From: Macrostomum lignano
Taxonomy: Eukaryota
Length of the DNA stretch: 64,000 nucleotides
NCBI GenBank assembly: GCA_002269645.1
Contig: NIVC01000822.1
Span: forward strand, 310,001-374,000
Direction: 5' to 3'
The translations under genes were made by a program, and so were the position numbers. Below, piece by piece: positions 1-64,000 of this stretch (the first letter of the stretch is position 1; every line of letters starts with the position of its first letter). The notes under the pieces were generated by a model. That model was not told the origin of the DNA and made no database searches. It saw nothing but the letters and a program-made list of their open reading frames with translations.

Positions 1-759
1 AGCTTCGAGGTCAAGTCGCTGATCGTCTCAAATTTGATCTTGTAGGGAGCCGTGAAATGGGAGTTCACGCTGTTACCTTCCGGAGCGCTACAGTCGTGGA
101 TGAGCCGAACATTGCCATCCGGTTTGGCGATGGCGCCGATGGCAGACACTTTCGTGGGTCTCTTCGCGACGCGTCGGTAGCGGCCTAACTCGATCTCGCG
201 GTAAATCTGCCTTTCGACCTTACTCTCGTTCGGCTTGTTTTCGACCTCGTTTTCGACGAAAGCCGTAGTTTTCGACCTCGGATTGGCGAAATGAGTACTC
301 GATAGTCAGGCGAAACCCCTCGTGGAGGCCTTGCATAAGAAATTCACGGTCATAATCCTCTTGAAGAACTCTAGACCAAGCAGCTAGATTCATGTCGGCG
401 TTGTTGCTGCGAAGAGCGTCAGGGATAAAAGTGGAGTTAAAATCAGCAGGAGGCCGCGTGGGGCCGCACGCGGAGGGGTTCGCTACCCCGCCGCTCTCTA
501 GTTTCTTGACGTCGGTATCCCGCCAGTTCCGTGCCGGGACTCCGTGTGGTCCGGCTGCAAGCATATGCGGCACACGTGAGCATACTTGCAGTTTGGGAAA
601 CGGCAGCCGGCTAGTAGGTTGAAGACACGGCAGACGGGGATGCTCTGAGCTGTCCTGGCAGTTGTCTGTGGCTTTGGCGGACGCTGCTTTGTCGCTGTTG
701 CCTGCGGTGCTACCAGATGCCGGGCGATGAGTGAGAAGTTCTGCTGGGCCCAAGAGCAC
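1..759 (-). pseudogene. DIRS/Ngaro RT ORF N-terminus, frameshifted near 255
   Basis: ORF 220-759 loses RT similarity after 'VENY'; similarity resumes in the +1 frame ('VENKPNESKVERQIYREIELGRY'). Confidence 0.7.
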
Positions 760-1421
760 CCCGTAGAGGCTTGTGCGCGTCGAAAGCTGTCGTCAAATCG
801 CATCACCCGAGCTGTTTCATAGCCGCAGTCGAGGAGCTCGCCGATTTGCACGTTGTATTGCAAGTATTCTGAGACTGTTTGATCCTTGAGTTGTCTCGTT
901 TCGAGGAGATACTCGAGGATCCGGGCGTTTGCCATGATCCACTGCCCGACGGACACCGCCTCTGGTTTCATGTTGCTGCTTTTGGCTCCTCGGAGCACAA
1001 GTTGGCCCTCAGCGCGCTGGGCCAGGACGGCATCGGCCGAACGGGATGCGTCCCCGAGAAAGTCCGTGACGAGCATCACCTGTCTCTGTTGCCTAACTCT
1101 GTCTATTTGGGACTTCGAGCATTGGTCCTGGGTGGCCTCATTGTTAACAGCGCTGAGTAACTCACCAAGGTCTTCCGGGTTCTCAGATGCCGCCCGGTGG
1201 GGTTCGAGATCCTCCGACGCTTGGGCCTCTCTCCTGAGTTGTCGCTCTTTTGCCTGGTTTTCCAGCAGCCGGATGCGCCTCTCTGCAGCTTGGATTTCCG
1301 CTTGAACATCCAGGTCTGACGCCGCCTGCCGTCCTCCCGGGCCGCTCTCTGCTCTCTCGCTGGCCGTAGATGTTCGCGTCTCATCGGTGTCCTCATGGCG
1401 TGCCGATCGAAGGCCATCCAT
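498..1421 (-). CDS. DIRS/Ngaro ORF1 (gag-like) with C-terminal Cys/His zinc-finger
   Basis: 307 aa ORF ending 'CRVFNLLAGCRFPNCKYAHVCRICLQPDH'; upstream in-frame 'ENGLSSSGKKAILMDGL' looks like a degenerate SAP motif. Confidence 0.75.
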   Translation of the reverse strand: MDGLRSARHEDTDETRTSTASERAESGPGGRQAASDLDVQAEIQAAERRIRLLENQAKERQLRREAQASEDLEPHRAASENPEDLGELLSAVNNEATQDQCSKSQIDRVRQQRQVMLVTDFLGDASRSADAVLAQRAEGQLVLRGAKSSNMKPEAVSVGQWIMANARILEYLLETRQLKDQTVSEYLQYNVQIGELLDCGYETARVMRFDDSFRRAQASTGCSWAQQNFSLIARHLVAPQATATKQRPPKPQTTARTAQSIPVCRVFNLLAGCRFPNCKYAHVCRICLQPDHTESRHGTGGIPTSRN

Positions 1422-2229
1422 GAGGATTGCCTTCTTCCCAGAACTGGACAGACCATTTTCAGTGCTTGAAGCAACTGTAGCAGTACTGTGAAATTGATGA
1501 GACAGGCACTGAAGGCAAAATTTTCTTTTTCATTATTGTACAGTACAGCCAGCTCGTCAGTATATATAGAACTTTTCTTCTTTTGCCTCGGTGAGGTATA
1601 GAGACGGGAAAAATTTGCGAAGCTTCCAGTCCAGATGCTATATAGAAAAGTCCCTGATCAGTCCCTGGCTACTGTCTCTCTCTGGACTGTAACTGAATAA
1701 ATAATTTATCTCCCAAAGTTGCGGGTCCAAATATGATGTTCCCCACAACCCTCTAAAAGCTAAAGGGGCCAGCATGCAGCTCACAGTGCGTCTCTCTCTT
1801 CCCTTCATCTTCCTGTCTCTCACTACACAGGCTTCGCGCTAGGCTGTAAATTGTATAGCTCCTAATAAAACTAAAACTGACGCTGCGCTGGCGTGGGTCC
1901 CATTAAGTCAGAGTAAACGCAGAGGGGGAGAGGGGGAGAGAGAGACGCAGAGCAAACGACCAAAGAATTAATGGCTTAATGCAAATTCCCAATGCATAGA
2001 GTGCAAAATTCTTCCGACCCATCCTCACTAATACTTCTGGAGCCACCCTCGGTCCAGAAAATCGATCGCTAGAGGACGTTACTATGGTCCAGTTATATTA
2101 TATTCTAGCGCTATCTTCTCTACCCTACTGCAGACAGGTTTGCTGTTGTTGCGTATATTTTAAAGCGCACTGCATGAGATGGTTTGACGTAGCGCAGCAT
2201 CATTTGACGTCACTCTTGAGTTTGAGGCC

Positions 2230-2595
2230 TTTTTTTATTAGAGGCAGGGGGGGGGGGGTTGTGTGCATCCTAGCGAACTTTAAGCGACATAGGCACACAA
2301 CCGGCGAGAGGCATTACTGCCCATTCCGCCGACTCCCCTGAGCAGGCATACAAGCGCACGGATACGTTCGCAGGCACACACTCACACAGGAGTGCACAGC
2401 GGCCCTAACTTTATATTATCGTTAGGCATGTACACTTCACTGCGCCTTGAGGGGTAGGCTGTCAAGACCGTTAATTGCACGAGCAGAGCCAAGCCGAGAT
2501 TCCAATTCAGCCCCAAAATAATGTAACTGCACTTGGAATCGAGCCTGGGTCGCTGGCACACCAGAGCCTGCGCTAGACCGCTGGGCTACGGCCCC
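2230..2595 (-). mobile_element. tRNA-derived SINE (copy 1)
   Basis: Minus strand begins GGGGCCGTAGCCCAGCGG (A-box) ... GGCTCGATTCC (B-box-like), ends TAATAAAAAAA; clearly homologous to 50030-50389. Confidence 0.8.
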
Positions 2596-3142
2596 CCTCG
2601 AGGTTGAGGCCTGTCTGTTAGTTGCGGTATCTCACACGATAGATCTCTCAAACTCTCTGGCCGTGACTGTTAAAAACTACATGTAGCTACAACAGAATCC
2701 CGACTATACGGACGGTCTTGGCTTCTCGCGATTGTTTATTCTTTCCGGTCTTAGGTTGTTAAAGAAATAATCAAGTCTAATAAATCTGAGGGTTAGACTC
2801 TAACAAAAAACAGGTAAATGAGCCCTGTGGCTAAATTATCGCTTTTATTTAATTAAATCGATCTTCTCTCTCTCCAACTCTCTGACTCATCAACGCCTCA
2901 CGCACATCAACCCCACCCCAACACACTCTGAGACGGGGACCGCCAAGCGTACACCTGCGACGCTACATATAGCAGAGGGTCGGTACGCAGGCACTCCAAA
3001 TCCAACACATAGGTGAACTTGAGCCACGATCATTAAGACAAGTGCATGTAAACATTGAAACAATTGGGGGGGGGCTGATTTTGAGACCAAACTGCATGAG
3101 CTGCGGCGAAACAAAGCAGACTCTGAAGCAGACTCAACTGAT

Positions 3143-4846
3143 TTGCTCAACTCTTCTCTAAAACTAGATTCTGAGGCTACGCCGCCTCTTGAGTACGAGT
3201 TGCAAATGGACCAGACGTTCTGTGATCCAGTGCACCAAGTTCGGAAAATGGAGTTCGGACGCGATAGTTTCTCCGGATTTGATGAGAAAGTGATTATGAT
3301 CGTTGGTGAAACTGGCTCTGGAAAAACTACTCTGATCAACTCGATGGTCAACTACATCTTCGGTGTGAAGTACGAAGACCCGTTTCGCTTCAGAGTCGTT
3401 ACAGATCCAAAGGAAAAGAAACTTAAGACATTTCAGTCAATGAGTCAAACTCAATGGGTCACATCCTACACATTTCACCATCGCGATGGCTGTCAGCAAC
3501 CTTGCTCGTTGACTCTGGTGGACACGCCAGGATTTGGTGACACTGGCGGCATCATGAACGACAAGAAGATTGTCGACCGAATCAGAGAGTTCTTCTCTTG
3601 TCCAAGTGGCATTGATCACTTGGATGCTGTGGGCTTTGTGGTGCCTTCGAGTGTCGCCAGACTGACGCCAACGCAGCGATACGTTTTCGACTCGATCCTC
3701 TCTCTGTTCGGTAAGGATATTGGCGAAAACATCTACATGCTAATCACATTTGCTGATGCAAATATACCTCCTGTACTCGAGTCCCTTAAGGAAGCGAGGA
3801 TCTGCTACAATTTACACATCAAATTCAACAACTCTGCTGTATTTGCCAAGTGTCAGGAAATGGACCAGACGAGCCAAATGTTCAACAGAATGTTCTGGGA
3901 TATGGGAATAAACAGCTTTCAAGGATTTTTCTCCCACTTGATGAAGATTACGGCAAAGAGCCTGACCCTGACCAAAGATGTTCTGAGTGAGCGACAGAGA
4001 CTGCAGACTCACTTAATTGCCATCAAGGCGGAGATCGATCAAGGTCTGAACAAGTTGAATCAGCTGGAGCGCGAAATATCCGTTATCAAGGCTCACCAGT
4101 CAGATTTGGACCGTAACCGCAACTTCACATACACAGTGGTGGAAGACACAGCAGTCTGCCAGCCGATTCCTTCCGGAACTTACATCACGAACTGTCTAAC
4201 GTGCAACAGGACGTGCCACTATCCATGTGCGTTATCCGACGATGCAGACAAAATTCACTGCGTGGCGATGAAAGATGGCCATTGCCACGTGTGCGAAAGT
4301 GGTTGTGTATGGTCAGTCCACAAGAACATGATATACAAATTTGTTATTACTCAGCAAACTGTTACAAAGACGTCGGATGACCTGAAAGGTCGCTACACCG
4401 ATGCGAAGGGGAAACTGCTGTCGGCCAAGCAGCTGGCGCAGCGGGTGTATGAGGAGTACCTCGGGATGAAGGCCAACGTGATGCAGCTGGTCAAGGAGAG
4501 CAAAAAGTGCATCGGGCGCCTGCAGCAGATCGCTCTGAAGCCTGACCCTCTGAACGAGGTTGACTACATTGACAAGCTGATTGACGCCGAGCAGATGAGC
4601 AAGGATGATGGGTATCGCGACCGAATCCAACAACTGCTGGATATTCGAGAGCTCGCTGTCCGAGCTGAGAACCTGAAGAAGGACGAGCTGCTGAATGTAC
4701 TGCTGCAGAGCGAAACGCGAGTTTACCGCAGGTACGAAGAGTTTTTTGTAAAGCCGAGCGCCTCTGGCATCACTGCGCACCTCCGAGGCGGCTTCAAGAG
4801 GCTGAAGCGACTGTTCTATGAAGGTGGCGGCCACTCACAGGCTTAG
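3143..4846 (+). CDS. Septin/AIG1-like P-loop GTPase with Cys/His-rich insert and coiled coil (short paralogue; true start uncertain)
   Basis: G1 GETGSGKT, G3 DTPG, CxxCxxxCH...C..CxxxCxxxxH cluster; near-identical to the C-terminal half of 18412-21473. The ORF-track start is TTG and the frame is open upstream to about 3059. Confidence 0.8.
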   Translation: MLNSSLKLDSEATPPLEYELQMDQTFCDPVHQVRKMEFGRDSFSGFDEKVIMIVGETGSGKTTLINSMVNYIFGVKYEDPFRFRVVTDPKEKKLKTFQSMSQTQWVTSYTFHHRDGCQQPCSLTLVDTPGFGDTGGIMNDKKIVDRIREFFSCPSGIDHLDAVGFVVPSSVARLTPTQRYVFDSILSLFGKDIGENIYMLITFADANIPPVLESLKEARICYNLHIKFNNSAVFAKCQEMDQTSQMFNRMFWDMGINSFQGFFSHLMKITAKSLTLTKDVLSERQRLQTHLIAIKAEIDQGLNKLNQLEREISVIKAHQSDLDRNRNFTYTVVEDTAVCQPIPSGTYITNCLTCNRTCHYPCALSDDADKIHCVAMKDGHCHVCESGCVWSVHKNMIYKFVITQQTVTKTSDDLKGRYTDAKGKLLSAKQLAQRVYEEYLGMKANVMQLVKESKKCIGRLQQIALKPDPLNEVDYIDKLIDAEQMSKDDGYRDRIQQLLDIRELAVRAENLKKDELLNVLLQSETRVYRRYEEFFVKPSASGITAHLRGGFKRLKRLFYEGGGHSQA

Positions 4847-5029
4847 ATGGGTTTGGCGCGCTAACATTTTTTGTTAAATGCGCTGTCATGTTTTTATGTT
4901 TCTGCAAATTGTAGCTGTGTTTTTTCAGTGTCATTTTTTCATACTCTCAATGCTAGATTAGGTTAACTGAAACAAGAAATTTTTTTTATTTTTTCAAATA
5001 TTAACGTACTTTTTGTGCGCGAAGTTCCT

Positions 5030-6893
5030 ATAAAGTTCCTATTCTGCGTCCCGGGTTGCAGAAACAACTATAAAAGCAACAGCATTTGCTTCTTTATTAA
5101 AAATGCTTCATTGCCAGACCAAGTTGCTTCAAGCTCCTTCAAGCCGAGCTGCAGAAGGAGATATTTACAGCAGCTCATGATCTTCGCTTATCTTCTGTAC
5201 TCCACCCGTGCTTCGGCTTATAAGACGATACTGGAGCAGGATGTCCTCTGTTTTCCATCTGATCGAATCCTTCGGTCTGTTTCAGCCAAAGTTGGTTCAA
5301 AGAAAGTTCTAGACATCGAAAGATACCTTCAGTTGAGAGCATCGAAGCTATCCCAGTTTGAGAAGACTGTCACACTTGTAATTGATGAGATTTACATCGC
5401 CAGCCGGGTTGAGTACAGCAACGGTCAAGTAACTGGACTGGGCGAATATGGTGCTGTTGCTTCAACGATCTGCTGCTTCATGATGAACTCTGTAGCTGGG
5501 CCATACAAAGATATGGTGGCGATGCATGCGGTGGCAGCCTTGACGGCAAAGAAGCTGACTGAATGGTTTCAGCAAGCCATGGATATGCTGAGAAGGCTGT
5601 CGTTTACCGTTATTGCCGCTGTGAACCGCAAATTTGTGAAGGGATTGTGCGGCAGTAGCTTCAACCCATCATTTCTAGATGAAGTAACCGGCCAGCCCAT
5701 CTTTGTTTTTTTGACCCGGTGCACAATTTGAAAAATATCTACAACAATTTTCAAACTCGGGGAGTCTTCAGCTTTCTTTCGACTCCACTTCTGCCTAATG
5801 CTCGAGAAGCTCGTTTTGAGCACATCGTTCAACTCCACGAGCTGGAAGCATCGATGCCGCTGAAGTTAGCACACAAGTTGAACCTGACAGTTCTGAGTCC
5901 GAAGAGCATCGAGAGAACTTCTGTTCAAGTTGGCAGTTGATGTCTTTAATGACGCTACTCCAGATGCACTTCTCTATTACTCAGAATGGCGAGGCAAGGC
6001 CTGGAAAGCTACTGCAGACTTCATTAGCATAGTACTAAAGCTATGGACTGGAAGCTGCAGTTTCTCCACGAGTTTGCCGTTTTCCTGGACGAGTGAGAAG
6101 CATCAGCATTGGCTGGCCTGTCCAAGAAGACTTTCCTGGCATATAGAGTAACTTGTCGCGCTCTGGCTGCCTGTGCCATGCGCCTGCTCGATCGACAGGG
6201 CTTCGCCTACGTGCTCCTTGGAGCACTCCAATCGGACTGCATTGAGCGGAGATTTGGGTGGCTTCGCCAAATGTCTGGCGCCAACTACTATATTTTAGCT
6301 CGGCAAGTCAAGGAGAACAGCAGAAAGATCTCAACTGTTAGTTTGTTGAAGTACTCCAAGTTTTCCATAAAGGAGATCGACGACGCCTTTGACAAACCTA
6401 GTGAATGTAGTCGACCCAAGGAGCTGGTCAGCTATCTGGCCAGTTTACTGGAACTGGATTGCGAGCCCCAGCAAGATGATTTTACTGTTATTTACTGCGT
6501 TATCGCTGCAGTTGGTCGAAATTTTTCGCGAAACCGAGCATGCGAGTTGTGCAAAGGCATGCTGCTGGATCCGAAGCTGCGTCGCCGCTAGAAGTTAACT
6601 GGGTTCCACCTCAGGCATCTGCATTCATTGACCAGATCAACCGAGGCGGTCTTTGCCAGCCGACGGAGCTTGTTTTTGCGTTGGCCACTCACTGCTGGAA
6701 AATCTTGGAAGAAGTTAAAAGCAAGGAGTCACTACGCAAGGAATTCCTGCACGCCCGACAGCAGCAACAAGTCTTCTGTGGACTCTTTGATGAGATGACA
6801 GACGACCCCAAGTTTCTGGAGTGCTTTGCACATCTGACCACCTGCACAAAAAGGAGCAATCCACAACATCCAGTCAAGCACCAGGAGGAATAG
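5030..6893 (+). pseudogene. Degenerate P-element/THAP9-like transposase
   Basis: THAP start 'CVPGCRNNY', 'TLVIDEIYI', 'HNLKNIYNNF', 'LKLAHKL...LSPKSIERTSV', 'LQSDCIERRFGWLRQMSGANY' spread over several frames; no TIRs identified. Confidence 0.8.
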
Positions 6894-7200
6894 GGACGGC
6901 ACAAACGTCTATCTTCCTTAAGCACCTCAGAGGATGTCTCAAAGAAATCCGACACGCCGTCCAGTGTAAGCACAGCAGCGCTCGCGCGTGCCTTGGTACA
7001 GCGTCATGACAGTGAAAATCAGCTGCTCTGGCACGTTGTTCGCACAAAACACCATTGGGAGCACGGCCCTCACGACCGAGTCGAAAGCTTTTCTGAAGTC
7101 AATAAAAAGAGCAATCAGGCTCGACTGGTGGGTCCGCGCTTCCTCGATGACTCGGCAAAGGTACCCCCTCAAGCTACTGAAAAGAGGCCAGATACGAGCT
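6860..7200 (-). mobile_element. RTE-like non-LTR retrotransposon RT fragment
   Basis: 'ALFIDFRKAFDSV' followed, after a frameshift, by 'PSLFLLVLDWML'. Confidence 0.7.
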
Positions 7201-10200
7201 ACTTCGTTAAGGCTACTCCCTGGTAAACTGGTTCAAGTAGCCTCTCACGCAGTCAATCAGCTAGAAATCCGACTGCCAGTGGCCAAAGAATCCCGAGACC
7301 TTCAGGCTTGTCACTTAAGGATCATTCAACTCTTGTTGATGATCTACGAGTAGCAGTTGATGCCGAAGATTATGTATTCTAACTTGATACGAGCGCGTAT
7401 GACTCGATGGGGTGAGATGTCTCAATCCAGGGGAAGAGGAATCAACAGATGCTGGAAAAATGTCGCTCGATGAAAAACCCACACGTTTCTCGAGGGTTCC
7501 GAAAGGTGAATTTCCGAGTAGGATAAAATCTTTTCCGAGTAAGATATCGCAGCTTTTGGCTCGCGATTTGTCATACCGGAGCACACCGGTTCTGATTGGC
7601 TGAGCATGTTGCCACCCAAACTTGAAATGCCAAAAGATTTTATCAAGTCCCTTAAAAACCCTAAAAAAGTGCCATGAATCACCAACTTTTATTCAAAATG
7701 AGTTTCTATACAAGTTTCAGCAACATCAAATCGAAATTGACATTTAAAAATAAGAATCAAAAGCAGTGTGGAGATTGCAATAGAAATATCTGCAAGAAGA
7801 TTAGGATTAAAACTACGAGCTAATATCGTTGTAAATTTAGGGAGGGGGAGGGCAGATGCGAAAATATCGAATTTAATTGATGGTCTCATGTCAAAAATTA
7901 TAAAAAAGCGCGAATCACGTGGTTTTACCAGACTATCTGGCGCCTTACAGACTCACAGGCCCGCATGCTATGAGACCAGGTGAACAGATAGGTCACTAGA
8001 AAAGAAGAGAAGAAGCATTTGGCATTTCAGAAAAACATGCAAAGTGCTGTGTCAAATCGGGCGCATAATCACTTTCTGAGGGTTCCCCAGTGCGCAGGGC
8101 CTGATAGGATCTCTCGGCCTTTCGGGCCTGGAGCCCAGCCAACCAGAATCTACATGTACGTGTTCCGCTAGCTATAACAAATCGCGAGTGAATTGATTCC
8201 TTTTCAAACTAAAGATACTTTCTACTCGAAACTCAACCTTCTCCTGCTCTCGGTTTTCACCTCCAGTCCGGCTACCACTTCCCCGTCGTGTGACAACAAA
8301 TTAGCAAACACCACTTCGGTGTCAACTTCTAGAACTTCATCGAAAGTCGGCTACCTATTCAGGATTCTTTGGCCAACCGGCAGTCTGATTTTCTGATGGG
8401 GGACTACTGGGTGCAATGAGCACTCTTTATCTGGCCCCGTTTTCAATAGCCTGATCATGGGTATTGCACTTTGTTTGTTTGCTTTTCATTTGCTGCACTT
8501 CCAATGCAGAAATCCAGTGTTTACGAGCGCACTACTGAGAGTAGCTTGTTCGCTCTGTATCAGTTTATATTAGGTTAGTTCCAAGTTTTGTGAAAAGACA
8601 TATCTCATCAAATTATTTATTTTTGCCTTCTTTATTTCATTCGCAATGCGAGCTCAGATGAGCAGCTAAGCTCAAGGGTGGCCAGGTTGTAATAGACCGA
8701 ACGGTAAAACAGGATCCAGTGTGATCAACCAATCATTTTTAACCAGGATTCAAGCCACTGACAGTCATGTGCTTTGAAGAAGATAAGCGGCTTATTTAAT
8801 GTAATAATTCACCTGCAAAGGGTCTCAGCGGGTCTCAGAGGGTTTCAGAAAGTTTTTAGTCGCATTAAGGACTAGAAGCTAGCATATACAAAGGTGATAT
8901 GATAATACATTCCCCGACCCTGTAGTCTCGCCTTGCAAAAACCCCTTGCAAAAAGCTCTCTCTTTCTCCATACACGGTCAGTCCCAGCAGTATCCGTTCT
9001 ATGACTTCTAAATTAACCGGTTGGCTTGTATATTATTTGAGTCTTGAGAGCCCCGTAGTCGCAAACCCGATTTTGAGAGAGCTAATTTAGTTAGCTTTAT
9101 CTCCGGATTATCTGATATCTACCTACCTTTCCGATTCTCCCCGCTCGCTTCTCTTTGTCTTTTCTTAGCTATCGGACCCAATGAGCTGCTATCTTGAGGC
9201 TGACCATCTGTCAGGAGTGGGAGGCCAGAGATTAGGTGATTGATTTCCACGACAAGCCTCTCATCAAGGGCTGTAAAATGCCGTACCCATCATAATGTTG
9301 CGCATTTGAGACTGCTTTTATTTTTAGTATATTGAGAAAAGTGCATTAAAGAGATAAGAAAAGGCTTCAAAAAATCTTCTCTAAGGAAAAGCTGTCTCTA
9401 TCGCTGTTGGCGTATCTAGTTGCGTAGGTATTTTAAGGAATGATATTTTTTTCACAGCCTCCTCCTAATCGTACATAAGACTGTTATTATTACTAGCGCG
9501 TTGCTAAGTGAAGTTAGGTCGGTCCGAGGAATGTAAAATTATATCGGTTGCGTTTGAACAGTTTTAGGAGAGAAAATATTCTATTAAATGGCCATTTTCT
9601 GTCCCTCTTGTTCTGCCCAACGTGCATCTCAGTTTTTTGGGTCTATCTCTCGTTTGTCAAGCACCCGGATTTTAACTTTGAAAAGGAATCTTCGGCTGCT
9701 GGACTGGAGGTCTTCGAATGGCAAGGACTACTAAGACAGACTAAGTGTTTTTGCGCTTGATATTGCTGCTACTGTCTGCATATGGCTCTCAAAGGGAGTG
9801 GGGTGTGCTGCTTCTGTGCAGCTACTTCTATTTGGTCCGTTTCAGGGTGCTCGAAAAACTCTGGACTGGAAACTTCTTCGCTAGCATTGTCTCAATCTAT
9901 TCTATATACCCTTTCAGTGTAGACTGTAGGCTAGATTCTCTTCTTTAGTTTTTTCTGCCCGAAGGTTTACCGCAATTTTGTACTTTTGCTGCAATTTTGA
10001 TCAATAGCTGCCAGAATTTAATATTGTACAGTCATGTGTTTTAGATTTTTTCAAATCCAAAACAATGTCTTCAGACGTCAGGCGAAATGATAAAAAGACT
10101 CATCTGCCACTCCCTCTCAGTCCTGAGCCAACAGACTCATCTTTAAGCTACCCTATTATTTTGGATCAAAAACAACGTGCATACGAGCTAAAAAGTTCAA

Positions 10201-10226
10201 CTGACTGTTAAAATAAACAAAAACTT

Positions 10227-10239
10227 GGGCCGAAAGCCG
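10227..10239. repeat. Target-site duplication GGGCCGAAAGCCG (left copy; right copy at 17065-17077)
   Basis: Exact 13-bp direct repeat flanking the LINE composite. Confidence 0.85.
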
Positions 10240-10526
10240 GCACGCGAAGGTGTATTCAGCACGCCAGTGAAGTATGAGACAGACCAGGCCTATGGGCTAC
10301 GGTCTGCGATGCTTCACGCCTGCCCCTATCTTCAGCAGGTCAAGGCTGGTGGGAGGTCTGCACCCGCTATTTGCCGCTGGCAGCCGCAGACTCCCCCACG
10401 CTGTCTCGCAAGTCGACCCAGGGGTACCCGTCCCCGCGTGTGTTCAAGGCAGACCCTAGGGGGCTGCTGGACAGACTGGGCTCCGGCGCTGGCGACCCTA
10501 TCCAGTGGCTTCGGCCGAATTTGGGT
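10240..10526 (+). ncRNA. Predicted HDV-like (CPEB3-type) self-cleaving ribozyme at the LINE 5' end
   Basis: Manual fold: P1 GCACGCG(10240-46)/CGCGTGT(10435-41) with first-pair G-U wobble; P2 ACCCAG(10416-21)/TTGGGT(10521-26); P3 GGG/CCC around L3 TACCCGT; P1.1 AC(10426-27)/GT(10442-43); P4 base TCAAGGC/GCTTCGG; J4/2 CCGAA. Confidence 0.75.
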
Positions 10527-10731
10527 ATGCGGGTCTGGCCCGCCAGCCTGCAGGCCATGGTGCTGCTTAACGTACCCTCTAATGCCTAAGGTGTTTGACG
10601 GTGCCGATGGGCTGGAAGGCCGGGGAGTAGTCCGGTCGCTAGCGGTCCTTTTTTCAAACCGGCTGGCTTGAGGTGTCGGCCAGTCGGGTACTCAACTCGC
10701 ATAACGAGTAGCCCTCCCCCGCTTTTCAGCT

Positions 10732-12262
10732 ATGGCCACTTTTGCCACCATTCCTAAAGAAACTGACCCGGTCGCCTCTGGCCCACCGAGATCAGCCGCT
10801 CCGGTAGCTACCACTTGTAGCTCCAACGCCCAACCTGGTCCAACCGGGCCAGCTGACGCTGCCGCCGATCACCCTGGCCGCCACTCTAGCCGACCGCGCA
10901 CGGCCGAGTCCCGACGGCAGCGAAACATCCGCCGCAACCGTAAGCGGCAGGAGAAGCGGGCTGCTGTTGCGTCCGCGGAGGGAGGGCAAGCCGCGGTGAG
11001 GCCTTCGGGAGCCACCGCAGCGGGGAGGCCCTCTGGGGAGTCCGGTGGCGCGGCTGGGCCGTCAGGAACCGCCGTGTCCTCGGACTCTCAGGGGGGCAAC
11101 CCTGCCGGCCTACCGCCTTCCAAGGACAAAGCGGCCCCGCTCAAGACCTCCAAGTCCTACGCCTCCAAGGTCAAGCAGCCGCTGCAACCCGCCGTGATGA
11201 TCCTCGGCGGAGATTTTGACCTGACGCCCGAGCAGCTCGACGTCGCGTGGGCACCATCGACGAGGGCTTGCTTGCTCAACCTAACCCTGGAGGGCATCTT
11301 CGTGGACATCATCAAGTCCACCAAGGCGAACGGGTGCATCCTACTGTGGTGCAAATCCGAGGAAAGCACCCAGCTCCTGCGGGATCAGCTGCCCAAGTTC
11401 GACTGGCACAGCGACCTGGGCCAGCTGACCTTCGCCTTGGAGAGCGAGCGGCCGAAGACCATCCGCCATCGGATTTGGGTCCCGGCCGACAGTGCAATCA
11501 AGTCCGGGGAGCAGCTGCGGCAGCTCCTGCTCAAGCGGCACCCGGATCTCGACGCTAGTGGTCTTGTGTACCACAGCACGGTCCGCAAGGGCACGATCGG
11601 GGCCACAGTCATCCTCGGCCTGACGGAGGGATGGGCCAAGCGGCTACCGCACGGCACAAACCTCCACCTTGGTCTCCATCAACTGACCATCCTCCGCTGT
11701 GAGGAGGGCAACGGAGACCAAGAACGGCGGGAAGCGCGCCGCTCCCGGAGTTGGGGCTCAGGCCCCGCCGGCCAAGCGGCAGCAGCAACCCGATCCCGAA
11801 CCTAACAAGGCTATTCGCGCTGCTGAATCCGCCTCGCGCGGACGTAGACCCGCCCGCAGTAACCGGCGGTCCGGGCTAATCCAGCGCGCACTTGACGAAG
11901 CTCAGTCTCTCAGACTTCACCTCGAGCAGACTCGTGCTGCTCGCAAAAACACCGAAAGCCAGCCGAGAGAACTGGACGACGGCATGGCTCAGCCTTCCAA
12001 CTGGTGGGATTACCACCAGGAGGACGCTGCCGGCCGAGCTCAGACTCCCGACGGCGGGGCGCAAGGCGAAGGCAGCAGCCGTACCCCAGTCGCTGGGGGG
12101 GAGGGTGGTGTAGCGCGGCTAGGTGACTCACCTGCCGTGGGCGCCCATTCCGCCTCCGCGGCGGCTAGGGAGGCGGCTGAGCCTGAGCCAATGGAAATTG
12201 GCGACTCAACTCTCACCGATGAGGCTGAGAATGAGTTGCTTTTCTCCTCCCCTGGACAGTAG
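10732..12262 (+). CDS. LINE ORF1 (DUF4780-like nucleic-acid-binding protein), split by a frameshift near 11700-11800
   Basis: Basic low-complexity N-terminus then 'HRIWVPADS...LLKRHPDLD...GATVILG', resembling LOA/Lian ORF1; continues in ORF 11699-12262, which stops 3 nt before ORF2. Confidence 0.6.
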
Positions 12263-12264
12263 AC

Positions 12265-15200
12265 ATGACTGTCTCCCAGGGCATCCACTGCTTGCAGGTC
12301 AACCTGAAGCACAGCATTGCTGCTTCAGTCAACCTCTTGAAGCACACTTACTAACTGACAAGTGACAACCGACGGCGAGATGATCCCAGTAGAGCGTGTC
12401 ACACTGGTCGAGCTCTGCTCCACCAGAAATTATGTGCTGCTTGTGGCAGGCGACATCAATGCCCACCACACCCACTGGGGCAGTTCTGATATAAACCAGA
12501 GAGGTGAAGACTTTCTGGCTTATATTGCTACTACAACCCTTGAGTTCTGTAACTCGGGTAGTACCCCTACCTTCAATAACGGACGCCGATCGGAGGTGCT
12601 GGATGCCACCCTCGCCACGCCCAGGCTCTTCCAGAGCACTAGGGAGTGGCGGGTGCTTTCTGAGGCGTCCCTCTCCGATCACAAGTTCATCTCTTTCACG
12701 CTGGCCAGCGCCCGAAACGCAGGCCAGCTTTACTGGAAACGGAATGCTAGGAATACCGACTGGATCGCCTTCAGGCTTGCCCTGGAGGAGATCTATCGTT
12801 GCACTAGCACTCCAGTCTCCATCAACACCTGCGAGGAAGCAGATGAATTTGCGGCCGCACTTACGGACTCGCTCACTGCTGCCTTCGAAGCCTCATGCCC
12901 ACTAAAGGCAAATAAAGGCAAACAGTCGGCCCCATGTTGGAACCCGCAGCTTGGTGACCTCCGTCGCAGAGCTAAAAGGCTTCACCGTAGGGTCCAAAAA
13001 ACTAAAAACCCGGCAGACCAAACCGCCTACCTGAACTCTATCCACGAGTTCAAGAGGCAGGTTAGGAACGCCAAAACCAACAAGTGGCGCGAATACTGTG
13101 AGGAACTTGAGGGCTCCCGCCCCACCTCCAGAATCGTTAAAGCCCTCACCCTGGACAAAATGTCCAAACTCTCCTCAGTCAAGAGAGCCGACGGCTCGCT
13201 CACTGAGAACCCTGGAGAAACACTGGAAGCGATGCTAACAGCGTTTTTCCCGAACGAGCCAGCCAGGCCCGACCCCCTGATCACTCAGTGGGCGGACACG
13301 TACTGGCTGACTCAATCATCACGGAGGACCGCGTTTCTAAAGCTGTCTCCTCCTTCAAACCCTTCATATCCCCAGGACCGGACGGCGTTGTGCCAGCCTT
13401 CCTGCGGGAGGCGGTGAAATGAACCGGTTTCCTGCAGAACCTTTGCCGGCTTCTGAAAGCTTGCATTGTTTTCGGCTTTGTTCCGAAACCCTGGACCGAG
13501 GCCAAAGTGGTCTTTATCCCCAAGCCCGGCCGATCGGACTACCGGTCTATTAAATCCTTCAGACCAATTAGCCTCACCTTCTCATTGGTGAAGCTGTTAG
13601 AGAGACTGGTGCTCTGGTGCCTCCTCTCTGTGGAACTGAAGAACAAGCCGCTCAGTGAGAACAAGCACGCCTTTCGGGCAGGCAGGTCCACGGAGAGCGC
13701 GCTTCACGTTTTGGTTGACATGCTGGAGAAAGCCGTTCTTGGTAATGGCTAAGCTCTCGCTTTCTTCCTCGACATTGTTGGAGCCTTCGATAATGTCCTC
13801 TTTGAGGCTTTTGACAGAGTTCTACGTGCTAGAGGAACCCACTCGCACCTCACCCGGTGGATCATGTATATGATCAGCCACCGTACTGCCACCGCACACC
13901 TGTTGGGCCACCAACGGACGGTAACCGTCTTCAAAGGCAGCCCCCAGGGCGGTGTCCTCTCTCCAGTTCTCTGGAACATGGTCATCGATGAGCTCCTCCA
14001 GGACAGCCATCTTGACCCCATCCTCAAGGTCGGTTACACCGATGATGTCACAGCCGTGGCATCTGGACCGTCACCTGAAACCCTTAGGGATCTGCTGCAA
14101 AACTTTATTCGCTCTGCTGAACAATGGGCGGACAGGTGCGGCCTCAGACTCTCTGAGACCAAAACTGTCGCGATCATGTTCACCAGCAGGGTAAACTGGC
14201 TTATTCGCCCACTAAAGCTTTACGGGGTGGAAATTCCATCCTGCAAGCAAACCAAGTGTCTCGGCGTTACGCTGGACCACCGGCTGAGCTGGTCCACATA
14301 CGTCCAGGCCAAAACCAAAAAAGCCCTCGCGATTCTTGCGCAGCTGCGCAGAGCCGTCGGCACCACCTGGGGCCTCACCCCAAAACGGCTCTGGTGGATC
14401 TACACCGCAATGGTCCGACCGGCCGTTACTTACGCCGGCCTGGTCTGGACCAGCGCCTTGCAGATTAAAACCTGCCACGAAGCCCTCAAAAAGGTGCAGG
14501 GACGTGCGTGCCGCATGATCCTGAATGCCCCGCTCTCTGCTCCCTTTGACGGCCTCAAAGCCTTTCTTTGCCTCCCGCCTCTGGACATCTTTGTCCGTCA
14601 CGAGGCTGCTAAAACCACCCGCCGGCTCATCGAGGCTGGCGTTAGCTTCAAGCCACAATTGTGATGGCGAAGCGCAAGCTCCTGACGCATTCTGACCTGT
14701 GCCTTTAAGTTCTGGAGGAGAGTGGGAGTGCGGCTGTCCTTTCGGACGCTGAGCCGCGCTCCCTCAATCTCTACCAACGCTTCAAGGTCACTATCCCCTC
14801 CAGGGAGAACGCCAACGACAGCTGGGCCCTCAGGAGGTTCACTGCTTTACTGACGGATCCTCCAAAGACGGTTTATCCGGCTTTGGAGTCTGCATCCTTA
14901 TTAACGGCCGCGTGATTGCTACTCACGCCCAACACACTGGCAGACTCTCCAGCGTCTTCCAGAATGAAGTTCTTGCCATCAGCTCCTGTGCAGCTGAGCT
15001 CCACTGCAGGGACTTCAAGGACAGAAGAATCTTCTTCCACTCTGACAGCCAGGCCGCTTTACAGGCCCTGTGTCACACCACTACGAACTCCCGAACAGTC
15101 CGCGACTGTATCGGGCAGCTCAACAAGCTGGCTCGGAGGAACAGCGTCCGGCTTATGTGGATCCCAGGACACGCCGGCTTCAAAGGTAACGAGCTCGCCG

Positions 15201-15727
15201 ACTCCCTCGCTAAGGCGGGCTGTTCCAGCTCGCCCCTTGGCCCCGTGCGCCTGGCCCCCATCCCCGCCACAGTCATTAATCGTCAGATTAACGACTGGGC
15301 GGACATCCTGCACTTGCGCAGATGGGATGGTATCTCCAACTGCCGCCAATCTCGTGCGGCAGTGCCCAATTCGTCCCTCAAGCTGCGGAGAATCCTTTTG
15401 AACCAAAATCGAAAAGATATCCGCGCTCTCACTATGACCTTCACAGGTCACGGTTGCTTTGCCAGGCACTGTTTCCTCCGAAGTTCCCGCCGGAGCGAAC
15501 TCTGCCCTTTCTGCAACCTCGAGAACGAAGACGCCAAGCACTTCGTCTGCTACTGCCCGGCCTTCAACCGAGACCGGCTCAACCACCTCGGGCCCAACCC
15601 GTCCCTGGTCGACGTTTGCCGGCCCGAGAACATCCCACGGCTCATCCGGTTCCTCCGGGCCACCAAGCGAGCCTCCGTCTTCCCTACCGAAGACAACGCT
15701 GCAGACAGGACCGGCAGACCTCCCTGA
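12265..15727 (+). pseudogene. LINE ORF2 (APE endonuclease, RT, RNase H, zinc knuckle), disrupted by a deletion, frameshifts and stops
   Basis: ATG at 12265; domains spread over ORFs 12362-13417, 13507-13752, 13864-14664 and 14912-15727. The catalytic motif reads YTDD rather than YADD. Confidence 0.85.
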
Positions 15728-15838
15728 CCGGCCCCGCGCCCTAGCCTATGCGGGTTTTTCAGGGATTAGCGAAATGGGCGACGCTCGCCTCCCCGCTGCG
15801 TCTTCGGACCGCCCTGCAGCTAAGTCAAGTAAGTCAAG

Positions 15839-17064
15839 CGGCTAAGACTGCCCGCCGTCTAGCTGACGCTGGCATTCGAATCCAGCCCCATAGGGCCATG
15901 GCTAAGCGCAAGCTTCTGCCCCACGCCGACCTCTGCCTCAAGGACTTGAGAGACAGCGGCGGGCTCCACGTCCTATCTGACGGCGAACCCCGCACTCTCA
16001 ACCTCTTTCAGCGCTACAAGATCACCATGCCCTCTAGGGATGCTGCCAATGACCACTGGAATTTCCAGGAGGTCCATTGCTACACGGACGGATCCATCAA
16101 AGACGGTCGCGCCGGCTTTGGGGTCTGCTTCATCATCAACGGCCGCGTAATTGCCACGCATGCCCAGCACACTGGTAGACTCTCCACAGTCTTCGAGAAC
16201 GAAGTCCTTGCCATCAGCTCTTGCGCTGCAGAGCTGAACGCCAAGGGTACGAGAGGAAAGACTATTGTCATCTACTCCGATGGCCAAGCGGCCTTACAGG
16301 CCCTTTGCCACACCAAAACGAACTCCCGGACAGTCGCCGACTGCGCTCGGCAGCTCAACCTCCTGGCCAGTAGCAATACTGTCAGGCTGAAGTGGATCCC
16401 AGGGCACGCAGGGTTTCCGGGGAACGAGCTGGCAGACACCCTCGCCAAGAGGGGCGGCTTTGGCTCTTTCTTCGGCCCTGCCCCCCCCCCGGTCCCTATG
16501 CCCTTGACAGTCATCAATCGTCAGATCGACGACTGGGCTGACTCCCTCCACAGGGACAGATGGGCGGGCACCCAAAACTGCCCCGGTAATCTCGTGCCGC
16601 GGTTCCTTGCCCGTCTCGCAGGCTCAGAAACATCCTTCTGAACCAGAATCGGAAGGATATTCGAGCCCTTGTCATGACCCTCACGGGCCATGGCTACCTC
16701 GCCAGGCAATGCTTCCTCCGAGGTGACCTCGAGAGCGAATTTTTCCCCTTTTGCGAGTGCGACAATGAAGATGCTCAGCACTTTGTTCGTCACTGCCCTT
16801 TCTTTACCAGAGACCGGCTACGCTACCCGTCTTGACGAGGTTTGCCAACCCGACAGCATCTCACGGCTCATCCAGTTCCTTCGGGTGACTAGACGAGCCA
16901 ATTTCTTCCCAACGGAAGATCACGCTGCAGGACGGACCGGCGGACCACCCTGACCGGCCCCACGCCTCTGCCTGTCTGCGGGCCTTCAGGGGCTAGCGGA
17001 ATGGGCGACCCTCGCCTCCCCGCTGTGTCTACGGACCACCCTGCAGCTAAGTCAAGTAAGTCAA
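15839..17064 (+). mobile_element. 5'-truncated second LINE of a diverged subfamily (RNase H, zinc knuckle, 3'UTR, (TAAGTCAAG)2 tail)
   Basis: Colinear with 14605-15838 but with many substitutions; 'CYTDGS', 'WIPGHAGFPGNELADTLAK'; identical tail. Confidence 0.9.
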
Positions 17065-18411
17065 GGGCCGAAAGCCGATTGAAAAAGCGAATAGTGGGGA
17101 ATTAGAATTACTGGTACATCTACTGCTCTGGCTTTGGATTGGAGTGTGAACGCGCGTTTATTATTACTGCTTGTGGTTGAACGAGTTAAATAATATAGCT
17201 AGCCCAATCAATCTGGATAGGTACGCGTATAATTAGATAAATAGCCTTTTAGACATTTTTGCCCCAGCAGCATCAACGTGTACTTGGATATCTAAACAAA
17301 ATTGAGCCAAAACTACGCGGGCATAAATGGCAGACAAACTTTGAAAAAGTGTCGACAAAAAATAACTGGTCACAAAAATTATCCGCATAAGCACATGAAA
17401 TAAATTGGTTACTGGAATGATATAGCTCGTAGAAAGATGCGTAAAAAATTGTTTAGTCACGGGCTCACACCTAAGAAAACGCTTAAATGTGCAAAATATT
17501 GAAATAATATATCAATTTGTTTTAGTGTACTCACAATGAAAAATGAGAGCAAAGAGTGGTTAAAAACTAAATTAAGTTACTATGTATTGAATTTAAAAAG
17601 GTAAATTTACTTAAATTTTAACTTTAAACAGGCAAGAATCAAACGAATTGTGGCTGTAAAAAGCCAATTAATTCGCGAGTTCTTGATAGCTGTTGATTCG
17701 GTGTGGACACAAAATTGCAGCTGAACATTTTTCTGAATGTCGAAACGATGGCTTGACACATGTGCAATAGCGATTAGTTAGTTCTGGCCATTATTCCCCA
17801 GTGCTAATAATAACACCAAGAATTTTAATCAATATGGTGATGGAAACTTGGTTGTAGATTTTTTACATAATATTTGGCTTAGGACCAAAATTTGTGCTAT
17901 TTTGTGCCTTTACCGCTTTACATGTATTTGGGTGCAACTAAGTGCAACAAAATACATGTACGGTCGTAGATTGCCTGGGAAAATATAGTTGAGTATTCAG
18001 GTTTAGTTATACGAGTATCTAGATTCCAGCTGTTACAGCAAAAAGCTAGATGTCAAAGATGCAAAGAAATATCGTAATTCAAATATTATTTTTGGATTCG
18101 GATTGTTATTTGTTATTTTAAAATGAGAATTATAAAAAAGGCTGCTTGCTTTAGCTAAAGCCTTTTTAACACGTCAAGCAGCGGCAAAGATCAATATTTA
18201 AGCAGCGAAACTAAGAATTTTAATATCAAGTTCTTTTTTGCTTGAGCCATCCACTGCATATCCGATATATATGAATATATAGCTAGCTATTTTTAATTTT
18301 AATTAATTGGATGCTTAAAAATTAAGGAAATATAGAAAAACGCGACAACGCATTTAGCACAAAAAGTATCTGCACACTGAACCTGTCTAAGCCTGCGAGT
18401 CGCTGCTACCT

Positions 18412-21400
18412 TTAAGAGAACAGCCATTTGGCTAGCCTCTCGATACCTCCTCGGATGTACGCAGTGATGCCATAGACGCTCGTCGGCTTCGGAAAAAACT
18501 CTTCGTACCTGCGGTAAACTCGGGTCTCGGTCTGCAGGAGTACGTTCAGCAGCTCGTCCTTGCCTAGGTTCTCAGCTCGGACAGCGAGCTCTCGAATATC
18601 CAGCAGTTGTTGGATTCGGTCGCGATACCCATCATCCTTGCTCATCTGCTCGGCGTCAATCAGCTTGTCAATGTAGTCAACCTCGTTCAGAGGGTCAGGC
18701 TTCAGAGCGATCTGCTGCAGGCGCCCGATGCACTTTTTGCTCTCCTTGACCAGCTGCATCACGTTGGCCTTCATCCCGAGGTACTCCTCATACACCCGCT
18801 GCGCCAGCTGCTTGGCCGACAGCAGTTTCCCCTCCGCATCGGTGTAGCGACCTTTCAGGTCATCCGACGTCTTTGTAACAGTTTGCTGAGTAATAACAAA
18901 TTTGTATGTCATGTTCTTGTGGACTGACCATACACAACCACTTTCGCACACGTGGCAATGGCCATCTTTCATCGCCACGCAGTGAATTTTGTCTGCATCG
19001 TCGGATAACGCACATGGATAGTGGCACGTCCTGTTGCACGTTAGACAGTTCGTGATGTAAGTTCCGGAAGGAATCGGCTGGCAGACTGCTGTGTCTTCCA
19101 CCACTGTGTATGTGAAGTTGCGGTTACGGTCCAAATCTGACTGGTGAGCCTTGATAACGGATATTTCGCGCTCCAGCTGATTCAACTTGTTCAGACCTTG
19201 ATCGATCTCCGCCTTGATGGCAATTAAGTGAGTCTGCAGTCTCTGTCGCTCACTCAGAACATCTTTGGTCAGGGTCAGGCTCTTTGCCGTAATCTTCATC
19301 AAGTGGGAGAAAAATCCTTGAAAGCTGTTTATTCCCATATCCCAGAACATTCTGTTGAACATTTGGCTCGTCTGGTCCATTTCCTGACACTTGGCAAATA
19401 CAGCAGAGTTGTTGAATTTGATGTGTAAATTGTAGCAGATCCTCGCTTCCTTAAGGGACTCGAGTACAGGAGGTATATTTGCATCAGCAAATGTGATTAG
19501 CATGTAGATGTTTTCGCCAATATCCTTACCGAACAGAGAGAGGATCGAGTCGAAAACGTATCGCTGCGTTGGCGTCAGTCTGGCGACACTCGAAGGCACC
19601 ACAAAGCCCACAGCATCCAAGTGATCAATGCCACTTGGACAAGAGAAGAACTCTCTGATTCGGTCGACAATCTTCTTGTCGTTCATGATGCCGCCAGTGT
19701 CACCAAATCCTGGCGTGTCCACCAGAGTCAACGAGCAAGGTTGCTGACAGCCATCGCGATGGTGAAATGTGTAGGATGTGACCCATTGAGTTTGACTCAT
19801 TGACTGAAATGTCTTAAGTTTCTTTTCCTTTGGATCTGTAACGACTCTGAAGCGAAACGGGTCTTCGTACTTCACACCGAAGATGTAGTTGACCATCGAG
19901 TTGATCAGAGTAGTTTTTCCAGAGCCAGTTTCACCAACGATCATAATCACTTTCTCATCAAATCCGGAGAAACTATCGCGTCCGAACTCCATTTTCCGAA
20001 CTTGGTGCACTGGATCACAGAACGTCTGGTCCATTTGCAACTCGTACTCAAGAGGCGGCGTAGCCTCAGAATCTAGTTTTAGAGAAGAGTTGAGCAAATT
20101 ATACTTCATTCTGTCCGCTAATGTCGATTTTACTTCATGGGTGACATTCCTTCTCTGCTCTCCAACAGAGTTATCTGAGAGCACTGCTGAAGCAGAAAAT
20201 GCACAGCAGCCATCTCCATTGACTTCGATGGGAACAGTCTTTTGCGAAGGATCAGCCTTAACATAAGTCTCATGGCCTGAGCTGTGTCCCTGCTCGAGCA
20301 CAGTGATTCGATAACCAACCAGACGGGCTTTTTGCTGCTGCAACACAGGCGGAGTCAGCTCTAGTTCCACACGAAATGGGGACACCTGCGTAACTGAAGC
20401 AATGTCCGGAGCGGCGCATGCCAATGTTGTCACCATCGGCAGATATTTCACTTCGCAGCGACCGAACATCCGAATGGTCTGATAGGACACCTGATAGGCG
20501 GTACCCATTTTCAACTGCTCAAGTCGAGCAATTCCACCGTTTGAGCCAAAGTTTTTGATGAGCTCCATCCACTCATTGCTGTGTTCTTCCTTGTAGCGAA
20601 TCGACACACCTTGAACTTCGTTTTCTTTAAAATCAGCAGCTCTCAGAGGTGAAAATAGCAGCTCAATTGCATTTGACACAGAACGCACGGAGCCAACAGA
20701 AAGGGATGCGGAAAAACTCTCAATAGAGAATAATATTGAGTCCAGGCGTTCAAGTACAATATGAGCACGAATTATTTTTTCGGCTTGCTGTTGCAACTTT
20801 ATGCAAAGATGCCAATCGTCTTGTTGATCATTAGCCTCAATTACTTTTAGCATAGCTTGCAAACTTTGGGTACAATCTTTGAGAGCAGTCGCAAGATCGA
20901 AATCCTCCCATTGCAGCAACTTTGGTGCGTTGGTTGGAAATACCAACGACACGGTGCAGCAGGTCTTGCCACCAGCTGGTTCAAAAGCTTTCGATTTTGA
21001 CAGCTGCGTTATAGCCGTTAAGACATCGAGAAACTCACCCAGCATTGGCAACCAGCTAAAGCTGGGAACGAAAGGAATGCAGTCCTTCAGAGATGCGGGT
21101 GTCTGGGTGCTGTTTCTAACTCGAACTTTGTTCACTGTAACATTATTCTGCACAAACTGCAAAGCTGTAGTCAGTGTTTTGCGTAGATACGGAACATCAT
21201 GTAGCACTTTGTAGCCCAGAAGCTCCTCAATACTTCGAGCCACCTTCTGACCTTCGTATAGCCGCTGCAGCACATCTGCACTGGTATTACACCCTTGAAC
21301 GGAACTCTGCTGCTTGCTGGCATCAAAAACTTTAAACAGATTGGCAGCATGAAGTGGTCCTTCGGGAGCAGCATCCATTTTTTCAAGAGAGTCTTTAAAC

Positions 21401-22021
21401 TCAGACAGACCCATTAGTATTACGGTGCCATTTAAAAATGTTTTAATCTTGGCCGTTTCAATGTCGCCATCGCCTGAAAATGAAAACATGGAACAACTAG
21501 TGAAAATTTAAAACAAAACATATTCTATGCTTTAATATCTTAGCGCGACATCAAAGGGTCGTACCTTTCACGATTCCACACAGCAGCCACCCTTGCGACA
21601 CGCAGGATACTTCACCGGGCTTTACACCTCCCTGATCAACTGCACTGGCAGAGACGCATTTTTCTTGGAGAACGCCTATCACTAGCTGCTTGGAGAAGTC
21701 GCAGTTGTCCCACAGGTAATGCAGCAGGTCTTGAAGCGAGCAGTTGACATTACTCGTACTTGGCGATGCGTGGCAAATAAGCTTCAGAGCCTGCAGAGAA
21801 GTCAGGCCGAGAGCAGCGACATCGCTTAGAAATGTGTCCGAGCTGTCAAAGAATATTTCTATTTTTTTGTTGCTGACCGCATCCTTGAGTCTGAACTCTG
21901 CTCCAGGGGAGGAATCGCCATGCGAACTCTCAATAAAGCTGTCCGACTCTACTGAGTATTGCTGACCCAGGTTAACTTGTCTGTCAAATGAATGCAGCCA
22001 AGCAGATTGACGGAATGACAT
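18412..22021 (-). CDS. Two-exon gene join(21565-22021,18412-21473), about 1172 aa: stonustoxin-like N-terminal domain + 2 FN3 + septin/AIG1-like GTPase + Cys-rich insert + coiled coil
   Basis: GT-AG intron 21474-21564 (91 nt, phase 1) joins ORFs 21551-22021 and 18412-21489 in frame. N-terminal 'SFDRQVNLGQQYSVESDSFI' resembles the SNTX ALGRPFxLGMLYDxRxD start (lower confidence). FN3-like 'YKEEHSNEW...LEQLKMGTAYQV'; G1/G3 motifs. Confidence 0.8.
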
Positions 22022-23399
22022 TTTTACTTCTGAAATATGATCATTGTGTTTAGAATTTAATATTCAATCAAGATTTTTTTGTATGAAACAGACACACAGG
22101 ACAGTTGGGTGTCTTAAATTCATTTACCACACTTTCCCAGATCTCCGTTTACCATCGGTTTTGAAATGCATGAAATTTTTTCCAAACCAATAGAACTAAT
22201 TTTCTGAAATCGATCCCATGCCTAGAAACAAACAACTCATTTTTAGTATATCACACTTACTATTAGGTTCTACCTATCTAAACCCTTGTTTAAATCATGA
22301 TATGTTCAAAAGAATTCAAATAATTTTTAGGGCTTCCCAAATTGAATATTTAAATTTTTTAGCAAAATTTAGCAACATTTTTTTGAAAAAGGTACTTTTG
22401 ATACGAAACAAAGTATGCATCAAACCTTAATTTAATCTAATAAATTTATAAACACGGCTGATTTTCTAATGATACATATTCGTTTCACTCATACTAACAT
22501 TTCTAGTGATAAGTGACAACCATATAATATATAAGACAAGGAAAATGTCTAAGTTTAATTCTATTATCTAAACATAACCTAAGATTAGGAATAATGTTAT
22601 CTACTATCCACCAACTTTAAGTGGTGTTTTATTCAAACTGTTAGTCTTTGCTCAAAAGAAATGTTCACACAGCATTGCAACGCAATCTGCAGTTGGGCCA
22701 TCACTGATTCACGATAACAAAATAATACATGTAGGTCATTTAAAATGATTCGGGGAAATTGGTTTCAGCGGTATTGTAAACCTGCTTTTACGCTTATGAA
22801 ATTGTTTAAAGTAAAAAAGTCGAATATTATATCCTACTATTTACTTATATTTTCTTTATTCTAAAACGATAAACATCCTCGCTATAAAAATAAAAGGCAT
22901 TAGCTCGTATAAAGATAATCAGATCTTGGTTTTGAATGACCACACTACTTAAGTATTCAAATGCATAAATACATACAGTGAATAGGTAGTTGAGTAGATA
23001 AATAAGTGTATAAATTAATCAGCAGAGGACTCAGTAGTGACTTATTTTTTATCCACGTACAACGTGCAAGTAAATCATTTGAAAACGATGCACAAAATCC
23101 AAAAGTGGTTTTAAATATGCAAGTTTGTACGCGGATTAACAAATATCAACGCACCGTTTTTATTACGTAGCTTTGCTTGAAATAAAATCGGTGGAATTTT
23201 TATATAATTTTTTTGTTTATTTTTGCACAAAATATAGACCTCGAGAATCGTATTTTCGCATTGAATAATAATGAGCATTTCAACTGCTCATTGAAAAGAT
23301 TCGCTTTCGCCAAAATGGATTTTTCCGTTTTAAAGCCCTGATTTTAGGTTAGGCGCACTCAAGATTCTATATTAGTGGGATCAACTGAAACCAGATCTA

Positions 23400-24450
23400 G
23401 CCAAAGTGAAGGCAATTCAGGACATGACACCACCACAGAATGTCAGTGAACTTGAGTCCTTCCTGGGTCTCGTTAACTTCAGCGGAAAGTTCATCAGAAA
23501 CTTAGCTGCACTGACCAAGCCGCTTAACCGCCTAAGGAAGAAAAATGAGGATTATGTGTGGACAACGGAGTGCCAGGGAGCATTCGACAAAATCAAGGCT
23601 GCACTCTCCGATCAATCGAGTCTCCAAATATTCGACCCCGAGAAGCCGATTGAACTGGAATGCGACAGTTCTCAGCGAGCTCTAGGTGGAGTGTTGACAC
23701 AAAGCGACCAAGTCGTGCTATACATGAGAAAAACATTGTCTGAAGCTGAGACAAAGTATTCGCAAATAGAACAGGAAGGTCTTGCATTGGTTTGGTGAAT
23801 TCAAAGATGTCATCGGTTCTTGTACGGCCGGAAGTTCACACTGATAACCGACCACCGACCGCTCACTTTTTTATATTCGCACCAGACATAGAGTTGCCGA
23901 CCAGAGTTTCAGTTCGATTGCTTTAGACACTTAGAGACAAATAAGAACTGTAGACACTCGTGGCCAGAACCGGATAATCCCTGGGAGCGAGTACACATCG
24001 ACTTCGTCGGCCCAATAGAAGAAAAATACCTACTCATACCTACTCATTGGATGCATACTCGAACTACCCCGAAGTGTTCATAACAAACGACATGAAGGCC
24101 CAGACAGTTATCACAAGACTTCGAAGACTATTCTCACAGTTGGGTGATAGTGTATCGTATCTGATAATGGCCCCAGCTTTGTTAGTGAAGCCGCGACCGG
24201 CTGGCTGGCCCAGATTGGCTGTGCGCACATCACAGCGCCCGCCCACCATCTCCAGAGCAACGGGATTGCAGAGCGGATCGTGAGGACTGTCAAGGACGCA
24301 ATCAAAACATCAAAACAAACGGTTTTTCGCAAAGGAGCATTGACAGATTCCTATTGTACTACAGAGCAGCCAAAGGGAAGCAGCATGCATCACCTTCCGA
24401 GCTACTGAACGGCAGGAAAATCCAACTGCCGATGTTGGAGAGCAAGGCTC
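23400..24450 (+). mobile_element. Degenerate Gypsy-type LTR retrotransposon pol (RT C-terminus, RNase H, integrase)
   Basis: 'VKAIQDMTPPQNVSELESFLGLVNF', 'ECDSS..ALGGVL', 'SEAETKYSQIEQEGLALVW', 'VHIDFVGP', 'DAYSNYPEV'. Confidence 0.85.
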
Positions 24451-24580
24451 AGTCCAAGTGGAACTCAGCAGGACAATCACTCATCTACCGCGCATATCGA
24501 ATTCTCACGAGCCACGAACTGTGCGATTCGTCAAGACGCTTGGCAGCAACACAGCAATCCTATATACTAAAAATGAAAAT

Positions 24581-24584
<4 letters not shown>

Positions 24585-24628
<44 letters not shown>
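24585..24628. repeat. (TTGC)n microsatellite
   Basis: About 11 perfect units. Confidence 0.9.
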
Positions 24629-24629
<1 letters not shown>

Positions 24630-24983
24630 AATCGATTAGAGAAAAAATGGCTTAACCGATTTTCATGAGACTTGCACTCACTGAAGGCTCACTACGATCA
24701 ACTTCGAGTCTGTGAAGGTTCCTGAGACGCAAAAGAGCTCTGAAAGTTGAAAATACTGCTCCTGAACCCAGTGAAGCTGCTACTGGATGCGATGACGATC
24801 GAGTGGTTCCATCTTTGCGAGACAGTTGGACCAAAGAAGATGGAGAACCCACAGCAGCCAAGCACTGAGGCTGGAGGCCCGCCAAGGTCATCGCCCAGGC
24901 GGAGCGAGCGCTGGGCACTGAAGCCTCGCATGTTTTATCGTACCTGAGTTCAGACCGTGCACCGCCCTGCAGAAGAGGGAGGA

Positions 24984-25139
24984 TGTTGTGGGTGAAACAA
25001 AAGTTCCTCATAGACATTTATTTACGTGCCTGCGCAAATGTTAAATGAAGAGGTCGAACGGACCAAACTAGAAAAGAAAAAAGAATAAAATGAATTAAGA
25101 GCTGAGCTCAGCGTCAATGAGCCATGGATACGAGCTACA
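24984..25139 (+). mobile_element. Putative short LTR (TGT...CA, about 156 bp)
   Basis: Preceded by polypurine tract AGAAGAGGGAGGA; contains AATAAA; ends TACA. Confidence 0.55.
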
Positions 25140-25159
25140 TTGAAGGCTTAAAGACAAAA

Positions 25160-25576
25160 TACAACAGCGGCAAGATGAATCATCTGGCCAAGGCTTGCTT
25201 CAGCGGCCGCTCAAAGATCAACGCACTGCAGCCAGAGCAAGATCAGCCAGCCGACCAGTCGGTGAGCGAAGTGTTCTGCACCCTCAGCGCCAAGGACGAC
25301 GGAGCCAAATTCAGCATCGGCATCAACGGACAGGAAATCCGCACCCTAATTGACAGTGGGGCAAGCTGCAACGTTCTGGACAACGCGACGTTCCGCAGAG
25401 TATGCCGCCGTAGTGGCACGCCGCTGACACCGTCCAACACCAAAGTCTTCGTACTCGGCGCCAGCGAACCGCTGGAGGTGGCGGGCCAGATCCAGCTACC
25501 AGTCAGCGCAAACCGCCACGAGTTGGAGGCCACCTTTATCATCATCAAGAGCAGCTGCACTCTGATACTCGGCTAA
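25160..25576 (+). mobile_element. Gypsy gag zinc-knuckle/aspartic protease fragment
   Basis: 'GKMNHLAKACFS' and 'LIDSGASCN'. Confidence 0.75.
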
Positions 25577-27869
25577 GTCATCAGAAGTGAAAATACCATG
25601 TTTCAGGCGCGTCGTCACCGGGGGGGGGGAGGACATGTCTCCCCAGTAGAAGCTATGGGATGACATGCCAATGCTTCCACCCATCCCACCTTGTGACTCG
25701 TGGTAATCAATAATTTTTCTTCAGGGCGTCAAAACATAGCACCTTCGGCGCCAAAAAGAGTGCCTGCGATGCCAAAAAGGATGCCTGCGGCCAAAATTAG
25801 TGCGGACAAAACGATTCTCAAAATAATGGAAATGTAGGAATTTTGTCATGTACATGTACAATATTGAATTCTTGCTTTGGTCTCCCCTCCCATTTTTTTA
25901 GCTCACTAAAAATGAGTGAGCTATTTATTAAAAAATATTGGATGGAGCCAGAGTTGATTAGCTCCAAAACATTTTCTGCATTAGAATTTTCTGAAAGAGT
26001 CTCTGGTTCGAGAACAAAAAAGTTCATTAATACGTAGCTAATGGTTTATTGTCCTAATGTGACAAGGTACATACATGTAAAATTCTGACAATAATTTTTA
26101 CAAAGGCAGCCTTAAGAAGATATAAAACTGAAAAAATGAATACGATGCGATTATATTATTTTTGTAATGAGTATTGCTAAAAATCAGGATGAATCTTGGC
26201 TTGATTCTAAGGCCGCAATTTAATAAATTTATTTAAAATAAAAAGCAAATACCAATGAGGAGTAGCTTTATAGAGGCTGTACGATTATGGGGGTGACGTT
26301 GCTGTGGTCGGCGTCTCACTGTCTGCGGCTGTTGTGATCCGTTCTCAACATCCGCTGACCATGATCGCGCGAGCTGCCTAGATGTGAATGATCTCTACCT
26401 TCATGTGGCAGGCGTCTGAGGCTGTTGTCTTCGACGCCTCGGCGTCATAGAGAGCCACGGATTCCATGTAGTTATGGTAAAGTCGTTTCAAGCATGTCCG
26501 CATCTTGTCCCCAGTCGCGTCCAGTGAGACAGCGAAGGGCGTTGAGGTGGGACTGCATACAAGCGTAGCTTTTGCATGTAATTCCTAGTCATCGCTGCGT
26601 GGTGGTGGATGATGATTCATGAGTATATGTAGACCACCCAGGAGGCGCGGCTCTCTTCGCAGGTTGCAATGTCCTTGCCAAAGTAGATTGTGGCCGGTCA
26701 CGCTTGTCATTAACGTCGCGGGGTTATCAAGCGAGAGTGGTACGAAAAGACAGTCTTTAGCAGTGTCATGGGTCTCAACTTTCCAAAAGTTTGAGACCAT
26801 CGCACCAGCCAATCTAGCTGCTGCCATTTGAAAAAGTGGTTCCTTGCAGGTTTGCAGTATGGTCGCGTGATAAAAGGACCCAGAGGGGATTTCGGGAGTT
26901 TGCTGCACTTTTCGGCAGTGTTATGATCTGCTGAAAGTCTCCACTATGTGACTATATGTAATCCGCTATGTACAAGTAATATCATAAAAAGCTTAGATTA
27001 TGGTAGCTGCGAGTAGTTGGGTCTAAGGCTACTGTTATATTGCACCAACCGAAGGACGTCGCTCTGAGATGGTCTGATAAAGCAAGGCTAAGCTTTCTTG
27101 AAACATTTAAGTCGCGGAACCTGCCAATGTTAACAATAATAATTTCCAATAGATAATTTAACACACCATGTAGTTCGCTGCCTCCAATCGAAGCTATGAT
27201 AAAATGACTGAGAAATCGCTTTCCTCACAGATGTGCGTTAAATATTAAGGACTGATTAATTGGCCTAAGATCAATAATTAAACTTATAATAGGCGAGAAT
27301 ATATTAATTCCTACACAGACAGAGCTATACATTGAAAAAAGTTGTCAATCACAAAACTAATTAACAAAAACATACATTAGGTACTCGGCCTCCTGCGCCC
27401 TTACCATCACAGTCTGTTAGAGTACGGCGAATTATTAGACTCGACACTAAACTATCAGATTAATACTTCGACATTGTAGACTGCTCAAGTTCCTATATTC
27501 AGAGTTTTATAGACTATCTATATAACCTACACTATCCTATGTGTTTTAGACTGGTATACTAACGCACGAGACCGGCGCATGAGCCAGTACATGTACGATC
27601 GAACTGGGCCGACAAGAGCAAAAGCATGTTCGCGACGTTTGCATTCGGTGCTCGCGATATTTATACCAAAATTCCCGGTGAAGTAAAACAAACTTAATGC
27701 ATGTATTCGTAATTAACTTATCCCATATTAGTGTAGTGACTGGCTGCTAACTGGTTATTCAGCAGCATTCACTAGCTTTCCCTAAGAGTGCTGTGGTCCG
27801 CTGCACAGTAGCTCAGTCCACCTGATCTAGTGAGAGAGATACCCTGTGCTGGGCCTAAGTGTTTACTGC

Positions 27870-28260
27870 CCGATGACTCATCGCCTGAGCAGGCGTGGGC
27901 AGCCACACTCAATGTTTTCCCACTCGCGCTGAGGAGGCGTAGCAGGATGACTCATCACCTGCGCGGAGTGTAATGGCTGCCCAGAGGGAGTAAACAGGAT
28001 GACTCATCCGCCCAAGTTCTATTTTTAGCACAGAAAAGCACGTGACTGTGCACGCACACTTTGCGTGGCCACTGACCTTGAGTCACGCCAATGCTGCGTG
28101 ACAGAGTTGCCTTATTTGGAAGTTGGCCTTGAATCCCGCGTCGCTCGCATGATTTTAGTGACCAAATAAGGAAGTTTCACGCGCTCACCGCATGAAACTC
28201 ACGTGACTTCTGGGGGTCCGCTCGGCTATAAATACGGAGCATCTGCGAGCCATTTTTCTC
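27870..28260 (+). promoter_or_regulatory. Pol II promoter-like cluster: 4 AP-1 sites, 2 CArG boxes with abutting ETS cores, CCAAT, E-box, TATA, Inr-like site
   Basis: GATGACTCATC at 27872, 27946 and 27998; TGAGTCA 28079; CCTTATTTGG 28110; CCAAATAAGG 28162, each followed by GGAAGT; CACGTG near 28200; TATAAATA 28227; CATTT 28251. Confidence 0.55.
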
Positions 28261-28695
28261 CAGATCGCGTCGTCCTGCCTGGGCTCGACCGGAGCTGCCT
28301 CTCTGCCTCCGAGCTCTCCTCTCTCATTTCAGGTTTTCAGGTTTTCAGGTTCGAGCAGCATTTTACTAAGACGATCGACTGTCGGGACATTTTTCAGATT
28401 TGCCTTTGCTCCGAGCGACTTCGTTATTTTATTTCAGGTGACGGATAGACAACTCTGCCGACGCGTCGAGTCCGCACACCAAGGTGGCAGCAACCCTACC
28501 AAGTCAAGGCTAACGTTTTAGGTTCATTTTCAGGCAAATCGATAGGTAGTACAACGGTGCTATCTAAGCTACTTCAGGAGCAGCGGGTTCTATTTCTAGG
28601 AACATCTTCAAGAACCCGAGAAGGAGTAGTACTTCATTAGTAATCGTCGCTTGTGCACAAGTTTCCAGTGAATTATTAGGCGAATTATTAATTAA

Positions 28696-29201
28696 CTAGC
28701 TGTTGAAACCTGCAGATTTTGAACCCGGGGAATTCCAATCCCCGGAACTATTTTTGCATGTATTTTGAAATCCAAGGCCATACACAACAAAAACTTGTTA
28801 ATAGTTAGTAGAGTAGAGGTAAATATAAAGTGGAGTACATTCGTGTAAAATTTGGATTTGAGGCAAACAGTGATATTGTTGGCTGGGGTGCTGCGCAGAA
28901 TGTGAGGCAATGTCGGTCTGACTCTGAACATGTAATTGACAAACTCTGGCCTCTGCCTCTGACTCTCCCTACGTACCTTGGATCCTTTGAAACTTATATC
29001 TTCTCTTCTGTTTCCTCTCTTCTCTCTCGTCTGCTATCTCATCTCTCCTTTCTCCTCTTTTATCTCTTCTCTTTTCTCTCTGCTCTCTACTCTCTCTTCT
29101 CTCCCCTCTTCTCATTCCTCACTCTCCCCTCTCTCAACACTTCCATCTTCTCTCCTCTCTCCTCTACTCTATCTCATCTCTCCTCTCTACTCTTACCTCT
29201 C

Positions 29202-29232
<31 letters not shown>

Positions 29233-29750
29233 CTCTCTCTCACACACACACTCTCTCTCTCCCATTTCTATTCTCCTCTCTCTTCTCATCTCTGTAAGAT
29301 CTTTTCTCTTATCTCTCCTCGTTCTATCTAAACTCCCATCTCCCGTCTGTTCACTCTCGTCTTTGCTGCCTCATCCCCCTCTTTCATCTGTCATCTTCTC
29401 TGATCTCTCATTTCTCATCTCTCCTTGCACCTCTCTCATCTCTACAACCTTTGAGATGTAGAGATGTATTTTGATCTCTTCTCTCTTCCCTTTAATCTCT
29501 CATCTCTCCTTTCACCTCTTTCCTCTCTCCTCTCTGCTCCTCTCTCCTTTCTCCTCTCATCTGCAGCTCTCTGCTCTCTAATCTCTACTCTCTTCTCTCT
29601 CTTCTCTACTCGCTCCTCTCTACTCTCTCCTCTCTAATCTTATCTCTCTCATCTCGCTTCTCCTCTCTCCCCTCTTCTCCCCCTTTCTCTCTCATCGACC
29701 TCACCCCTCGTCTTATCCCTTATTATCCTTTATCGCCTCTCCTCTCTTTT
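28696..29750 (-). mobile_element. Helitron-like non-autonomous element with internal CT-rich degenerate microsatellite (copy 1)
   Basis: Minus-strand CTAG|T terminus at 28696 with hairpin CCGGGGA/TCCCCGG; the ~250 bp head is homologous to 35287-35520. The right-hand end is not defined. Confidence 0.5.
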
Positions 29751-31227
29751 CGAAAAAGGACAGATTTTTCATTTTTTATGTATACATATTTAATTACCAT
29801 TTACGATACTACGTTATATCTTAGGAGCACTACCACAACTACAGAATACACAGAGACTGTGACCACAACTCTTTTCTGATCTGGACTAATGAAAAAACTA
29901 AAAAAACTAATTTGACCAATAAAGTGATTAGTAACGTTTTTTTTTCAATAGTAGTCAATAGTATTATTAATATATTCTAGTACTGTTATTATTATTATTA
30001 CCAAAATAATTGTCAATATACATCGACGACCTACTATAAGAGCACGGATGACACTGTTAATTAATATCCCTCGAGCAAGGGAAACTTCACATAAAACTTA
30101 GCACGTTACACCACTCCGATACGAAAGTAAATATACTTTATTAGTTCGACAATAAGGGTTACTGCACCAAAGCAGTCATGAAAGTTAATAAAGTAGTTAT
30201 AGTCAATGACGAGATTAGCGGATTAAGTGGATGCAGTTACATGGATTAGCAATTTATTAGCTCGCTCACAGAATAAAAAAAACATTTGACAGGCTCAATT
30301 ACAAAGTGTGACAAACCAAATAATTTCATTCACTACGGCAGCAAGGTCCGGTTGTCACTGCACTGCAGAGTCTGTCGCTCGGCCAGGACCCTAGGTAGCG
30401 CAATCGCTGGTGGTGCAACCTTTGGCAGCGGTATCTCTTCCTGAATCTGCGCAGCCGACGTTGGTATCACGGCCCACAGCCGCTGGATTCGCTCGACTGA
30501 TGCTTCTGCTATAGGCGAGATCCGGAAAGACCCGGGTCGACCCATGGACTCCGTCGTCTGGTTTGCCGACGGGTTTCCTGACGACGTCCGCTTGGCCTCT
30601 TTCGACGCCTCTGCCTTCAAGTGTCGATTAACTATTCTGATCTTGCTCTTCTGCATCCAAGTCTATAGATTTATGTCAGTTTCACCTATGCTAGCATCTA
30701 GAGCCTGAGTATCCATTGTCCCTGTCTCTTAGGAGGAATGAGTGTAAGATTATTCAGATGAGCGAAGATTGTTTTACCAACGTACCACTCTCGTCTTGTC
30801 TCTAGGAGACAATTGTGATAATTGTTTTCAAGTTTCTAATTGAGACGCTCAACAAGTCCTGGAAAGCAACACAGATCGGAAAAGAATGAATCGAAGCCTT
30901 CGGTTCATGCCTCGGTTTACTCTCATTACCAGTCTGATGTATGCACGCACAAGGCGCTGCTAGCAGCTGGCACTTCCATTCTCTCAGTCGAAAGCACTTT
31001 ACAAGTCCGTGGCGGAACTTTAGAATAACAGAGATAGGGACACAGGTCGTTTTTCAGGACAAGAGTACCTTCCGGGAACTTTAATTTAGTGTCTGACAAT
31101 AACGGAGTGCGAACTGCATGCCTAGAACATTCTCGGTGTCTTGTTTGCACAACAGGAACTTAATTCAACTCAACACGGAGATCCCCGATTTGCACAAATG
31201 CTTCGGCCTCGCCGAACAACGGAATAT

Positions 31228-32745
31228 CTACGTCATTAAAGGACAGGACCTTTTCGAAACTCGGGCGAATTCCTCTACGGTTCTCGCCAACAAAAATCCC
31301 CCCCAAGCATTTCTAGTCAAAACCTTCTTGGTTGAAGCAGTATCAAGTAAAAAGCATGTATTAACTCCGTCGACCTTAGGGTAAAAATAAGGATCTGCCG
31401 CTGTCCTAGGTCGCTCGAAGAACAATCTAGTTTCATATGTTTATGTTGTAAAGAATTATTATTGTTAATTAACATTGTGAGGTTCCGCAACTTATCAAGA
31501 AAGCTTAGCCTTTCTCTATCAGACCATCTCAGGGCGACGTCCTTCGATTGGGTTAACATGCATAACAGTATAGCATTAGACCCAACTACTCGCAGCTACC
31601 ATAATCTAAGTTATTTAGGATATTTGTCACCGGAAATAGCGCTAATTGTTAATTAGTACCCTTAAGAGTTCGGTGACATTTAGCCGACCGTTAGATTACT
31701 GCCAGACGCTGAGTCAACATCGTTAAGAGTCCAGAGACGATTAGCCCAAATTCAAACAAAGAGCTGGTGAATCATAGTGTGATAGTTTGATCCAATTAAA
31801 TTTTAGAGTTCTGGAGAGCCAATTTTAAGTATTTGTCCAAATTGCATATTCTCCGGATGCTACTCGTTAGTAGCAACTCTAGGCACTCGGTGATTTCTTC
31901 CAGCTTTTCCTGTTCAACCTTCTGTTCTTGTTCTTCCTCACTCTTGGCTACTCTTATACCTAAATTCTTACGGGAAATGTTCCAGGCTGCTTTCATCCTC
32001 CATGAGCATCCTTCTGGCCTCTTGCAGATTAGCTGGTTGAGCAAAGATGAGCTTCTTATGGGTCTCAGATAGAATTCTCACACCCTGGATGAACTGTTTC
32101 ACGATCTCTTCTTCGCGCTGCTCCATATAGTCATGTTCGGGAAAGCTCACGAAGCTAGCTCAATTGGACAGTCAGTGTATGACTCCAGTGACTCGTTTAA
32201 TTCCGCCTTGCATTCGACCTCTGAATTCTGCTGAACTACGTGGTCCATGCTGCCAACGTTCCACTGGGAGGTCATCTGGGATCGAGGTTTAGACGCTGAA
32301 CTGCTGCAAACGCAGTAGCCATGCAGGTTGCGAGAAGCTCTTGCTTCTGGTGATCTTCTTCAATACCTTCAGCTTCACAGCGCTGGTCAAACGCGGTCAG
32401 CCAGACCCTGGTGTCTTGGCCAGGCGTGAACTTCTCTGAATTTTCACATACATTTACATCCTTTGAGGTCATAATTTGAAGTCTGTTTCGTTGTTCTTCA
32501 GCTAGCACAGCAATCGCATCATTAGCGTTGGCCATATCTTATTTCCTATGTCCCAGTTTCTCTAATTACACAGTCATCCTCTCGCTAATCCATCGAATTC
32601 TCACCGTTTCTCTGATGAGATCTATCGGATTTGTGCCGCTTCCTGATCTGTCAAAGTTCTGCCGTTTCTCAGAGCCTTCACGCTGCCACAAAAGTTGTCG
32701 TAGAGGTTGCCTCTGTCCTCTAAAATTCCACTAATGCCACCAAGC
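31228..32745 (-). mobile_element. Degenerate LTR retrotransposon gag-protease region
   Basis: 'KFTPGQDTRVWLTAFDQRCEA', 'IVKQFIQG', protease-like 'FLLDTAST'; TGGTGGCA PBS-like sequence near 32740; 31460-31620 has an inverted homologue at 26990-27160. Confidence 0.6.
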
Positions 32746-32898
32746 TGCGCTAGGGCGAATATCTTCTGTGGGAGGGGGCAGCTCGAGAGCTTTTAAATCT
32801 TTTAAATCTTTTAAATCCTAAAAACTAAAGCCAGTAATTGCTGAAAGGCTGATTCGAAGCTGATCAGAACGAGTGGTTTTCTCATCGCCCAGATCGCG

Positions 32899-33094
32899 TC
32901 TATATTATACTAAAATTTCCGTTCGTTTAAAAGAAAGAAATAAGTTACGAAAATATCTTACAAGATACGTGTATCAAAACGAAGTGTTTTTTCTTAGAAA
33001 CGCGCAGATTTGAACTTGCATAGAAAGTTGGATTTTCTGGTAAAAATGATAAAAAAACCTGTAAAAAAAGAAGGCCCTTCTGGCCTTCCACTAA
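32899..33094 (+). mobile_element. Short Helitron-like element
   Basis: 5' TCTATATTATACTAAAA; 3' hairpin GAAGGCC-CTTCT-GGCCTTC followed by CACTAA|T. Confidence 0.45.
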
Positions 33095-34259
33095 TAATAT
33101 ACCTTAGTGCGTCCAAACAATTCATAGACACCCCTCATATCTCTGCATCTGTTCGATTGGTTTTGATAAACCATTAGCCTACAGAAAAATGATCTATATG
33201 TAATGAATTCAATGCTTAAGTTTGAGCTAAATCGGGTTGACATAGCAAAAGCAATCAATCGTTTACTGAGAAACCTATAATCGTATAAATTAGAAATACA
33301 ATCTTTAACTCAACAAAACTTTAACTTTGAGAAACAGATCACCAATCGTGAAAATCTTCAAAGTTATCGCCATTCTGTCGAATGAACTTGTCAATGGTTA
33401 GGCCCTATGGTATCGGCTTGCAATGTTGCAACTCTTTAATCCACGCTGACCACATGTCCTTAGGTGTCGCTTTGATCAGCCCCTCAGCAGCCGCAGCAGA
33501 TCGGGGAAGCTGGCGAACTGCTTGCCTATTGGACTCATCTTGCACGATGGATCTGCTCTTGAACTTGTCTCCTAGACCAGAGTTTGAGATGAAATTGCCT
33601 CATTTGTTGTAAGCAGACTTAGTATTGGCGATAGGCCTAGGCCTACTTCTGCTCAAGAATGTGCCAGCCATTCTTGAACCACATGAAGTTGGTTCTGCAT
33701 CAGCATCTGTAACTGCTGTTGGTTTTACACATTGTCTTATGGCATAAGTCCATTTTCATTCATTTATACTGCTTGTTTTACTGCTTCATTTTTTGGCTCT
33801 TTTTTTATCTATACCTTATCTATACCTATGGCTAAACCTTCACAGCTTGCAAGTAATTATTAATCAGTATCCAGCAATGCCAAAAGTAGTGATGTGTTTT
33901 CTAATTAATTTTTCTAAAAATTAGCAGCAATTTCCCCACTTGGGTCTAGCTAGATTTGATTTTGATATTCTTCAAAAAACAAAAATCATACTGATAATTT
34001 TGTGGGTTCCTCAGTAAATGAATGATTGCTTCTATTCTGTCAACCTAATTAGGCCTAAAATGAAAAATTAGGCCTAGCACAAAATTTAATTGTACTACAT
34101 ATAGCTATAGGCCAATATAGCCCCCTATGTAATATTAATAGGCCTATAATTTTTTATCAAAATTTGTAAAAGTAATAGGCCTACGTCTAAGTCTATTAAG
34201 TCTATGTATTTTGTGCTATTTGTCTATTTGTTTATCAGTCTGTTTGTCATTGATTTAGC

Positions 34260-34636
34260 TAGAGATCGGGCGGGATTGGGATTGGGAATGATTTTTTCTC
34301 AGGATCAGGATTGGGATTCAAGAATTGGGATCAGGTCTTTTAGTGTATTGTCCATGTAAAGACAGTTAAACAAAATTGAGAAAAGATTGTCAAGATCAAG
34401 AAGTAAAACACAACAAAATTGATATGAGTTTTTGTAACCAACAAAGTAAATAATGTAACGAGTACAAGTTAAAGCAAAATACTTTCAAGTAATCACTAAT
34501 TCTATAAATTTTTAATCAAAAGACCTGTTCCCAAATCTCAAGTTTTTTAGGGTCGGGATTCTGGTCCCATGGGAATTCAATTTTCTTTGGGATCCCAAGA
34601 TTTTGGGATCAGGATCGGGATCCCGTCTGACCTCTA
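34260..34636. mobile_element. hAT-type MITE (377 bp)
   Basis: Imperfect TIRs TAGAGATCGGGCGGGAT / ATCCCGTCTGACCTCTA; exact 8-bp TSD GATTTAGC at 34252-34259 and 34637-34644. Confidence 0.8.
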
Positions 34637-35286
34637 GATTTAGCTAGGTATTGACCATTTTGGTAAAAGACCACTTGGACAAAGGCCACTTTGGCAAAAG
34701 ACAATTTTGGAGAATCCATTTTGACAAATGAAATGACTACTTTGGCAAAGCCTGTGGAACTTAACGAAGCATTTTTAACAAAACAAGACCATGGAATGCT
34801 TACTAGCACGAGATTTTCTCTGGCAGAGAAATTAATCTTTGCTTCTTGGAATACTGAGTTCATCTACTAATGAGATTCTAAGATTATCTCTACATTCTAA
34901 GATTATTGCTGCAATAATCTTAATAAAACCTAATGCACTTTTAAGTAAATTGTAAAGGGATTTTGTATGACATAATTGCCATATTTTGGGAGAAAATGCT
35001 AATTGATAGAGTATATTGTAAGACTATCAAATGAAGCTTTTTTGTAGCCTGCTTGGCAACATGTGTTGACTCTATATGATGGGATGCCATGCCATAGCGC
35101 ATAAAAATGTACAAAATTAACCATGCTGTTTTGGCTTAGACTTACTCATAGGCTTATTGAAGGAATTTGGCCTAATGAAAAATCTATGCAATGAAATATA
35201 CATTATGCTTCTTTGCACAAGAATTTTCTTATATATGTACCATGGAAAGGATACCATAGTAGAGGAAGATTTGGTATATATATATA

Positions 35287-37030
35287 CAAGCTGTTGAAAC
35301 CCGTAGATTTTGAACCCGGGGAACTCCATTCCCTGGAATTATTTTTGCATGTATTCTAAAATCTGAGGTAAAACTCAAACAAAAACTTGTTCCCTTGTTA
35401 ATAGCTAGGATAGAGTTAAACATAAAATAGTGTACATTCATGTAAAATTAGGATTTGAGGCAAACATTGATATTGTTGCCTGGGGTGCTGCGCAGAATGT
35501 CTGGCAAACTCTGGCCTCTATGTACCTCTGCCTCTCCCTATGTCCTTTGCATCCTTTGAAACTTCCATCTTCTTTTCTGTTTCCTATCTTCTCTCTCGTC
35601 TCTTCTCTCTCTCCCCTCTTATCTCTTCTTTCTTCTCTCCTCTCTCGTCTCCTCTCTCGTCTCTTCCCTCTCCCCTCTATTCTTTTCTCTCTCTTCTCCT
35701 CTCTTCGCTCTGGTCTCTGGTCTCTCATATCTCATTTCTTCTGTTTTATCTTTTCTCATTTCTCTCTGCTCTCTACTCTCTCTTCCCTCTGCTCTCTGCT
35801 TTCTCTTCCCTCACCTCTCTTCTCACTCCTTACTATACCCTCTCTCAACACTTTCCTTATCTCTACTCTCTCCTTTTTCCTCTCTTCTCTCAACTCTTTC
35901 CTCTCCTCTGTCCACTCTTTCCTCTCATCTCTCTGCTCTCTCCTATCCTATCTCTCTTCTCTCTCTTCTCTCCCCTCTTTCCTCTCCTCTCTCGTCCTTT
36001 TCACCAATTTCCCCTGTCCTCTCTATTCTCTCCCCCTCCTCTCTCCTCACTCACTTCTCATCTCTCCCTTGTCTCCACCTCTCATTCCTTATTTCTTATC
36101 TCTCCTCTTTTCTCTCTACTCTCCCATCTCTCGTCTGTTCACTCTCGTTTCTGCTCTCTCATCTCCCCTCTCTTATCTGTCATCCTTACTCTCATATGTT
36201 ATCTCACCTCTCTTCCCTTGTACTCCTCTCTTTCCCCTTTTTGACTCAGGAGGACTCGATCCTTTCTTCTTTCTTCTCGTCTCGTCTCTTCTCTCTTCTA
36301 TACTTTCTCCCTCTCTTGTCTTCTCTCTTCTTTCTCACTCTCCTCTCTCCTCTCTTATATCGTCTTTTCACTCTCATCGTTGCTCTCTCATTCCCCTCTC
36401 TCTTCTGTCATCTCTACTCTCCTCTCTACTGTGCACTCTTCTCTTTCCCCTCTTCTGACTCCTCTCTTTCCTTACTCCTCTCTTCTCTTCCCTCTTCTAT
36501 ACTCTCTCCCCTCTATTCTCTTTTATCGTCTCTCCGCACTCTGCTCTCTCTTCCTTCATCTCTTATCTCTACTTTACTCTCTCATATTTCCTTTCATCTC
36601 ACTCATCTCTACAATCTTATCTCTTTCCTCTCTCCTCCTCTTCCCTTTACTCTATCATCTCTCCTTTGTCCTCTCTTCTTTCTCAACTCTCTCTCTCATC
36701 TCTATCTTCTCTCTTCTCTCTCGTCTCTCCCCCTCTTATCTCCTCTCCTCTATCCTTTCTAATCCCCCCTCTCGATACTCTCATCTCCTCGTTGTTCTCT
36801 CATCTCACTCTTCTCTACTCTCCTCTCTCATCGATCCTCTGTCTCATCTCTCCCCTCTTCTCTCCATCTTCTCACCTCTACTATTTCCTCTCCCTTCTCT
36901 CTCCCCTCCTCTCGCTTCTTCGTCCCATATTCTCTGCTCTCTCCTCAACCTCCTCGTATGTCTCTCCTGTTATCTTCTATCTTTTCTTTTATCCCCTCTT
37001 GCCCCTCCTCCCTTTCTAATAGTCTATTCC
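35287..37030 (-). mobile_element. Helitron-like element with 1.5 kb CT-rich tract (copy 2)
   Basis: Head homologous to 28696-28940, hairpin CCGGGGAA/TTCCCTGG; long degenerate (CT)/(CTCCT)-type tract. Confidence 0.5.
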
Positions 37031-37719
37031 TTTTCTTTTTCACTCTCATCTGGCCCATAGCCATGAGTTGGATTCTTTATCTGGCCTTTGAGATAAAAAT
37101 CTGCCGATCCCTGCTTCGAAAGCCAGTTTGTGGGACGTTGTACTATCATGGTTGTTATCATTTCTCATGCTTTAATCACGTCATCTTTCTGGTCAATTAG
37201 CAGCCCTGAGAGAAATTTGTATATCTCCAGCTCCACCACCATAGTCTGCAGCAGTCTAACAACCATGGAAATACGCATTTCTTAGGAGGCCATTTAAATT
37301 TCAAAGTACCTTATGCGAATCTTAATGTTAAAATTTTCATGGTGTAACTAATTTAGTAGGATTGCATTGTAATCAGTTATTCATTATTTTTTCGATATTT
37401 TTGCAAACCATCCCACATCGCCTTGATTTGCCATCCTTGTTTAACTGCTGCAGACTTGTCTATTCAGAGGACAGTGGTTTGAAATTGAATCTCTCGCTAA
37501 ACTCTCTCCTCTCCACACCTCTCCACTTGCGGGGGTACAGAGAAGGCTATTAAAAAGTTATTCCAAAACACTATACATTCGCTATGTACATTGAGCCCTA
37601 TCGCCTGATCCTTCGTCTAGGGGAATGAGTTGGATGAGCGGCAAACAACAGAAAAAGCAGACAGACTTCACATGCCTACAGTTTCTGTTCTGATTGAGAT
37701 GCAGAGTTGAGACTTTACA

Positions 37720-38253
37720 ATTAGACAGAGAATAAGTCAATAAAGAATTGTGTCAAATTTGAAGTTAATCGCTTCACGTGGAGCAAACTTATAGCAGCCG
37801 AAAGTTAGTCATTTTAAAACCTATTTACACCCTTTGTCCAGATCGGGAAAGAGAGGCAGGTGGGCGGAGGTTAGGGTGGCTGCCTCGCTGAAAAAAACAG
37901 CCAAACTTTAAAAGTGCACAGTGCCATTCAGGATTAACTTTAAGACTCAAAATTTTACACGATTGTGTCAAAATAGTTGAAGATTGAGTGTGTCAAATTT
38001 GAAGAGAATTGGTGGAAGTGGAGCGGCGCTATGGAGGATTTAGTGAAAAAATCGCGCATTTTGAGCAGTTTTTTGCACTTTTAGGTGGGAAGACTACAAT
38101 TTAGGAAAGTTTAAGGTAGCCTATGACACTTTCCATAGTGAATTTAGGGTGGGTGCAAAATTTGGTGTAATTTGGTTGAGCGGTTTGGGAGTCTATAGCG
38201 AAGTAATTTGTATACAGACAGACACACAGAGTTTTGATTTTTATAGTTAGAGA
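37720..38253 (-). mobile_element. Helitron-like non-autonomous element
   Basis: Minus-strand start A|TCTCTAACTATAAAAATC followed by a (TGTC)n stretch, typical of small Helitron derivatives; the other end is approximate. Confidence 0.4.
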
Positions 38254-40327
38254 TATAAAATTAGAGATATAGAATATAGAATTCTTTAAAATAGTAATTT
38301 GTTTCCTACTATACTAATCAACAACTACATGGTAGATAACTATCTTGTTTGTGCAAAAATTGTGATGGGACAATAGCAAGCATTAGAATGTGATCATTGC
38401 CTTCATTGGCAACACAGATGTTGCAGTAATGGAATTCCCCAAGTGGAATACCACAGACTTGCTTCACTTGATGTATTCTAGTGGAGGTGTTCAGCTTGTA
38501 CCATACTGACTGCACTACCCACATTGGCACCCACATTGCCACCTTTACCATGAGCCTTCACATAGTATGCTCACAATTTGTGAGGTTGGTTGAATTTTAT
38601 TATCTTGATAAAAGAGTAGACACATACATGGGGGGGGGGTTAAAAAGCTGGCCTAAAATTTATCAACCCCCTAAGCTGCTCTGATCTTGTTTGTCTTATT
38701 TTATAAATACAACAGTAACAACACTGGGAAGCACAGTTGCAGATGGTGGGCAATAGCTAATAGGCCCAATTGATTCAAATTCATTTGGCAAATTGGTATA
38801 TATAAAATTTCTACCAAATGTTAGGAGGTCAAATATTTGAAAAAACAAAGTTTTTAATGCTTTTGATGCTTGAATTTTTTACTTGAATGCCTACTATTGG
38901 TGGCTGAGTGTTGTAGTGTGCTTATATACTTAGCAACATCAAAAAGTTGCCATCACAAAAGATTCTGTCTGTGATTGTCACTTTTGAAAATGTAGACAAA
39001 AATTTCTTCAATCTTTGCAAGTGATGCAACTTGATACGCTGTGGCAGATTTGAATTGAAGAATAAAGTAAAGGGAGTAGTGTGCAAGGGTTTTGTTGGAT
39101 GGATTAAAGCTATCAATCAGTTTTCTTGTATCTGTTTTTTTTCAGAATAGTCCAAGAGAAATTGCTCACATGGTGCATAGAGTGGCAAATTTTCAATATT
39201 GCTAAGTAAATATTAAACAATAAAAAATCAATTTGGAAGTGTGTCAAATATGAAAAAAAAATTTTCATGCTTTTAATGTTAGAATTATGAATTTCATTAC
39301 ACCTATAAGGGAAAATGCAGTAATATTAACTATTACTCATTAGTTGGCCTATATTATCTTGTATTTTGAATTCCTAGTATAATTTATATTAAAAGTTGAA
39401 CTAAACTTTAGTTCAAATTTTTTTTAAGTTTAATAATATTGGCAATGCAAAATGCATAGTTTAATAAACTATTATATAGGACTTATACATATGAGTAGTA
39501 AGGTTTGAATAATGCTTCATAATATATTTTAGAATCAATTTATTCAACACTGCCAAAAATAAAAAAACATATTTTTGGAATGATATGGCAATTTGCAAAT
39601 AACCATTTGTCACATTTTTAGAACTGTCTAATATTACACCATGGTTATAATATAACAAGGAGATTTTAAAAGTAATGCTTTAAGGCTTTTTTTAGGTTTT
39701 TTAAATGGAATTTTAGCAAATGAGTTATTATAAAATAATTTAAGCAGTAATTTAGCAATAACAATGTCAAAAATATCTTTTTTTTGCTTTGTTCCCTTGT
39801 ATTTCATAGTACTCTTCTTTTTAGTTTCATATAACAATCTTTAATTCATTTTACAATAGTGCTCTTTATATGGTGACTCTCGATAATTACATTTAGCAAT
39901 ATCTCTTTATAGATTGTACTTTCCTGTCATAGCACTTTAGCTTTGATATGTATACCTATCATTTTATATAGTTCCCTTTTCTCTTATCGGCAGAACTCAT
40001 TTCATAAAGCATTCCTATGTGACGCCTGATGCCCTTATTTTAACTAGGCATTCTAATGACTGGCTTTTGACATCCCTAGTATGCCCTTAGAGGCATAAAC
40101 AGAGGTGCCAACACAATGCCTTGCAAATTGCAATTCCTCATATTAACCTAGGCTGAGCTTAGCAAGTTTGGTTCAAGTAATAGCAGTGGGTCAAAGATGG
40201 CTTTGTTTGGATATGGCATAAATTTAGCTCATTCTAGTAATTTTTATGTTTTACCATTCAATAGAACAGATGTGCAAGGAGTTATGGCTAAAATTAAAGT
40301 TTATAGGGACATTCTTATCATTCACAA

Positions 40328-40443
40328 TGTCTGTCTGTCTGTCTGTATGCCTGTCTGTCTATTTGTCTGTCTGTCTGTCTGTCTGTATGCCTGTCTGTCT
40401 ATTTGTCTGTCTGTCTGTCTGTATGCCTGTCTGTCTATATGCC

Positions 40444-40474
<31 letters not shown>

Positions 40475-40586
40475 ATGCCTGTCTGTCTATTTGTCTGTCT
40501 GTCTGTCTCTGTCTGTCTGTCTGTATGCCTGTCTGTCTATTTGTCTGTCTGTCTGTCTGTATGCCTGTCTGTCTGTCTGTCTGTCC
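40328..40586. repeat. (TCTG)n compound microsatellite
   Basis: TCTG/TATG/CCTG units. Confidence 0.9.
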
Positions 40587-40786
40587 ACAGCCCAAAATCA
40601 TTTGCAGCACTCTTTTTTGTCATATATTCTACTCACAGTAACACTTGGAAAATTATAATTAAATCCTGCAAGGTCTGAATTCAGCCTAGAGATCCTAACT
40701 GAAGTGGCAGCAATGTGAAACAGAACAAAAATTATTTATTGTCAAGTCTACAGAACAAAAATCCCCAATTCCCAGCCCGCCAGTCC

Positions 40787-41149
40787 ATGGCTCCCCGACG
40801 TGAGAAGAAAAAGAGCGCCCTAAAAGACGTGGTGACCCGGGAGTACACCATCAACCTGCACAAGCGCATTCACGGCGTCGGTTTCAAGCGCCGGGCGCCG
40901 CGTGCAATGACGGAGATTCGCAAATTCGCGGAGAGAATGATGGGCACCCCGGACGTGCGGCTGGACACCCGGCTGAACAAGTTCGTGTGGAGCCAAGGCG
41001 TCCGCAATGTGCCGTTCCGCGTCCGCGTCCGCCTGGCCAGGAAGCGCAACGAGGACGAGGACAGCGCGCACAAGCTGTACACCCTGGTCTCCTACGTGCC
41101 CTGCGCCGAGTTCAAGGGCAAGCAGACCATCAATGTTGAGGCCGAGTAG
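40787..41149 (+). CDS. RPL31: 60S ribosomal protein L31 (intronless CDS, 120 aa)
   Basis: '[26 protein letters not shown]...[38 protein letters not shown]'; ATG 40787 preceded by acceptor-like CCCAG at 40771-40775. Confidence 0.97.
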
Positions 41150-41364
41150 TGCGAGGTTAAACTTGACTAGATGGGACTGACTTGCTGATAGATTGCGAGG
41201 GCAGGTTCTTGATTGAGCATGAAATACAGGGGCTGACGCTGTTGAGCGTGTTTTTAGCTGGATTGCACTGTCTCTGCGCTTGTTCTTTACTTTCATATTA
41301 TTTAGAGAGCATCTCTACCTGTGCTTGTGGCTTGTGATTAGTTCTAGAAAGGTAGTTGCTGTGC

Positions 41365-41852
41365 CAGCCTCCCAGATCCTCAGTTGCTGGGCCACCAGCC
41401 TCCCAAATCCTCAGTTGCTGGGCTATCGCCCTCCCAGACCGTCAGTTGCTGGGCCAGCCTTCCAGATCCCCAGTTGCTGGGCCAGCCTTCCAGATCCCCA
41501 GTTGCTGGGCCAGCCTTCCAGATCCCCAGTTGCTGGGCCAGCCTTCCAGATCCCCAGTTGCTGGGCCAGCCTTCCAGATCCCCAGTTGCTGGGCCAGCCT
41601 TCCAGATCCCCAGTTGCTGGGCCAGCCTTCCAGATCCCCAGTTGCTGGCTGGGCCAGCCTTCCAGATCCCCAGTTGCTGGGCCAGCCTTCCAGATCCCCA
41701 GTTGCTGGGCCAGCCTTCCAGATCCCCAGTTGCTGGGCCAGCCTTCCAGATCCCCAGTTGCTGGGCCAGCCTTCCAGATCCCCAGTTGCTGGGCCAGTCT
41801 CCCAGATCCCCAGTTGCTAGGCCAGCCTTCCAGATCCCCAGTTGCTGGGCCA
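41365..41852. repeat. 28-bp minisatellite (GGGCCAGCCTTCCAGATCCCCAGTTGCT), about 17 copies, between RPL31 and MRM1
   Basis: Directly visible tandem units. Confidence 0.95.
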
Positions 41853-41923
41853 CCGTCACATTCCAACTTTCGAATCTCCAACATTTCACCGACCGGCTTC
41901 TTTAGACAGCCCTTTTTCTCCAG

Positions 41924-44900
41924 CTCCTACTGCGACCGTCAGCTGCCCGACTGTCGCTGCTGCTGTGCCGCAGGTTGTTCAGCAACAGCGGCGGCGGCGG
42001 CTCCGAGCTGGTGTACGGCATTCACCCGGTCTGGCAGGCGCTGTTGTCTCGCCGTCGTCGAATTGACGAAATCTACGTTGACATTCGACACCAAGGGCAA
42101 AGCGACGTCATAGAAGACTTCGGCTGCGACAGCTCCAGCTCGGCCGAGCTGCGCCAGCTCATCGCTGCCAGCTATGCTCACCTGGTCAGGTACGCTGACA
42201 GGCGCGAACTGGCCGCTCTGTGCCGGGGTCGGGCGCATCAAGGATTCGCGCTGCGGTGCGGACACTTCCCTGTGCCTGTGCTGCCCGGCTGTGCCTCCGA
42301 CTGCCGCTCTGAGCTGGCGGCGAGTCGGCTGTGTGTGCTGCTGGACCAGGTGGGGAAGAGATGCAGGGGAGAATGGGGAAGAGATGCAGGGTGAATGGGG
42401 AAGAGATGCAGGGTATAATGGGGAAGAGATGCAGGGGAGAATGGGCAAGAGATGCAGGGTATAATGGGGGAGAGATGCAGGGTATAATGGGGAAGAGATG
42501 CAGGGTAGAATGGGGAAGAGATGCAGGGTAGAATGGGGAAGAGATGCAGGGTATAATGGGGAAGAGATGCAGGGTAGAATGGGCAAGAGATGCAGGGTAT
42601 AATGGGGGAGAGATGCAGGGTATAATGGGGAAGAGATGCAGGGTATAATGGGGAAGAGATGCAGGGTAGAATGGGCAAGAGATGCAGGGTATAATGGGGG
42701 AGAGATGCAGGGTATAATGGGTGAGAGATGCAGGGGAGAATGGGCAAGAGATGCATTGGAGAGAATCGGCAAGAGATGCATTGGGGAGAATCGGCAAGAG
42801 ATGCATTGGGGAGAATCGGCAAGAGATGCATTGAAGAATGGGCAAGAGACGCATTGGAGAGAATCGGCAAGAGATGCATTGGAGAGAATCGGCAAGAGAT
42901 GCATTGGAGAGAATCGGCAAGAGATGCATTGGGGAGAATCGGCAAGAGATGCATTGGAGAGAATCGGCAAGAGATGCATTGGAGAGAATCGGCAAGAGAT
43001 GCATTGGAGAGAATCGGCAAGAGATGCATTGGAGAGAATCGGCAAGAGATGCATTGGAGAGAATCGGCAAGAGATGCATTGGAGAGAATGGGCAAGAGAT
43101 GCATTGGAGAGAATCGGCAAGAGATGCATTGGAGAGAATCGGCAAGAGATGCATTGGAGAGAATCGGCAAGAGATGCATTGGAGAGAATCGGCAAGAGAT
43201 GCATTGGAGAGAATCGGCAAGAGATGCATTGGAGAGAATGGGCAAGAGATGCATTGGAGAGAATGGGCAAGAGATGCATTGGAGAGAATCGGCAAGAGAT
43301 GCATTGGAGAGAATCGGCAAGAGATGCATTGGAGAGAATCGGCAAGAGATGCATTGGAGAGAATCGGCAAGAGATGCATTGGAGAGAATCGGCAAGAGAT
43401 GCATTGGAGAGAATCGGCAAGAGATGCATTGGAGAGAATCGGCAAGAGATGCATTGGAGAGAATCGGCAAGAGATGCATTGGAGAGAATCGGCAAGAGAT
43501 GCATTAGAGAGAATCGGCAAGAGATGCATTGGGGAGAATCGGCAAGAGATGCATTGAAGAATGGGCAAGAGATGCATTGGAGAGAATCGGCAAGAGATGC
43601 ATTGGAGAGAATCGGCAAGAGATGCATTGGAGAGAATCGGCAAGAGATGCATTGGAGAGAATCGGCAAGAGATGCATTGGAGAGAATCGGCAAGAGATGC
43701 ATTAGAGAGAATCGGCAAGAGATGCATTGGAGAGAATCGGCAAGAGATGCATTAGAGAGAATCGGCAAGAGATGCATTGGAGAGAATCGGCAAGAGATGC
43801 ATTGGGGAGAATCGGCAAGAGATGCATTGAAGAATGGGCAAGAGATGCATTGGAGAGAATCGGCAAGAGATGCATTGGAGAGAATCGGCAAGAGATGCAT
43901 TGGGGAGAATCGGCAAGAGATGCATTGAAGAATGGGCAAGAGATGCATTGGAGAGAATCGGCAAGAGATGCATTGGAGAGAATCGGCAAGAGATGCATTG
44001 GAGAGAATCGGCAAGAGATGCATTGGAGAGAATCGGCAAGAGATGCATTGGAGAGAATCGGCAAGAGATGCATTGAAGAATGGGCAAGAGATGCATTGGA
44101 GAGAATGGGCAAGAGATGCATTGGAGAGAATCGGCAAGAGATGCATTGGAGAGAATCGGCAAGAGATGCATTGGAGAGAATCGGCAAGAGATGCATTGGA
44201 GAGAATCGGCAAGAGATGCATTGGAGAGAATCGGCAAGAGATGCATTGGAGAGAATCGGCAAGAGATGCATTGGAGAGAATCGGCAAGAGATGCATTGGA
44301 GAGAATCGGCAAGAGATGCATTGGAGAGAATCGGCAAGAGATGCATTGGAGAGAATCGGCAAGAGATGCATTGGAGAGAATCGGCAAGAGATGCATTGGA
44401 GAGAATCGGCAAGAGATGCATTGGAGAGAATCGGCAAGAGATGCATTGGAGAGAATCGGCAAGAGATGCATTGGAGAGAATCGGCAAGAGATGCATTGGA
44501 GAGAATCGGCAAGAGATGCATTGGAGAGAATCGGCAAGAGATGCATTGGAGAGAATCGGCAAGAGATGCATTGGAGAGAATCGGCAAGAGATGCATTGGA
44601 GAGAATCGGCAAGAGATGCATTGGAGAGAATGGGCAAGAGATGCATTGAAGAATGGGCAAGAGATGCATTGGAGAGAATCGGCAAGAGATGCATTGGAGA
44701 GAATCGGCAAGAGATGCATTGGAGAGAATGGGCAAGAGATGCATTGGAGAGAATGGGCAAGAGATGCATTAGAGAGTATCGGCAAGAGATGCATTGGAGA
44801 GTATCGGCAAGAGATGCATTGAAGAATGGGCAAGATCACATGAATCAGCACGCACCCGCAGGTGGTGGACATCCTTAACTTCGGCAGTCTGCTCCGCACC

Positions 44901-45350
44901 TGTCTGTTCTACGGTGTCAGCCCGGTGCTCATACCGGGCACCCACAGCTGCCCCCCTCTGCCAGTGGTCTCCAAGGTGAGCTGCGGCGCTCTGGAGGCCA
45001 CGGACTTGCGCGCCCTGCCCGCCAGCAGCGCTGAGTTTGTGCGCCAATGGCGCCAGGCTGGCTGGCTGGCGCTAGGCAGCTCGGGAGGCGATGACGGCGC
45101 CCCTGGAGTGCCTTGCGCCGGCGTCGATCGGCTGACGGAGCTGCTGCCGCATCCGCCCAGCGGTCCGGTGCTTCTGCTGCTTGGCAGCGAGGGCTCCGGC
45201 CTGTCAGCTGAGCTTCTGAGCCTCTGCAACCTGGTGCTGCGGATTCCACAAGCTGGCGCCGCCTGCGCCATGCCGCATCTGAATGTGGGAGTGGCGGCCG
45301 GCATCCTGCTGCACTGCGTCTCGGGCTGGCTGCGGTCTGCTGCTGCCTGA
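41924..45350 (+). CDS. MRM1: Mitochondrial rRNA methyltransferase 1 (SpoU/TrmH family), join(41924-42349,44862-45350); no genomic ATG in the first exon
   Basis: 'LVYGIHPVWQAL', 'HQGFAL', spliced 'LLDQ|VVDILNFGSLLR', 'LLLGSEGSGL', 'HLNVGVAAGILLH'; GT-AG intron 42350-44861; N-terminal Arg/Leu/Ser-rich presequence-like segment after acceptor TTTTTCTCCAG (41923). Confidence 0.85.
42350..44835. repeat. Intronic minisatellite: 23-bp units grading into 25-bp units (CATTGGAGAGAATCGGCAAGAGATG), about 100 copies
   Basis: Fills almost the whole MRM1 intron. Confidence 0.95.
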
Positions 45351-45377
45351 GGCCTCCGGACTGCGGAGTTTTGCGCT

Positions 45378-45462
45378 TTGCCTGTCTGTCTGCCTGTCTG
45401 CCTGCCTGTCTGCCTGCCTGCCTGCCTGTCTGTATGTCTGTCTGTCTGCCTGCCTGCCTGCC

Positions 45463-45518
<56 letters not shown>

Positions 45519-45582
45519 CCTCTATTTGTGTCTGTCTGTCTGTCTGTCCCTCTATTTGTGTCTGTCTGTCTGTCTATCTATA

Positions 45583-45625
<43 letters not shown>

Positions 45626-45670
45626 GTCTGTCTGTCTGTCCATCTATCTGTGTCTGTCTTTGTCTGTCGT
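45378..45670. repeat. (TCTG/CCTG)n microsatellite downstream of MRM1
   Basis: Directly visible. Confidence 0.9.
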
Positions 45671-46032
45671 CTGACTGTGTCCTGTCTGAGGATTTGTGGT
45701 TTTTAACCTGTCTAAATTCTGACTGGGCTTTCTCACCTCTGCTCTATACTTCACTCCCTGCCCTCTCTTCTATTGAAGCCTCCCCTCTCACTTCTACGGT
45801 ATCTTCCTGGTTTTATACTAGATCTATAATGATGCATTTTTCCAATCCAAGCGTTTTTAAATGTAATTAATAACGAAGGAATAATCATATGAAAGTCGAT
45901 TTTTGCGCCAGGATAGTTTTCATTGTTATACTCTTTTTTTTACATTTTTTCATTTGTACCGATTTTTTTCGTTTTAAGAATTAATAGATGAAATATTGAA
46001 CTCGCTTTCAGAGAGACCAGAGCATCCCCACA

Positions 46033-48610
46033 ATGGCCGCTTTCTTAGACAGACAGCGAACTAACCAAAATAATAATAATTACTACTATTGCGATCCCGA
46101 GTCTCAGTCCGCACTGCAGTTGCCCATGGCAACCAGCTTTGCCACCACCGATGTTGCCTCCTCGCTGGATGACAGCCTCCTGCTGCCTCCGGATGCCTTC
46201 CTGCCGTCGGCTGCCGCTGCGGCGCCGCACTCGGTTCGGTTTGTCCCTGCCGACGCCCCTCCTGCGGCGGCTCCGTGCCGCTCCTGCCGGCAGCTGGAGC
46301 GCGACCTCGCCCGGCAGCGTCGAGAGTTGGAGCGGCTGCGGCGGCAGCAGCTGGAGACGCAGAGCCTGCTGGATCAGGAGAGGCAGCAGCGGATGGAGCT
46401 GGCTGAGCCAACGCCGCGGGTGAGCCGAGCGCCTGTTGATGTACAGACAAATCTTTTGAGTATTAGTGTCTGTAGATATTGAGCAGACATCTGTAGGCAC
46501 ATGTTTTGAGCGGTAGAAAATCAGGAATCTATAGGCGCCTGTAGATCTGCAGCGGGTTTTTCTATAGACATGTGTAAACAGAAGCTTAAATCTATAGGGC
46601 ATCGTGGTTACACAGGTCTCTATAGACTCGTGGATCTCCAGATATCTCTAGGTATCTATAGACACGTGTAGATCTACAGCAGGCATCTATAGACACTTGT
46701 AGAGATCTATAACACTTTTCTATAGACGCTTGTAGATCAATGGCAAGCATTTATGAACACTTGTACGTCTATAGCCGACGTCTACAGAGATATTTAGATC
46801 TACAGTAGGAATTTATAGACACATGTTGATGTACAGCAGGCATCTATGGACACATGTAGATCTATACCACGTCTCTATTGACGCTTGTAGATCTATGACA
46901 GGCATCTATAGACACATGTATATCTACAGACACAGAGATGTAGATCTATGACAGGCATCTATAGACACATGTAGATCTACAGACACAGAGATGTAGATCA
47001 ATGACAGGCATCTACAGACACAGAGATGTAGATCAATGACAGGCATCTATAGACACATGTAGATCTATTCGATTGTCAAGTTGTTTCTCACAACCTAGAC
47101 TGCTTTACAATGCAGGACTGGGACGACAGTCGCGACGCCCTGGCCACCAGAGCCGCCCAGCTTGAGGCTGAAAACGAACGCCTTCGAGCCGACGCTGAGC
47201 TTCGGGAACGCCGGCTGGCCCTGCAGTCCGAGCTGCTTGCCGAGCCCAGCGCTGGCGGCGAGGCTGCGGCCTGGAGGCCCCGGCTGTACAAGGCGCTGGT
47301 GCAGGCCGAGGCTGAGCGCTGGGCGCACGACAGACAGCTGAGACAGACGGTAGGTGGGGCAGACAGACAGGCAGACAGACAGACACTAGGACAGACAGGC
47401 AGGCAGACATGGACACTAGGACAGACAGGCAGGCAGACATGGACACTAGGACAGACAGGCAGGCAGACATGGACACTGAGGCACACTCAAAGGTCACTGA
47501 GAGTCCCAATCCCCACCCCTGTAGGAGGCCGAAGCCGAGGCCGCAGTTTCCGACCTTCGCCGCCGCCTAGACGAGGCGGAGGCGCGCGCTGCGGCCGCCG
47601 AGCGCAAGCTGGCCGCTGCGGACCGGCTGGCGGAGCGGCTTCAGTCGGACGCCCGGCGTCTGGCAGAGCGTCGGGCGCGAGAGGCGAGCGAAGCGGCCGA
47701 GGCTGTTAAATCGGCCAGGGCAGCCTTCGAATCTGCGGCCGGGCTGTGGATGGAGCGCCTGGCCGACATGGAGGGGCGCCTCGGCCGCCTGGCCGACACC
47801 ACCGACCAGCTGGCCGCGTCCGAGAAGGTGCGGAGGCGGCATGTTTTACTGTCTGATTTAATAGTCTCAATCTTACCCACTTGGTTAATCTCACTCCTAA
47901 ATTGTCAATCTCACCCCACTCCATCAATCTCATCCCACTCCATCAATCTCATCCCACTCCATCAATCTCATCCCACTCCATCAATCTCATCCCACTTCAT
48001 CAATTTCTCCCACTCCATCAATCTCACCCCAGTCCATCAATCTCATCCCACTCCATCAATCTCATCCCAGTCCATCAATCTCACCCCAGATCGTCAATTT
48101 CACCCCAGTCCACCAATCTCACCCCAGTCCATCAATCTCACCCGCTCGCAGCTGTCCGAACTCTCCTCGGTGTCCGAGCTTCGCGCCGCCCTGTCCGAAA
48201 CTCGATCAGCGCTGGACTCGGAGCGCCAGGCGCGCCGCCTCGAAGCTGGGCGCCACGCGGACGCGCTGGACGCGTCGGCGCGCGAGCAGGCGAAGCTGGC
48301 GGCCGCGCTGGCCCAGTCGGAGCGCCGGCTGCAGCGGGAACGCGAGGCCGCCGAGGCTCAAGGCCGTCAGGCTGTTGAAGACTTTCAGCTGGCCACGGAG
48401 CGACTGCGGGATCGGCTGCGCCTGGTGGAGGGCGAGCGGAACCTCCTGCAGGCCGCGGCGGCGGCGGCCGCCTCAGAGAAGCAGCAGCAGCGAGCAGCGC
48501 GCCCGCACTCGGCGATGCCTGTCGCCGGGTCCGCCATCGAGGAGTCCGAGGACCCGCGACTGCATGCCGCTGTTCGCGACTTGAGACAGATGCTGGCCAA
48601 CTCCGGCTGA
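46033..48610 (+). CDS. Coiled-coil protein, CCHCR1-like; join(46033-46419,47116-47349,47525-47827,48152-48610), about 460 aa
   Basis: Four exons joined in phase 0 by GT-AG introns; 'RRLALQSELL...WRPRLYKALVQAEAERWAH' resembles the CCHCR1 WREKVFALMVQ motif (family call about 0.5); acceptor TTTCAG at 46011. Confidence 0.75.
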
Positions 48611-48629
48611 GCCTGCGCTGGCGCAAGCT

Positions 48630-49085
48630 GGTCAGGGTCCTAACTAGTGGGTCAAGGTCATTTTTAGTGGGGTCACATTATTACTGTGTTAATGGGTCAG
48701 GGTCATGACTAGTGGGTCAAATTTGTAGTAATTTTTTTCCATGAACATGGTTAATTAGGTATTGTTTGTTTCAAGTGAGCCGAGGTCACAATAAGTAGAT
48801 CAGGGTCGAAATTAGTAACTCAAAGTCATAAAAATTAGATCAAAGTCATAATTAGTAGGTCAAATTCTAAATTAGTAGGTCAAAGTCATTACTAGTAGGT
48901 CAAGGTCATTATAACTAAATCAAGATCATAATTGGTAGGTCAAGGTCATAATTAGTAGGTCAAGGTCATAGTAAGGTCAAGGTCAGAACTAGTAGGTCAC
49001 GGTCAGAATTAGGTCAAGATCTTACTTGGTCAAGGTTACAATTAGTGAGTACAGCTGATCGCTAGTGGGTCAAGGTCATTTTTTA
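48630..49085. repeat. Degenerate ~20-bp tandem repeat rich in (A/G)GGTCA
   Basis: Recurrent TAGTAGGTCAAGGTCA-type units. Confidence 0.75.
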
Positions 49086-50029
49086 TTGGACAAGAGTCCA
49101 GTTTCTCCGTAGGACAGTTTAATCCGGACAGATTCTGTATTTTCAATGTCGACTATTGACTTCTTTTTCAGCCAAAAGCTCCTCTCGAAATTGTTTGTTT
49201 GTCTTACTGTAATTTAGATGCTATTTTGATTTTTTATATGCTCTTAGTTATCTAATTGTGCTCGACTTTGAAAGTTGCGCAGGTCTTTGTTCAATCTCTG
49301 TCCTTTTGCACTTAGAATTTGCTTATGCTGTGCTGTAAGCTTGCGTTAAAAATGCTGCTTATAATGTTACCTAATAGTTTTATTCAATTTCTATACATTA
49401 AATTGCGCTTTGCTGTTGAATAACTTTAATAAATTTCAATTTGTTTCGACAGATCCACAGTATATCGACCAGTGTTTTTCGTTAATATTCGTTTGTAAAA
49501 ACGTAGAATTAAAATTTCTTTGCTGAGCTTTAGAAATCTCCTTATTTTATTCTGTTGCTACTTTAAGTAGTTGGGCAGTGCGGCGAAAATTCTACTGTTC
49601 GCCAGTGAAGTGGGGCAGGTAAGTCAGTGCCTCTTCGCCGGGGTAATGCAAGCCACCTGGGCGAACTCTCTCTTGTAATTAAACGCAGAAGCTGCCGTTT
49701 GGTCTTTTCTGCTTTTAGAAGAGCGCACTTGAAGTCTTGATCGATCCGCCCGCTCCCCTTGGCAACTGAAACCTGAAGGTGGGGATGCGGATTCGTCAGG
49801 ATCCTGCGCTGCGTGTGGCCTCGGGGAGTTTCTGCTTTTTTGTGCACAGCAGACAATCTCCATTATCCTTGATGGAGTTTCAATCCGCTGATAGAGGTGT
49901 ATCATAAACTGCATTGCCAGTGCAGGCCAGCTTCTTAAGTAGCTTTAGCAGGTGGGAATAGACATTTGATAGATAGTTTATGCTCTGTAGGTTATAAGTA
50001 GATAGGCAGGCAAATAGGGGAGAGTCGTA

Positions 50030-50389
50030 GGCCGTAGTCTAGCGGTCTAGCGCGGCGCTCTGATATGCCAGCGGTCCCAGGCTCGATTCCGAGTGCAGTC
50101 ACATTAATCTGAGGCTAAATTGGAATCTCGGCTTGGCTCTGCTCGTGCAATTAGCGCCCTTGAAGGCCCACCCCCATGGCGCAGTGAAGTGTACATGCCT
50201 AGCGATAAATAAAGTTAGGGCCGCTGTACACTCCTGTGTGAGTGTGCGTATGACTGCGTACGTATCCGCGCGCTTGTGTGCCTGCTCAGGGGAGTCGGCG
50301 GAATGGGCAGTAATGCCTCTCTCCGGTTGTGCGACAATGTCGCTTGAAGTGCGCCAGGGTGCACAGAGCATCCCTGTCTCTAATAAAAA
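50030..50389 (+). mobile_element. tRNA-derived SINE (copy 2)
   Basis: A-box TAGTCTAGCGG, B-box-like GGCTCGATTCC, body homologous to 2230-2595, ends TAATAAAAA. Confidence 0.8.
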
Positions 50390-51060
50390 CTAGGTAGACA
50401 GGTAGATAGATAAGCAGATAGGTAGGAAGGTAGATAAATAGGCAGGTAGATAAATAGGCAGGTAGATAAATAGGCAGGTAGATAAATAGGCAGGTAGATA
50501 AATAGGCAGGTAGATAAATAGGCAGGTAGATAAATAGGCAGGTAGATAGATAGGCAGGTAAGATAGGTAGGCGGATAGACAGGTAGATAAATAGGCAGAT
50601 AGGTAGGAAGGCAGACAGGTAGATAGGCAGATGGGTAGGAATTGGTAGATAGGTAGGAAGGTAGATAGGCAGATAGGTAGGAAGGTAGATAGGCAGATAG
50701 GTAGGAATTGGTAGATAGGCAGATAGGTAGGAATTGGTAGATAGGCAGATAGGTAGGAATTGGTAGATAGGTAGATAGGTAGGAATTGGTAGATAGGCAG
50801 ATAGGTAGGAATTGGTAGATAGGCAGATAGGTAGGAATTGGTAGATAGGCAGATAGGTAGAAATTGGTAGATAGGCAGATAGGTAGGAATTGGTAGATAG
50901 GCAGATAGGTAGGAATTGGTAGATAGGCAGATAGGTAGGAATTGGTAGATAGGCAGATATGTACAAGGTACGCAGGTAGATAGGTAGGCAGGTAAGATAG
51001 GTGTATAGAAATGCAGATGGGTAGGAAGATAGGCAGGTAATGTAGATAGACAGACATAGA
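50390..51060. repeat. Compound (GATA/GGTA/GGCA) micro/minisatellite
   Basis: Directly visible; starts at the SINE tail. Confidence 0.9.
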
Positions 51061-51574
51061 CATAGGTAGTTAGATACATGTTGTAGCTAGATGTAAGGTA
51101 AGACGGACAGACAGCAGATCGCCATGTTACAGACGCCATGCATTGTCCAAGACTTCGGTATCCAGTTCCAACCAGGTTCCCGACCGCAGAGGTTCGGGAA
51201 TAACCAGCCGTTTCGAAAGACTGCTGTTATTCAGCTATCAGAAGTCGTAAATTGAAGCGTTTCCGCTGGATTTTAGCACAGCTGAGCTGATAAATTAGGC
51301 GCTCGTAATCAGGCGGTGCTGATCGATAAAAAATATCCTTGAATTCAGCCTGAAATCAGCTTGTTAGGGCGCTGCCGCCCTGATATGCAGGCCGATTCTG
51401 GGGTGCCTTGAGCAATAAATGCCAATTTAATATTTGGATAAAAGTTGCGCTTCACCTGTTTTATGGGCGAAAATCCGTTTTTGTGCTGTGTCTGCGCCTA
51501 AAAATCTTGTCTATCTGCCTATCTATGTCCGTCTGTCTATCTATGTGTCTGGCTATGTGTCTATCTGTGTCTGT

Positions 51575-51610
51575 ATATCTATCTATCTATCTATCTATCT
51601 AACTAACTAA

Positions 51611-51657
<47 letters not shown>

Positions 51658-51692
51658 ACTATCTAACTAACTATCTATCTATCTATCTATCC

Positions 51693-51730
<38 letters not shown>
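51575..51730. repeat. (TATC)n microsatellite
   Basis: Directly visible. Confidence 0.9.
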
Positions 51731-51731
<1 letters not shown>

Positions 51732-52419
51732 CGCAGAGGAATCGCCAATCAGCAGACCAAGCACATTTCCCAGCACGGTCCTCAATCGATGGAACACCTT
51801 ATTGAATCAGTTGCTGGGCGCAGAAAATCAGTGGAGTTTTATTGCTCCAATCGCAACAATCCCCTTGTCGCCAAGGCGGCTCTTCCACAGCTGCGGGACA
51901 TTGCAGGAGCGGCACAGCGTTTGGTATTTGGCAAATAATCCGATTGTTAAAAGCAGAGCCGGGCAGCCGAAGCAGAAATTCGGCCAGTCAACTTTCATTA
52001 GTATGAAATGGAATGAAACCGCGACTTCTGTTCTCTTTGCCCTCCTTGCTTCATCGCCTGCTGCTTTAACAGTTCCGCCATCGTGGCAGTGTATTGAGTG
52101 CGTGCCGGTCCTTATCGATGCTCCACATCTCCCTGCAATGTTCAAAACCTTGGCTGGATGTCCTGATTAGCGGTTTTTCAGCTTTATGTATGCGTACCAC
52201 CGAATGCCCGACTTCTGCAACTAAAGAACTGGCGCCCTGCTGCCGATATGTATCGAAAACTTATTCAAATCATATTTACATCGAGTGCGGCTGAATTAAC
52301 CGGATTTATTTAGGATGCTGTCAAGGACTACTAGACATTCCAGTGGTGCTTGGATATTGTATGAGTACTTTAAAACTGCAGTAGTGCTTCAGGGACTTTA
52401 TTAGAGAAACTTTAGCGAC

Positions 52420-52965
52420 CCACTTCAGTACTTCAGGAGAGATTTCAGTAACCCACTTCATGACTTCAGGAGAGACTTCAGTAAGCCACTTCAGAATTTT
52501 TGAGAGATTTCAGCTCCCACACCTCAGGACTTCAGGAGAGACTTCAGCTCCCCACTTGCGGGCTTCAGGAGAGACTTCAGCTCACCACCTCAGGACTTTA
52601 GGAGAGACTTCAGCTTCCACACTTCAGGACTTCAGGAGAGATTTCAGCTCCCCACCTCAAGACTTCAGGAGAGACTTCAGCTCCCACTTGCGGGCTTCAG
52701 GAGAGACTTCAGCTCCCCACTTGCGGGCTTCAAGAGAGACTTCAGCTCACCACCTCAGGACTTTAGGAGAGACTTCGGCTCCCACACCTCAGGACTTCAG
52801 GAGAGACTTCAGCTTCCACACATCAGGACTTCAGGAGAGACTTCAGCTCCCACACCTCAGGACTTCAGGAGAGACTTCATGAGAGACTTCAGCTCCCACA
52901 CCTCAGGACTTCAGGAGAGATTTCAGCTCCCCACTTTATGACTTCAGGAGAGACTTCAGCTCCGT
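52420..52965. repeat. ~34-bp minisatellite (CTCAGGACTTCAGGAGAGACTTCAGCTCC core), about 15 copies
   Basis: Directly visible tandem units with variant spacers. Confidence 0.9.
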
Positions 52966-54124
52966 ATTTAAAGACGTCAGCACTGGCTCCGCAACAGCCC
53001 GCAGCCTACCAGGCTTAAGAGGCATTAAACCAGAGAATCGCTTTGATCGCGAAAGAATCTTAAGATAACAGGCAGAGCCAAGATCGAGGGCTGGGGCGGC
53101 AGGCCCGGCAACATTTGAAAACGAGGCTTATTGATGGCTGGCTCGCTGACGGAAACGGGCAGTCGAAGCTGTGGGGGGGGGGGGGGGTTAGCGCTCTCCT
53201 CCTGCAGGCAGATAAGACAGACGAAAGATGGAAGGGCGAGAATGCGAGGAGGGAAGGCTGCCCCCCGCCCTTAAGTCTGACTTTATCCGGCAGTCCAAGA
53301 ACTTAATCCCGGGTTTTTCTGTTTGTTTAAGCGGAATAACCGGGATGTATCTATCTGCCTTCAGCTGTTGCTAGGTAGGGCTTATATGTCTCTCCTGCCT
53401 GCGTTATTTATGCTTTTCTGTTTGCTTCTTTGTTTGAAAAGCTTTGGTAGGCTAGCGAATTCTAATGAAATAGAGTAGGGACGATCGTGTGACAAACAGA
53501 GTGACAAACAGAGTGACAAACAGAGTGACAAACAGAGTGATAAACAGTGTGACAGAAAGACAAACAGAGTGACAAGCAGCTCAAAAATGAGAATAATTAC
53601 TTCTGAGAGTGACAAAAGTGTGACAATGAGAGTGAAACTATGCTAGCAAGAGTCCAAATCCCAAAATCTGAACTTTTGCACCAAACAGCTCAGCATAGAG
53701 GCGATAAAGAAGCCATCAGTCGGCAGGATGCGGGTGTCTGGTCGGGTCGCATTTTGCCGGCCGCTCATCAGAGGCTCGGACGCAACTGTCCCGGGCTCGT
53801 CAGCCAGAGCTCCGTTTCCTAGAAATGCCGCCGCTATTTCTTAGAAAAAGTAGGCCACTAAAGATAGCGGGAAAAGGGGTTCAACGAGAGTGCGACCTCG
53901 CGCCACGTTGTTTGGATGCTTGGCTTGGCTTGTTTTAGTCTTCCTGAAATCGGGCGGCCCAAGATTGACAGAAAATTTGCGGTGCAGCTGAGCTGCACTT
54001 TGAAACAGTTGATGCTGGCGCCTCCTGTAATTGGCTTGCACCCAAGCATATTCCATAGTGGCTTCTGCCTGCTTTTAACTTTATTGTTGAGACAGTGAGT
54101 TAAAACTCACAGTTAAGACAGTGA

Positions 54125-55260
<1,136 letters not shown>

Positions 55261-55837
55261 AATTCTAGAATAGCTTCTCGAAGTACTCGTACTTTGCCAG
55301 CCTTCTTCAGACTCAATATAACGAGTCTGCACAAGAAAGTTTACCAGTAATTCAATTGCTGACTGTCTGCCCCAGACAAGTCTGCCAATTTATGAGTCAC
55401 CGTCATCACCATGCATTTCGTTTTCAAATTTGACGCAACAGAAATTGGACAGTTCAACGCAAATTATAGTTGTTTCAACGGCTGCTGCTGCAGGATTTAT
55501 TGCCTTCTGCCTGCAGACTCTTTGAGGTGGCTTCATTGCTGCAGGATATGCTTGTGCGCAGCAGCAGCAGCAGCAGCAAGCCGTACAAGAGTTAAAAAAT
55601 CGAATGAAAAAGCAGACAGAAGTACAAAATTTTACAGTGGAGAAGACAGATGGGACCAAAGGTGTTCAAGCATTCAGTCCTGTCCTTGAGCATAGGTGAC
55701 GAAGTCTGCACTTTTCACAATGCTCAGCTTCACTCTTCACTCTCTGCCACTCGCCAAGTATAACAGGCGCGTACTTCTTCTTTTTAAGAGTTGCCTGGTC
55801 TGATTATCAGGAGTTCGTTCCTCTCACTCCTCTCCAT

Positions 55838-56020
55838 GCGTCACTCTCACCCTGTGTCACTCTCACCCTGTGTCACTCTCACCCTGTGTCACTCTCACCC
55901 TGTGTCACTCTCACCCTGTGTCACTCTCACCCTGTGTCACTCTCACCCTGTGTCACTCTCACCCTGTGTCACTCTCACCCTGTGTCACTCTCACACCCTG
56001 TCACTCACCCTCTGCCATCC
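55838..56020. repeat. 16-bp minisatellite (TCACTCTCACCCTGTG), about 10 copies
   Basis: Directly visible. Confidence 0.9.
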
Positions 56021-56849
56021 TTCCGCTCATTCTCACCTTCTATAACCTCCACTTGAACATCTCTCCTGTCCTGCCCCAAGCGTGACTTACCAGTACCAAA
56101 CAGTTATCAAGGCAAGAGGCATCTGTGGCTTTTTGTAAATTTTCATCAAAATCGCAAAGCACTGTTAGTTTTAAAAATTTCACAGCCCCAGAATCCAGAC
56201 AGTCCCCCCACCCAGTCACCCTGCAGCCAAGGAAAACCCCTGGCTTACTTTAAAAAAACTAATTGAACAAAATCTCTCCACAGGATTCGGGCCGGAGGCG
56301 CTGGCTTGAATTTCTCAGTTCGTGCCTTCGCATGGCAGCTGGGCAGCCTCTCTGGACCATTCATCATCACCCGCCCACCCCCAGCGCCTCGATAATGAAA
56401 CCCGAAGCTAAGAAAGATGAAGAATCAGAACAAAACAGAAAATACCTCTCTACAAGCGAACGGAGGCTTCCGTCTTGTCTGGCAGCAAAAGAAGCCGACA
56501 GCCCAAGCAACCCTCAGGTCCCGTCTGGTTATCCGTCTGTCTGCGATTCGCGGAGACCCCGGCTGCCCGGTGCTCTGATAAATTGCTTCTAGGAAACCAT
56601 CCCAGCAGTTCCGCCGGCTTTTAAGTGCAAAAATTGCCCGCTTCTAAAAGCAGTTGTAAATTCTGCCATATTCGGCGACCACTTGAAGCAGCCTCGGAGC
56701 CACTTTAAAGTTTTTTACGTTGAAATTGCTACTTAGGTTGCAATGCGCTTCTGCTGTCTGCTTTGACTCCGGACTGTTGGGGGCTTAGCGTTTGGAAATA
56801 CGGAATCTCTTTAGTGTTTCCCTGTCTGGTGGATAAAAGACTTCCGTAA

Positions 56850-59480
56850 GGAGTTCAGTGGGTCGAGCAGTTCCGTGGGTCAAGGAGTTCCGTGGGTCAA
56901 GGAGTTCAGTGGGTCAAGGAGTTCAGTGTGTCAAGGAGTTCAGTGGGTCAAGGAGTTCAGTGGGTCAAGCAGTTCAGTGTTTCAAGGAGTTCAGTGGGTC
57001 AAGGAGTTCAGTGGGTCAAGGAGTTCAGTGGGTCAAGGAGTTCAGTGGGTCAAGGAGTTCAGTGTTTCAAGGAGTTCAGTGGGTCAAGGAGTTCTTTGGG
57101 TCAAGAAGTTCAGTGGGTCAAGCAGTTCAGTGTTTCAAGGAGTTCAGTGGGTCGAGCAGTTCCGTGGGTCAAGGAGTTCAGTGGGTCAAGGAGTTCCGTG
57201 GGTCAAGGAGTTCTTTGGTTCAAGGAGTTCCGTGGGTCAAGGAGTTCAGTGGGTCGAGCAGTTCCGTGGGTCAAGGAGCTCAGTGGGTCAAGGAGTTCCG
57301 TGGGTCAAGGAGTTCCGTGGGTCAAGGAGTTCTTTGGGTCAAGAAGTTCAGTGGGTCAAGCAGTTCAGTGTTTCAAGGAGTTCAGTGGGTCGAGCAGTTC
57401 CGTGGGTCAAGGAGTTCCGTGGGTCAAGGAGTTCTTTGGTTCAAGGAGTTCCGTGGGTCAAGGAGTTCAGTGGGTCGAGCAGTTCCGTGGGTCAAGGAGT
57501 TCAGTGGGTCAAGGAGTTCAGTGGGTCAAGGAGTTCCGTGGGTCAAGGAGTTCTTTGGGTCAAGAAGTTCAGTGGGTCAAGCAGTTCAGTGTTTCAAGGA
57601 GTTCAGTGGGTCAAGGAGTTCAGTGGGTCAAGGAGTTCAGTGGGTCAAGGAGTTCAGTGGGTCAAGGAGTTCCGTGGGTCAAGGAGTTCCGTGGGTCAAG
57701 CAGTTCTGTGGGTCAAGCAGTTCAGTGTTTCAAGGAGTTCAGTGGGTCAAGGAGTTCTTTGGGTCAAGGAGTTCAGTGGGTCAAGGAGTTCAGTGGGTCA
57801 AGGAGTTCTTTGGGTCAAGGAGTTCTTTGGGTCAAGAAGTTCAGTGGGTCAAGCAGTTCAGTGTTTCAAGGAGTTCAGTGGGTCAAGGAGTTCCGTGGGT
57901 CAAGGAGTTCAGGGGGTCGAGCAGTTCCGTGGGTCAAGGAGTTCAGTGGGTCAAGGAGTTTAGTGGGTCAAGGAGTTCCGTGGGTCAAGGAGTTCAGTGG
58001 GTCAAGGAGTTTAGTGGGTCAAGGAGTTCAGTGGGTCAAGGAGTTCCGTGGGTCAAGGAGTTCCGTGGGTCAAGGAGTTCAGTGGGTCAAGGAGTTCAGT
58101 GGGTCAAGGAGTTCAGTGGGTCAAGCAGTTCCATTGGTCAAGGAGTTCAGTGGGTCAAGCAGTTCCATTGGTCAAGGAGTTCAGTGGGTCAAGGAGTTCC
58201 GTGGGTCAAGCAGTTCAGTGTTTCAAGGAGTTCAGTGGGTCAAGGAGTTCCGTGGGTCAAGCAGTTCAGTGGGTCAAGGAGTTCAGTGGGTCAAGGAGTT
58301 CTTTGGGTCAAGAAGTTCAGTGGGTCAAGCAGTTCAGTGTTTCAAGGAGTTCAGTGGGTCAAGGAGTTCAGTGTTTCAAGGAGTTCAGTGGGTCAAGGAG
58401 TTCTTTGGGTCAAGAAGTTCAGTGGGTCAAGCAGTTCAGTGTTTCAAGGAGTTCAGTGGGTCAAGGAGTTCAGTGTTTCAAGGAGTTCAGTGGGTCAAGG
58501 AGTTTAGTGGGTCAAGGAGTTCAGTGGGTCAAGGAGTTCAGTGGGTCAAGGAGTTCAGTGGGTCAAGCAGTTCCATTGGTCAAGGAGTTCAGTGGGTCAA
58601 GCAGTTCCATTGGTCAAGGAGTTCAGTGGGTCAAGCAGTTCTTTGGATCAAGGAGTTCAGTGGGTCAAGGAGTTCCGTGGGTCAAGGAGTTCTTTGGTTC
58701 AAGGAGTTCCGTGGGTCAAGGAGTTCAGTGGGTCGAGCAGTTCCGTGGGTCAAGGAGTTCAGTGGGTCAAGAAGTTCAATGGGTCAAGGAGTTCAGTGGG
58801 TCAAGGAGTTCCGTGGGTCAAGGAGTTCCGTGGGTCAAGGAGTTCAGTGGGTCAAGGAGTTCAGTGGATCAAGGAGTTCAGTGGGTCAAGGAGTTCCGTG
58901 GGTCAAGGAGTTCTTTGGTTCAAGGAGTTCCGTGGGTCAAGGAGTTCAGTGGGTCGAGCAGTTCCGTGGGTCAAGGAGTTCAGTGGGTCAAGGAGTTCAA
59001 TGGGTCAAGGAGTTCAGTGGGTCAAGGAGTTCAGTGGGTCAAGGAGTTCAGTGGGTCAAGGAGTTCTTTGGGTCAAGAAGTTCAGTGTGTCAAGGAGTTC
59101 AGTGGGTCAAGGAGTTCTTTGGGTCAAGAAGTTCAGTGGGTCAAGCAGTTCAGTGTTTTAAGGAGTTCAGTGGGTCAAGGAGTTCAATGGGTCAAGGAGT
59201 TCAGTGGGTCAAGGAGTTCTTTTGGTCAAGCAGTTCCATTGGTCAAGGAGTTCAGTGGGTCAAGGAGTTCTTTGGATCAAGGAGTTCAGTGGGTCAAGGA
59301 GTTCCGTGGGTCAAGGAGTTCAGTGGGTCAAGCAGTTCTTTGGATCAAGGAGTTCAGTGGGTCAAGGAGTTCAGTGGGTCAAGGAGTTCTTTGGTTCAAG
59401 GAGTTCAGTGGGTCAAGGAGTTCAGTGGGTCAAGGAGTTCAGTGGGTCAAGGAGTTCAGTGGGTCAAGAAGTTCTGTGGG
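56850..59480. repeat. 17-bp satellite (GTGGGTCAAGGAGTTCA), about 155 copies with higher-order variants
   Basis: Directly visible. Confidence 0.95.
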
Positions 59481-60119
59481 TCCTTTTTAGCTGAACTACT
59501 CAAACTTTAAACAGTCAAGCTAAAATCGAACTCAGGACGACGCTGTACAGCCGATGCAAGCGATGCACACAAAAAGTTAGCCAACAAGTTTTTGTTGTTC
59601 ATTTTTTATTTTTCAGCGCATTCCAATTCTGATTGCCCTTCAGAGTGGCTTGTAAAAGCAGTCTTGCAGCTAAGTGGAGCAAAACAGCATCACGGCCAGC
59701 GCTGAAACGCCCACCAGCGGCTTCAGGACACGAAGGTCAGGCCCGAGTCTGCCAGTGATTAGTCACAGCCGACCGGGTGCAGCCACTGCCCGCTTGTATT
59801 TTGCGGAAGTGCGACTTTCACAATGAACATGCAAGTCGGCTCCGCTTTGCTGCGCTGCCCGAATCAGAGCCAGACTTTTTTCTTGAGGCCCGATCCCCCG
59901 GTCGGAGCGCATTCCTCAGCTGTGATCTATCGGCACCCTCTTCAGCCGCGCACCCACAGCTTTTATAACCCTCCATGCAGCTGTCTGAGAGGCCCGGGCA
60001 CGAGGGACTTCCTGATGCATTCCTGACTGTGTGCTGGCGCCCTGCCGCTGCCGTGGCTGTCTGCTGCGGATCCACCGGAGCTCAGAGATCTCCGAACGTC
60101 TGCCTCCGGCTTCTCGTCT

Positions 60120-60615
60120 TTTCTCCTCTCTTATCATTCCTATCTCATCTCTCCTCTCTTATCACTCATATCTCATCTCTCCTCTCTTATCATTCCTATC
60201 TCATCTCTCCTCTCTTATCACTCATATCTCATCTCTCCTCTCTTATCATTCCTATCTTATCTCTCTCCTCTCCTCTCCTCTCCTCTCATCTCATCTCCTC
60301 TCCTCTCCTCTCCTCTCCTCTCCTCTCGTCTCCTCTCCTCTCCTCTCCTCTCCTCTCCTCTCCTCTCATCTCCTCTCCTCTCCTCTCCTCTCCTCTCGTC
60401 TCCTCTCGTCTCCTCTCCTCTCCTCTCCTCTCCTCTCCTCTCCTCTCATCTCCTCTCCTCTCCTCTCTTCTCTCTCATCTCCTCTCCTCTCCTCTCCTCT
60501 CCTCTCGTCTCCTCTCCTCTCCTCTCCTCTCCTCTCCTCTCCTCTCATCTCCTCTCATCTCCTCTCCTCTCCTCTCTTCTCTCTCATCTCCTCTCCTCTC
60601 CTCTCGTCTCCTCTA
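60120..60615. repeat. (CTCTC)n-type low-complexity tract
   Basis: Directly visible. Confidence 0.9.
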
Positions 60616-61290
60616 CTCTCCACAAAGCAATTAAACAAAACAATTTTATTGTGTTGTCATTCTCGAAGATTTGTGTACAGGAAGCAATATAATTAATGAT
60701 TTTTATATTTTTTACAGAGGTTCCGGAGTTTCGAAAACACGAGAAAATCAGGGCAGAGTGTCAGCAATGAAACTTATTGCAAGCCGTGAGGTTGAAAATG
60801 ATTCAATAAATATCGTTTCATCAGTTAAAACAAATATTATTGCTTTAAGTTGAAGCAAATAAGACGGTCACTTCAGCGAGGATCTCACAGCTGAGCAAGA
60901 AATGACTGAGCTTGAGATAATTTATGGACAGGTGCTAAAAGTCTACATTAAAATTCTATAATTATAAAGTTAGCAGTCAAAGCCAGTGGACGAATACGTT
61001 AAGAGCAAATGATTTGTGCAAATTAAAGTTGCGGTCGGTGATTTGAGAGTCCAGTTAAACAAAATTGGCCTTATTAATTCAAATGATAATTTCTAGGAAC
61101 TAACTAGTAACTTAAAGTTTTCAAAGAAAAATGAGCAGTGATTTTTTGTTAAACTTTATTATCCAATTTAAACTTATTTGATTGATAATTGGTCTCCACT
61201 CTGCAAAGAGTTATTCTACTAAACATATTTAAAATTTATACTCAAAGTATAACAACTTCCTAGTGAAGTCCTTTTTGGATTCTAGGCAGC

Positions 61291-61780
61291 TCACACGTAG
61301 TTCTCAATGGCCTCCATGTTGGACTCGAGGTGCGGCGTCAGCGGCGACGCCACGAAGGTCGGCTGCTGCTGCAGGCTGTGCAGAGCGGCGCCGATGTCCG
61401 ACAGGCCGCCGTTGCCGGCAACGATGCGAAATCGCCGCCGCCGCCACCTCCGCCGCCGCTGGGGAACGCGAAGGCCGTCTCAGCGGTGGCGCTAGTGACC
61501 GGCGGCGCCGAAGAAGCGCCAGTTGCTGCTGGCGTTGACGTCGCAGCCGCACTGGAGGTCGCCGGGATGACGCTGAAGCCGCTGCGGCTGCTCGCCAAGG
61601 AGATGCGGCTGCTGTACCTGATCAGCTCCGTTGCGCCCGCCGGAGTCTCCGACTGGACCAGGTCGGGCGTCAGCATCCTGCCGTGCTGCTGCTGCGGCTG
61701 CTGGCTGTTCAGGAGCCGTTGCTAGTGCCGTTAGTCGCTGGCGGGAGGCGGCGGCGGCAGCTGCCATCATCAACATGTGG

Positions 61781-61829
<49 letters not shown>

Positions 61830-64000
61830 CGGCCAGGTGATATGAGTAGTACGACGGGTGCAGCGGCGCCTCCTGAGCCGACATCCGGGAGCCCGGCGAG
61901 AAGCCTCCGCCGCCGCCGCCGCCACCATAGCCGTAGCCGCCGCAGACGCCGCCGTTGCCGCAGCCGCAGTCGGAGCCCAGGGCCGGGGGCGGCGGGCAGT
62001 AGTAGCCGTCCTGCGGTGCCATCCCGCTGGACAGGCTGGCGCGGTAGCCCAGCTGCACCGCCTGGCCGCACACCGGGTGGCCCGCAGCGATGGCCGCCGG
62101 CGAACCGCCCGACCCGTTGGTGACGTCGCTGGAGTTGGTCGACCGCATCGACTTGCCGACGCCCGGGCCGCCGCCTCCGTCGCCGCCGCCGCGACGGCAC
62201 TGCAGGATGGCGGTGACGATGACCGCGGCCAGCAGGATGGCCACCACCACGGCGCTGCCGATGGAGATGCCAGCACGATCTCGAAGGACAGGCCGGCGCT
62301 GGCGGTGCTCGCCTGAGTGGTCGACGCGGCGGCATTCAGCGGGCGTCGAAGCTGCGGGTCTCGTAGACGGTGACCGGGCCGTCCAGCACCAGCAGGGAGA
62401 AGCTGTAGGCCGCCTGCGGGTCGGGCAGCAGGATGCTGGCGCGGCCTGAGCGGACCTCCGACTCCAGCAGCTGTCGCAGGACGCAGCCGGGCTGCACAGC
62501 TTCACGTACACCCCGGTGTAGTGCGGCGACATCGGCGCTGTGAACTGGATCTCCAGCTGCCCGGAGGTCACCTGGGCCGCCACCGATGCGTCCGGGATCA
62601 GCGGCAGCTTCCGGGTGGTCAGCGCCACCTCGTCGGTGAAGGGGCTGACGTTGATCGCGCCGCCGTAGAAGTTCTCTGCTCGGACTCGCGCATAGTAGGT
62701 GGCCTGCGACTCCAGCGCGGTGACGGTCTCGGTGACGGGCAGGCCGAAGCCGGGGTCCCGCAGGCCGGTCTTCTGGTTGGCGACGCTCCACACGGAGCTG
62801 CCGAGCGGCCGCCACTGCAGCGTGAAGGTCTGCTCGAAGCCGCCGTTGAATTCACTGCGCCAGCGCAGGTTGGCGGACACCGCCGTGGTGTTCAGCACCT
62901 GCAGGCCGCTGGGGGTGGCGGGCGGCCCCGGCCGGTTCAAGCTGAAGGTGAAGTCGCGAGTGCCGACTGAGTTGGCCACGGTGCACACATAGTTGCCGTA
63001 GTCAGCCGAGGTCACCTCCGGGATGACGAGGCGGTAGGTGAGGTTCACCGCGCTGCTGACGGTGGACAGGCGCGGGTTCAGCGCCTGCTTGGTGCCATCG
63101 GCTCCGAGGCGCTGCCAGACGGCCCCGCTGGGCGGCGGGTTGGCCGTCACCCGCAGGAGCAGCTCGGCCGGCTGTCCGAGTGGGGAAGACACGGCCAACT
63201 GGGTGCCCGGCCAGGCGGCCGGGGCGAAGGTCAGGTTAAGGGCGGCCGAGGCTGTGGCGGAGCCACCGCGGGACCCCACCGAGCACTGGTAGACGCCGTT
63301 GTCTCCTGAGCTGGCCGACGCGATGCTCAAAGTGGACGTTGCGCTGGCGAGCGTCGCCCAGACGCCGCTGGCATTCCGATGTCGCCATACGAAGGTGAAG
63401 CCGCCGCCTGCCGTCGGGACTCCCGCCGGTTGTCAGGCAGCTCAGCGTCACCGGGTCGCCTTCGCGAGGCGAGCTGGGCGACACTGTGACGTTGACGGAT
63501 GGCGGGTACAGCACCAGCACGGAGGTCGACTTGGACAGGGCGCCGATTGCGGCGCTGTCGTAGACGATGGTGCAGGTGTACACCGTGCCGTTGTCTGCCC
63601 GCCTGGTCTGCGTGACGAGCAGGCGGCTGCTGACTGCAGTGCCGAGGTTCTCCGCCGGCTCCGTCGTTGCCACCGCCTGCACGGTGACATTCTCGGCCGA
63701 GCTGGCGCCGCCGCGGACTGCCGGAACCAGTGCACCCGGGCTGGCGGGTTCGCGGAGCCGGCGCGGCACAGCAGGGTCAGCGCCGTGTTCTCCAGCACCC
63801 CGTCGGCCGGGCTAGCCGTCAGCGCGGAGCTGCTCGGCAAAAATTTCACCTCCAGGGCGACGTCTTTGCGGCCGATCTCGCGCGAGTTGTACAGCAGGAC
63901 GCAGCGGAATTTGAAGCCGTTGAGGTCGCGGCTGGCGGCGATGTCCAGCCGGCTCTGCAGCTGCTTGGCCGAGTTCGGCCCGTCTGTCTGGCTGACGGAC
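61291..64000 (-). CDS. Ig-superfamily adhesion receptor (nephrin/sidestep-like: several Ig domains, FN3, TM, polyQ tail); 5'-truncated by the window and broken by several single-base frameshifts
   Basis: 'TLLCRAGSANPPARVHW', 'DNGTVYTC', 'DNGVYQC', 'DYGNYVCTVANSVG', FN3 'LRWRSEFNGGFEQTF', TM 'IGSAVVVAILLAAVIVTAIL'; manual translation of the last frame ends 'MEAIENYV*' (TGA at 61291-61293). Confidence 0.85.

Follow-up and report, generated by a model that had tools for sequence, protein, structure and literature searches.

The 5' end of a non-LTR retrotransposon in Macrostomum lignano probably encodes a self-cleaving ribozyme of the HDV-like type. In the window, by which we mean the whole stretch of 64,000 nucleotides that was analysed (contig NIVC01000822.1, positions 310,001 to 374,000), the first 241 bases of a LINE (10240-10480) can be arranged as a nested double pseudoknot which, judging from its sequence and that of its relatives, would constitute the 5' terminus of the LINE RNA. 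An earlier note on this DNA had proposed that an RNase H-bearing LINE begins exactly at the cleavage site of an HDV-like ribozyme. This proposal holds, as helices P1, P1.1 and P2 covary among related elements and one of these, L012, starts at the homologous G+1; the 3' half of the ribozyme, however, has to be drawn differently than in that note. The coordinates of all features are given in Table 1.

Table 1. Features of the LINE insertion and of its putative 5' ribozyme in the window
Feature	Coordinates	Strand	Details
5' TSD copy, GGGCCGAAAGCCG	10227..10239	+	perfect 13-nt match to 17065-77
P1 5' strand, GCACGCG	10240..10246	+	pairs 7/7 with 10435-41; 2 compensatory double changes relative to L012
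J1/2 peripheral domain, 170 nt	10247..10416	+	several hairpins; folding, RNAalifold with L012
P2 5' strand, CCCAG	10417..10421	+	directly adjoins P3; pairs with 10476-80; 4 of 6 P2 columns compensatory (window, L001, L012)
P3 (GGG/CCC) and 7-nt L3 (UACCCGU)	10422..10434	+	10422-24 with 10432-34; P3 invariant in three sequences
P1 3' strand, CGCGUGU	10435..10441	+	pairs with 10240-46
J1/4 dinucleotide GU, P1.1 3' strand	10442..10443	+	both P1.1 pairs double-changed
P4 domain	10444..10471	+	4-nt linker UCAA, hairpin 10448-10468, 3' linker GGA; per-sequence folding
J4/2, CAGA	10472..10475	+	C10472, candidate catalytic cytosine
P2 3' strand, CUGGG	10476..10480	+	3' end of the ribozyme; covariation
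Conserved hairpin 3' of the ribozyme	10495..10526	+	ACCC 10495-98 with GGGU 10523-26 around GGCUUCGGCC-GAAU; in window, L001, L012
ORF1	10732..12262	+	+1 frameshift near 11740
ORF2	12362..15727	+	APE endonuclease, RT, RNase H, C-terminal CCHC motif; Pfam
5'-truncated copy of a sister element	15838..17064	+	72% identical, head-to-tail with the full-length copy; both copies end (TAAGTCAAG)x2
3' TSD copy	17065..17077	+	match to 5' copy, 10227..10239

The ends of the insertion are marked by a perfect target site duplication (TSD) of 13 bp, whose sequence occurs in the window at these two places alone, even when two mismatches are allowed. The duplication defines the insertion as 10240-17064, with G10240 as its first base. 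The 5' copy of the TSD ends in G10239, which would be nucleotide -1 relative to the cut; the TSD boundary thus coincides exactly with the site before G10240 at which cleavage had been predicted in the earlier note. Three domains are recognizable in ORF2 by Pfam matches (Exo_endo_phos_2, RVT_1 and RNase_H), in agreement with the previous description of the element as an RNase H-bearing LINE. With these domains, a separate ORF1, the TSD and a 3' tail of short repeats, the element is a LINE of the APE/RT/RNase H non-LTR type. Its ORF1 product is about 90% identical, over the aligned residues, to the M. lignano UniRef protein A0A1I8FVG9. ORF2 bears at least two frameshifts, and its tblastn segments are spread over three frames. 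The open reading frames of this copy are dead, and all pairings of the ribozyme are still intact.

The insertion is chimeric, since a full-length copy (10240-15837) and a truncated copy of a sister element share one TSD. The 3' end of each copy, at the 15837/15838 junction and at 17064, reads CTGCAGCTAAGTCAAGTAAGTCAAG. Such a head-to-tail arrangement within one TSD looks like the outcome of a single insertion during which the reverse transcriptase switched template between LINE RNAs, onto the 3' end of the second. Just downstream of the LINE and on the opposite strand lies an uninterrupted ORF of 1025 amino acids (18412-21489, minus strand), with a central P-loop GTPase domain that gives weak matches to Septin, AIG1 and MMR_HSR1. 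Exact-protein look-ups with the window ORF1, with this neighbouring ORF and with the protein P0034 returned no record.

The elements of the putative ribozyme follow one another in the order P1-J1/2-P2-P3-L3-P3'-P1'-P1.1-P4-J4/2-P2', which is correct in the window and in both related elements, L012 and L001, the P1 5' strand of the latter lying off its contig. P1 comprises 7 bp counted from G10240, the first base past the TSD, and 6 bp in L012, where it starts from contig nucleotide 1. Its opening pair, G10240-U10441, is a wobble in the window alone, the counterpart being G1-C194 in L012 and, as implied by C114, a G-C pair in L001; the seven-pair P1 (10240-46/10435-41) with a first-base G-U wobble had been described before, as had P3 and L3, and we arrived at the same assignments. 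L3 is a loop of 7 nt closed by the 3-bp P3, with U at its 5' end and G at position 6, as in HDV-like ribozymes. It reads UACCCGU in the window, UUCUCGU in L001 and UCUCCGU in L012, so the signature U....GU is invariant, and U10425 and G10430 fall on the conserved U and G positions. The Nasonia R2 ribozyme was shown to require the G at position 6, which forms a reverse-wobble pair (PMC3774820). P1.1 consists of C10427-G10442 and A10426-U10443 in the window, of C-G and U-U in L001, and of U-A and C-G in L012; both columns covary in the three sequences. The unusual A-U/C-G version of this helix had already been noted from the window alone. The P4 hairpin (8 bp, with A10453 bulged and the loop UAGG) is separated from the conserved cytosine discussed below by 1-3 unpaired purines (range over the three sequences), where a Watson-Crick pair would be usual. 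These purines, the shortness of P2 (no more than 5 bp in the window) and the limitation of the G-U wobble to one sequence are departures from canonical HDV-like ribozymes. The P1 5' strand has a further version, GCACGCC, at 10259-10265 (19 nt from the first base of the element), with the potential to pair at six of seven positions with P1'; its position is not kept in L012.

The comparative evidence for this fold was drawn from three sequences: the window, L001 and L012. L001, the one match of the ORF1 search, is a JGI contig with a homologous 5'UTR; its ORF1 is 52% identical to that of the window, and the aligned stretches of ORF2 are 67-89% identical. The core is kept in it, and the contig ends about 85 nt upstream of the core, so that L001 was compared without its 5' end, for which the model predicts a start of GCUCGC(G). 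L012 is the Logan contig (from ERR14788467) of P0036, a protein found by an HMM search with the ORF1 domain. It is 6,492 nt long, holds a full-length related LINE with ORF1, ORF2 and a 3' end (CUGCAGCUAAGUCAA.G) as in the window, and continues beyond the 3' end of the LINE into flanking sequence. Its first bases, GCCUGCAAUGG, align to GCACGCGAAGG of the window, which places the start of this contig (of RNA or DNA origin) at the homologous G+1. In L012, P1 is formed by G1-C6 (GCCUGC) with G189-C194 (GCAGGC), P2 by C170-A175 (CUCAGA) with U232-G237 (UCUGAG) in six Watson-Crick pairs, P3 by G176-78 with C186-88, and P1.1 by U181-A195 and C180-G196, while P4 is an 11-bp hairpin whose stem sequence is entirely different from that of the window.

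The core alignment of 47 columns was built by hand, by adjacency to the invariant P3, and is ungapped save for one N. Standard pairs fill 95.7% of its cells over the three sequences. Compensatory double changes were found at 8 of the 18 pairs of P1, P1.1 and P2 (two, two and four, respectively), those of P1 relative to L012 being A-U to C-G and C-G to U-A. In none of 500 shuffled alignments was the pairing, the number of double changes or the covariation score as high as observed, and no double change was left when the pairing partners were slid by -3 to +3 columns. Because MAFFT misaligned the P4 strings, P4 was compared by folding each sequence separately; a hairpin forms at the equivalent position in all three (-11.3, -14.8 and -24.5 kcal/mol). 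The HDV-like fold and its covariation are observed properties of these elements, as is the coincidence of the first base of P1 with the 5' end of the element in two independent elements. The expectation that the pairings are kept in relatives was borne out for P1, P1.1 and P2 formed with its proximal 3' strand, and failed in L012 for the distal P2 strand favoured earlier.

It could be argued that a GC-rich UTR permits the drawing of an HDV-like structure by chance once J1/2 is allowed to span hundreds of nucleotides. A loose descriptor, built to the model of the earlier note and with J1/2 of up to 450 nt, recovered precisely that model from the sequence and was run on both strands of the block-shuffled window. 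It gave 3.1 matches per shuffled window, no fewer than the 2 observed, and when a 2-bp P1.1 was included, 1.25 matches per shuffled window versus 1 observed; for the core-plus-P1 signature, 0.48 matches are expected per window. The possibility of drawing an HDV-like fold is, on its own, not above chance. An unrelated loose core match (31057/31127) is found at 31057-31150 on the plus strand, with P3 ACA/UGU, L3 UUCUCGG and P1 GGACAAG/CUUGUUU; the sequence around it is AT-rich and unremarkable, a stricter descriptor misses it, and it belongs to a kind of which about 0.5 would be expected by chance. The situation is different when P1 is anchored on the first base defined by the TSD, as only 3 of 20,000 dinucleotide shuffles of the UTR then match (~1.5e-4). 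Moreover, the corrected compact descriptor, with 0.1 matches expected per shuffled window, found one match in the window, at the 10240 site, and one in L012, with P1 at contig nucleotide 1, and no others. An accidental match is thus extremely improbable, and is effectively refuted by the covariation in three elements and by the match at the first nucleotide of L012.

MFE folding of 10240-10530 gave z = -0.42, a value uninformative for a pseudoknot. Rfam release 15, whose HDV-like families include HDV_ribozyme, CPEB3_ribozyme, drz-Agam, drz-Bflo and drz-Spur, detected no ribozyme in the whole window at the gathering score, no match at E<=10 in 10150-10750, 10395-10535 or L001 1-260, and nothing relevant in the related loci. 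Such a result is to be expected, since the models are narrow, blind to pseudoknots and faced here with an insertion of 170 nt. Elsewhere in the window, extreme GC and AT skew was noted at about 29000-30000, 35000-37000, 42000-45000, 50000-51000, 54000-56000, 57000-59000 and 60000-61000, with GC skew reaching -0.85 at one extreme and +0.5 at the other, which suggests strand-asymmetric simple or satellite-like repeats.

The 3' half of the ribozyme is where our model departs from the previous one, in which P2' was placed at 10521-26, J4/2 at CCGAA (10515-19) with C10516 or C10515 as the catalytic residue, and P4 was taken to be the whole of 10444-10514, a multi-hairpin domain of 71 nt. The distal P2' strand does exist; its pairing with the P2 5' strand would amount to 6 bp in the window and to 5 bp in L001. 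In each of the three sequences a small hairpin precedes a C-N-A-A-like motif (CGAAU, CAAA, CUAAA), the window version of which matches J4/2 of the CPEB3 ribozyme, and the GGCUUCGGCC-RAAU block (10495-10526) is almost invariant between the window and L001. However, the L012 homologue of the distal strand, CCGGGU, cannot pair with CUCAGA; at best four pairs, of which two are G-U, can be drawn between it and the P2 5' region, at the cost of a 4-nt gap before P3, whereas the proximal strand is fully Watson-Crick paired there. It is with this proximal strand (10476-80 in the window, U147-G152 in L001, U232-G237 in L012) that P2 covaries at four of six columns. In all three sequences an ACCC some 25 nt upstream offers the distal GGGU a local partner, and such a pairing explains the conservation of GGGU without recourse to P2. 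C10515 and C10516 belong to the same separate downstream structure, as they lie within GGC-UUCG-GCC, the window version of an inner GC-loop-GC hairpin present also in L001 and L012. It is therefore very unlikely that the distal arrangement is the active one, and we assign P4 to the 10448-68 hairpin and P2' to the proximal strand. Since the conserved candidate catalytic cytosine is C10472, a C10516U mutant, proposed previously as a control, would be uninformative, and would probably not abolish cleavage.

The part of the 5'UTR that lies 3' of the ribozyme (window 10481-10731; L001 153-520; L012 238-547) contains blocks more conserved than ORF1. Apart from the one described above, a 28-nt block, CCGGGGAGTAGTCCGGTCGCTAGCGGTC (10620-47), has an identical counterpart in L001 and includes a CCGG-loop-CCGG hairpin, found also in L012, and a third block, GGCCAGTCGGGTACT...TAACGAGTAGCCC (10679-10717), is located just 5' of the ATG.

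In the proximal arrangement, the only cytosine conserved between P4 and P2' is C10472, corresponding to C143 of L001 and C228 of L012 and standing always 4 nt before P2'; we infer that it is the likely catalytic residue. The remainder of J4/2 is variable (CAGA in the window, CGUG in L001, CUGC in L012). No adenosine is conserved there in the three sequences, and the fold thus departs from other HDV-like ribozymes, in which a J4/2 adenosine is constrained; in the R2 ribozyme this residue was described as the "constrained A" (PMC3774820).

Such an atypical J4/2, together with the lack of Rfam matches and with the predicted nature of the catalysis, is compatible with another interpretation, namely that the conserved structure is a non-catalytic RNA (an internal promoter, a translation-initiation element, or a site of ORF1p/ORF2p binding or packaging) and that the 5' end of the element is set by precise initiation of transcription. 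Other large parts of the UTR, outside the ribozyme, are equally conserved, and the 5'-terminal 77 nt of L1Tc were demonstrated to act both as a promoter and as a ribozyme (PMC3383444), which makes a promoter role plausible here as well, in addition to cleavage or instead of it. Nevertheless, the HDV double pseudoknot is matched in all of its parts with the correct order and spacing, including a 3-bp P3, a 7-nt L3 with the HDV-like U and G, a P1.1 of 2 bp and a conserved C 4 nt before P2', and its P1 begins on the terminal nucleotide. A non-catalytic role does not predict that the first 6-7 nt of an element should pair with a strand 190 nt away, beside a core of this kind. We consider a purely structural function quite unlikely, and self-cleavage remains our preferred reading of the conserved fold.

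The size of the ribozyme is due to J1/2, which is a structured and conserved domain and no mere spacer. Its hairpins (approximately 10267-10317, 10318-10340 and 10347-10398) agree within 1-2 nt with those drawn previously in a J1/2 of about 170 nt. RNAalifold of the window with L012 gave 43 pairs, of which 10 show compensatory changes, the 10267-10317 hairpin included. The domain is closed by a helix of G10250-G10252 with C10407-C10409 in the window and of G11-G14 with C159-C162 in L012. The pairs of this helix are G-C/U-G/G-C and G-C/C-G/A-U/G-C, respectively, with one G-C to A-U double change, and the linkers left by it measure 3-4 nt to P1 and 7 nt to P2. It was shown previously that large HDV-like ribozymes become more active through a J1/2 helix that pinches P1 and P2 together (PMC4908430), and that silkmoth R2 ribozymes with J1/2 of 216-498 nt are active and lose cleavage when the loop is deleted (PMC3774820). 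Because long and structured J1/2 regions are known from these two studies, the designation of the present case as a new ribozyme variant was overstated, even though the ribozyme itself is supported.

Some alternative pairings were found around this domain. In L001, G76-C81 is complementary over 6 bp to the P1' strand of the same contig (G109-C114), and would give a compact fold of 77 nt. We rejected this local P1 as the main cleavage helix: the strand 76-81 is homologous to the strand that closes J1/2 in the window and in L012 (that of the window pairs at 4 of 6 positions with P1'), and the sequence upstream of it, being conserved with covariation between the window and L012, must be inherited. 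The 76-81/109-114 pairing may represent an alternative conformer, or a coincidence. Two further strands are duplicated, ACCC at 10416-21 and 10495-98 and UGGG at 10477-80 and 10523-26. One may imagine a distinct subclass of HDV-like ribozymes, characterized by a big conserved multi-hairpin J1/2 and a J4/2 devoid of the canonical adenosines, in which the alternative pairing of P1' and the duplicated ACCC/UGGG strands would allow a toggle between cleaving and non-cleaving states. We regard this as unlikely; if it were true, self-cleavage would be regulated and not constitutive, and would decide whether a transcript serves as a retrotransposition template or as an mRNA.

Outside these three sequences, no HDV-like core was encountered. 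Scans of metagenome, prokaryotic-genome and viral collections with a 20-22-nt conserved UTR block as a DNA pattern gave no matches, a protein-guided metagenome scan returned three distant loci alone (31-39% identity), each devoid of the core, and a word-index search with the ORF1 profile gave no matches, probably being swamped by low-complexity words. In the related loci L003-L009 (30-39% ORF2 identity), no HDV-like core was detected under three descriptors. The ribozyme appears to be confined to this LINE sub-lineage, or else to have diverged past the descriptors used. One family (36% ORF2 identity, an ORF1 with DUF4780) is represented by both L003 and L004, which are independent insertions of it; they have a common sharp 5' end, GTAGGGGTAG... 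(L003 1-60, L004 1-45), in which no HDV-like core was detected.

By analogy with R2 and L1Tc, the following course of events may be proposed. Transcription of the LINE would start at a host promoter upstream or at a promoter of the element itself, and the RNA would cut itself between G10239 and G10240, with C10472 serving as the general acid/base. Upstream sequence would be shed in this way, leaving a 5'-OH on G+1, and the LINE may thereby be released from read-through transcripts. As the entire ribozyme lies 3' of the cut, it would be passed to each new copy by full-length reverse transcripts. A full-length cDNA would end at G+1, and for this reason the TSD abuts that nucleotide. The fold retained on the RNA might additionally influence its translation or stability.

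HDV-like ribozymes were previously demonstrated to cleave at the 5' junction of R2 and of L1Tc (PMC3774820, PMC3185411). Like the R2 ribozymes, especially those of silkmoths (PMC3774820), the structure described here caps a non-LTR element with a double pseudoknot, cleavage by which would set the 5' end of the element, with P1 of 6-7 bp, P2 of at least 5 bp, a variable P4 and few conserved nucleotides beyond L3 and the catalytic C, for which the present ribozyme has a candidate. J1/2 is very long in both, although the sequence of this region shows little identity among silkmoths, whereas it is conserved and covarying in the LINE studied here, and the constrained A of J4/2 occurs in R2 and not in our element. 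The host elements differ as well: R2 is specific to a site in 28S rDNA, relies on Pol I for its co-transcription and has one ORF, with a restriction-like endonuclease, while the window LINE has two ORFs, the APE/RT/RNase H set of domains and a 13-bp TSD at a non-rDNA site. In several R2s P1 takes in 28S sequence; here it lies wholly within the element.

In its host the present ribozyme resembles that of L1Tc, also an RNase H-bearing APE LINE whose mRNA begins directly with a ribozyme, and this ribozyme is inherited because the cut falls upstream of +1. L1TcRz, however, is compact (77 nt) and doubles as the internal promoter Pr77, whereas the ribozyme of the window reaches 241 nt owing to J1/2; there is no sequence similarity between the two, and the host phyla are different. 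In the drz-Agam-2 family (PMC4908430), as in the window, a structured J1/2 sits on short linkers and is placed so as to pinch P1 and P2, but there the region contains a single P1.2 helix, in contrast to the multi-hairpin domain of about 160 nt in the window, which is a candidate activator only.

The CPEB3 ribozyme of mammals is intronic, within a host gene, measures no more than about 68 nt, and has the J4/2 CGAAU with its adenosines. It shares with the present ribozyme an L3 of the type U-N-C-N-C-G-U, the J1/4 dinucleotide GU and a weak P1.1; the L3 of L001, UUCUCGU, is one base off the CPEB3 version quoted in the earlier note, UUCACGU.

Among flatworm LINEs, the closest parallel is Perere-3, an RTE element of Schistosoma mansoni with a 5' ribozyme that is a variant of twister and with TSDs that abut the cleavage site (PMC8501958). 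For Perere-3, as for the window LINE, the ribozyme is proposed to free the element from co-transcripts and to favour translation downstream. A part of P1 is contributed by the TSD in Perere-3, where activity therefore depends on the insertion site (PMC8501958); in the window LINE the ribozyme is of the HDV-like class and P1 is entirely internal, so that its activity is predicted to be independent of the site of insertion. Our literature search found no paper tying HDV-like ribozymes to Macrostomum, and the twister variant was the only 5' ribozyme of Platyhelminthes LINEs found in it (PMC8501958).

Processing of LINE 5' ends by HDV-like ribozymes and the existence of long J1/2 loops are both already published. 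Since Rfam models miss ribozymes of the kind described here, pipelines used for annotation of LINEs will overlook them. What the present analysis would add is a natural, covariation-supported case of a large structured J1/2 domain, and the extension of HDV-like 5'-end processing to a free-living flatworm, in a LINE family with two ORFs and an RNase H domain.

What the first reader, a model, noticed from the sequence alone, without database searches (positions are those of the whole stretch)
40770..48610. Candidate trans-spliced operon RPL31 - MRM1 - CCHCR1-like
Seen: three same-strand genes with gaps of only ~770 and ~680 bp, largely filled by repeats; each begins just after a pyrimidine-rich AG (40775, 41923, 46011); I saw no AATAAA in either gap but one at 49428 after the last gene. 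Established: flatworms resolve polycistronic RNAs by SL trans-splicing. Inference: an operon coupling a cytosolic ribosomal protein with a mitochondrial rRNA methyltransferase.
Basis: partly seen in the sequence, partly recalled or inferred. Interest (0 to 1): 0.7.

Follow-up and report, generated by a model that had tools for sequence, protein, structure and literature searches.

The report
Ordinary Macrostomum trans-spliced gene cluster
Three tightly packed same-strand genes of the flatworm Macrostomum lignano (ribosomal protein L31, a mitochondrial-type rRNA methyltransferase, and a species-specific coiled-coil protein) look like one of the thousands of spliced-leader operons already described in this animal, and the middle gene can only be translated if the spliced leader supplies its start codon.

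Summary
The window is Macrostomum lignano Mlig_3_7 (NIVC01000822.1). It carries RPL31 (40787-41149), an RlmB/MRM1-type methyltransferase (41924-42349 and 44862-45350) and a 460-aa coiled-coil gene (46033-48610). All are on the + strand, with gaps of 774 and 661 nt that are 64% and 45% tandem repeat.

That annotation cut 5' ends at mapped SL-read peaks. MRM1 has no genomic start codon in this copy, and its acceptor is in frame with the AUG that ends the M. lignano spliced leader. A sister copy carries the SL's last 7 nt in place of the RPL31 acceptor, probably because the assembly was polished with RNA-seq.

The cluster meets the published M. lignano operon criterion of less than 1 kb repeat-adjusted distance. 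Co-transcription itself could not be tested.

"CCHCR1-like" is not supported, because gene 3 has no homologue outside M. lignano. The AATAAA argument carries no statistical weight. An older RPL31 paralogue is followed by RPS21 and NAC instead, so the RPL31-MRM1 pairing is not ancient.

Verdict: a likely operon (about 0.65), and an ordinary new member of a known kind.

The parts
40761..40775 (+). RPL31 trans-splice acceptor (…CCCCAATTCCCAG|), AG at 40774-75. An alternative AG lies at 40782-83.
   Evidence: The GenBank product RQSMAPRRE… begins at 40778, which puts the exon start at 40776. In sister copy L005 the CCCAG is replaced by GCATG, so the sequence reads TTGCATG, the SL's 3' end, directly abutting CCCGCC.
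40776..41149 (+). RPL31 (eL31) single exon. CDS is 40787-41149, 120 aa.
   Evidence: Pfam PF01198, E=4e-45. It is 97% identical to M. lignano BOX15_Mlig004813g1.
41150..41923 (+). Gap 1: RPL31 3'UTR plus a 28-bp tandem repeat (41354-41852), then the acceptor.
   Evidence: TRF. The same gap is only 351 nt in copy L001, with 2 repeat units against 17. It contains only two ATGs, each opening a 5-codon ORF with no in-phase GT donor.
41924..42349 (+). MRM1-like exon 1. There is no ATG. An in-frame TAG lies at 41903-05. The acceptor is CCCTTTTTCTCCAG| at 41922-23, with an alternative in-frame AG at 41904-05.
   Evidence: With the SL's AUG the product starts MLLLRPSAARLSLLLCRRLFSNS…
42350..44861 (+). 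MRM1 intron, GT…AG, almost entirely a 25-bp tandem repeat of about 101 copies.
   Evidence: TRF. The intron is 339 nt in L001 and 887 nt in L005.
44862..45350 (+). MRM1-like exon 2 (SpoU methylase domain). Stop TGA at 45348-50.
   Evidence: Pfam PF00588, E=3e-20. NCBIfam RlmB TIGR00186, E=5.5e-26. E. coli RlmB 1gz0, E=4e-12, with the SpoU motifs aligned.
45351..46011 (+). Gap 2: MRM1 3'UTR with (CTGT)n at 45382-45678, AT-rich unique sequence, then the acceptor CGCTTTCAG| (AG at 46010-11, followed by two further AGs).
46012..48610 (+). Gene 3, an orphan coiled-coil protein. Exons are 46012-46419 (ATG at 46033), 47116-47349, 47525-47827 and 48152-48610.
   Evidence: Splice model. The GenBank model spans 46012-48610 and gives 467 aa. 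The only hit is M. lignano BOX15_Mlig018771g4.
49428..49433 (+). The only canonical AATAAA downstream of gene 3. It may be the gene 3 poly(A) signal.
   Evidence: The position is confirmed. The function is inferred.

Best explanation
The region is a three-gene, SL-resolved transcription unit (operon) of Macrostomum lignano.

**Proposed mechanism (inferred).** A promoter upstream of RPL31 drives a precursor RNA that runs through RPL31, the RlmB/MRM1-type mitochondrial rRNA 2'-O-methyltransferase and an orphan coiled-coil gene. Each cistron is released by 3'-end cleavage of the upstream mRNA and by trans-splicing of the 35-nt spliced leader onto the AG acceptor of the next gene, at 40775, 41923 (or 41905) and 46011.

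**Role of the SL's AUG.** The leader ends in AUG.
- For MRM1 that AUG is the only available initiator. It is in frame and creates an arginine- and leucine-rich N-terminus with no acidic residues, which looks like a mitochondrial presequence.
- For gene 3 it is in frame with the genomic ATG 7 codons downstream.
- For RPL31 it opens a 16-codon overlapping uORF, unless the AG 8 nt downstream is used.

**Repeats.** Tandem repeats have inflated the gaps and the MRM1 intron without disrupting the unit.

**Shown here:** gene content, order, strand, gaps, acceptors, the frame relationships, and the fact that the annotated 5' ends fall on the acceptors.

**Inferred:** SL addition to MRM1, mitochondrial targeting, and above all co-transcription from one promoter.
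For: 1. **Organism.** The locus is M. lignano Mlig_3_7, NIVC01000822.1.
2. **Annotated 5' ends fall on acceptors.** The GenBank models start at 40778 (exon start 40776) for RPL31 and at 46012 for gene 3, each immediately after the predicted AG and with no ATG. That annotation cut 5' ends at peaks of mapped SL-containing reads (TBONE; PMC5730564). The same AG-then-CDS pattern appears at RPS21 and NAC in a paralogous locus and in the two sister copies of gene 3.
3. **SL footprint.** In sister copy L005 the RPL31 acceptor TTCCCAG reads TTGCATG, the last 7 nt of the SL, abutting the same exon base. The assembly was Pilon-polished with RNA-seq. This is most simply an imprint of SL-RPL31 reads.
4. 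**MRM1 needs an AUG from elsewhere.**
   - An in-frame TAG lies 18 nt upstream of the acceptor.
   - There is no Met codon before residue ~281.
   - Gap 1 has only two ATGs, both dead ends.
   - The acceptor at 41923 is in phase 0, and the SL ends in ATG (PMC8629364).
   - SL-AUG initiation is documented in flatworms (Cheng et al. 2006, cited in PMC9851317).
5. **MRM1 is a real gene.**
   - The ORF is intact in all three copies.
   - There are 9 synonymous against 8 nonsynonymous changes, where 27% synonymous is expected under neutrality (P=0.02).
   - The SpoU motifs are conserved against RlmB.
   - Its absence from GenBank is explained by the submitters' removal of transcripts that overlap repeats.
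6. **Operon criterion.** The published rule is a repeat-adjusted distance under 1 kb, with a mode near 100 bp and repeats known to inflate operon gaps. Here stop-to-acceptor distance minus TRF repeats is at most 275 nt and at most 364 nt.
7. **Isolation.** The cluster is a GC-rich island. There are no GC-rich exons for about 10 kb upstream or about 12.8 kb downstream, and no called genes in the flanks that were fetched, 10 kb upstream and about 2.5 kb downstream.
Against: - No RNA data were available. No read spanning a gap, no SL read, no poly(A) site and no TSS was seen directly.
- About 60% of trans-spliced M. lignano genes are not in operons, so trans-splicing alone does not prove co-transcription.
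- Gap 2 holds about 330 nt of unique AT-rich sequence that could house a promoter.
- RPL31 is presumably expressed far more strongly than MRM1.
- The [T/C]TNCAG motif is common, including in every 28-bp repeat unit.
- Copies L001 and L005 each have a chance in-frame ATG inside the repeat upstream of MRM1. The 'no genomic start' argument is therefore strict only for the window copy.
- All three copies are recent duplicates, 1-6% diverged. Their shared order says nothing about selection for linkage.
Confidence: 0.65

Rival explanations
1. Three independently transcribed genes. Each has its own promoter in the short upstream gap and each is trans-spliced as a monocistronic transcript. The tight spacing is incidental.
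For: About 60% of trans-spliced M. lignano genes are not in operons. Gap 2 contains about 330 nt of unique AT-rich sequence. Expression levels of a ribosomal protein gene and MRM1 are expected to differ greatly. No polycistronic RNA was observed here.
Against: Gap 1 is only 351 nt from stop codon to acceptor in copy L001, and that includes the RPL31 3'UTR, which leaves little room for a promoter. The distances fall in the short mode that defines operons in this species. The cluster is isolated, with no GC-rich exons for at least 10 kb on either side.
Confidence: 0.25
2. The MRM1-like sequence is an unexpressed or decaying relic with no start codon. The real picture would then be two separate genes, RPL31 and gene 3, about 4.9 kb apart.
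For: There is no ATG in the window copy. There is no MRM1 model in GenBank at any of the three copies. No M. lignano MRM1 protein exists in the 5.8-billion-protein set. The intron is 2.5 kb of tandem repeat.
Against: The 304-codon ORF and GT/AG intron are intact in all three copies, despite large repeat-number changes around them. Synonymous changes are in excess (P=0.02). The SpoU catalytic motifs are kept. The acceptor is in frame with the SL's AUG. GenBank submission deliberately dropped transcripts overlapping repeats.
Confidence: 0.07
3. The acceptors are used in cis. Read-through transcripts would splice from a donor in the upstream gene or its UTR, giving chimeric RPL31-MRM1 or MRM1-gene 3 mRNAs rather than SL-capped monocistrons.
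For: Flatworm acceptors are often shared between cis- and trans-splicing (PMC12582326). GT[GA]AG-like sites exist at 40800 and 44976.
Against: Both donor-like sites lie inside conserved coding sequence that aligns to homologues. Neither gap contains a GT[GA]AG. A chimeric mRNA would leave MRM1 without an initiator. The annotated 5' ends sit at the acceptors.
Confidence: 0.03

Closest known systems
Macrostomum lignano SL trans-spliced operons (Wudarski et al. 2017, PMC5730564; Ustyantsev & Berezikov 2021, PMC8629364)
   Same: It is the same species and assembly. The genes are same-strand neighbours. Repeat-adjusted gaps are well under 1 kb. The gaps are inflated by tandem repeats, as those authors describe. 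Downstream genes begin at [T/C]TNCAG acceptors. A size of three genes is typical: 18% of operons have three genes.
   Different: Nothing structural differs. This particular cluster is not described individually in the papers read. Its middle gene is missing from the GenBank 'coregenes' annotation.
Flatworm SL-AUG-initiated ORFs ('slORFs'; Cheng et al. 2006 J Biol Chem 281:733, as cited in PMC9851317)
   Same: The SL ends in AUG. The MRM1 acceptor is in phase with the ORF. There is no usable genomic AUG in the window copy, so the SL must supply the initiator Met.
   Different: The phenomenon was shown experimentally in Schistosoma. Here it is inferred from sequence only. Two sister copies have fortuitous in-frame ATGs in the upstream repeat.
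RlmB / MRM1 (Pet56) 23S/16S rRNA G 2'-O-methyltransferases, SpoU (SPOUT class IV) family
   Same: Both domains are present (SpoU_sub_bind plus SpoU_methylase). The match to RlmB is full length (TIGR00186, E=5.5e-26; 1gz0, E=4e-12). The motifs N-x-G-x-L-x-R, G-S-E-G-x-G-L and I-P-x-x-G…L-N-V are conserved.
   Different: The protein is very divergent, at most 31% identical to anything in the databases, and it scores below the NCBIfam cut-off. Orthology to MRM1 rather than to another RlmB-like enzyme is inferred. Mitochondrial import was not tested.
C. elegans operons (SL2-type)
   Same: Polycistronic units are resolved by SL trans-splicing. Intercistronic regions are about 100 nt. Membership is enriched for translation and mitochondrial housekeeping genes (author's own knowledge of Blumenthal & Gleason 2003, which is cited in PMC8629364).
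   Different: M. lignano has a single SL and no specialised SL2. The gaps here are bloated by tandem repeats.
CCHCR1 / HCR coiled-coil protein
   Same: The only shared property is a long alpha-helical coiled-coil composition.
   Different: There is no Pfam match of any kind at E<=10, so no match to an HCR/CCHCR1 family either. No homologue outside M. lignano appears among 5.8 billion proteins or 1.84 billion representatives.

Membership tests
M. lignano SL-resolved operon (criteria of PMC8629364) | Immediately adjacent genes on the same strand, not interrupted by an opposite-strand gene | tested here: met
   All three genes are on the + strand. Minus-strand ORFs in the region are repeat artefacts. 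GenBank calls no other genes from 10 kb upstream to about 2.5 kb downstream, the flanks that were fetched.
M. lignano SL-resolved operon (criteria of PMC8629364) | Repeat-adjusted intergenic distance below 1 kb | tested here: met
   Stop codon to acceptor is 774 nt and 661 nt. After subtracting TRF repeats this is at most 275 nt and at most 364 nt. True poly(A)-to-acceptor distances would be shorter.
M. lignano SL-resolved operon (criteria of PMC8629364) | The downstream gene or genes carry the SL, shown by SL reads at the acceptor | tested here: inconclusive
   Gene 3: the annotated 5' end lies exactly after the AG in three copies, in an annotation whose ends were set by SL-read peaks. MRM1: only the frame and missing-start-codon argument is available. 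No reads were seen directly.
M. lignano SL-resolved operon (criteria of PMC8629364) | A single promoter and a polycistronic precursor RNA | not testable with these tools
   No RNA-seq, RAMPAGE or long-read data could be reached. No M. lignano transcriptome-assembly product turned up in the protein searches.
SL-AUG-initiated ORF (flatworm slORF) | The SL ends in AUG and the acceptor is in phase with the ORF | tested here: met
   The SL is CGGTCTCTTACTGCGAAGACTCAATTTATTGCATG. Exon starts at 41924 and at the alternative 41906 are both in frame 0.
SL-AUG-initiated ORF (flatworm slORF) | No usable genomic AUG between the upstream stop and the conserved domain | tested here: met
   In the window copy there is a TAG at 41903-05 and no Met until about residue 281. 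L001 and L005 have copy-specific in-frame ATGs within repeats that are not homologous to each other.
RlmB/MRM1 SpoU methyltransferase | SpoU_sub_bind plus SpoU_methylase architecture with conserved SpoU motifs | tested here: met
   PF08032 (E=2.7e-7) and PF00588 (E=3e-20). RlmB TIGR00186, E=5.5e-26, over positions 3-234 of 240. Motifs are aligned to 1gz0.
RlmB/MRM1 SpoU methyltransferase | Orthology to mitochondrial MRM1 specifically, and mitochondrial import | tested here: inconclusive
   RlmB is the best match. No PDB chain labelled MRM3 matched, even at E<=10. The first 23 residues of the N-terminus contain 4 Arg and no Asp or Glu. No orthology tree and no targeting predictor were run.
Ribosomal protein eL31 | Full-length Ribosomal_L31e domain and high identity to metazoan RPL31 | tested here: met
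   PF01198, E=4e-45. Identity to other metazoan RPL31 proteins is 70-82%, and 97% to the M. lignano paralogue.
CCHCR1 / HCR | Detectable sequence homology to the HCR family | tested here: not met
   There are no Pfam hits at E<=10. Only M. lignano's own cluster is found.

The most novel reading that the evidence does not exclude
The linkage of RPL31 to the mitochondrial rRNA methyltransferase could be functional. One promoter would then co-regulate cytosolic and mitochondrial ribosome production, for example in proliferating neoblasts, with obligatory SL-AUG initiation acting as a second control point for MRM1. My evidence does not exclude this but argues against its being ancient: the older RPL31 paralogue pair sits next to RPS21 and NAC, with no MRM1 within 10 kb.
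Probability: 0.1. Interest if true: 0.4.

Novelty: new member of a known kind. Interest (0 to 1): 0.2.

Why it matters
It matters little beyond curation. Operons resolved by SL trans-splicing cover about 15% of M. lignano genes and have been catalogued genome-wide.

Useful by-products:
- An intact RlmB/MRM1-type gene is absent from GenBank and UniRef for this species. It appears to depend on the SL's AUG for translation, and it would be a clean test case for SL-supplied initiation and mitochondrial presequences in a transgenic flatworm model.
- RNA-seq polishing of Mlig_3_7 can overwrite trans-splice acceptors of highly expressed genes with SL bases. This is an assembly artefact worth knowing about, and it doubles as in-silico evidence for a trans-splice site.
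- Repeat expansion changes operon gap and intron sizes 2- to 7-fold between near-identical copies without breaking the genes.

Tried and rejected
- **Exact-product look-up of RPL31 (120 aa):** not on record, because the annotated product carries 3 extra N-terminal residues.
- **M. lignano SL in the window, up to 3 mismatches:** absent, so there is no SL RNA gene here. The 7-mer TTGCATG occurs at chance level in the window.
- **Rfam and ARAGORN:** Rfam found nothing on the whole window at gathering threshold, nor on 49400-50500 at E<=1. ARAGORN found no tRNA.
- **Initial doubt about the organism:** the best MRM1 hit was a Symbiodinium protein at 31% identity. The RPL31 search and the contig look-up settled it as M. 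lignano.
- **Supplements of PMC5816591** searched for MRM1, RPL31 and Mlig004813: nothing found.
- **Cis-spliced start exon for MRM1 in gap 1:** rejected. There are only two ATGs, each opening a 5-codon ORF with no in-phase donor.
- **RPL31 as an SL-bearing retrocopy** (to explain TTGCATG in L005): rejected as less parsimonious. The two other copies have an intact acceptor at the same base, there is no poly(A) remnant, and RNA-seq polishing is documented.
- **Paralogue divergence as a constraint test on gaps versus exons:** uninformative. Divergence is 0.4-6% and patchy.
- **AATAAA absence as operon evidence:** rejected on expectation (0.65 expected).
- **Bacterial promoter/terminator scan:** not used, because it does not apply to a metazoan.


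Full report
**Identity of the window**

The RPL31 ORF is 97% identical to M. lignano BOX15_Mlig004813g1. A 123-aa product identical to the window's own is recorded on two contigs of GCA_002269645.1, which is Mlig_3_7. The window equals NIVC01000822.1 with an offset of 310,000, and L002 is the same DNA. Other content of the window fits a metazoan: Ig/fn3 domains, AIG1-type GTPases and a LINE element.

**The observation**

All three genes lie on the + strand.
- RPL31 is a single-exon CDS at 40787-41149 (Pfam L31e, E=4e-45).
- The second gene has two exons, 41924-42349 and 44862-45350. They are separated by a GT…AG intron of 2,512 nt that is almost entirely a 25-bp tandem repeat of about 101 copies.
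- The third gene has four exons: 46012/46033-46419, 47116-47349, 47525-47827 and 48152-48610. This model reproduces the length of the GenBank product, 467 aa, which is 460 aa plus 7 codons upstream of the ATG.

The gaps from stop codon to acceptor are 774 and 661 nt. A 28-bp repeat with 17.5 copies fills 64% of the first gap, and (CTGT)n fills 45% of the second. AG acceptors lie at 40774-75, 41922-23 and 46010-11, preceded by 67-87% pyrimidine. There is no AATAAA in the gaps and one at 49428. Only 0.65 would be expected in 1.43 kb, so that contrast is not evidence.

**What the genes are**

Gene 2 has SpoU_sub_bind plus SpoU_methylase domains. Its best curated match is RlmB, the 23S rRNA Gm2251 methyltransferase (TIGR00186, E=5.5e-26, nearly full length). 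Its best solved relative is E. coli RlmB/YjfH (1gz0, E=4e-12), with the three SpoU motifs aligned. No chain labelled MRM3 appears in the PDB search, even at E<=10.

Gene 3 has no Pfam hit even at E<=10. Its only relative among 5.8 billion proteins, and among 1.84 billion representatives read exhaustively, is its own M. lignano cluster, BOX15_Mlig018771g4. 'CCHCR1-like' is therefore not supported. Gene 3 is an orphan coiled-coil protein.

**Evidence for trans-splicing at the three acceptors**

M. lignano has one 35-nt SL, CGGTCTCTTACTGCGAAGACTCAATTTATTGCATG. The Mlig_3_7 annotation cut transcript 5' ends at peaks of mapped, SL-trimmed reads and then ran TransDecoder (TBONE).

*1. Annotated 5' ends.* The GenBank CDSs of RPL31 (RQS-MAPRRE…, starting at 40778, so the exon starts at 40776) and of gene 3 (RDQSIPT-MAAF…, starting at 46012) begin without an ATG at the first base or bases after the predicted AG.
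- In the sister copies, the gene 3 models start after the second AG (L005) or third AG (L001) of the run TTTCAGAGAG.
- The L005 RPL31 model starts after the next AG, 8 nt downstream.
- RPS21 and NAC in a paralogous locus show the same pattern of an AG followed directly by the CDS.

*2. An SL footprint.* In L005 the RPL31 acceptor …CAATTCCCAG|CCCGCC reads …CAATTGCATG|CCCGCC. That is three substitutions within five bases, and they recreate the SL's last 7 nt at exactly the exon boundary. The assembly was polished with Pilon using RNA-seq as well as DNA reads. The simplest reading is that SL-RPL31 reads overwrote the acceptor, which indirectly records the junction.

*3. MRM1 has no genomic initiator in this copy.*
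- An in-frame TAG lies at 41903-05, and there is no Met codon until about residue 281.
- Gap 1 contains only two ATGs, each opening a 5-codon ORF with no in-phase donor.
- The best acceptor in the region is 41922-23, with 87% pyrimidine and a [T/C]TNCAG match. It is in phase 0, as is the alternative AG at 41904-05.
- Adding the SL's AUG gives MLLLRPSAARLSLLLCRRLFSNS…, with 4 Arg and no acidic residue in the first 23 residues.
- Use of the flatworm SL's terminal AUG as initiator is documented (Cheng et al. 2006, cited in PMC9851317).

For gene 3 the SL's AUG is also in frame. For RPL31 it opens a 16-codon overlapping uORF, unless the AG at 40782-83 is used.

**Is MRM1 a live gene?**

It is missing from GenBank at all three copies and from every protein set searched. 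The best hit anywhere is a Symbiodinium protein at 31% identity. However, the submitters removed transcripts that overlap repeat annotations, and this gene is embedded in repeats. The ORF, the intron boundaries and the acceptor are intact in all three copies. Among the copies there are 9 synonymous and 8 nonsynonymous changes, against a neutral expectation of 27% synonymous (P=0.02). L001 and L005 each carry a fortuitous in-frame ATG inside the upstream repeat, and the two are not homologous to each other. The strict 'no start codon' statement therefore applies to the window copy only.

**Operon or three neighbours?**

The published M. lignano analysis reports the following:
- 30% of genes are trans-spliced and 15% lie in operons.
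- 75% of operons have two genes and 18% have three.
- Repeats inflate the intergenic distances of operons.
- After subtracting repeats, distances between trans-spliced genes are bimodal, with a peak near 100 bp. The threshold for calling an operon is 1 kb.

Here the repeat-adjusted stop-to-acceptor distances are at most 275 and at most 364 nt. In copy L001 the first gap is only 351 nt in total, with 2 repeat units instead of 17. The cluster is a GC-rich island with no GC-rich exons for about 10 kb upstream or 12.8 kb downstream. GenBank calls no genes in the fetched flanks, 10 kb upstream and about 2.5 kb downstream. By the field's own criterion this is an operon.

Co-transcription itself remains unshown. 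I had no RNA reads, poly(A) sites or TSS data. Most trans-spliced genes in this species are monocistronic. Gap 2 retains about 330 nt of unique AT-rich sequence. I put co-transcription at about 0.65.

**Is the RPL31-MRM1 pairing meaningful?**

The three copies are recent duplicates, 0.4-6% diverged, so their shared order carries no weight. The older RPL31 paralogue pair (97% amino-acid identity; L003 and L004) is followed by RPS21 and then NAC. No MRM1 or gene 3 lies within 10 kb of it. The pairing is therefore not an ancient, conserved coupling.

**Comparison and verdict**

This is an ordinary member of the known class of M. lignano SL-resolved operons. The middle cistron is a probable instance of the known flatworm phenomenon of SL-supplied initiator codons. 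Interest is low.

Noticed in passing
L005:6365-6369 (homologous to window 40771-40775): The RPL31 acceptor CCCAG is replaced by GCATG, so the sequence reads TTGCATG, the 3' end of the M. lignano SL, directly abutting the exon. This is probably an imprint of SL-bearing RNA-seq reads from Pilon polishing. Such footprints could mark trans-splice sites of highly expressed genes across Mlig_3_7.
   Followed up: partly
L003:10001-11910; L004:10001-13917: The older RPL31 paralogues are followed on the same strand by RPS21 (gap of about 1.26 kb) and NAC (gap of about 0.77 kb). The GenBank CDSs of RPS21 and NAC start right after TTGCAG| and CTGCAG|. An AATAAA lies about 13 nt upstream of the NAC acceptor. 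This looks like a second putative operon of translation-related genes.
   Followed up: partly
window 41924-45350: The RlmB/MRM1-type gene has no counterpart in GenBank or UniRef for M. lignano. The nearest protein anywhere is 31% identical. It seems to have been lost from the submitted annotation because transcripts overlapping repeats were filtered out.
   Followed up: yes
window 41354-41852 and 42356-44835, compared with L001 and L005: Tandem-repeat copy number differs greatly between near-identical copies. The 28-bp unit has 17, 2 and 14 copies. The MRM1 intron is 2,512, 339 and 887 nt long. Exons stay 98-99% identical throughout.
   Followed up: yes
window 46005-46016: The gene 3 acceptor is a run TTTC-AG-AG-AG. 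The GenBank models of the three copies begin after the first, second and third AG respectively. Only the first puts the SL's AUG in frame.
   Followed up: partly
window 40328-40585 and 45382-45678: The same (TGTC/CTGT)n microsatellite lies both upstream of RPL31 and in the MRM1 3' region.
   Followed up: no
window 10200-16650 (+): A GC-rich non-LTR retrotransposon with broken ORFs carrying endonuclease (Exo_endo_phos_2), RVT_1 and RNase H domains.
   Followed up: no
window 3143-4846 (+) and 18412-21489 (-): Two long ORFs with an AIG1/septin-type P-loop GTPase domain. They are apparently paralogues in opposite orientation.
   Followed up: no
window 61492-63330 (-): A very GC-rich (70%) ORF with Ig I-set and fibronectin type III domains. 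It is probably an exon of a cell-adhesion-type gene that runs off the window.
   Followed up: no
window 50027-50102: A tRNA-like stretch (…GTAGTCTAGCGGTC…GGCTCGATTCCGAG…) downstream of gene 3. An identical copy lies in L005. Neither ARAGORN nor Rfam recognises it. It may be part of a SINE.
   Followed up: partly

What the first reader, a model, noticed from the sequence alone, without database searches (positions are those of the whole stretch)
41900..42010. MRM1 lacks its own start codon: the spliced-leader AUG would supply Met1 of a mitochondrial presequence
Seen: the frame is closed by TAG at 41903; after acceptor 41923 it reads LLLRPSAARLSLLLCRRLFS with no ATG in the whole exon; the only two ATGs between RPL31 and the acceptor (41171, 41219) stop within 6 codons with no GT donor. 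Established: flatworm SL exons end in AUG, which can initiate translation. Inference: SL-AUG + CTC CTA CTG gives M-LLLRPSAAR..., a well-formed targeting peptide, making translation and mitochondrial import strictly dependent on trans-splicing.
Basis: partly seen in the sequence, partly recalled or inferred. Interest (0 to 1): 0.8.

Follow-up and report, generated by a model that had tools for sequence, protein, structure and literature searches.

The report
Start-codon-less MRM1 gene in Macrostomum
A flatworm (Macrostomum lignano) gene for a mitochondrial rRNA methyltransferase has no start codon of its own and most likely borrows the AUG at the end of the spliced leader, a mechanism already documented in flatworms; no RNA data could be reached to prove it for this gene.

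Summary
The window is Macrostomum lignano scaffold NIVC01000822.1. A two-exon MRM1/RlmB-type methyltransferase gene (41924-42349 and 44862-45350) lies 774 nt downstream of RPL31 on the same strand. Its frame is closed by TAG at 41903. A pyrimidine-rich acceptor (ccctttttctccAG, ends 41923) matches the published M. lignano trans-splice motif. The 304 encoded residues contain one Met, at residue 279. The intergenic region has only two ATGs; both stop after 5 codons and neither short ORF contains a GT. The published M. lignano spliced leader (SL) ends in ATG, which would be in frame and give M-LLLRPSAARLSLLLCRRLF|S, a presequence-like N-terminus.

The surroundings look like an operon, and the annotated CDS of the next gene starts exactly at its acceptor. 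A second genomic copy keeps the acceptor and an intact ORF (pN/pS 0.27). That copy also has an in-frame upstream ATG, probably derived, so "strictly dependent" applies only to the window copy.

I could reach no transcript evidence. SL-AUG initiation is the best explanation (about 0.6). Rivals are non-AUG initiation, a silent gene copy, and a distant cis exon. SL-AUG initiation is already known (Cheng et al. 2006), so this would be a new member of a known kind. Interest is modest.

The parts
40787..41149 (+). RPL31 (eL31) CDS, single exon; probable first gene of the operon, not trans-spliced
   Evidence: 100% to the window's own annotated protein P0086 and 97% to M. lignano BOX15_Mlig004813g1. 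The annotated CDS starts at 40778, upstream of the ATG, which suggests a transcript 5' end defined by a transcription start.
41150..41923 (+). RPL31 3' region plus MRM1 outron (774 nt; about 275 nt after subtracting the tandem repeat)
   Evidence: The only ATGs are 41171 and 41219; both stop after 5 codons and neither short ORF contains a GT. No GT[GA]AG donor occurs in this stretch.
41354..41852 (+). 28-nt tandem repeat, 17.5 copies, inside the outron; 13 units contain TTCCAG
   Evidence: Only about 2.4 units are present in the second genomic copy, L003.
41903..41905 (+). In-frame TAG that closes the MRM1 frame 7 codons upstream of the acceptor
   Evidence: The same position is CAG in L003.
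41910..41923 (+). Pyrimidine tract plus CTCCAG acceptor (ccctttttctccAG); proposed SL trans-splice site
   Evidence: It matches the [T/C]TNCAG motif reported for M. lignano trans-splice acceptors. It is identical in L003. Chance expectation is 0.01-0.03.
41924..41980 (+). Codons for residues 2-20 of the predicted presequence (LLLRPSAARLSLLLCRRLF), before the RLF|S R-3 type cleavage motif
   Evidence: 4 Arg and 0 Asp/Glu in the first 20 residues, first acidic residue at 29, LSLLL (phi-x-x-phi-phi) motif, RLF|S at residues 18-21. The two copies differ here by one synonymous and one P/T change.
41924..42349 (+). MRM1 exon 1 (142 codons; no in-frame ATG; SpoU_sub_bind domain)
   Evidence: GT donor GTGGGG at 42350.
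42350..44861 (+). MRM1 intron (phase 0), almost entirely a 25-nt tandem repeat (42356-44835, about 101 copies)
   Evidence: The intron is only about 340 nt in L003.
44862..45350 (+). MRM1 exon 2 (SpoU_methylase domain; stop TGA at 45348-45350)
46005..46011 (+). Acceptor (ctttcAG) of the next same-strand gene; the annotated CDS starts at 46012 and the first ATG is at 46033
   Evidence: the GenBank CDS begins at the first base after the AG. The published pipeline cuts transcripts at SL-read peaks, so this implies a mapped trans-splice site.

Best explanation
The window carries a Macrostomum lignano gene cluster, RPL31 -> MRM1 -> coiled-coil gene, that looks like an operon. MRM1 encodes the mitochondrial large-subunit rRNA 2'-O-methyltransferase, of the RlmB/SpoU type.

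Its pre-mRNA has no usable AUG. The mature mRNA is proposed to form when the 35-nt spliced leader is trans-spliced onto the acceptor ending at 41923. The leader's 3'-terminal AUG is the only AUG in the leader. It becomes the first AUG of the mRNA and sits directly in frame with CTC CTA CTG.... Scanning ribosomes would start there and make M-LLLRPSAARLSLLLCRRLF|SNSGGGG-(conserved domain). This is a roughly 20-residue arginine-rich presequence without acidic residues, followed by a Gly linker and the methyltransferase.

Shown: the gene structure, the absence of any cis AUG, the acceptor motif, the frame, the organism and its SL sequence (from the literature), and conservation in a second copy.

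Inferred: that this acceptor is used in trans, that the SL AUG initiates translation, and that the N-terminus targets mitochondria.
For: 1. Organism and SL. The window is M. lignano NIVC01000822.1. The published SL ends in ...TTGCATG and has no other ATG. The published trans-acceptor motif [T/C]TNCAG is matched by CTCCAG at 41918-41923.
2. No cis start. TAG at 41903 is in frame. The two intergenic ATGs are dead ends without a GT. The only consensus donor between the RPL31 ATG and the acceptor (GTGAG at 40800) would join out of frame. The only in-frame Met is codon 279 of 304.
3. The acceptor is unlikely to be there by chance: 0.01-0.03 expected. It is the only [T/C]TNCAG-type acceptor between the stop and the conserved domain. 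By my own reading of the sequence, the downstream AG sites at 41942, 41973, 41982 and 41988 are all out of frame.
4. Operon context. The three genes share a strand. Repeat-adjusted spacers are about 275 and 364 nt, against the 1 kb threshold used for M. lignano operons, and repeats are reported to inflate operon spacers. The next gene's annotated CDS begins exactly at its acceptor. Transcript ends were set from SL reads.
5. The gene looks functional. Both domains score above the Pfam cut-offs, and the G-x-E-G-x-G and IP..G..LNV motifs are kept. The second copy, L003, has an intact 915-nt CDS with 7 synonymous and 5 nonsynonymous differences (pN/pS 0.27) and an identical acceptor.
6. Presequence features.
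7. Precedent. The flatworm SL AUG is reported to serve as initiator, and more than 40 S. mansoni cDNAs are reported to require it (citing Cheng et al. 2006).
Against: - No transcript, SL-read, Ribo-seq or proteomic evidence for this gene could be reached.
- The gene is absent from the GenBank annotation of both copies. The published filter against repeat-overlapping transcripts may explain this, but expression is unproven.
- The Kozak context of the SL AUG is weak (U at -3, C at +4).
- In-frame near-cognate codons exist, one in good context (CUG 42008).
- The second copy has an in-frame genomic ATG (L003 10586) and lacks the TAG. Dependence on the SL is therefore not a fixed property of the gene family.
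- Thirteen repeat units upstream carry a TTCCAG that could compete as acceptors.
- Mitochondrial targeting was judged only by simple composition rules, not by a trained predictor.
Confidence: 0.6

Rival explanations
1. Non-AUG initiation. The mRNA, trans-spliced or not, is translated from an in-frame near-cognate codon in exon 1. A start at CUG 41930 or at the run 41951-41963 would keep part of the presequence. A start at CUG 42008 would give a protein that begins at the conserved domain with no presequence.
For: Nine in-frame near-cognate codons lie in the first 31 codons. CUG 42008 has G at -3 and G at +4. Non-AUG starts on SL-bearing mRNAs have been reported in other SL-using taxa.
Against: If the mRNA is trans-spliced, the SL AUG is met first by scanning ribosomes and is in frame, so near-cognate starts would be minor at best. 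The early CUGs have C or T at -3. A start at 42008 would discard a presequence-like segment that is kept almost unchanged in both copies, and a mitochondrial rRNA methyltransferase needs import.
Confidence: 0.13
2. The window copy is a silent or decaying duplicate. M. lignano is a hidden polyploid. The working MRM1 could be the other copy (L003, NIVC01001319.1), which has short repeats, no in-frame TAG and an in-frame genomic ATG. The window copy, with its expanded repeats, would then not be translated.
For: L003 has ATG at 10586 with an open frame into MRM1, and CAG instead of TAG. The window copy has a 17.5-unit outron repeat and a 2.5-kb intron repeat, against 2.4 units and 0.34 kb in L003. 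Neither copy is annotated. At about 3% divergence, an intact ORF is only weak evidence of function.
Against: The window CDS is fully intact over 915 nt, with pN/pS 0.27 against L003. The L003 ATG sits where all 18 window repeat units and the other two L003 units read TTG, so it is probably a recent T>A change and not an ancestral start. Its 46-residue extension is repeat-derived and not presequence-like: 1 Arg in the first 20 residues. It lies upstream of the conserved acceptor and would be removed by trans-splicing. Acceptor, donor and frame are identical in both copies.
Confidence: 0.15
3. Cis-splicing from a distant upstream exon that carries the ATG, in phase 0, with RPL31 lying inside the first MRM1 intron; or a chimeric RPL31-MRM1 transcript.
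For: The acceptor at 41923 is real-looking and could in principle be used in cis. Shared cis and trans acceptors are reported in parasitic flatworms.
Against: No ATG-bearing exon is possible in the 774-nt intergenic region. In the 12 kb upstream there are only two ATG plus phase-0 GT[AG]AG combinations, of 2 and 10 codons. Both lie in AT-rich non-coding sequence upstream of RPL31, which is what chance would give. The one consensus donor inside RPL31 (40800) joins out of frame. A same-strand gene nested in the first intron would be unusual.
Confidence: 0.05

Closest known systems
SL-AUG-initiated ORFs of flatworms (Cheng, Cohen, Ndegwa and Davis 2006, J Biol Chem 281:733; called 'slORFs' in PMC9851317)
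   Same: The flatworm SL ends in AUG. The AUG is joined in frame to an ORF that has no start codon of its own, so translation of the correct protein needs trans-splicing. More than 40 S. mansoni cDNAs are reported to need the SL AUG. The M. lignano SL has the same ...TTGCAUG end that I recall for the S. mansoni SL (the S. mansoni sequence is from my own knowledge; the M. lignano one is).
   Different: The documented cases come from cDNAs and translation assays in Schistosoma. This is a free-living macrostomid, the case rests on genomic sequence only, and the M. lignano trans-splicing paper does not discuss SL-AUG use. A second gene copy has acquired a genomic in-frame ATG.
Alternative trans-splicing that controls mitochondrial targeting in Trypanosoma brucei (isoleucyl-tRNA synthetase; PMC3273800)
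   Same: Where the spliced leader is added decides whether the mRNA encodes a mitochondrial presequence, so trans-splicing governs import.
   Different: By my own knowledge of that system, the start codons there are genome-encoded and the leader supplies no AUG; the choice is between two acceptors. Only the title and the start of the abstract were seen here.
MRM1 / Pet56 / RlmB family (SpoU-TrmH class 2'-O-methyltransferases of large-subunit rRNA)
   Same: SpoU_sub_bind plus SpoU_methylase architecture. Best named hits are vertebrate 'rRNA methyltransferase 1, mitochondrial' at 31-35% identity. It aligns end to end with E. coli RlmB, PDB 1gz0.
   Different: The N-terminal extension is only about 28 residues; vertebrate MRM1 hits are 327-430 aa overall, against 305 here. 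Motif 1 reads D-I-L-N-F-G instead of the usual D-P-x-N-x-G. No close relative exists in the 5.8-billion-cluster protein database.
M. lignano operons resolved by SL trans-splicing (Ustyantsev and Berezikov 2021, PMC8629364)
   Same: Same-strand genes, repeat-adjusted spacers under 1 kb, a first gene that is not trans-spliced followed by trans-spliced genes, and repeats inflating the spacers.
   Different: Operon membership is inferred here from layout and annotation boundaries only. SL-read and poly(A) tracks could not be consulted.

Membership tests
SL-AUG-dependent ORF (flatworm slORF) | The organism's spliced leader ends in AUG | tested here: met
   The published M. lignano SL is CGGTCTCTTACTGCGAAGACTCAATTTATTGCATG. 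The organism was identified. No SL RNA gene lies in the window itself.
SL-AUG-dependent ORF (flatworm slORF) | The mRNA is SL trans-spliced at the proposed acceptor | not testable with these tools
   Only indirect support is available: motif match, pyrimidine tract, no upstream cis donor, and operon context. No RNA data were reachable.
SL-AUG-dependent ORF (flatworm slORF) | The SL AUG is in frame with the conserved ORF, with no stop in between | tested here: met
   The exon starts at 41924 in phase 0 and the frame is open through to the SpoU_sub_bind domain.
SL-AUG-dependent ORF (flatworm slORF) | No genome-encoded in-frame AUG upstream of the conserved domain | tested here: met
   Met for the window copy: TAG at 41903 and the first in-frame Met at codon 279. 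Not met for the second copy, L003, which has an in-frame ATG at 10586 that is probably derived.
SL-AUG-dependent ORF (flatworm slORF) | Translation actually starts at the SL AUG | not testable with these tools
   This needs initiation profiling, N-terminal proteomics or a reporter assay.
MRM1 / RlmB (SpoU-TrmH rRNA 2'-O-methyltransferase) | N-terminal SpoU_sub_bind domain plus C-terminal SpoU_methylase domain | tested here: met
   PF08032 at 31-34 bits (cut-off 22.8) and PF00588 at 73 bits (cut-off 29.7).
MRM1 / RlmB (SpoU-TrmH rRNA 2'-O-methyltransferase) | Closest named relatives are MRM1 rather than other SpoU enzymes | tested here: met
   The top named hits are 'rRNA methyltransferase 1, mitochondrial' from vertebrates (E 1e-27 to 1e-19), followed by bacterial RlmB. 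The best PDB hit is E. coli RlmB, 1gz0. No reciprocal or phylogenetic test was done.
MRM1 / RlmB (SpoU-TrmH rRNA 2'-O-methyltransferase) | Mitochondrial localisation through a cleavable presequence | tested here: inconclusive
   Composition rules fit: 4 Arg, no acidic residue before position 29, an RLF|S motif and a phi-x-x-phi-phi motif. No trained predictor and no experiment.
M. lignano SL-resolved operon | Adjacent same-strand genes with a repeat-adjusted spacer under 1 kb | tested here: met
   774-499 = about 275 nt, and 661-297 = about 364 nt.
M. lignano SL-resolved operon | Downstream genes carry mapped SL sites | tested here: inconclusive
   The third gene's annotated CDS begins at the first base after its acceptor, as expected if transcripts were cut at SL-read peaks. 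MRM1 has no annotation to check.

The most novel reading that the evidence does not exclude
The most novel reading not excluded: MRM1 in M. lignano depends obligately on the SL AUG for both translation and its mitochondrial presequence. It would be co-transcribed in an operon with the cytosolic ribosomal protein gene RPL31. Trans-splicing would then couple production of a mitochondrial-ribosome maturation enzyme to cytosolic ribosome gene expression. It would also be the first documented SL-AUG-dependent gene in a free-living, early-branching flatworm, which implies that the mechanism is ancestral to Platyhelminthes.
Probability: 0.35. Interest if true: 0.4.

Novelty: new member of a known kind. 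Interest (0 to 1): 0.3.

Why it matters
If confirmed, this would be a clean example from a free-living, early-branching flatworm of a conserved housekeeping gene that cannot be translated correctly without the spliced leader's AUG. That would extend a mechanism documented in schistosomes.

It also has a practical side. Gene finders that require a genomic ATG, or pipelines that trim the leader before calling ORFs, will miss or truncate such genes. MRM1 is in fact absent from the GenBank annotation of both copies. N-terminal targeting predictions will also fail unless the leader's Met is added.

It does not open a new question. The principle has been known since 2006.

Tried and rejected
- Exact-sequence look-up of RPL31 from its ATG: not on record. 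The annotated 123-aa form (P0086) and its paralogue (P0087) were found and gave loci L001-L004.
- Homology search for MRM1: nothing above 35% identity, so no Macrostomum protein or transcript-derived ORF is in the database.
- Rfam scan of the window: no match. Search for the SL sequence in the window with up to 3 mismatches: none.
- Supplementary tables of two M. lignano transcriptome papers, searched for MRM1 and RPL31: no occurrences.
- Cheng et al. 2006 is not in the paper library. It is cited only through papers that describe it.
- S. mansoni phytochelatin synthase was checked as a possible precedent for an SL-supplied Met on a mitochondrial isoform. Rejected: its start Met is in exon 2.
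- Two scans of metagenome contigs, one for the SL/exon-1 junction and one for exon 1 alone: nothing, as expected for an animal gene.
- Chimeric RPL31-MRM1 splicing from the GTGAG at 40800: rejected, because it joins out of frame (reading).
- Alternative acceptors: the TTCCAG sites in the 28-nt repeat either join out of frame or run into TAG 41903. By my own reading, the AG sites inside exon 1 (41942, 41973, 41982, 41988) all join out of frame.
- My first dN/dS run used an exon end that was off by one. It was redone.
- L001 and L002 (the RPL31 paralogue followed by RPS21 and NAC) contain no MRM1.
Full report
**What is there**

RPL31 (eL31) is a single-exon CDS at 40787-41149. After its stop come 774 nt of non-coding sequence, including a 28-nt tandem repeat at 41354-41852 with 17.5 copies. 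Next come an in-frame TAG at 41903-41905, the tract ccctttttctcc, and an AG that ends at 41923. From 41924 an ORF reads LLLRPSAARLSLLLCRRLFSNSGGGGSELVYGIHPV..., up to a GT donor at 42350. Exon 1 is therefore 41924-42349 (142 codons), one base shorter than I first noted. The intron (42350-44861) is almost entirely a 25-nt tandem repeat of about 101 copies. Exon 2 runs from 44862 to the TGA at 45348-45350.

Between RPL31 and the acceptor the only ATGs are at 41171 and 41219. Each stops after five codons, and neither short ORF contains a GT. Exon 1 has no in-frame ATG; it has one out-of-frame ATG at 42174. The complete 304-codon CDS has a single Met, at codon 279.

**Identity**

The spliced protein carries SpoU_sub_bind (PF08032) and SpoU_methylase (PF00588), both above the Pfam cut-offs. 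It aligns along its length with E. coli RlmB, PDB 1gz0. Its best named relatives are vertebrate "rRNA methyltransferase 1, mitochondrial" at 31-35% identity. Nothing closer exists in the 5.8-billion-cluster protein set.

RPL31 is 100% identical to an unnamed database entry (the window's own protein) and 97% identical to Macrostomum lignano BOX15_Mlig004813g1. Look-up of those proteins returned four M. lignano loci from assembly GCA_002269645.1. L004 (NIVC01000822.1) is the window itself: window coordinate = record coordinate minus 310000. L003 (NIVC01001319.1) is a second copy of the same three-gene segment. L001 and L002 hold an RPL31 paralogue followed by RPS21 and NAC, with no MRM1.

**Literature frame**

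The single M. lignano spliced leader is CGGTCTCTTACTGCGAAGACTCAATTTATTGCATG. Its trans-splice acceptors are enriched for [T/C]TNCAG. About 30% of genes are trans-spliced and about 15% lie in operons. Operon spacers peak near 100 nt once repeats are subtracted, and 1 kb is used as the threshold. About 18% of operons begin with a gene that is not trans-spliced (PMC8629364).

All reported flatworm leaders end in AUG. That AUG can act as initiator, and more than 40 Schistosoma mansoni cDNAs are reported to need it (PMC9851317 and PMC12582326, citing Cheng et al. 2006).

**Evidence for this locus**

1. CTCCAG at 41918-41923 fits the published motif, with 12 of 15 pyrimidines before the CAG. Sites of that quality occur at 0.27 per kb per strand in the window. 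About 0.03 are expected in the 105 nt between the last in-frame stop and the conserved domain, and about 0.01 in frame.
2. It is the only productive acceptor. The TTCCAG copies in 13 repeat units either join out of frame or run into TAG 41903. Reading the sequence directly, the AG sites inside exon 1 are all out of frame.
3. No consensus donor (GT[GA]AG) lies between the RPL31 ATG and the acceptor except GTGAG at 40800, which would join out of frame. In the 12 kb upstream there are only two trivial combinations of an ATG with a phase-0 donor, both beyond RPL31.
4. The layout fits an operon. The three genes share a strand, and the repeat-adjusted spacers are about 275 and 364 nt. The GenBank CDS of the third gene starts at 46012, the first base after gctttcAG. 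The same holds for RPS21 in L001 and NAC in L002. This is what the published pipeline produces when it cuts transcripts at SL-read peaks. RPL31's annotated CDS starts upstream of its ATG at a site that is not an acceptor, consistent with a first gene that is not trans-spliced.
5. MRM1 is missing from the GenBank annotation of both copies. The submitters removed transcripts that overlap repeat annotations, which could explain the absence without implying that the gene is silent.
6. With the leader's Met, the N-terminus has 4 Arg and no acidic residue in the first 20 positions, with the first acidic residue at 29. It has an LSLLL motif and an RLF|S arrangement of the R-3 type at residues 18-21, followed by GGGG and then the conserved domain. 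These are rule-of-thumb features, not the output of a trained predictor.

**The second copy**

L003 keeps the identical acceptor tract, donor, intron phase and an intact 915-nt CDS. There are 7 synonymous and 5 nonsynonymous differences: pS 0.028, pN 0.0076, ratio 0.27. Flanking non-coding divergence is 2.9-4.2%. This speaks for constraint, though the numbers are small.

L003 also differs in two instructive ways. The TAG of the window is CAG there. With only about 2.4 repeat units, an ATG at L003 10586 is in frame with MRM1 and would add 46 repeat-derived residues. That ATG sits where all 18 window units and the other two L003 units read TTG. It is therefore most simply a recent T>A change, not an ancestral start. 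Its N-terminus does not look like a presequence, and it lies upstream of the acceptor, so trans-splicing would remove it. Even so, "strictly dependent on trans-splicing" can be claimed only for the window copy.

**What could not be done**

I found no way to see RNA. The relevant proteins are not in the exact-match index. No Macrostomum MRM1 ORF is in the protein database. Supplementary tables of two transcriptome papers do not mention the gene. Two pattern scans of metagenome contigs were empty. Trans-splicing at 41923, initiation at the leader's AUG and mitochondrial import are therefore inferences.

**Verdict**

| Explanation | Probability |
|---|---|
| SL-AUG initiation | about 0.6 |
| Window copy is a silent duplicate | 0.15 |
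| Non-AUG initiation (CUG 42008 has a good context) | 0.13 |
| Distant cis exon carrying the ATG | 0.05 |

If true, the finding is a new member of a known kind: the first such case I am aware of in a free-living macrostomid, for a conserved mitochondrial ribosome-maturation enzyme. Its main value is as a clean test case and as a caution for annotation. Mapping SL-bearing reads from public RNA-seq to NIVC01000822.1:351924 would settle it in an afternoon.

Noticed in passing
window 41354-41852; L003 10584-10665: A 28-nt tandem repeat sits in the RPL31-MRM1 spacer, with 17.5 copies in the window and about 2.4 in the second genomic copy. Thirteen window units contain TTCCAG, which matches the trans-splice acceptor motif. 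SL addition at those units would give upstream ORFs that either run out of frame or end at TAG 41903. They could act as decoy acceptors.
   Followed up: partly
window 42356-44835; L003 about 11150-11450: The MRM1 intron is almost entirely a 25-nt tandem repeat, with about 101 copies in the window and about a dozen in the second copy. Two sub-variants (…GGGGAAGAGATGCAGGG… and …CGGCAAGAGATGCATTGG…) form separate blocks.
   Followed up: no
window 46005-46033; L001 11623; L002 12678: Three annotated M. lignano CDSs begin at the first base after a CAG acceptor and run in frame into the real ATG 7-10 codons later. The leader's AUG would be in frame in all three and would add short N-terminal extensions, for example M-RDQSIPT-MAAFL. 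The possible acceptor just before the RPL31 ATG (cgccAG|TCC ATG) would also be in frame. The sample is too small to say whether in-frame junctions are favoured.
   Followed up: partly
L001 11623-11660 versus L002 11626-11660: The two copies of the RPS21 5' region differ by a 1-nt indel, so their annotated CDSs start in different frames. This may be an indel error of the long-read assembly, and it is a caution for frame arguments in this genome.
   Followed up: no
window 40328-40585 and 45382-45678: Long (TGTC)n / (CTGT)n microsatellites lie just upstream of RPL31 and just downstream of MRM1, bracketing the gene pair. Similar arrays occur elsewhere in the window, for example around 50286-51139.
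   Followed up: no
window 3059-4843 (+) and 18415-21507 (-): These are inverted duplicates of an AIG1/septin-like P-loop GTPase gene. Stretches are identical (3440-3739 equals 19501-19800 on the opposite strand). The minus-strand copy has a 1031-codon open frame.
   Followed up: partly
window 12359-16638 (+), 4967-6890 (+), 23376-23795 (+): Transposable-element remains: a non-LTR retrotransposon (endonuclease, RVT_1, RNase H) followed by a second RNase H segment; a TNP/THAP9-like transposase fragment; and an LTR-type RT-RNase H fragment.
   Followed up: partly
window 61495-63811 (-): A large Ig (I-set) / fibronectin-III exon lies in a 70% GC stretch, much more GC-rich than the rest of the window.
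   Followed up: no
L001 and L002 versus L003 and L004: RPL31 exists as two paralogue types (94% nucleotide identity) in different neighbourhoods: RPL31-RPS21-NAC and RPL31-MRM1-coiled-coil gene. Each type is present twice, consistent with the hidden polyploidy described for this species.
   Followed up: partly
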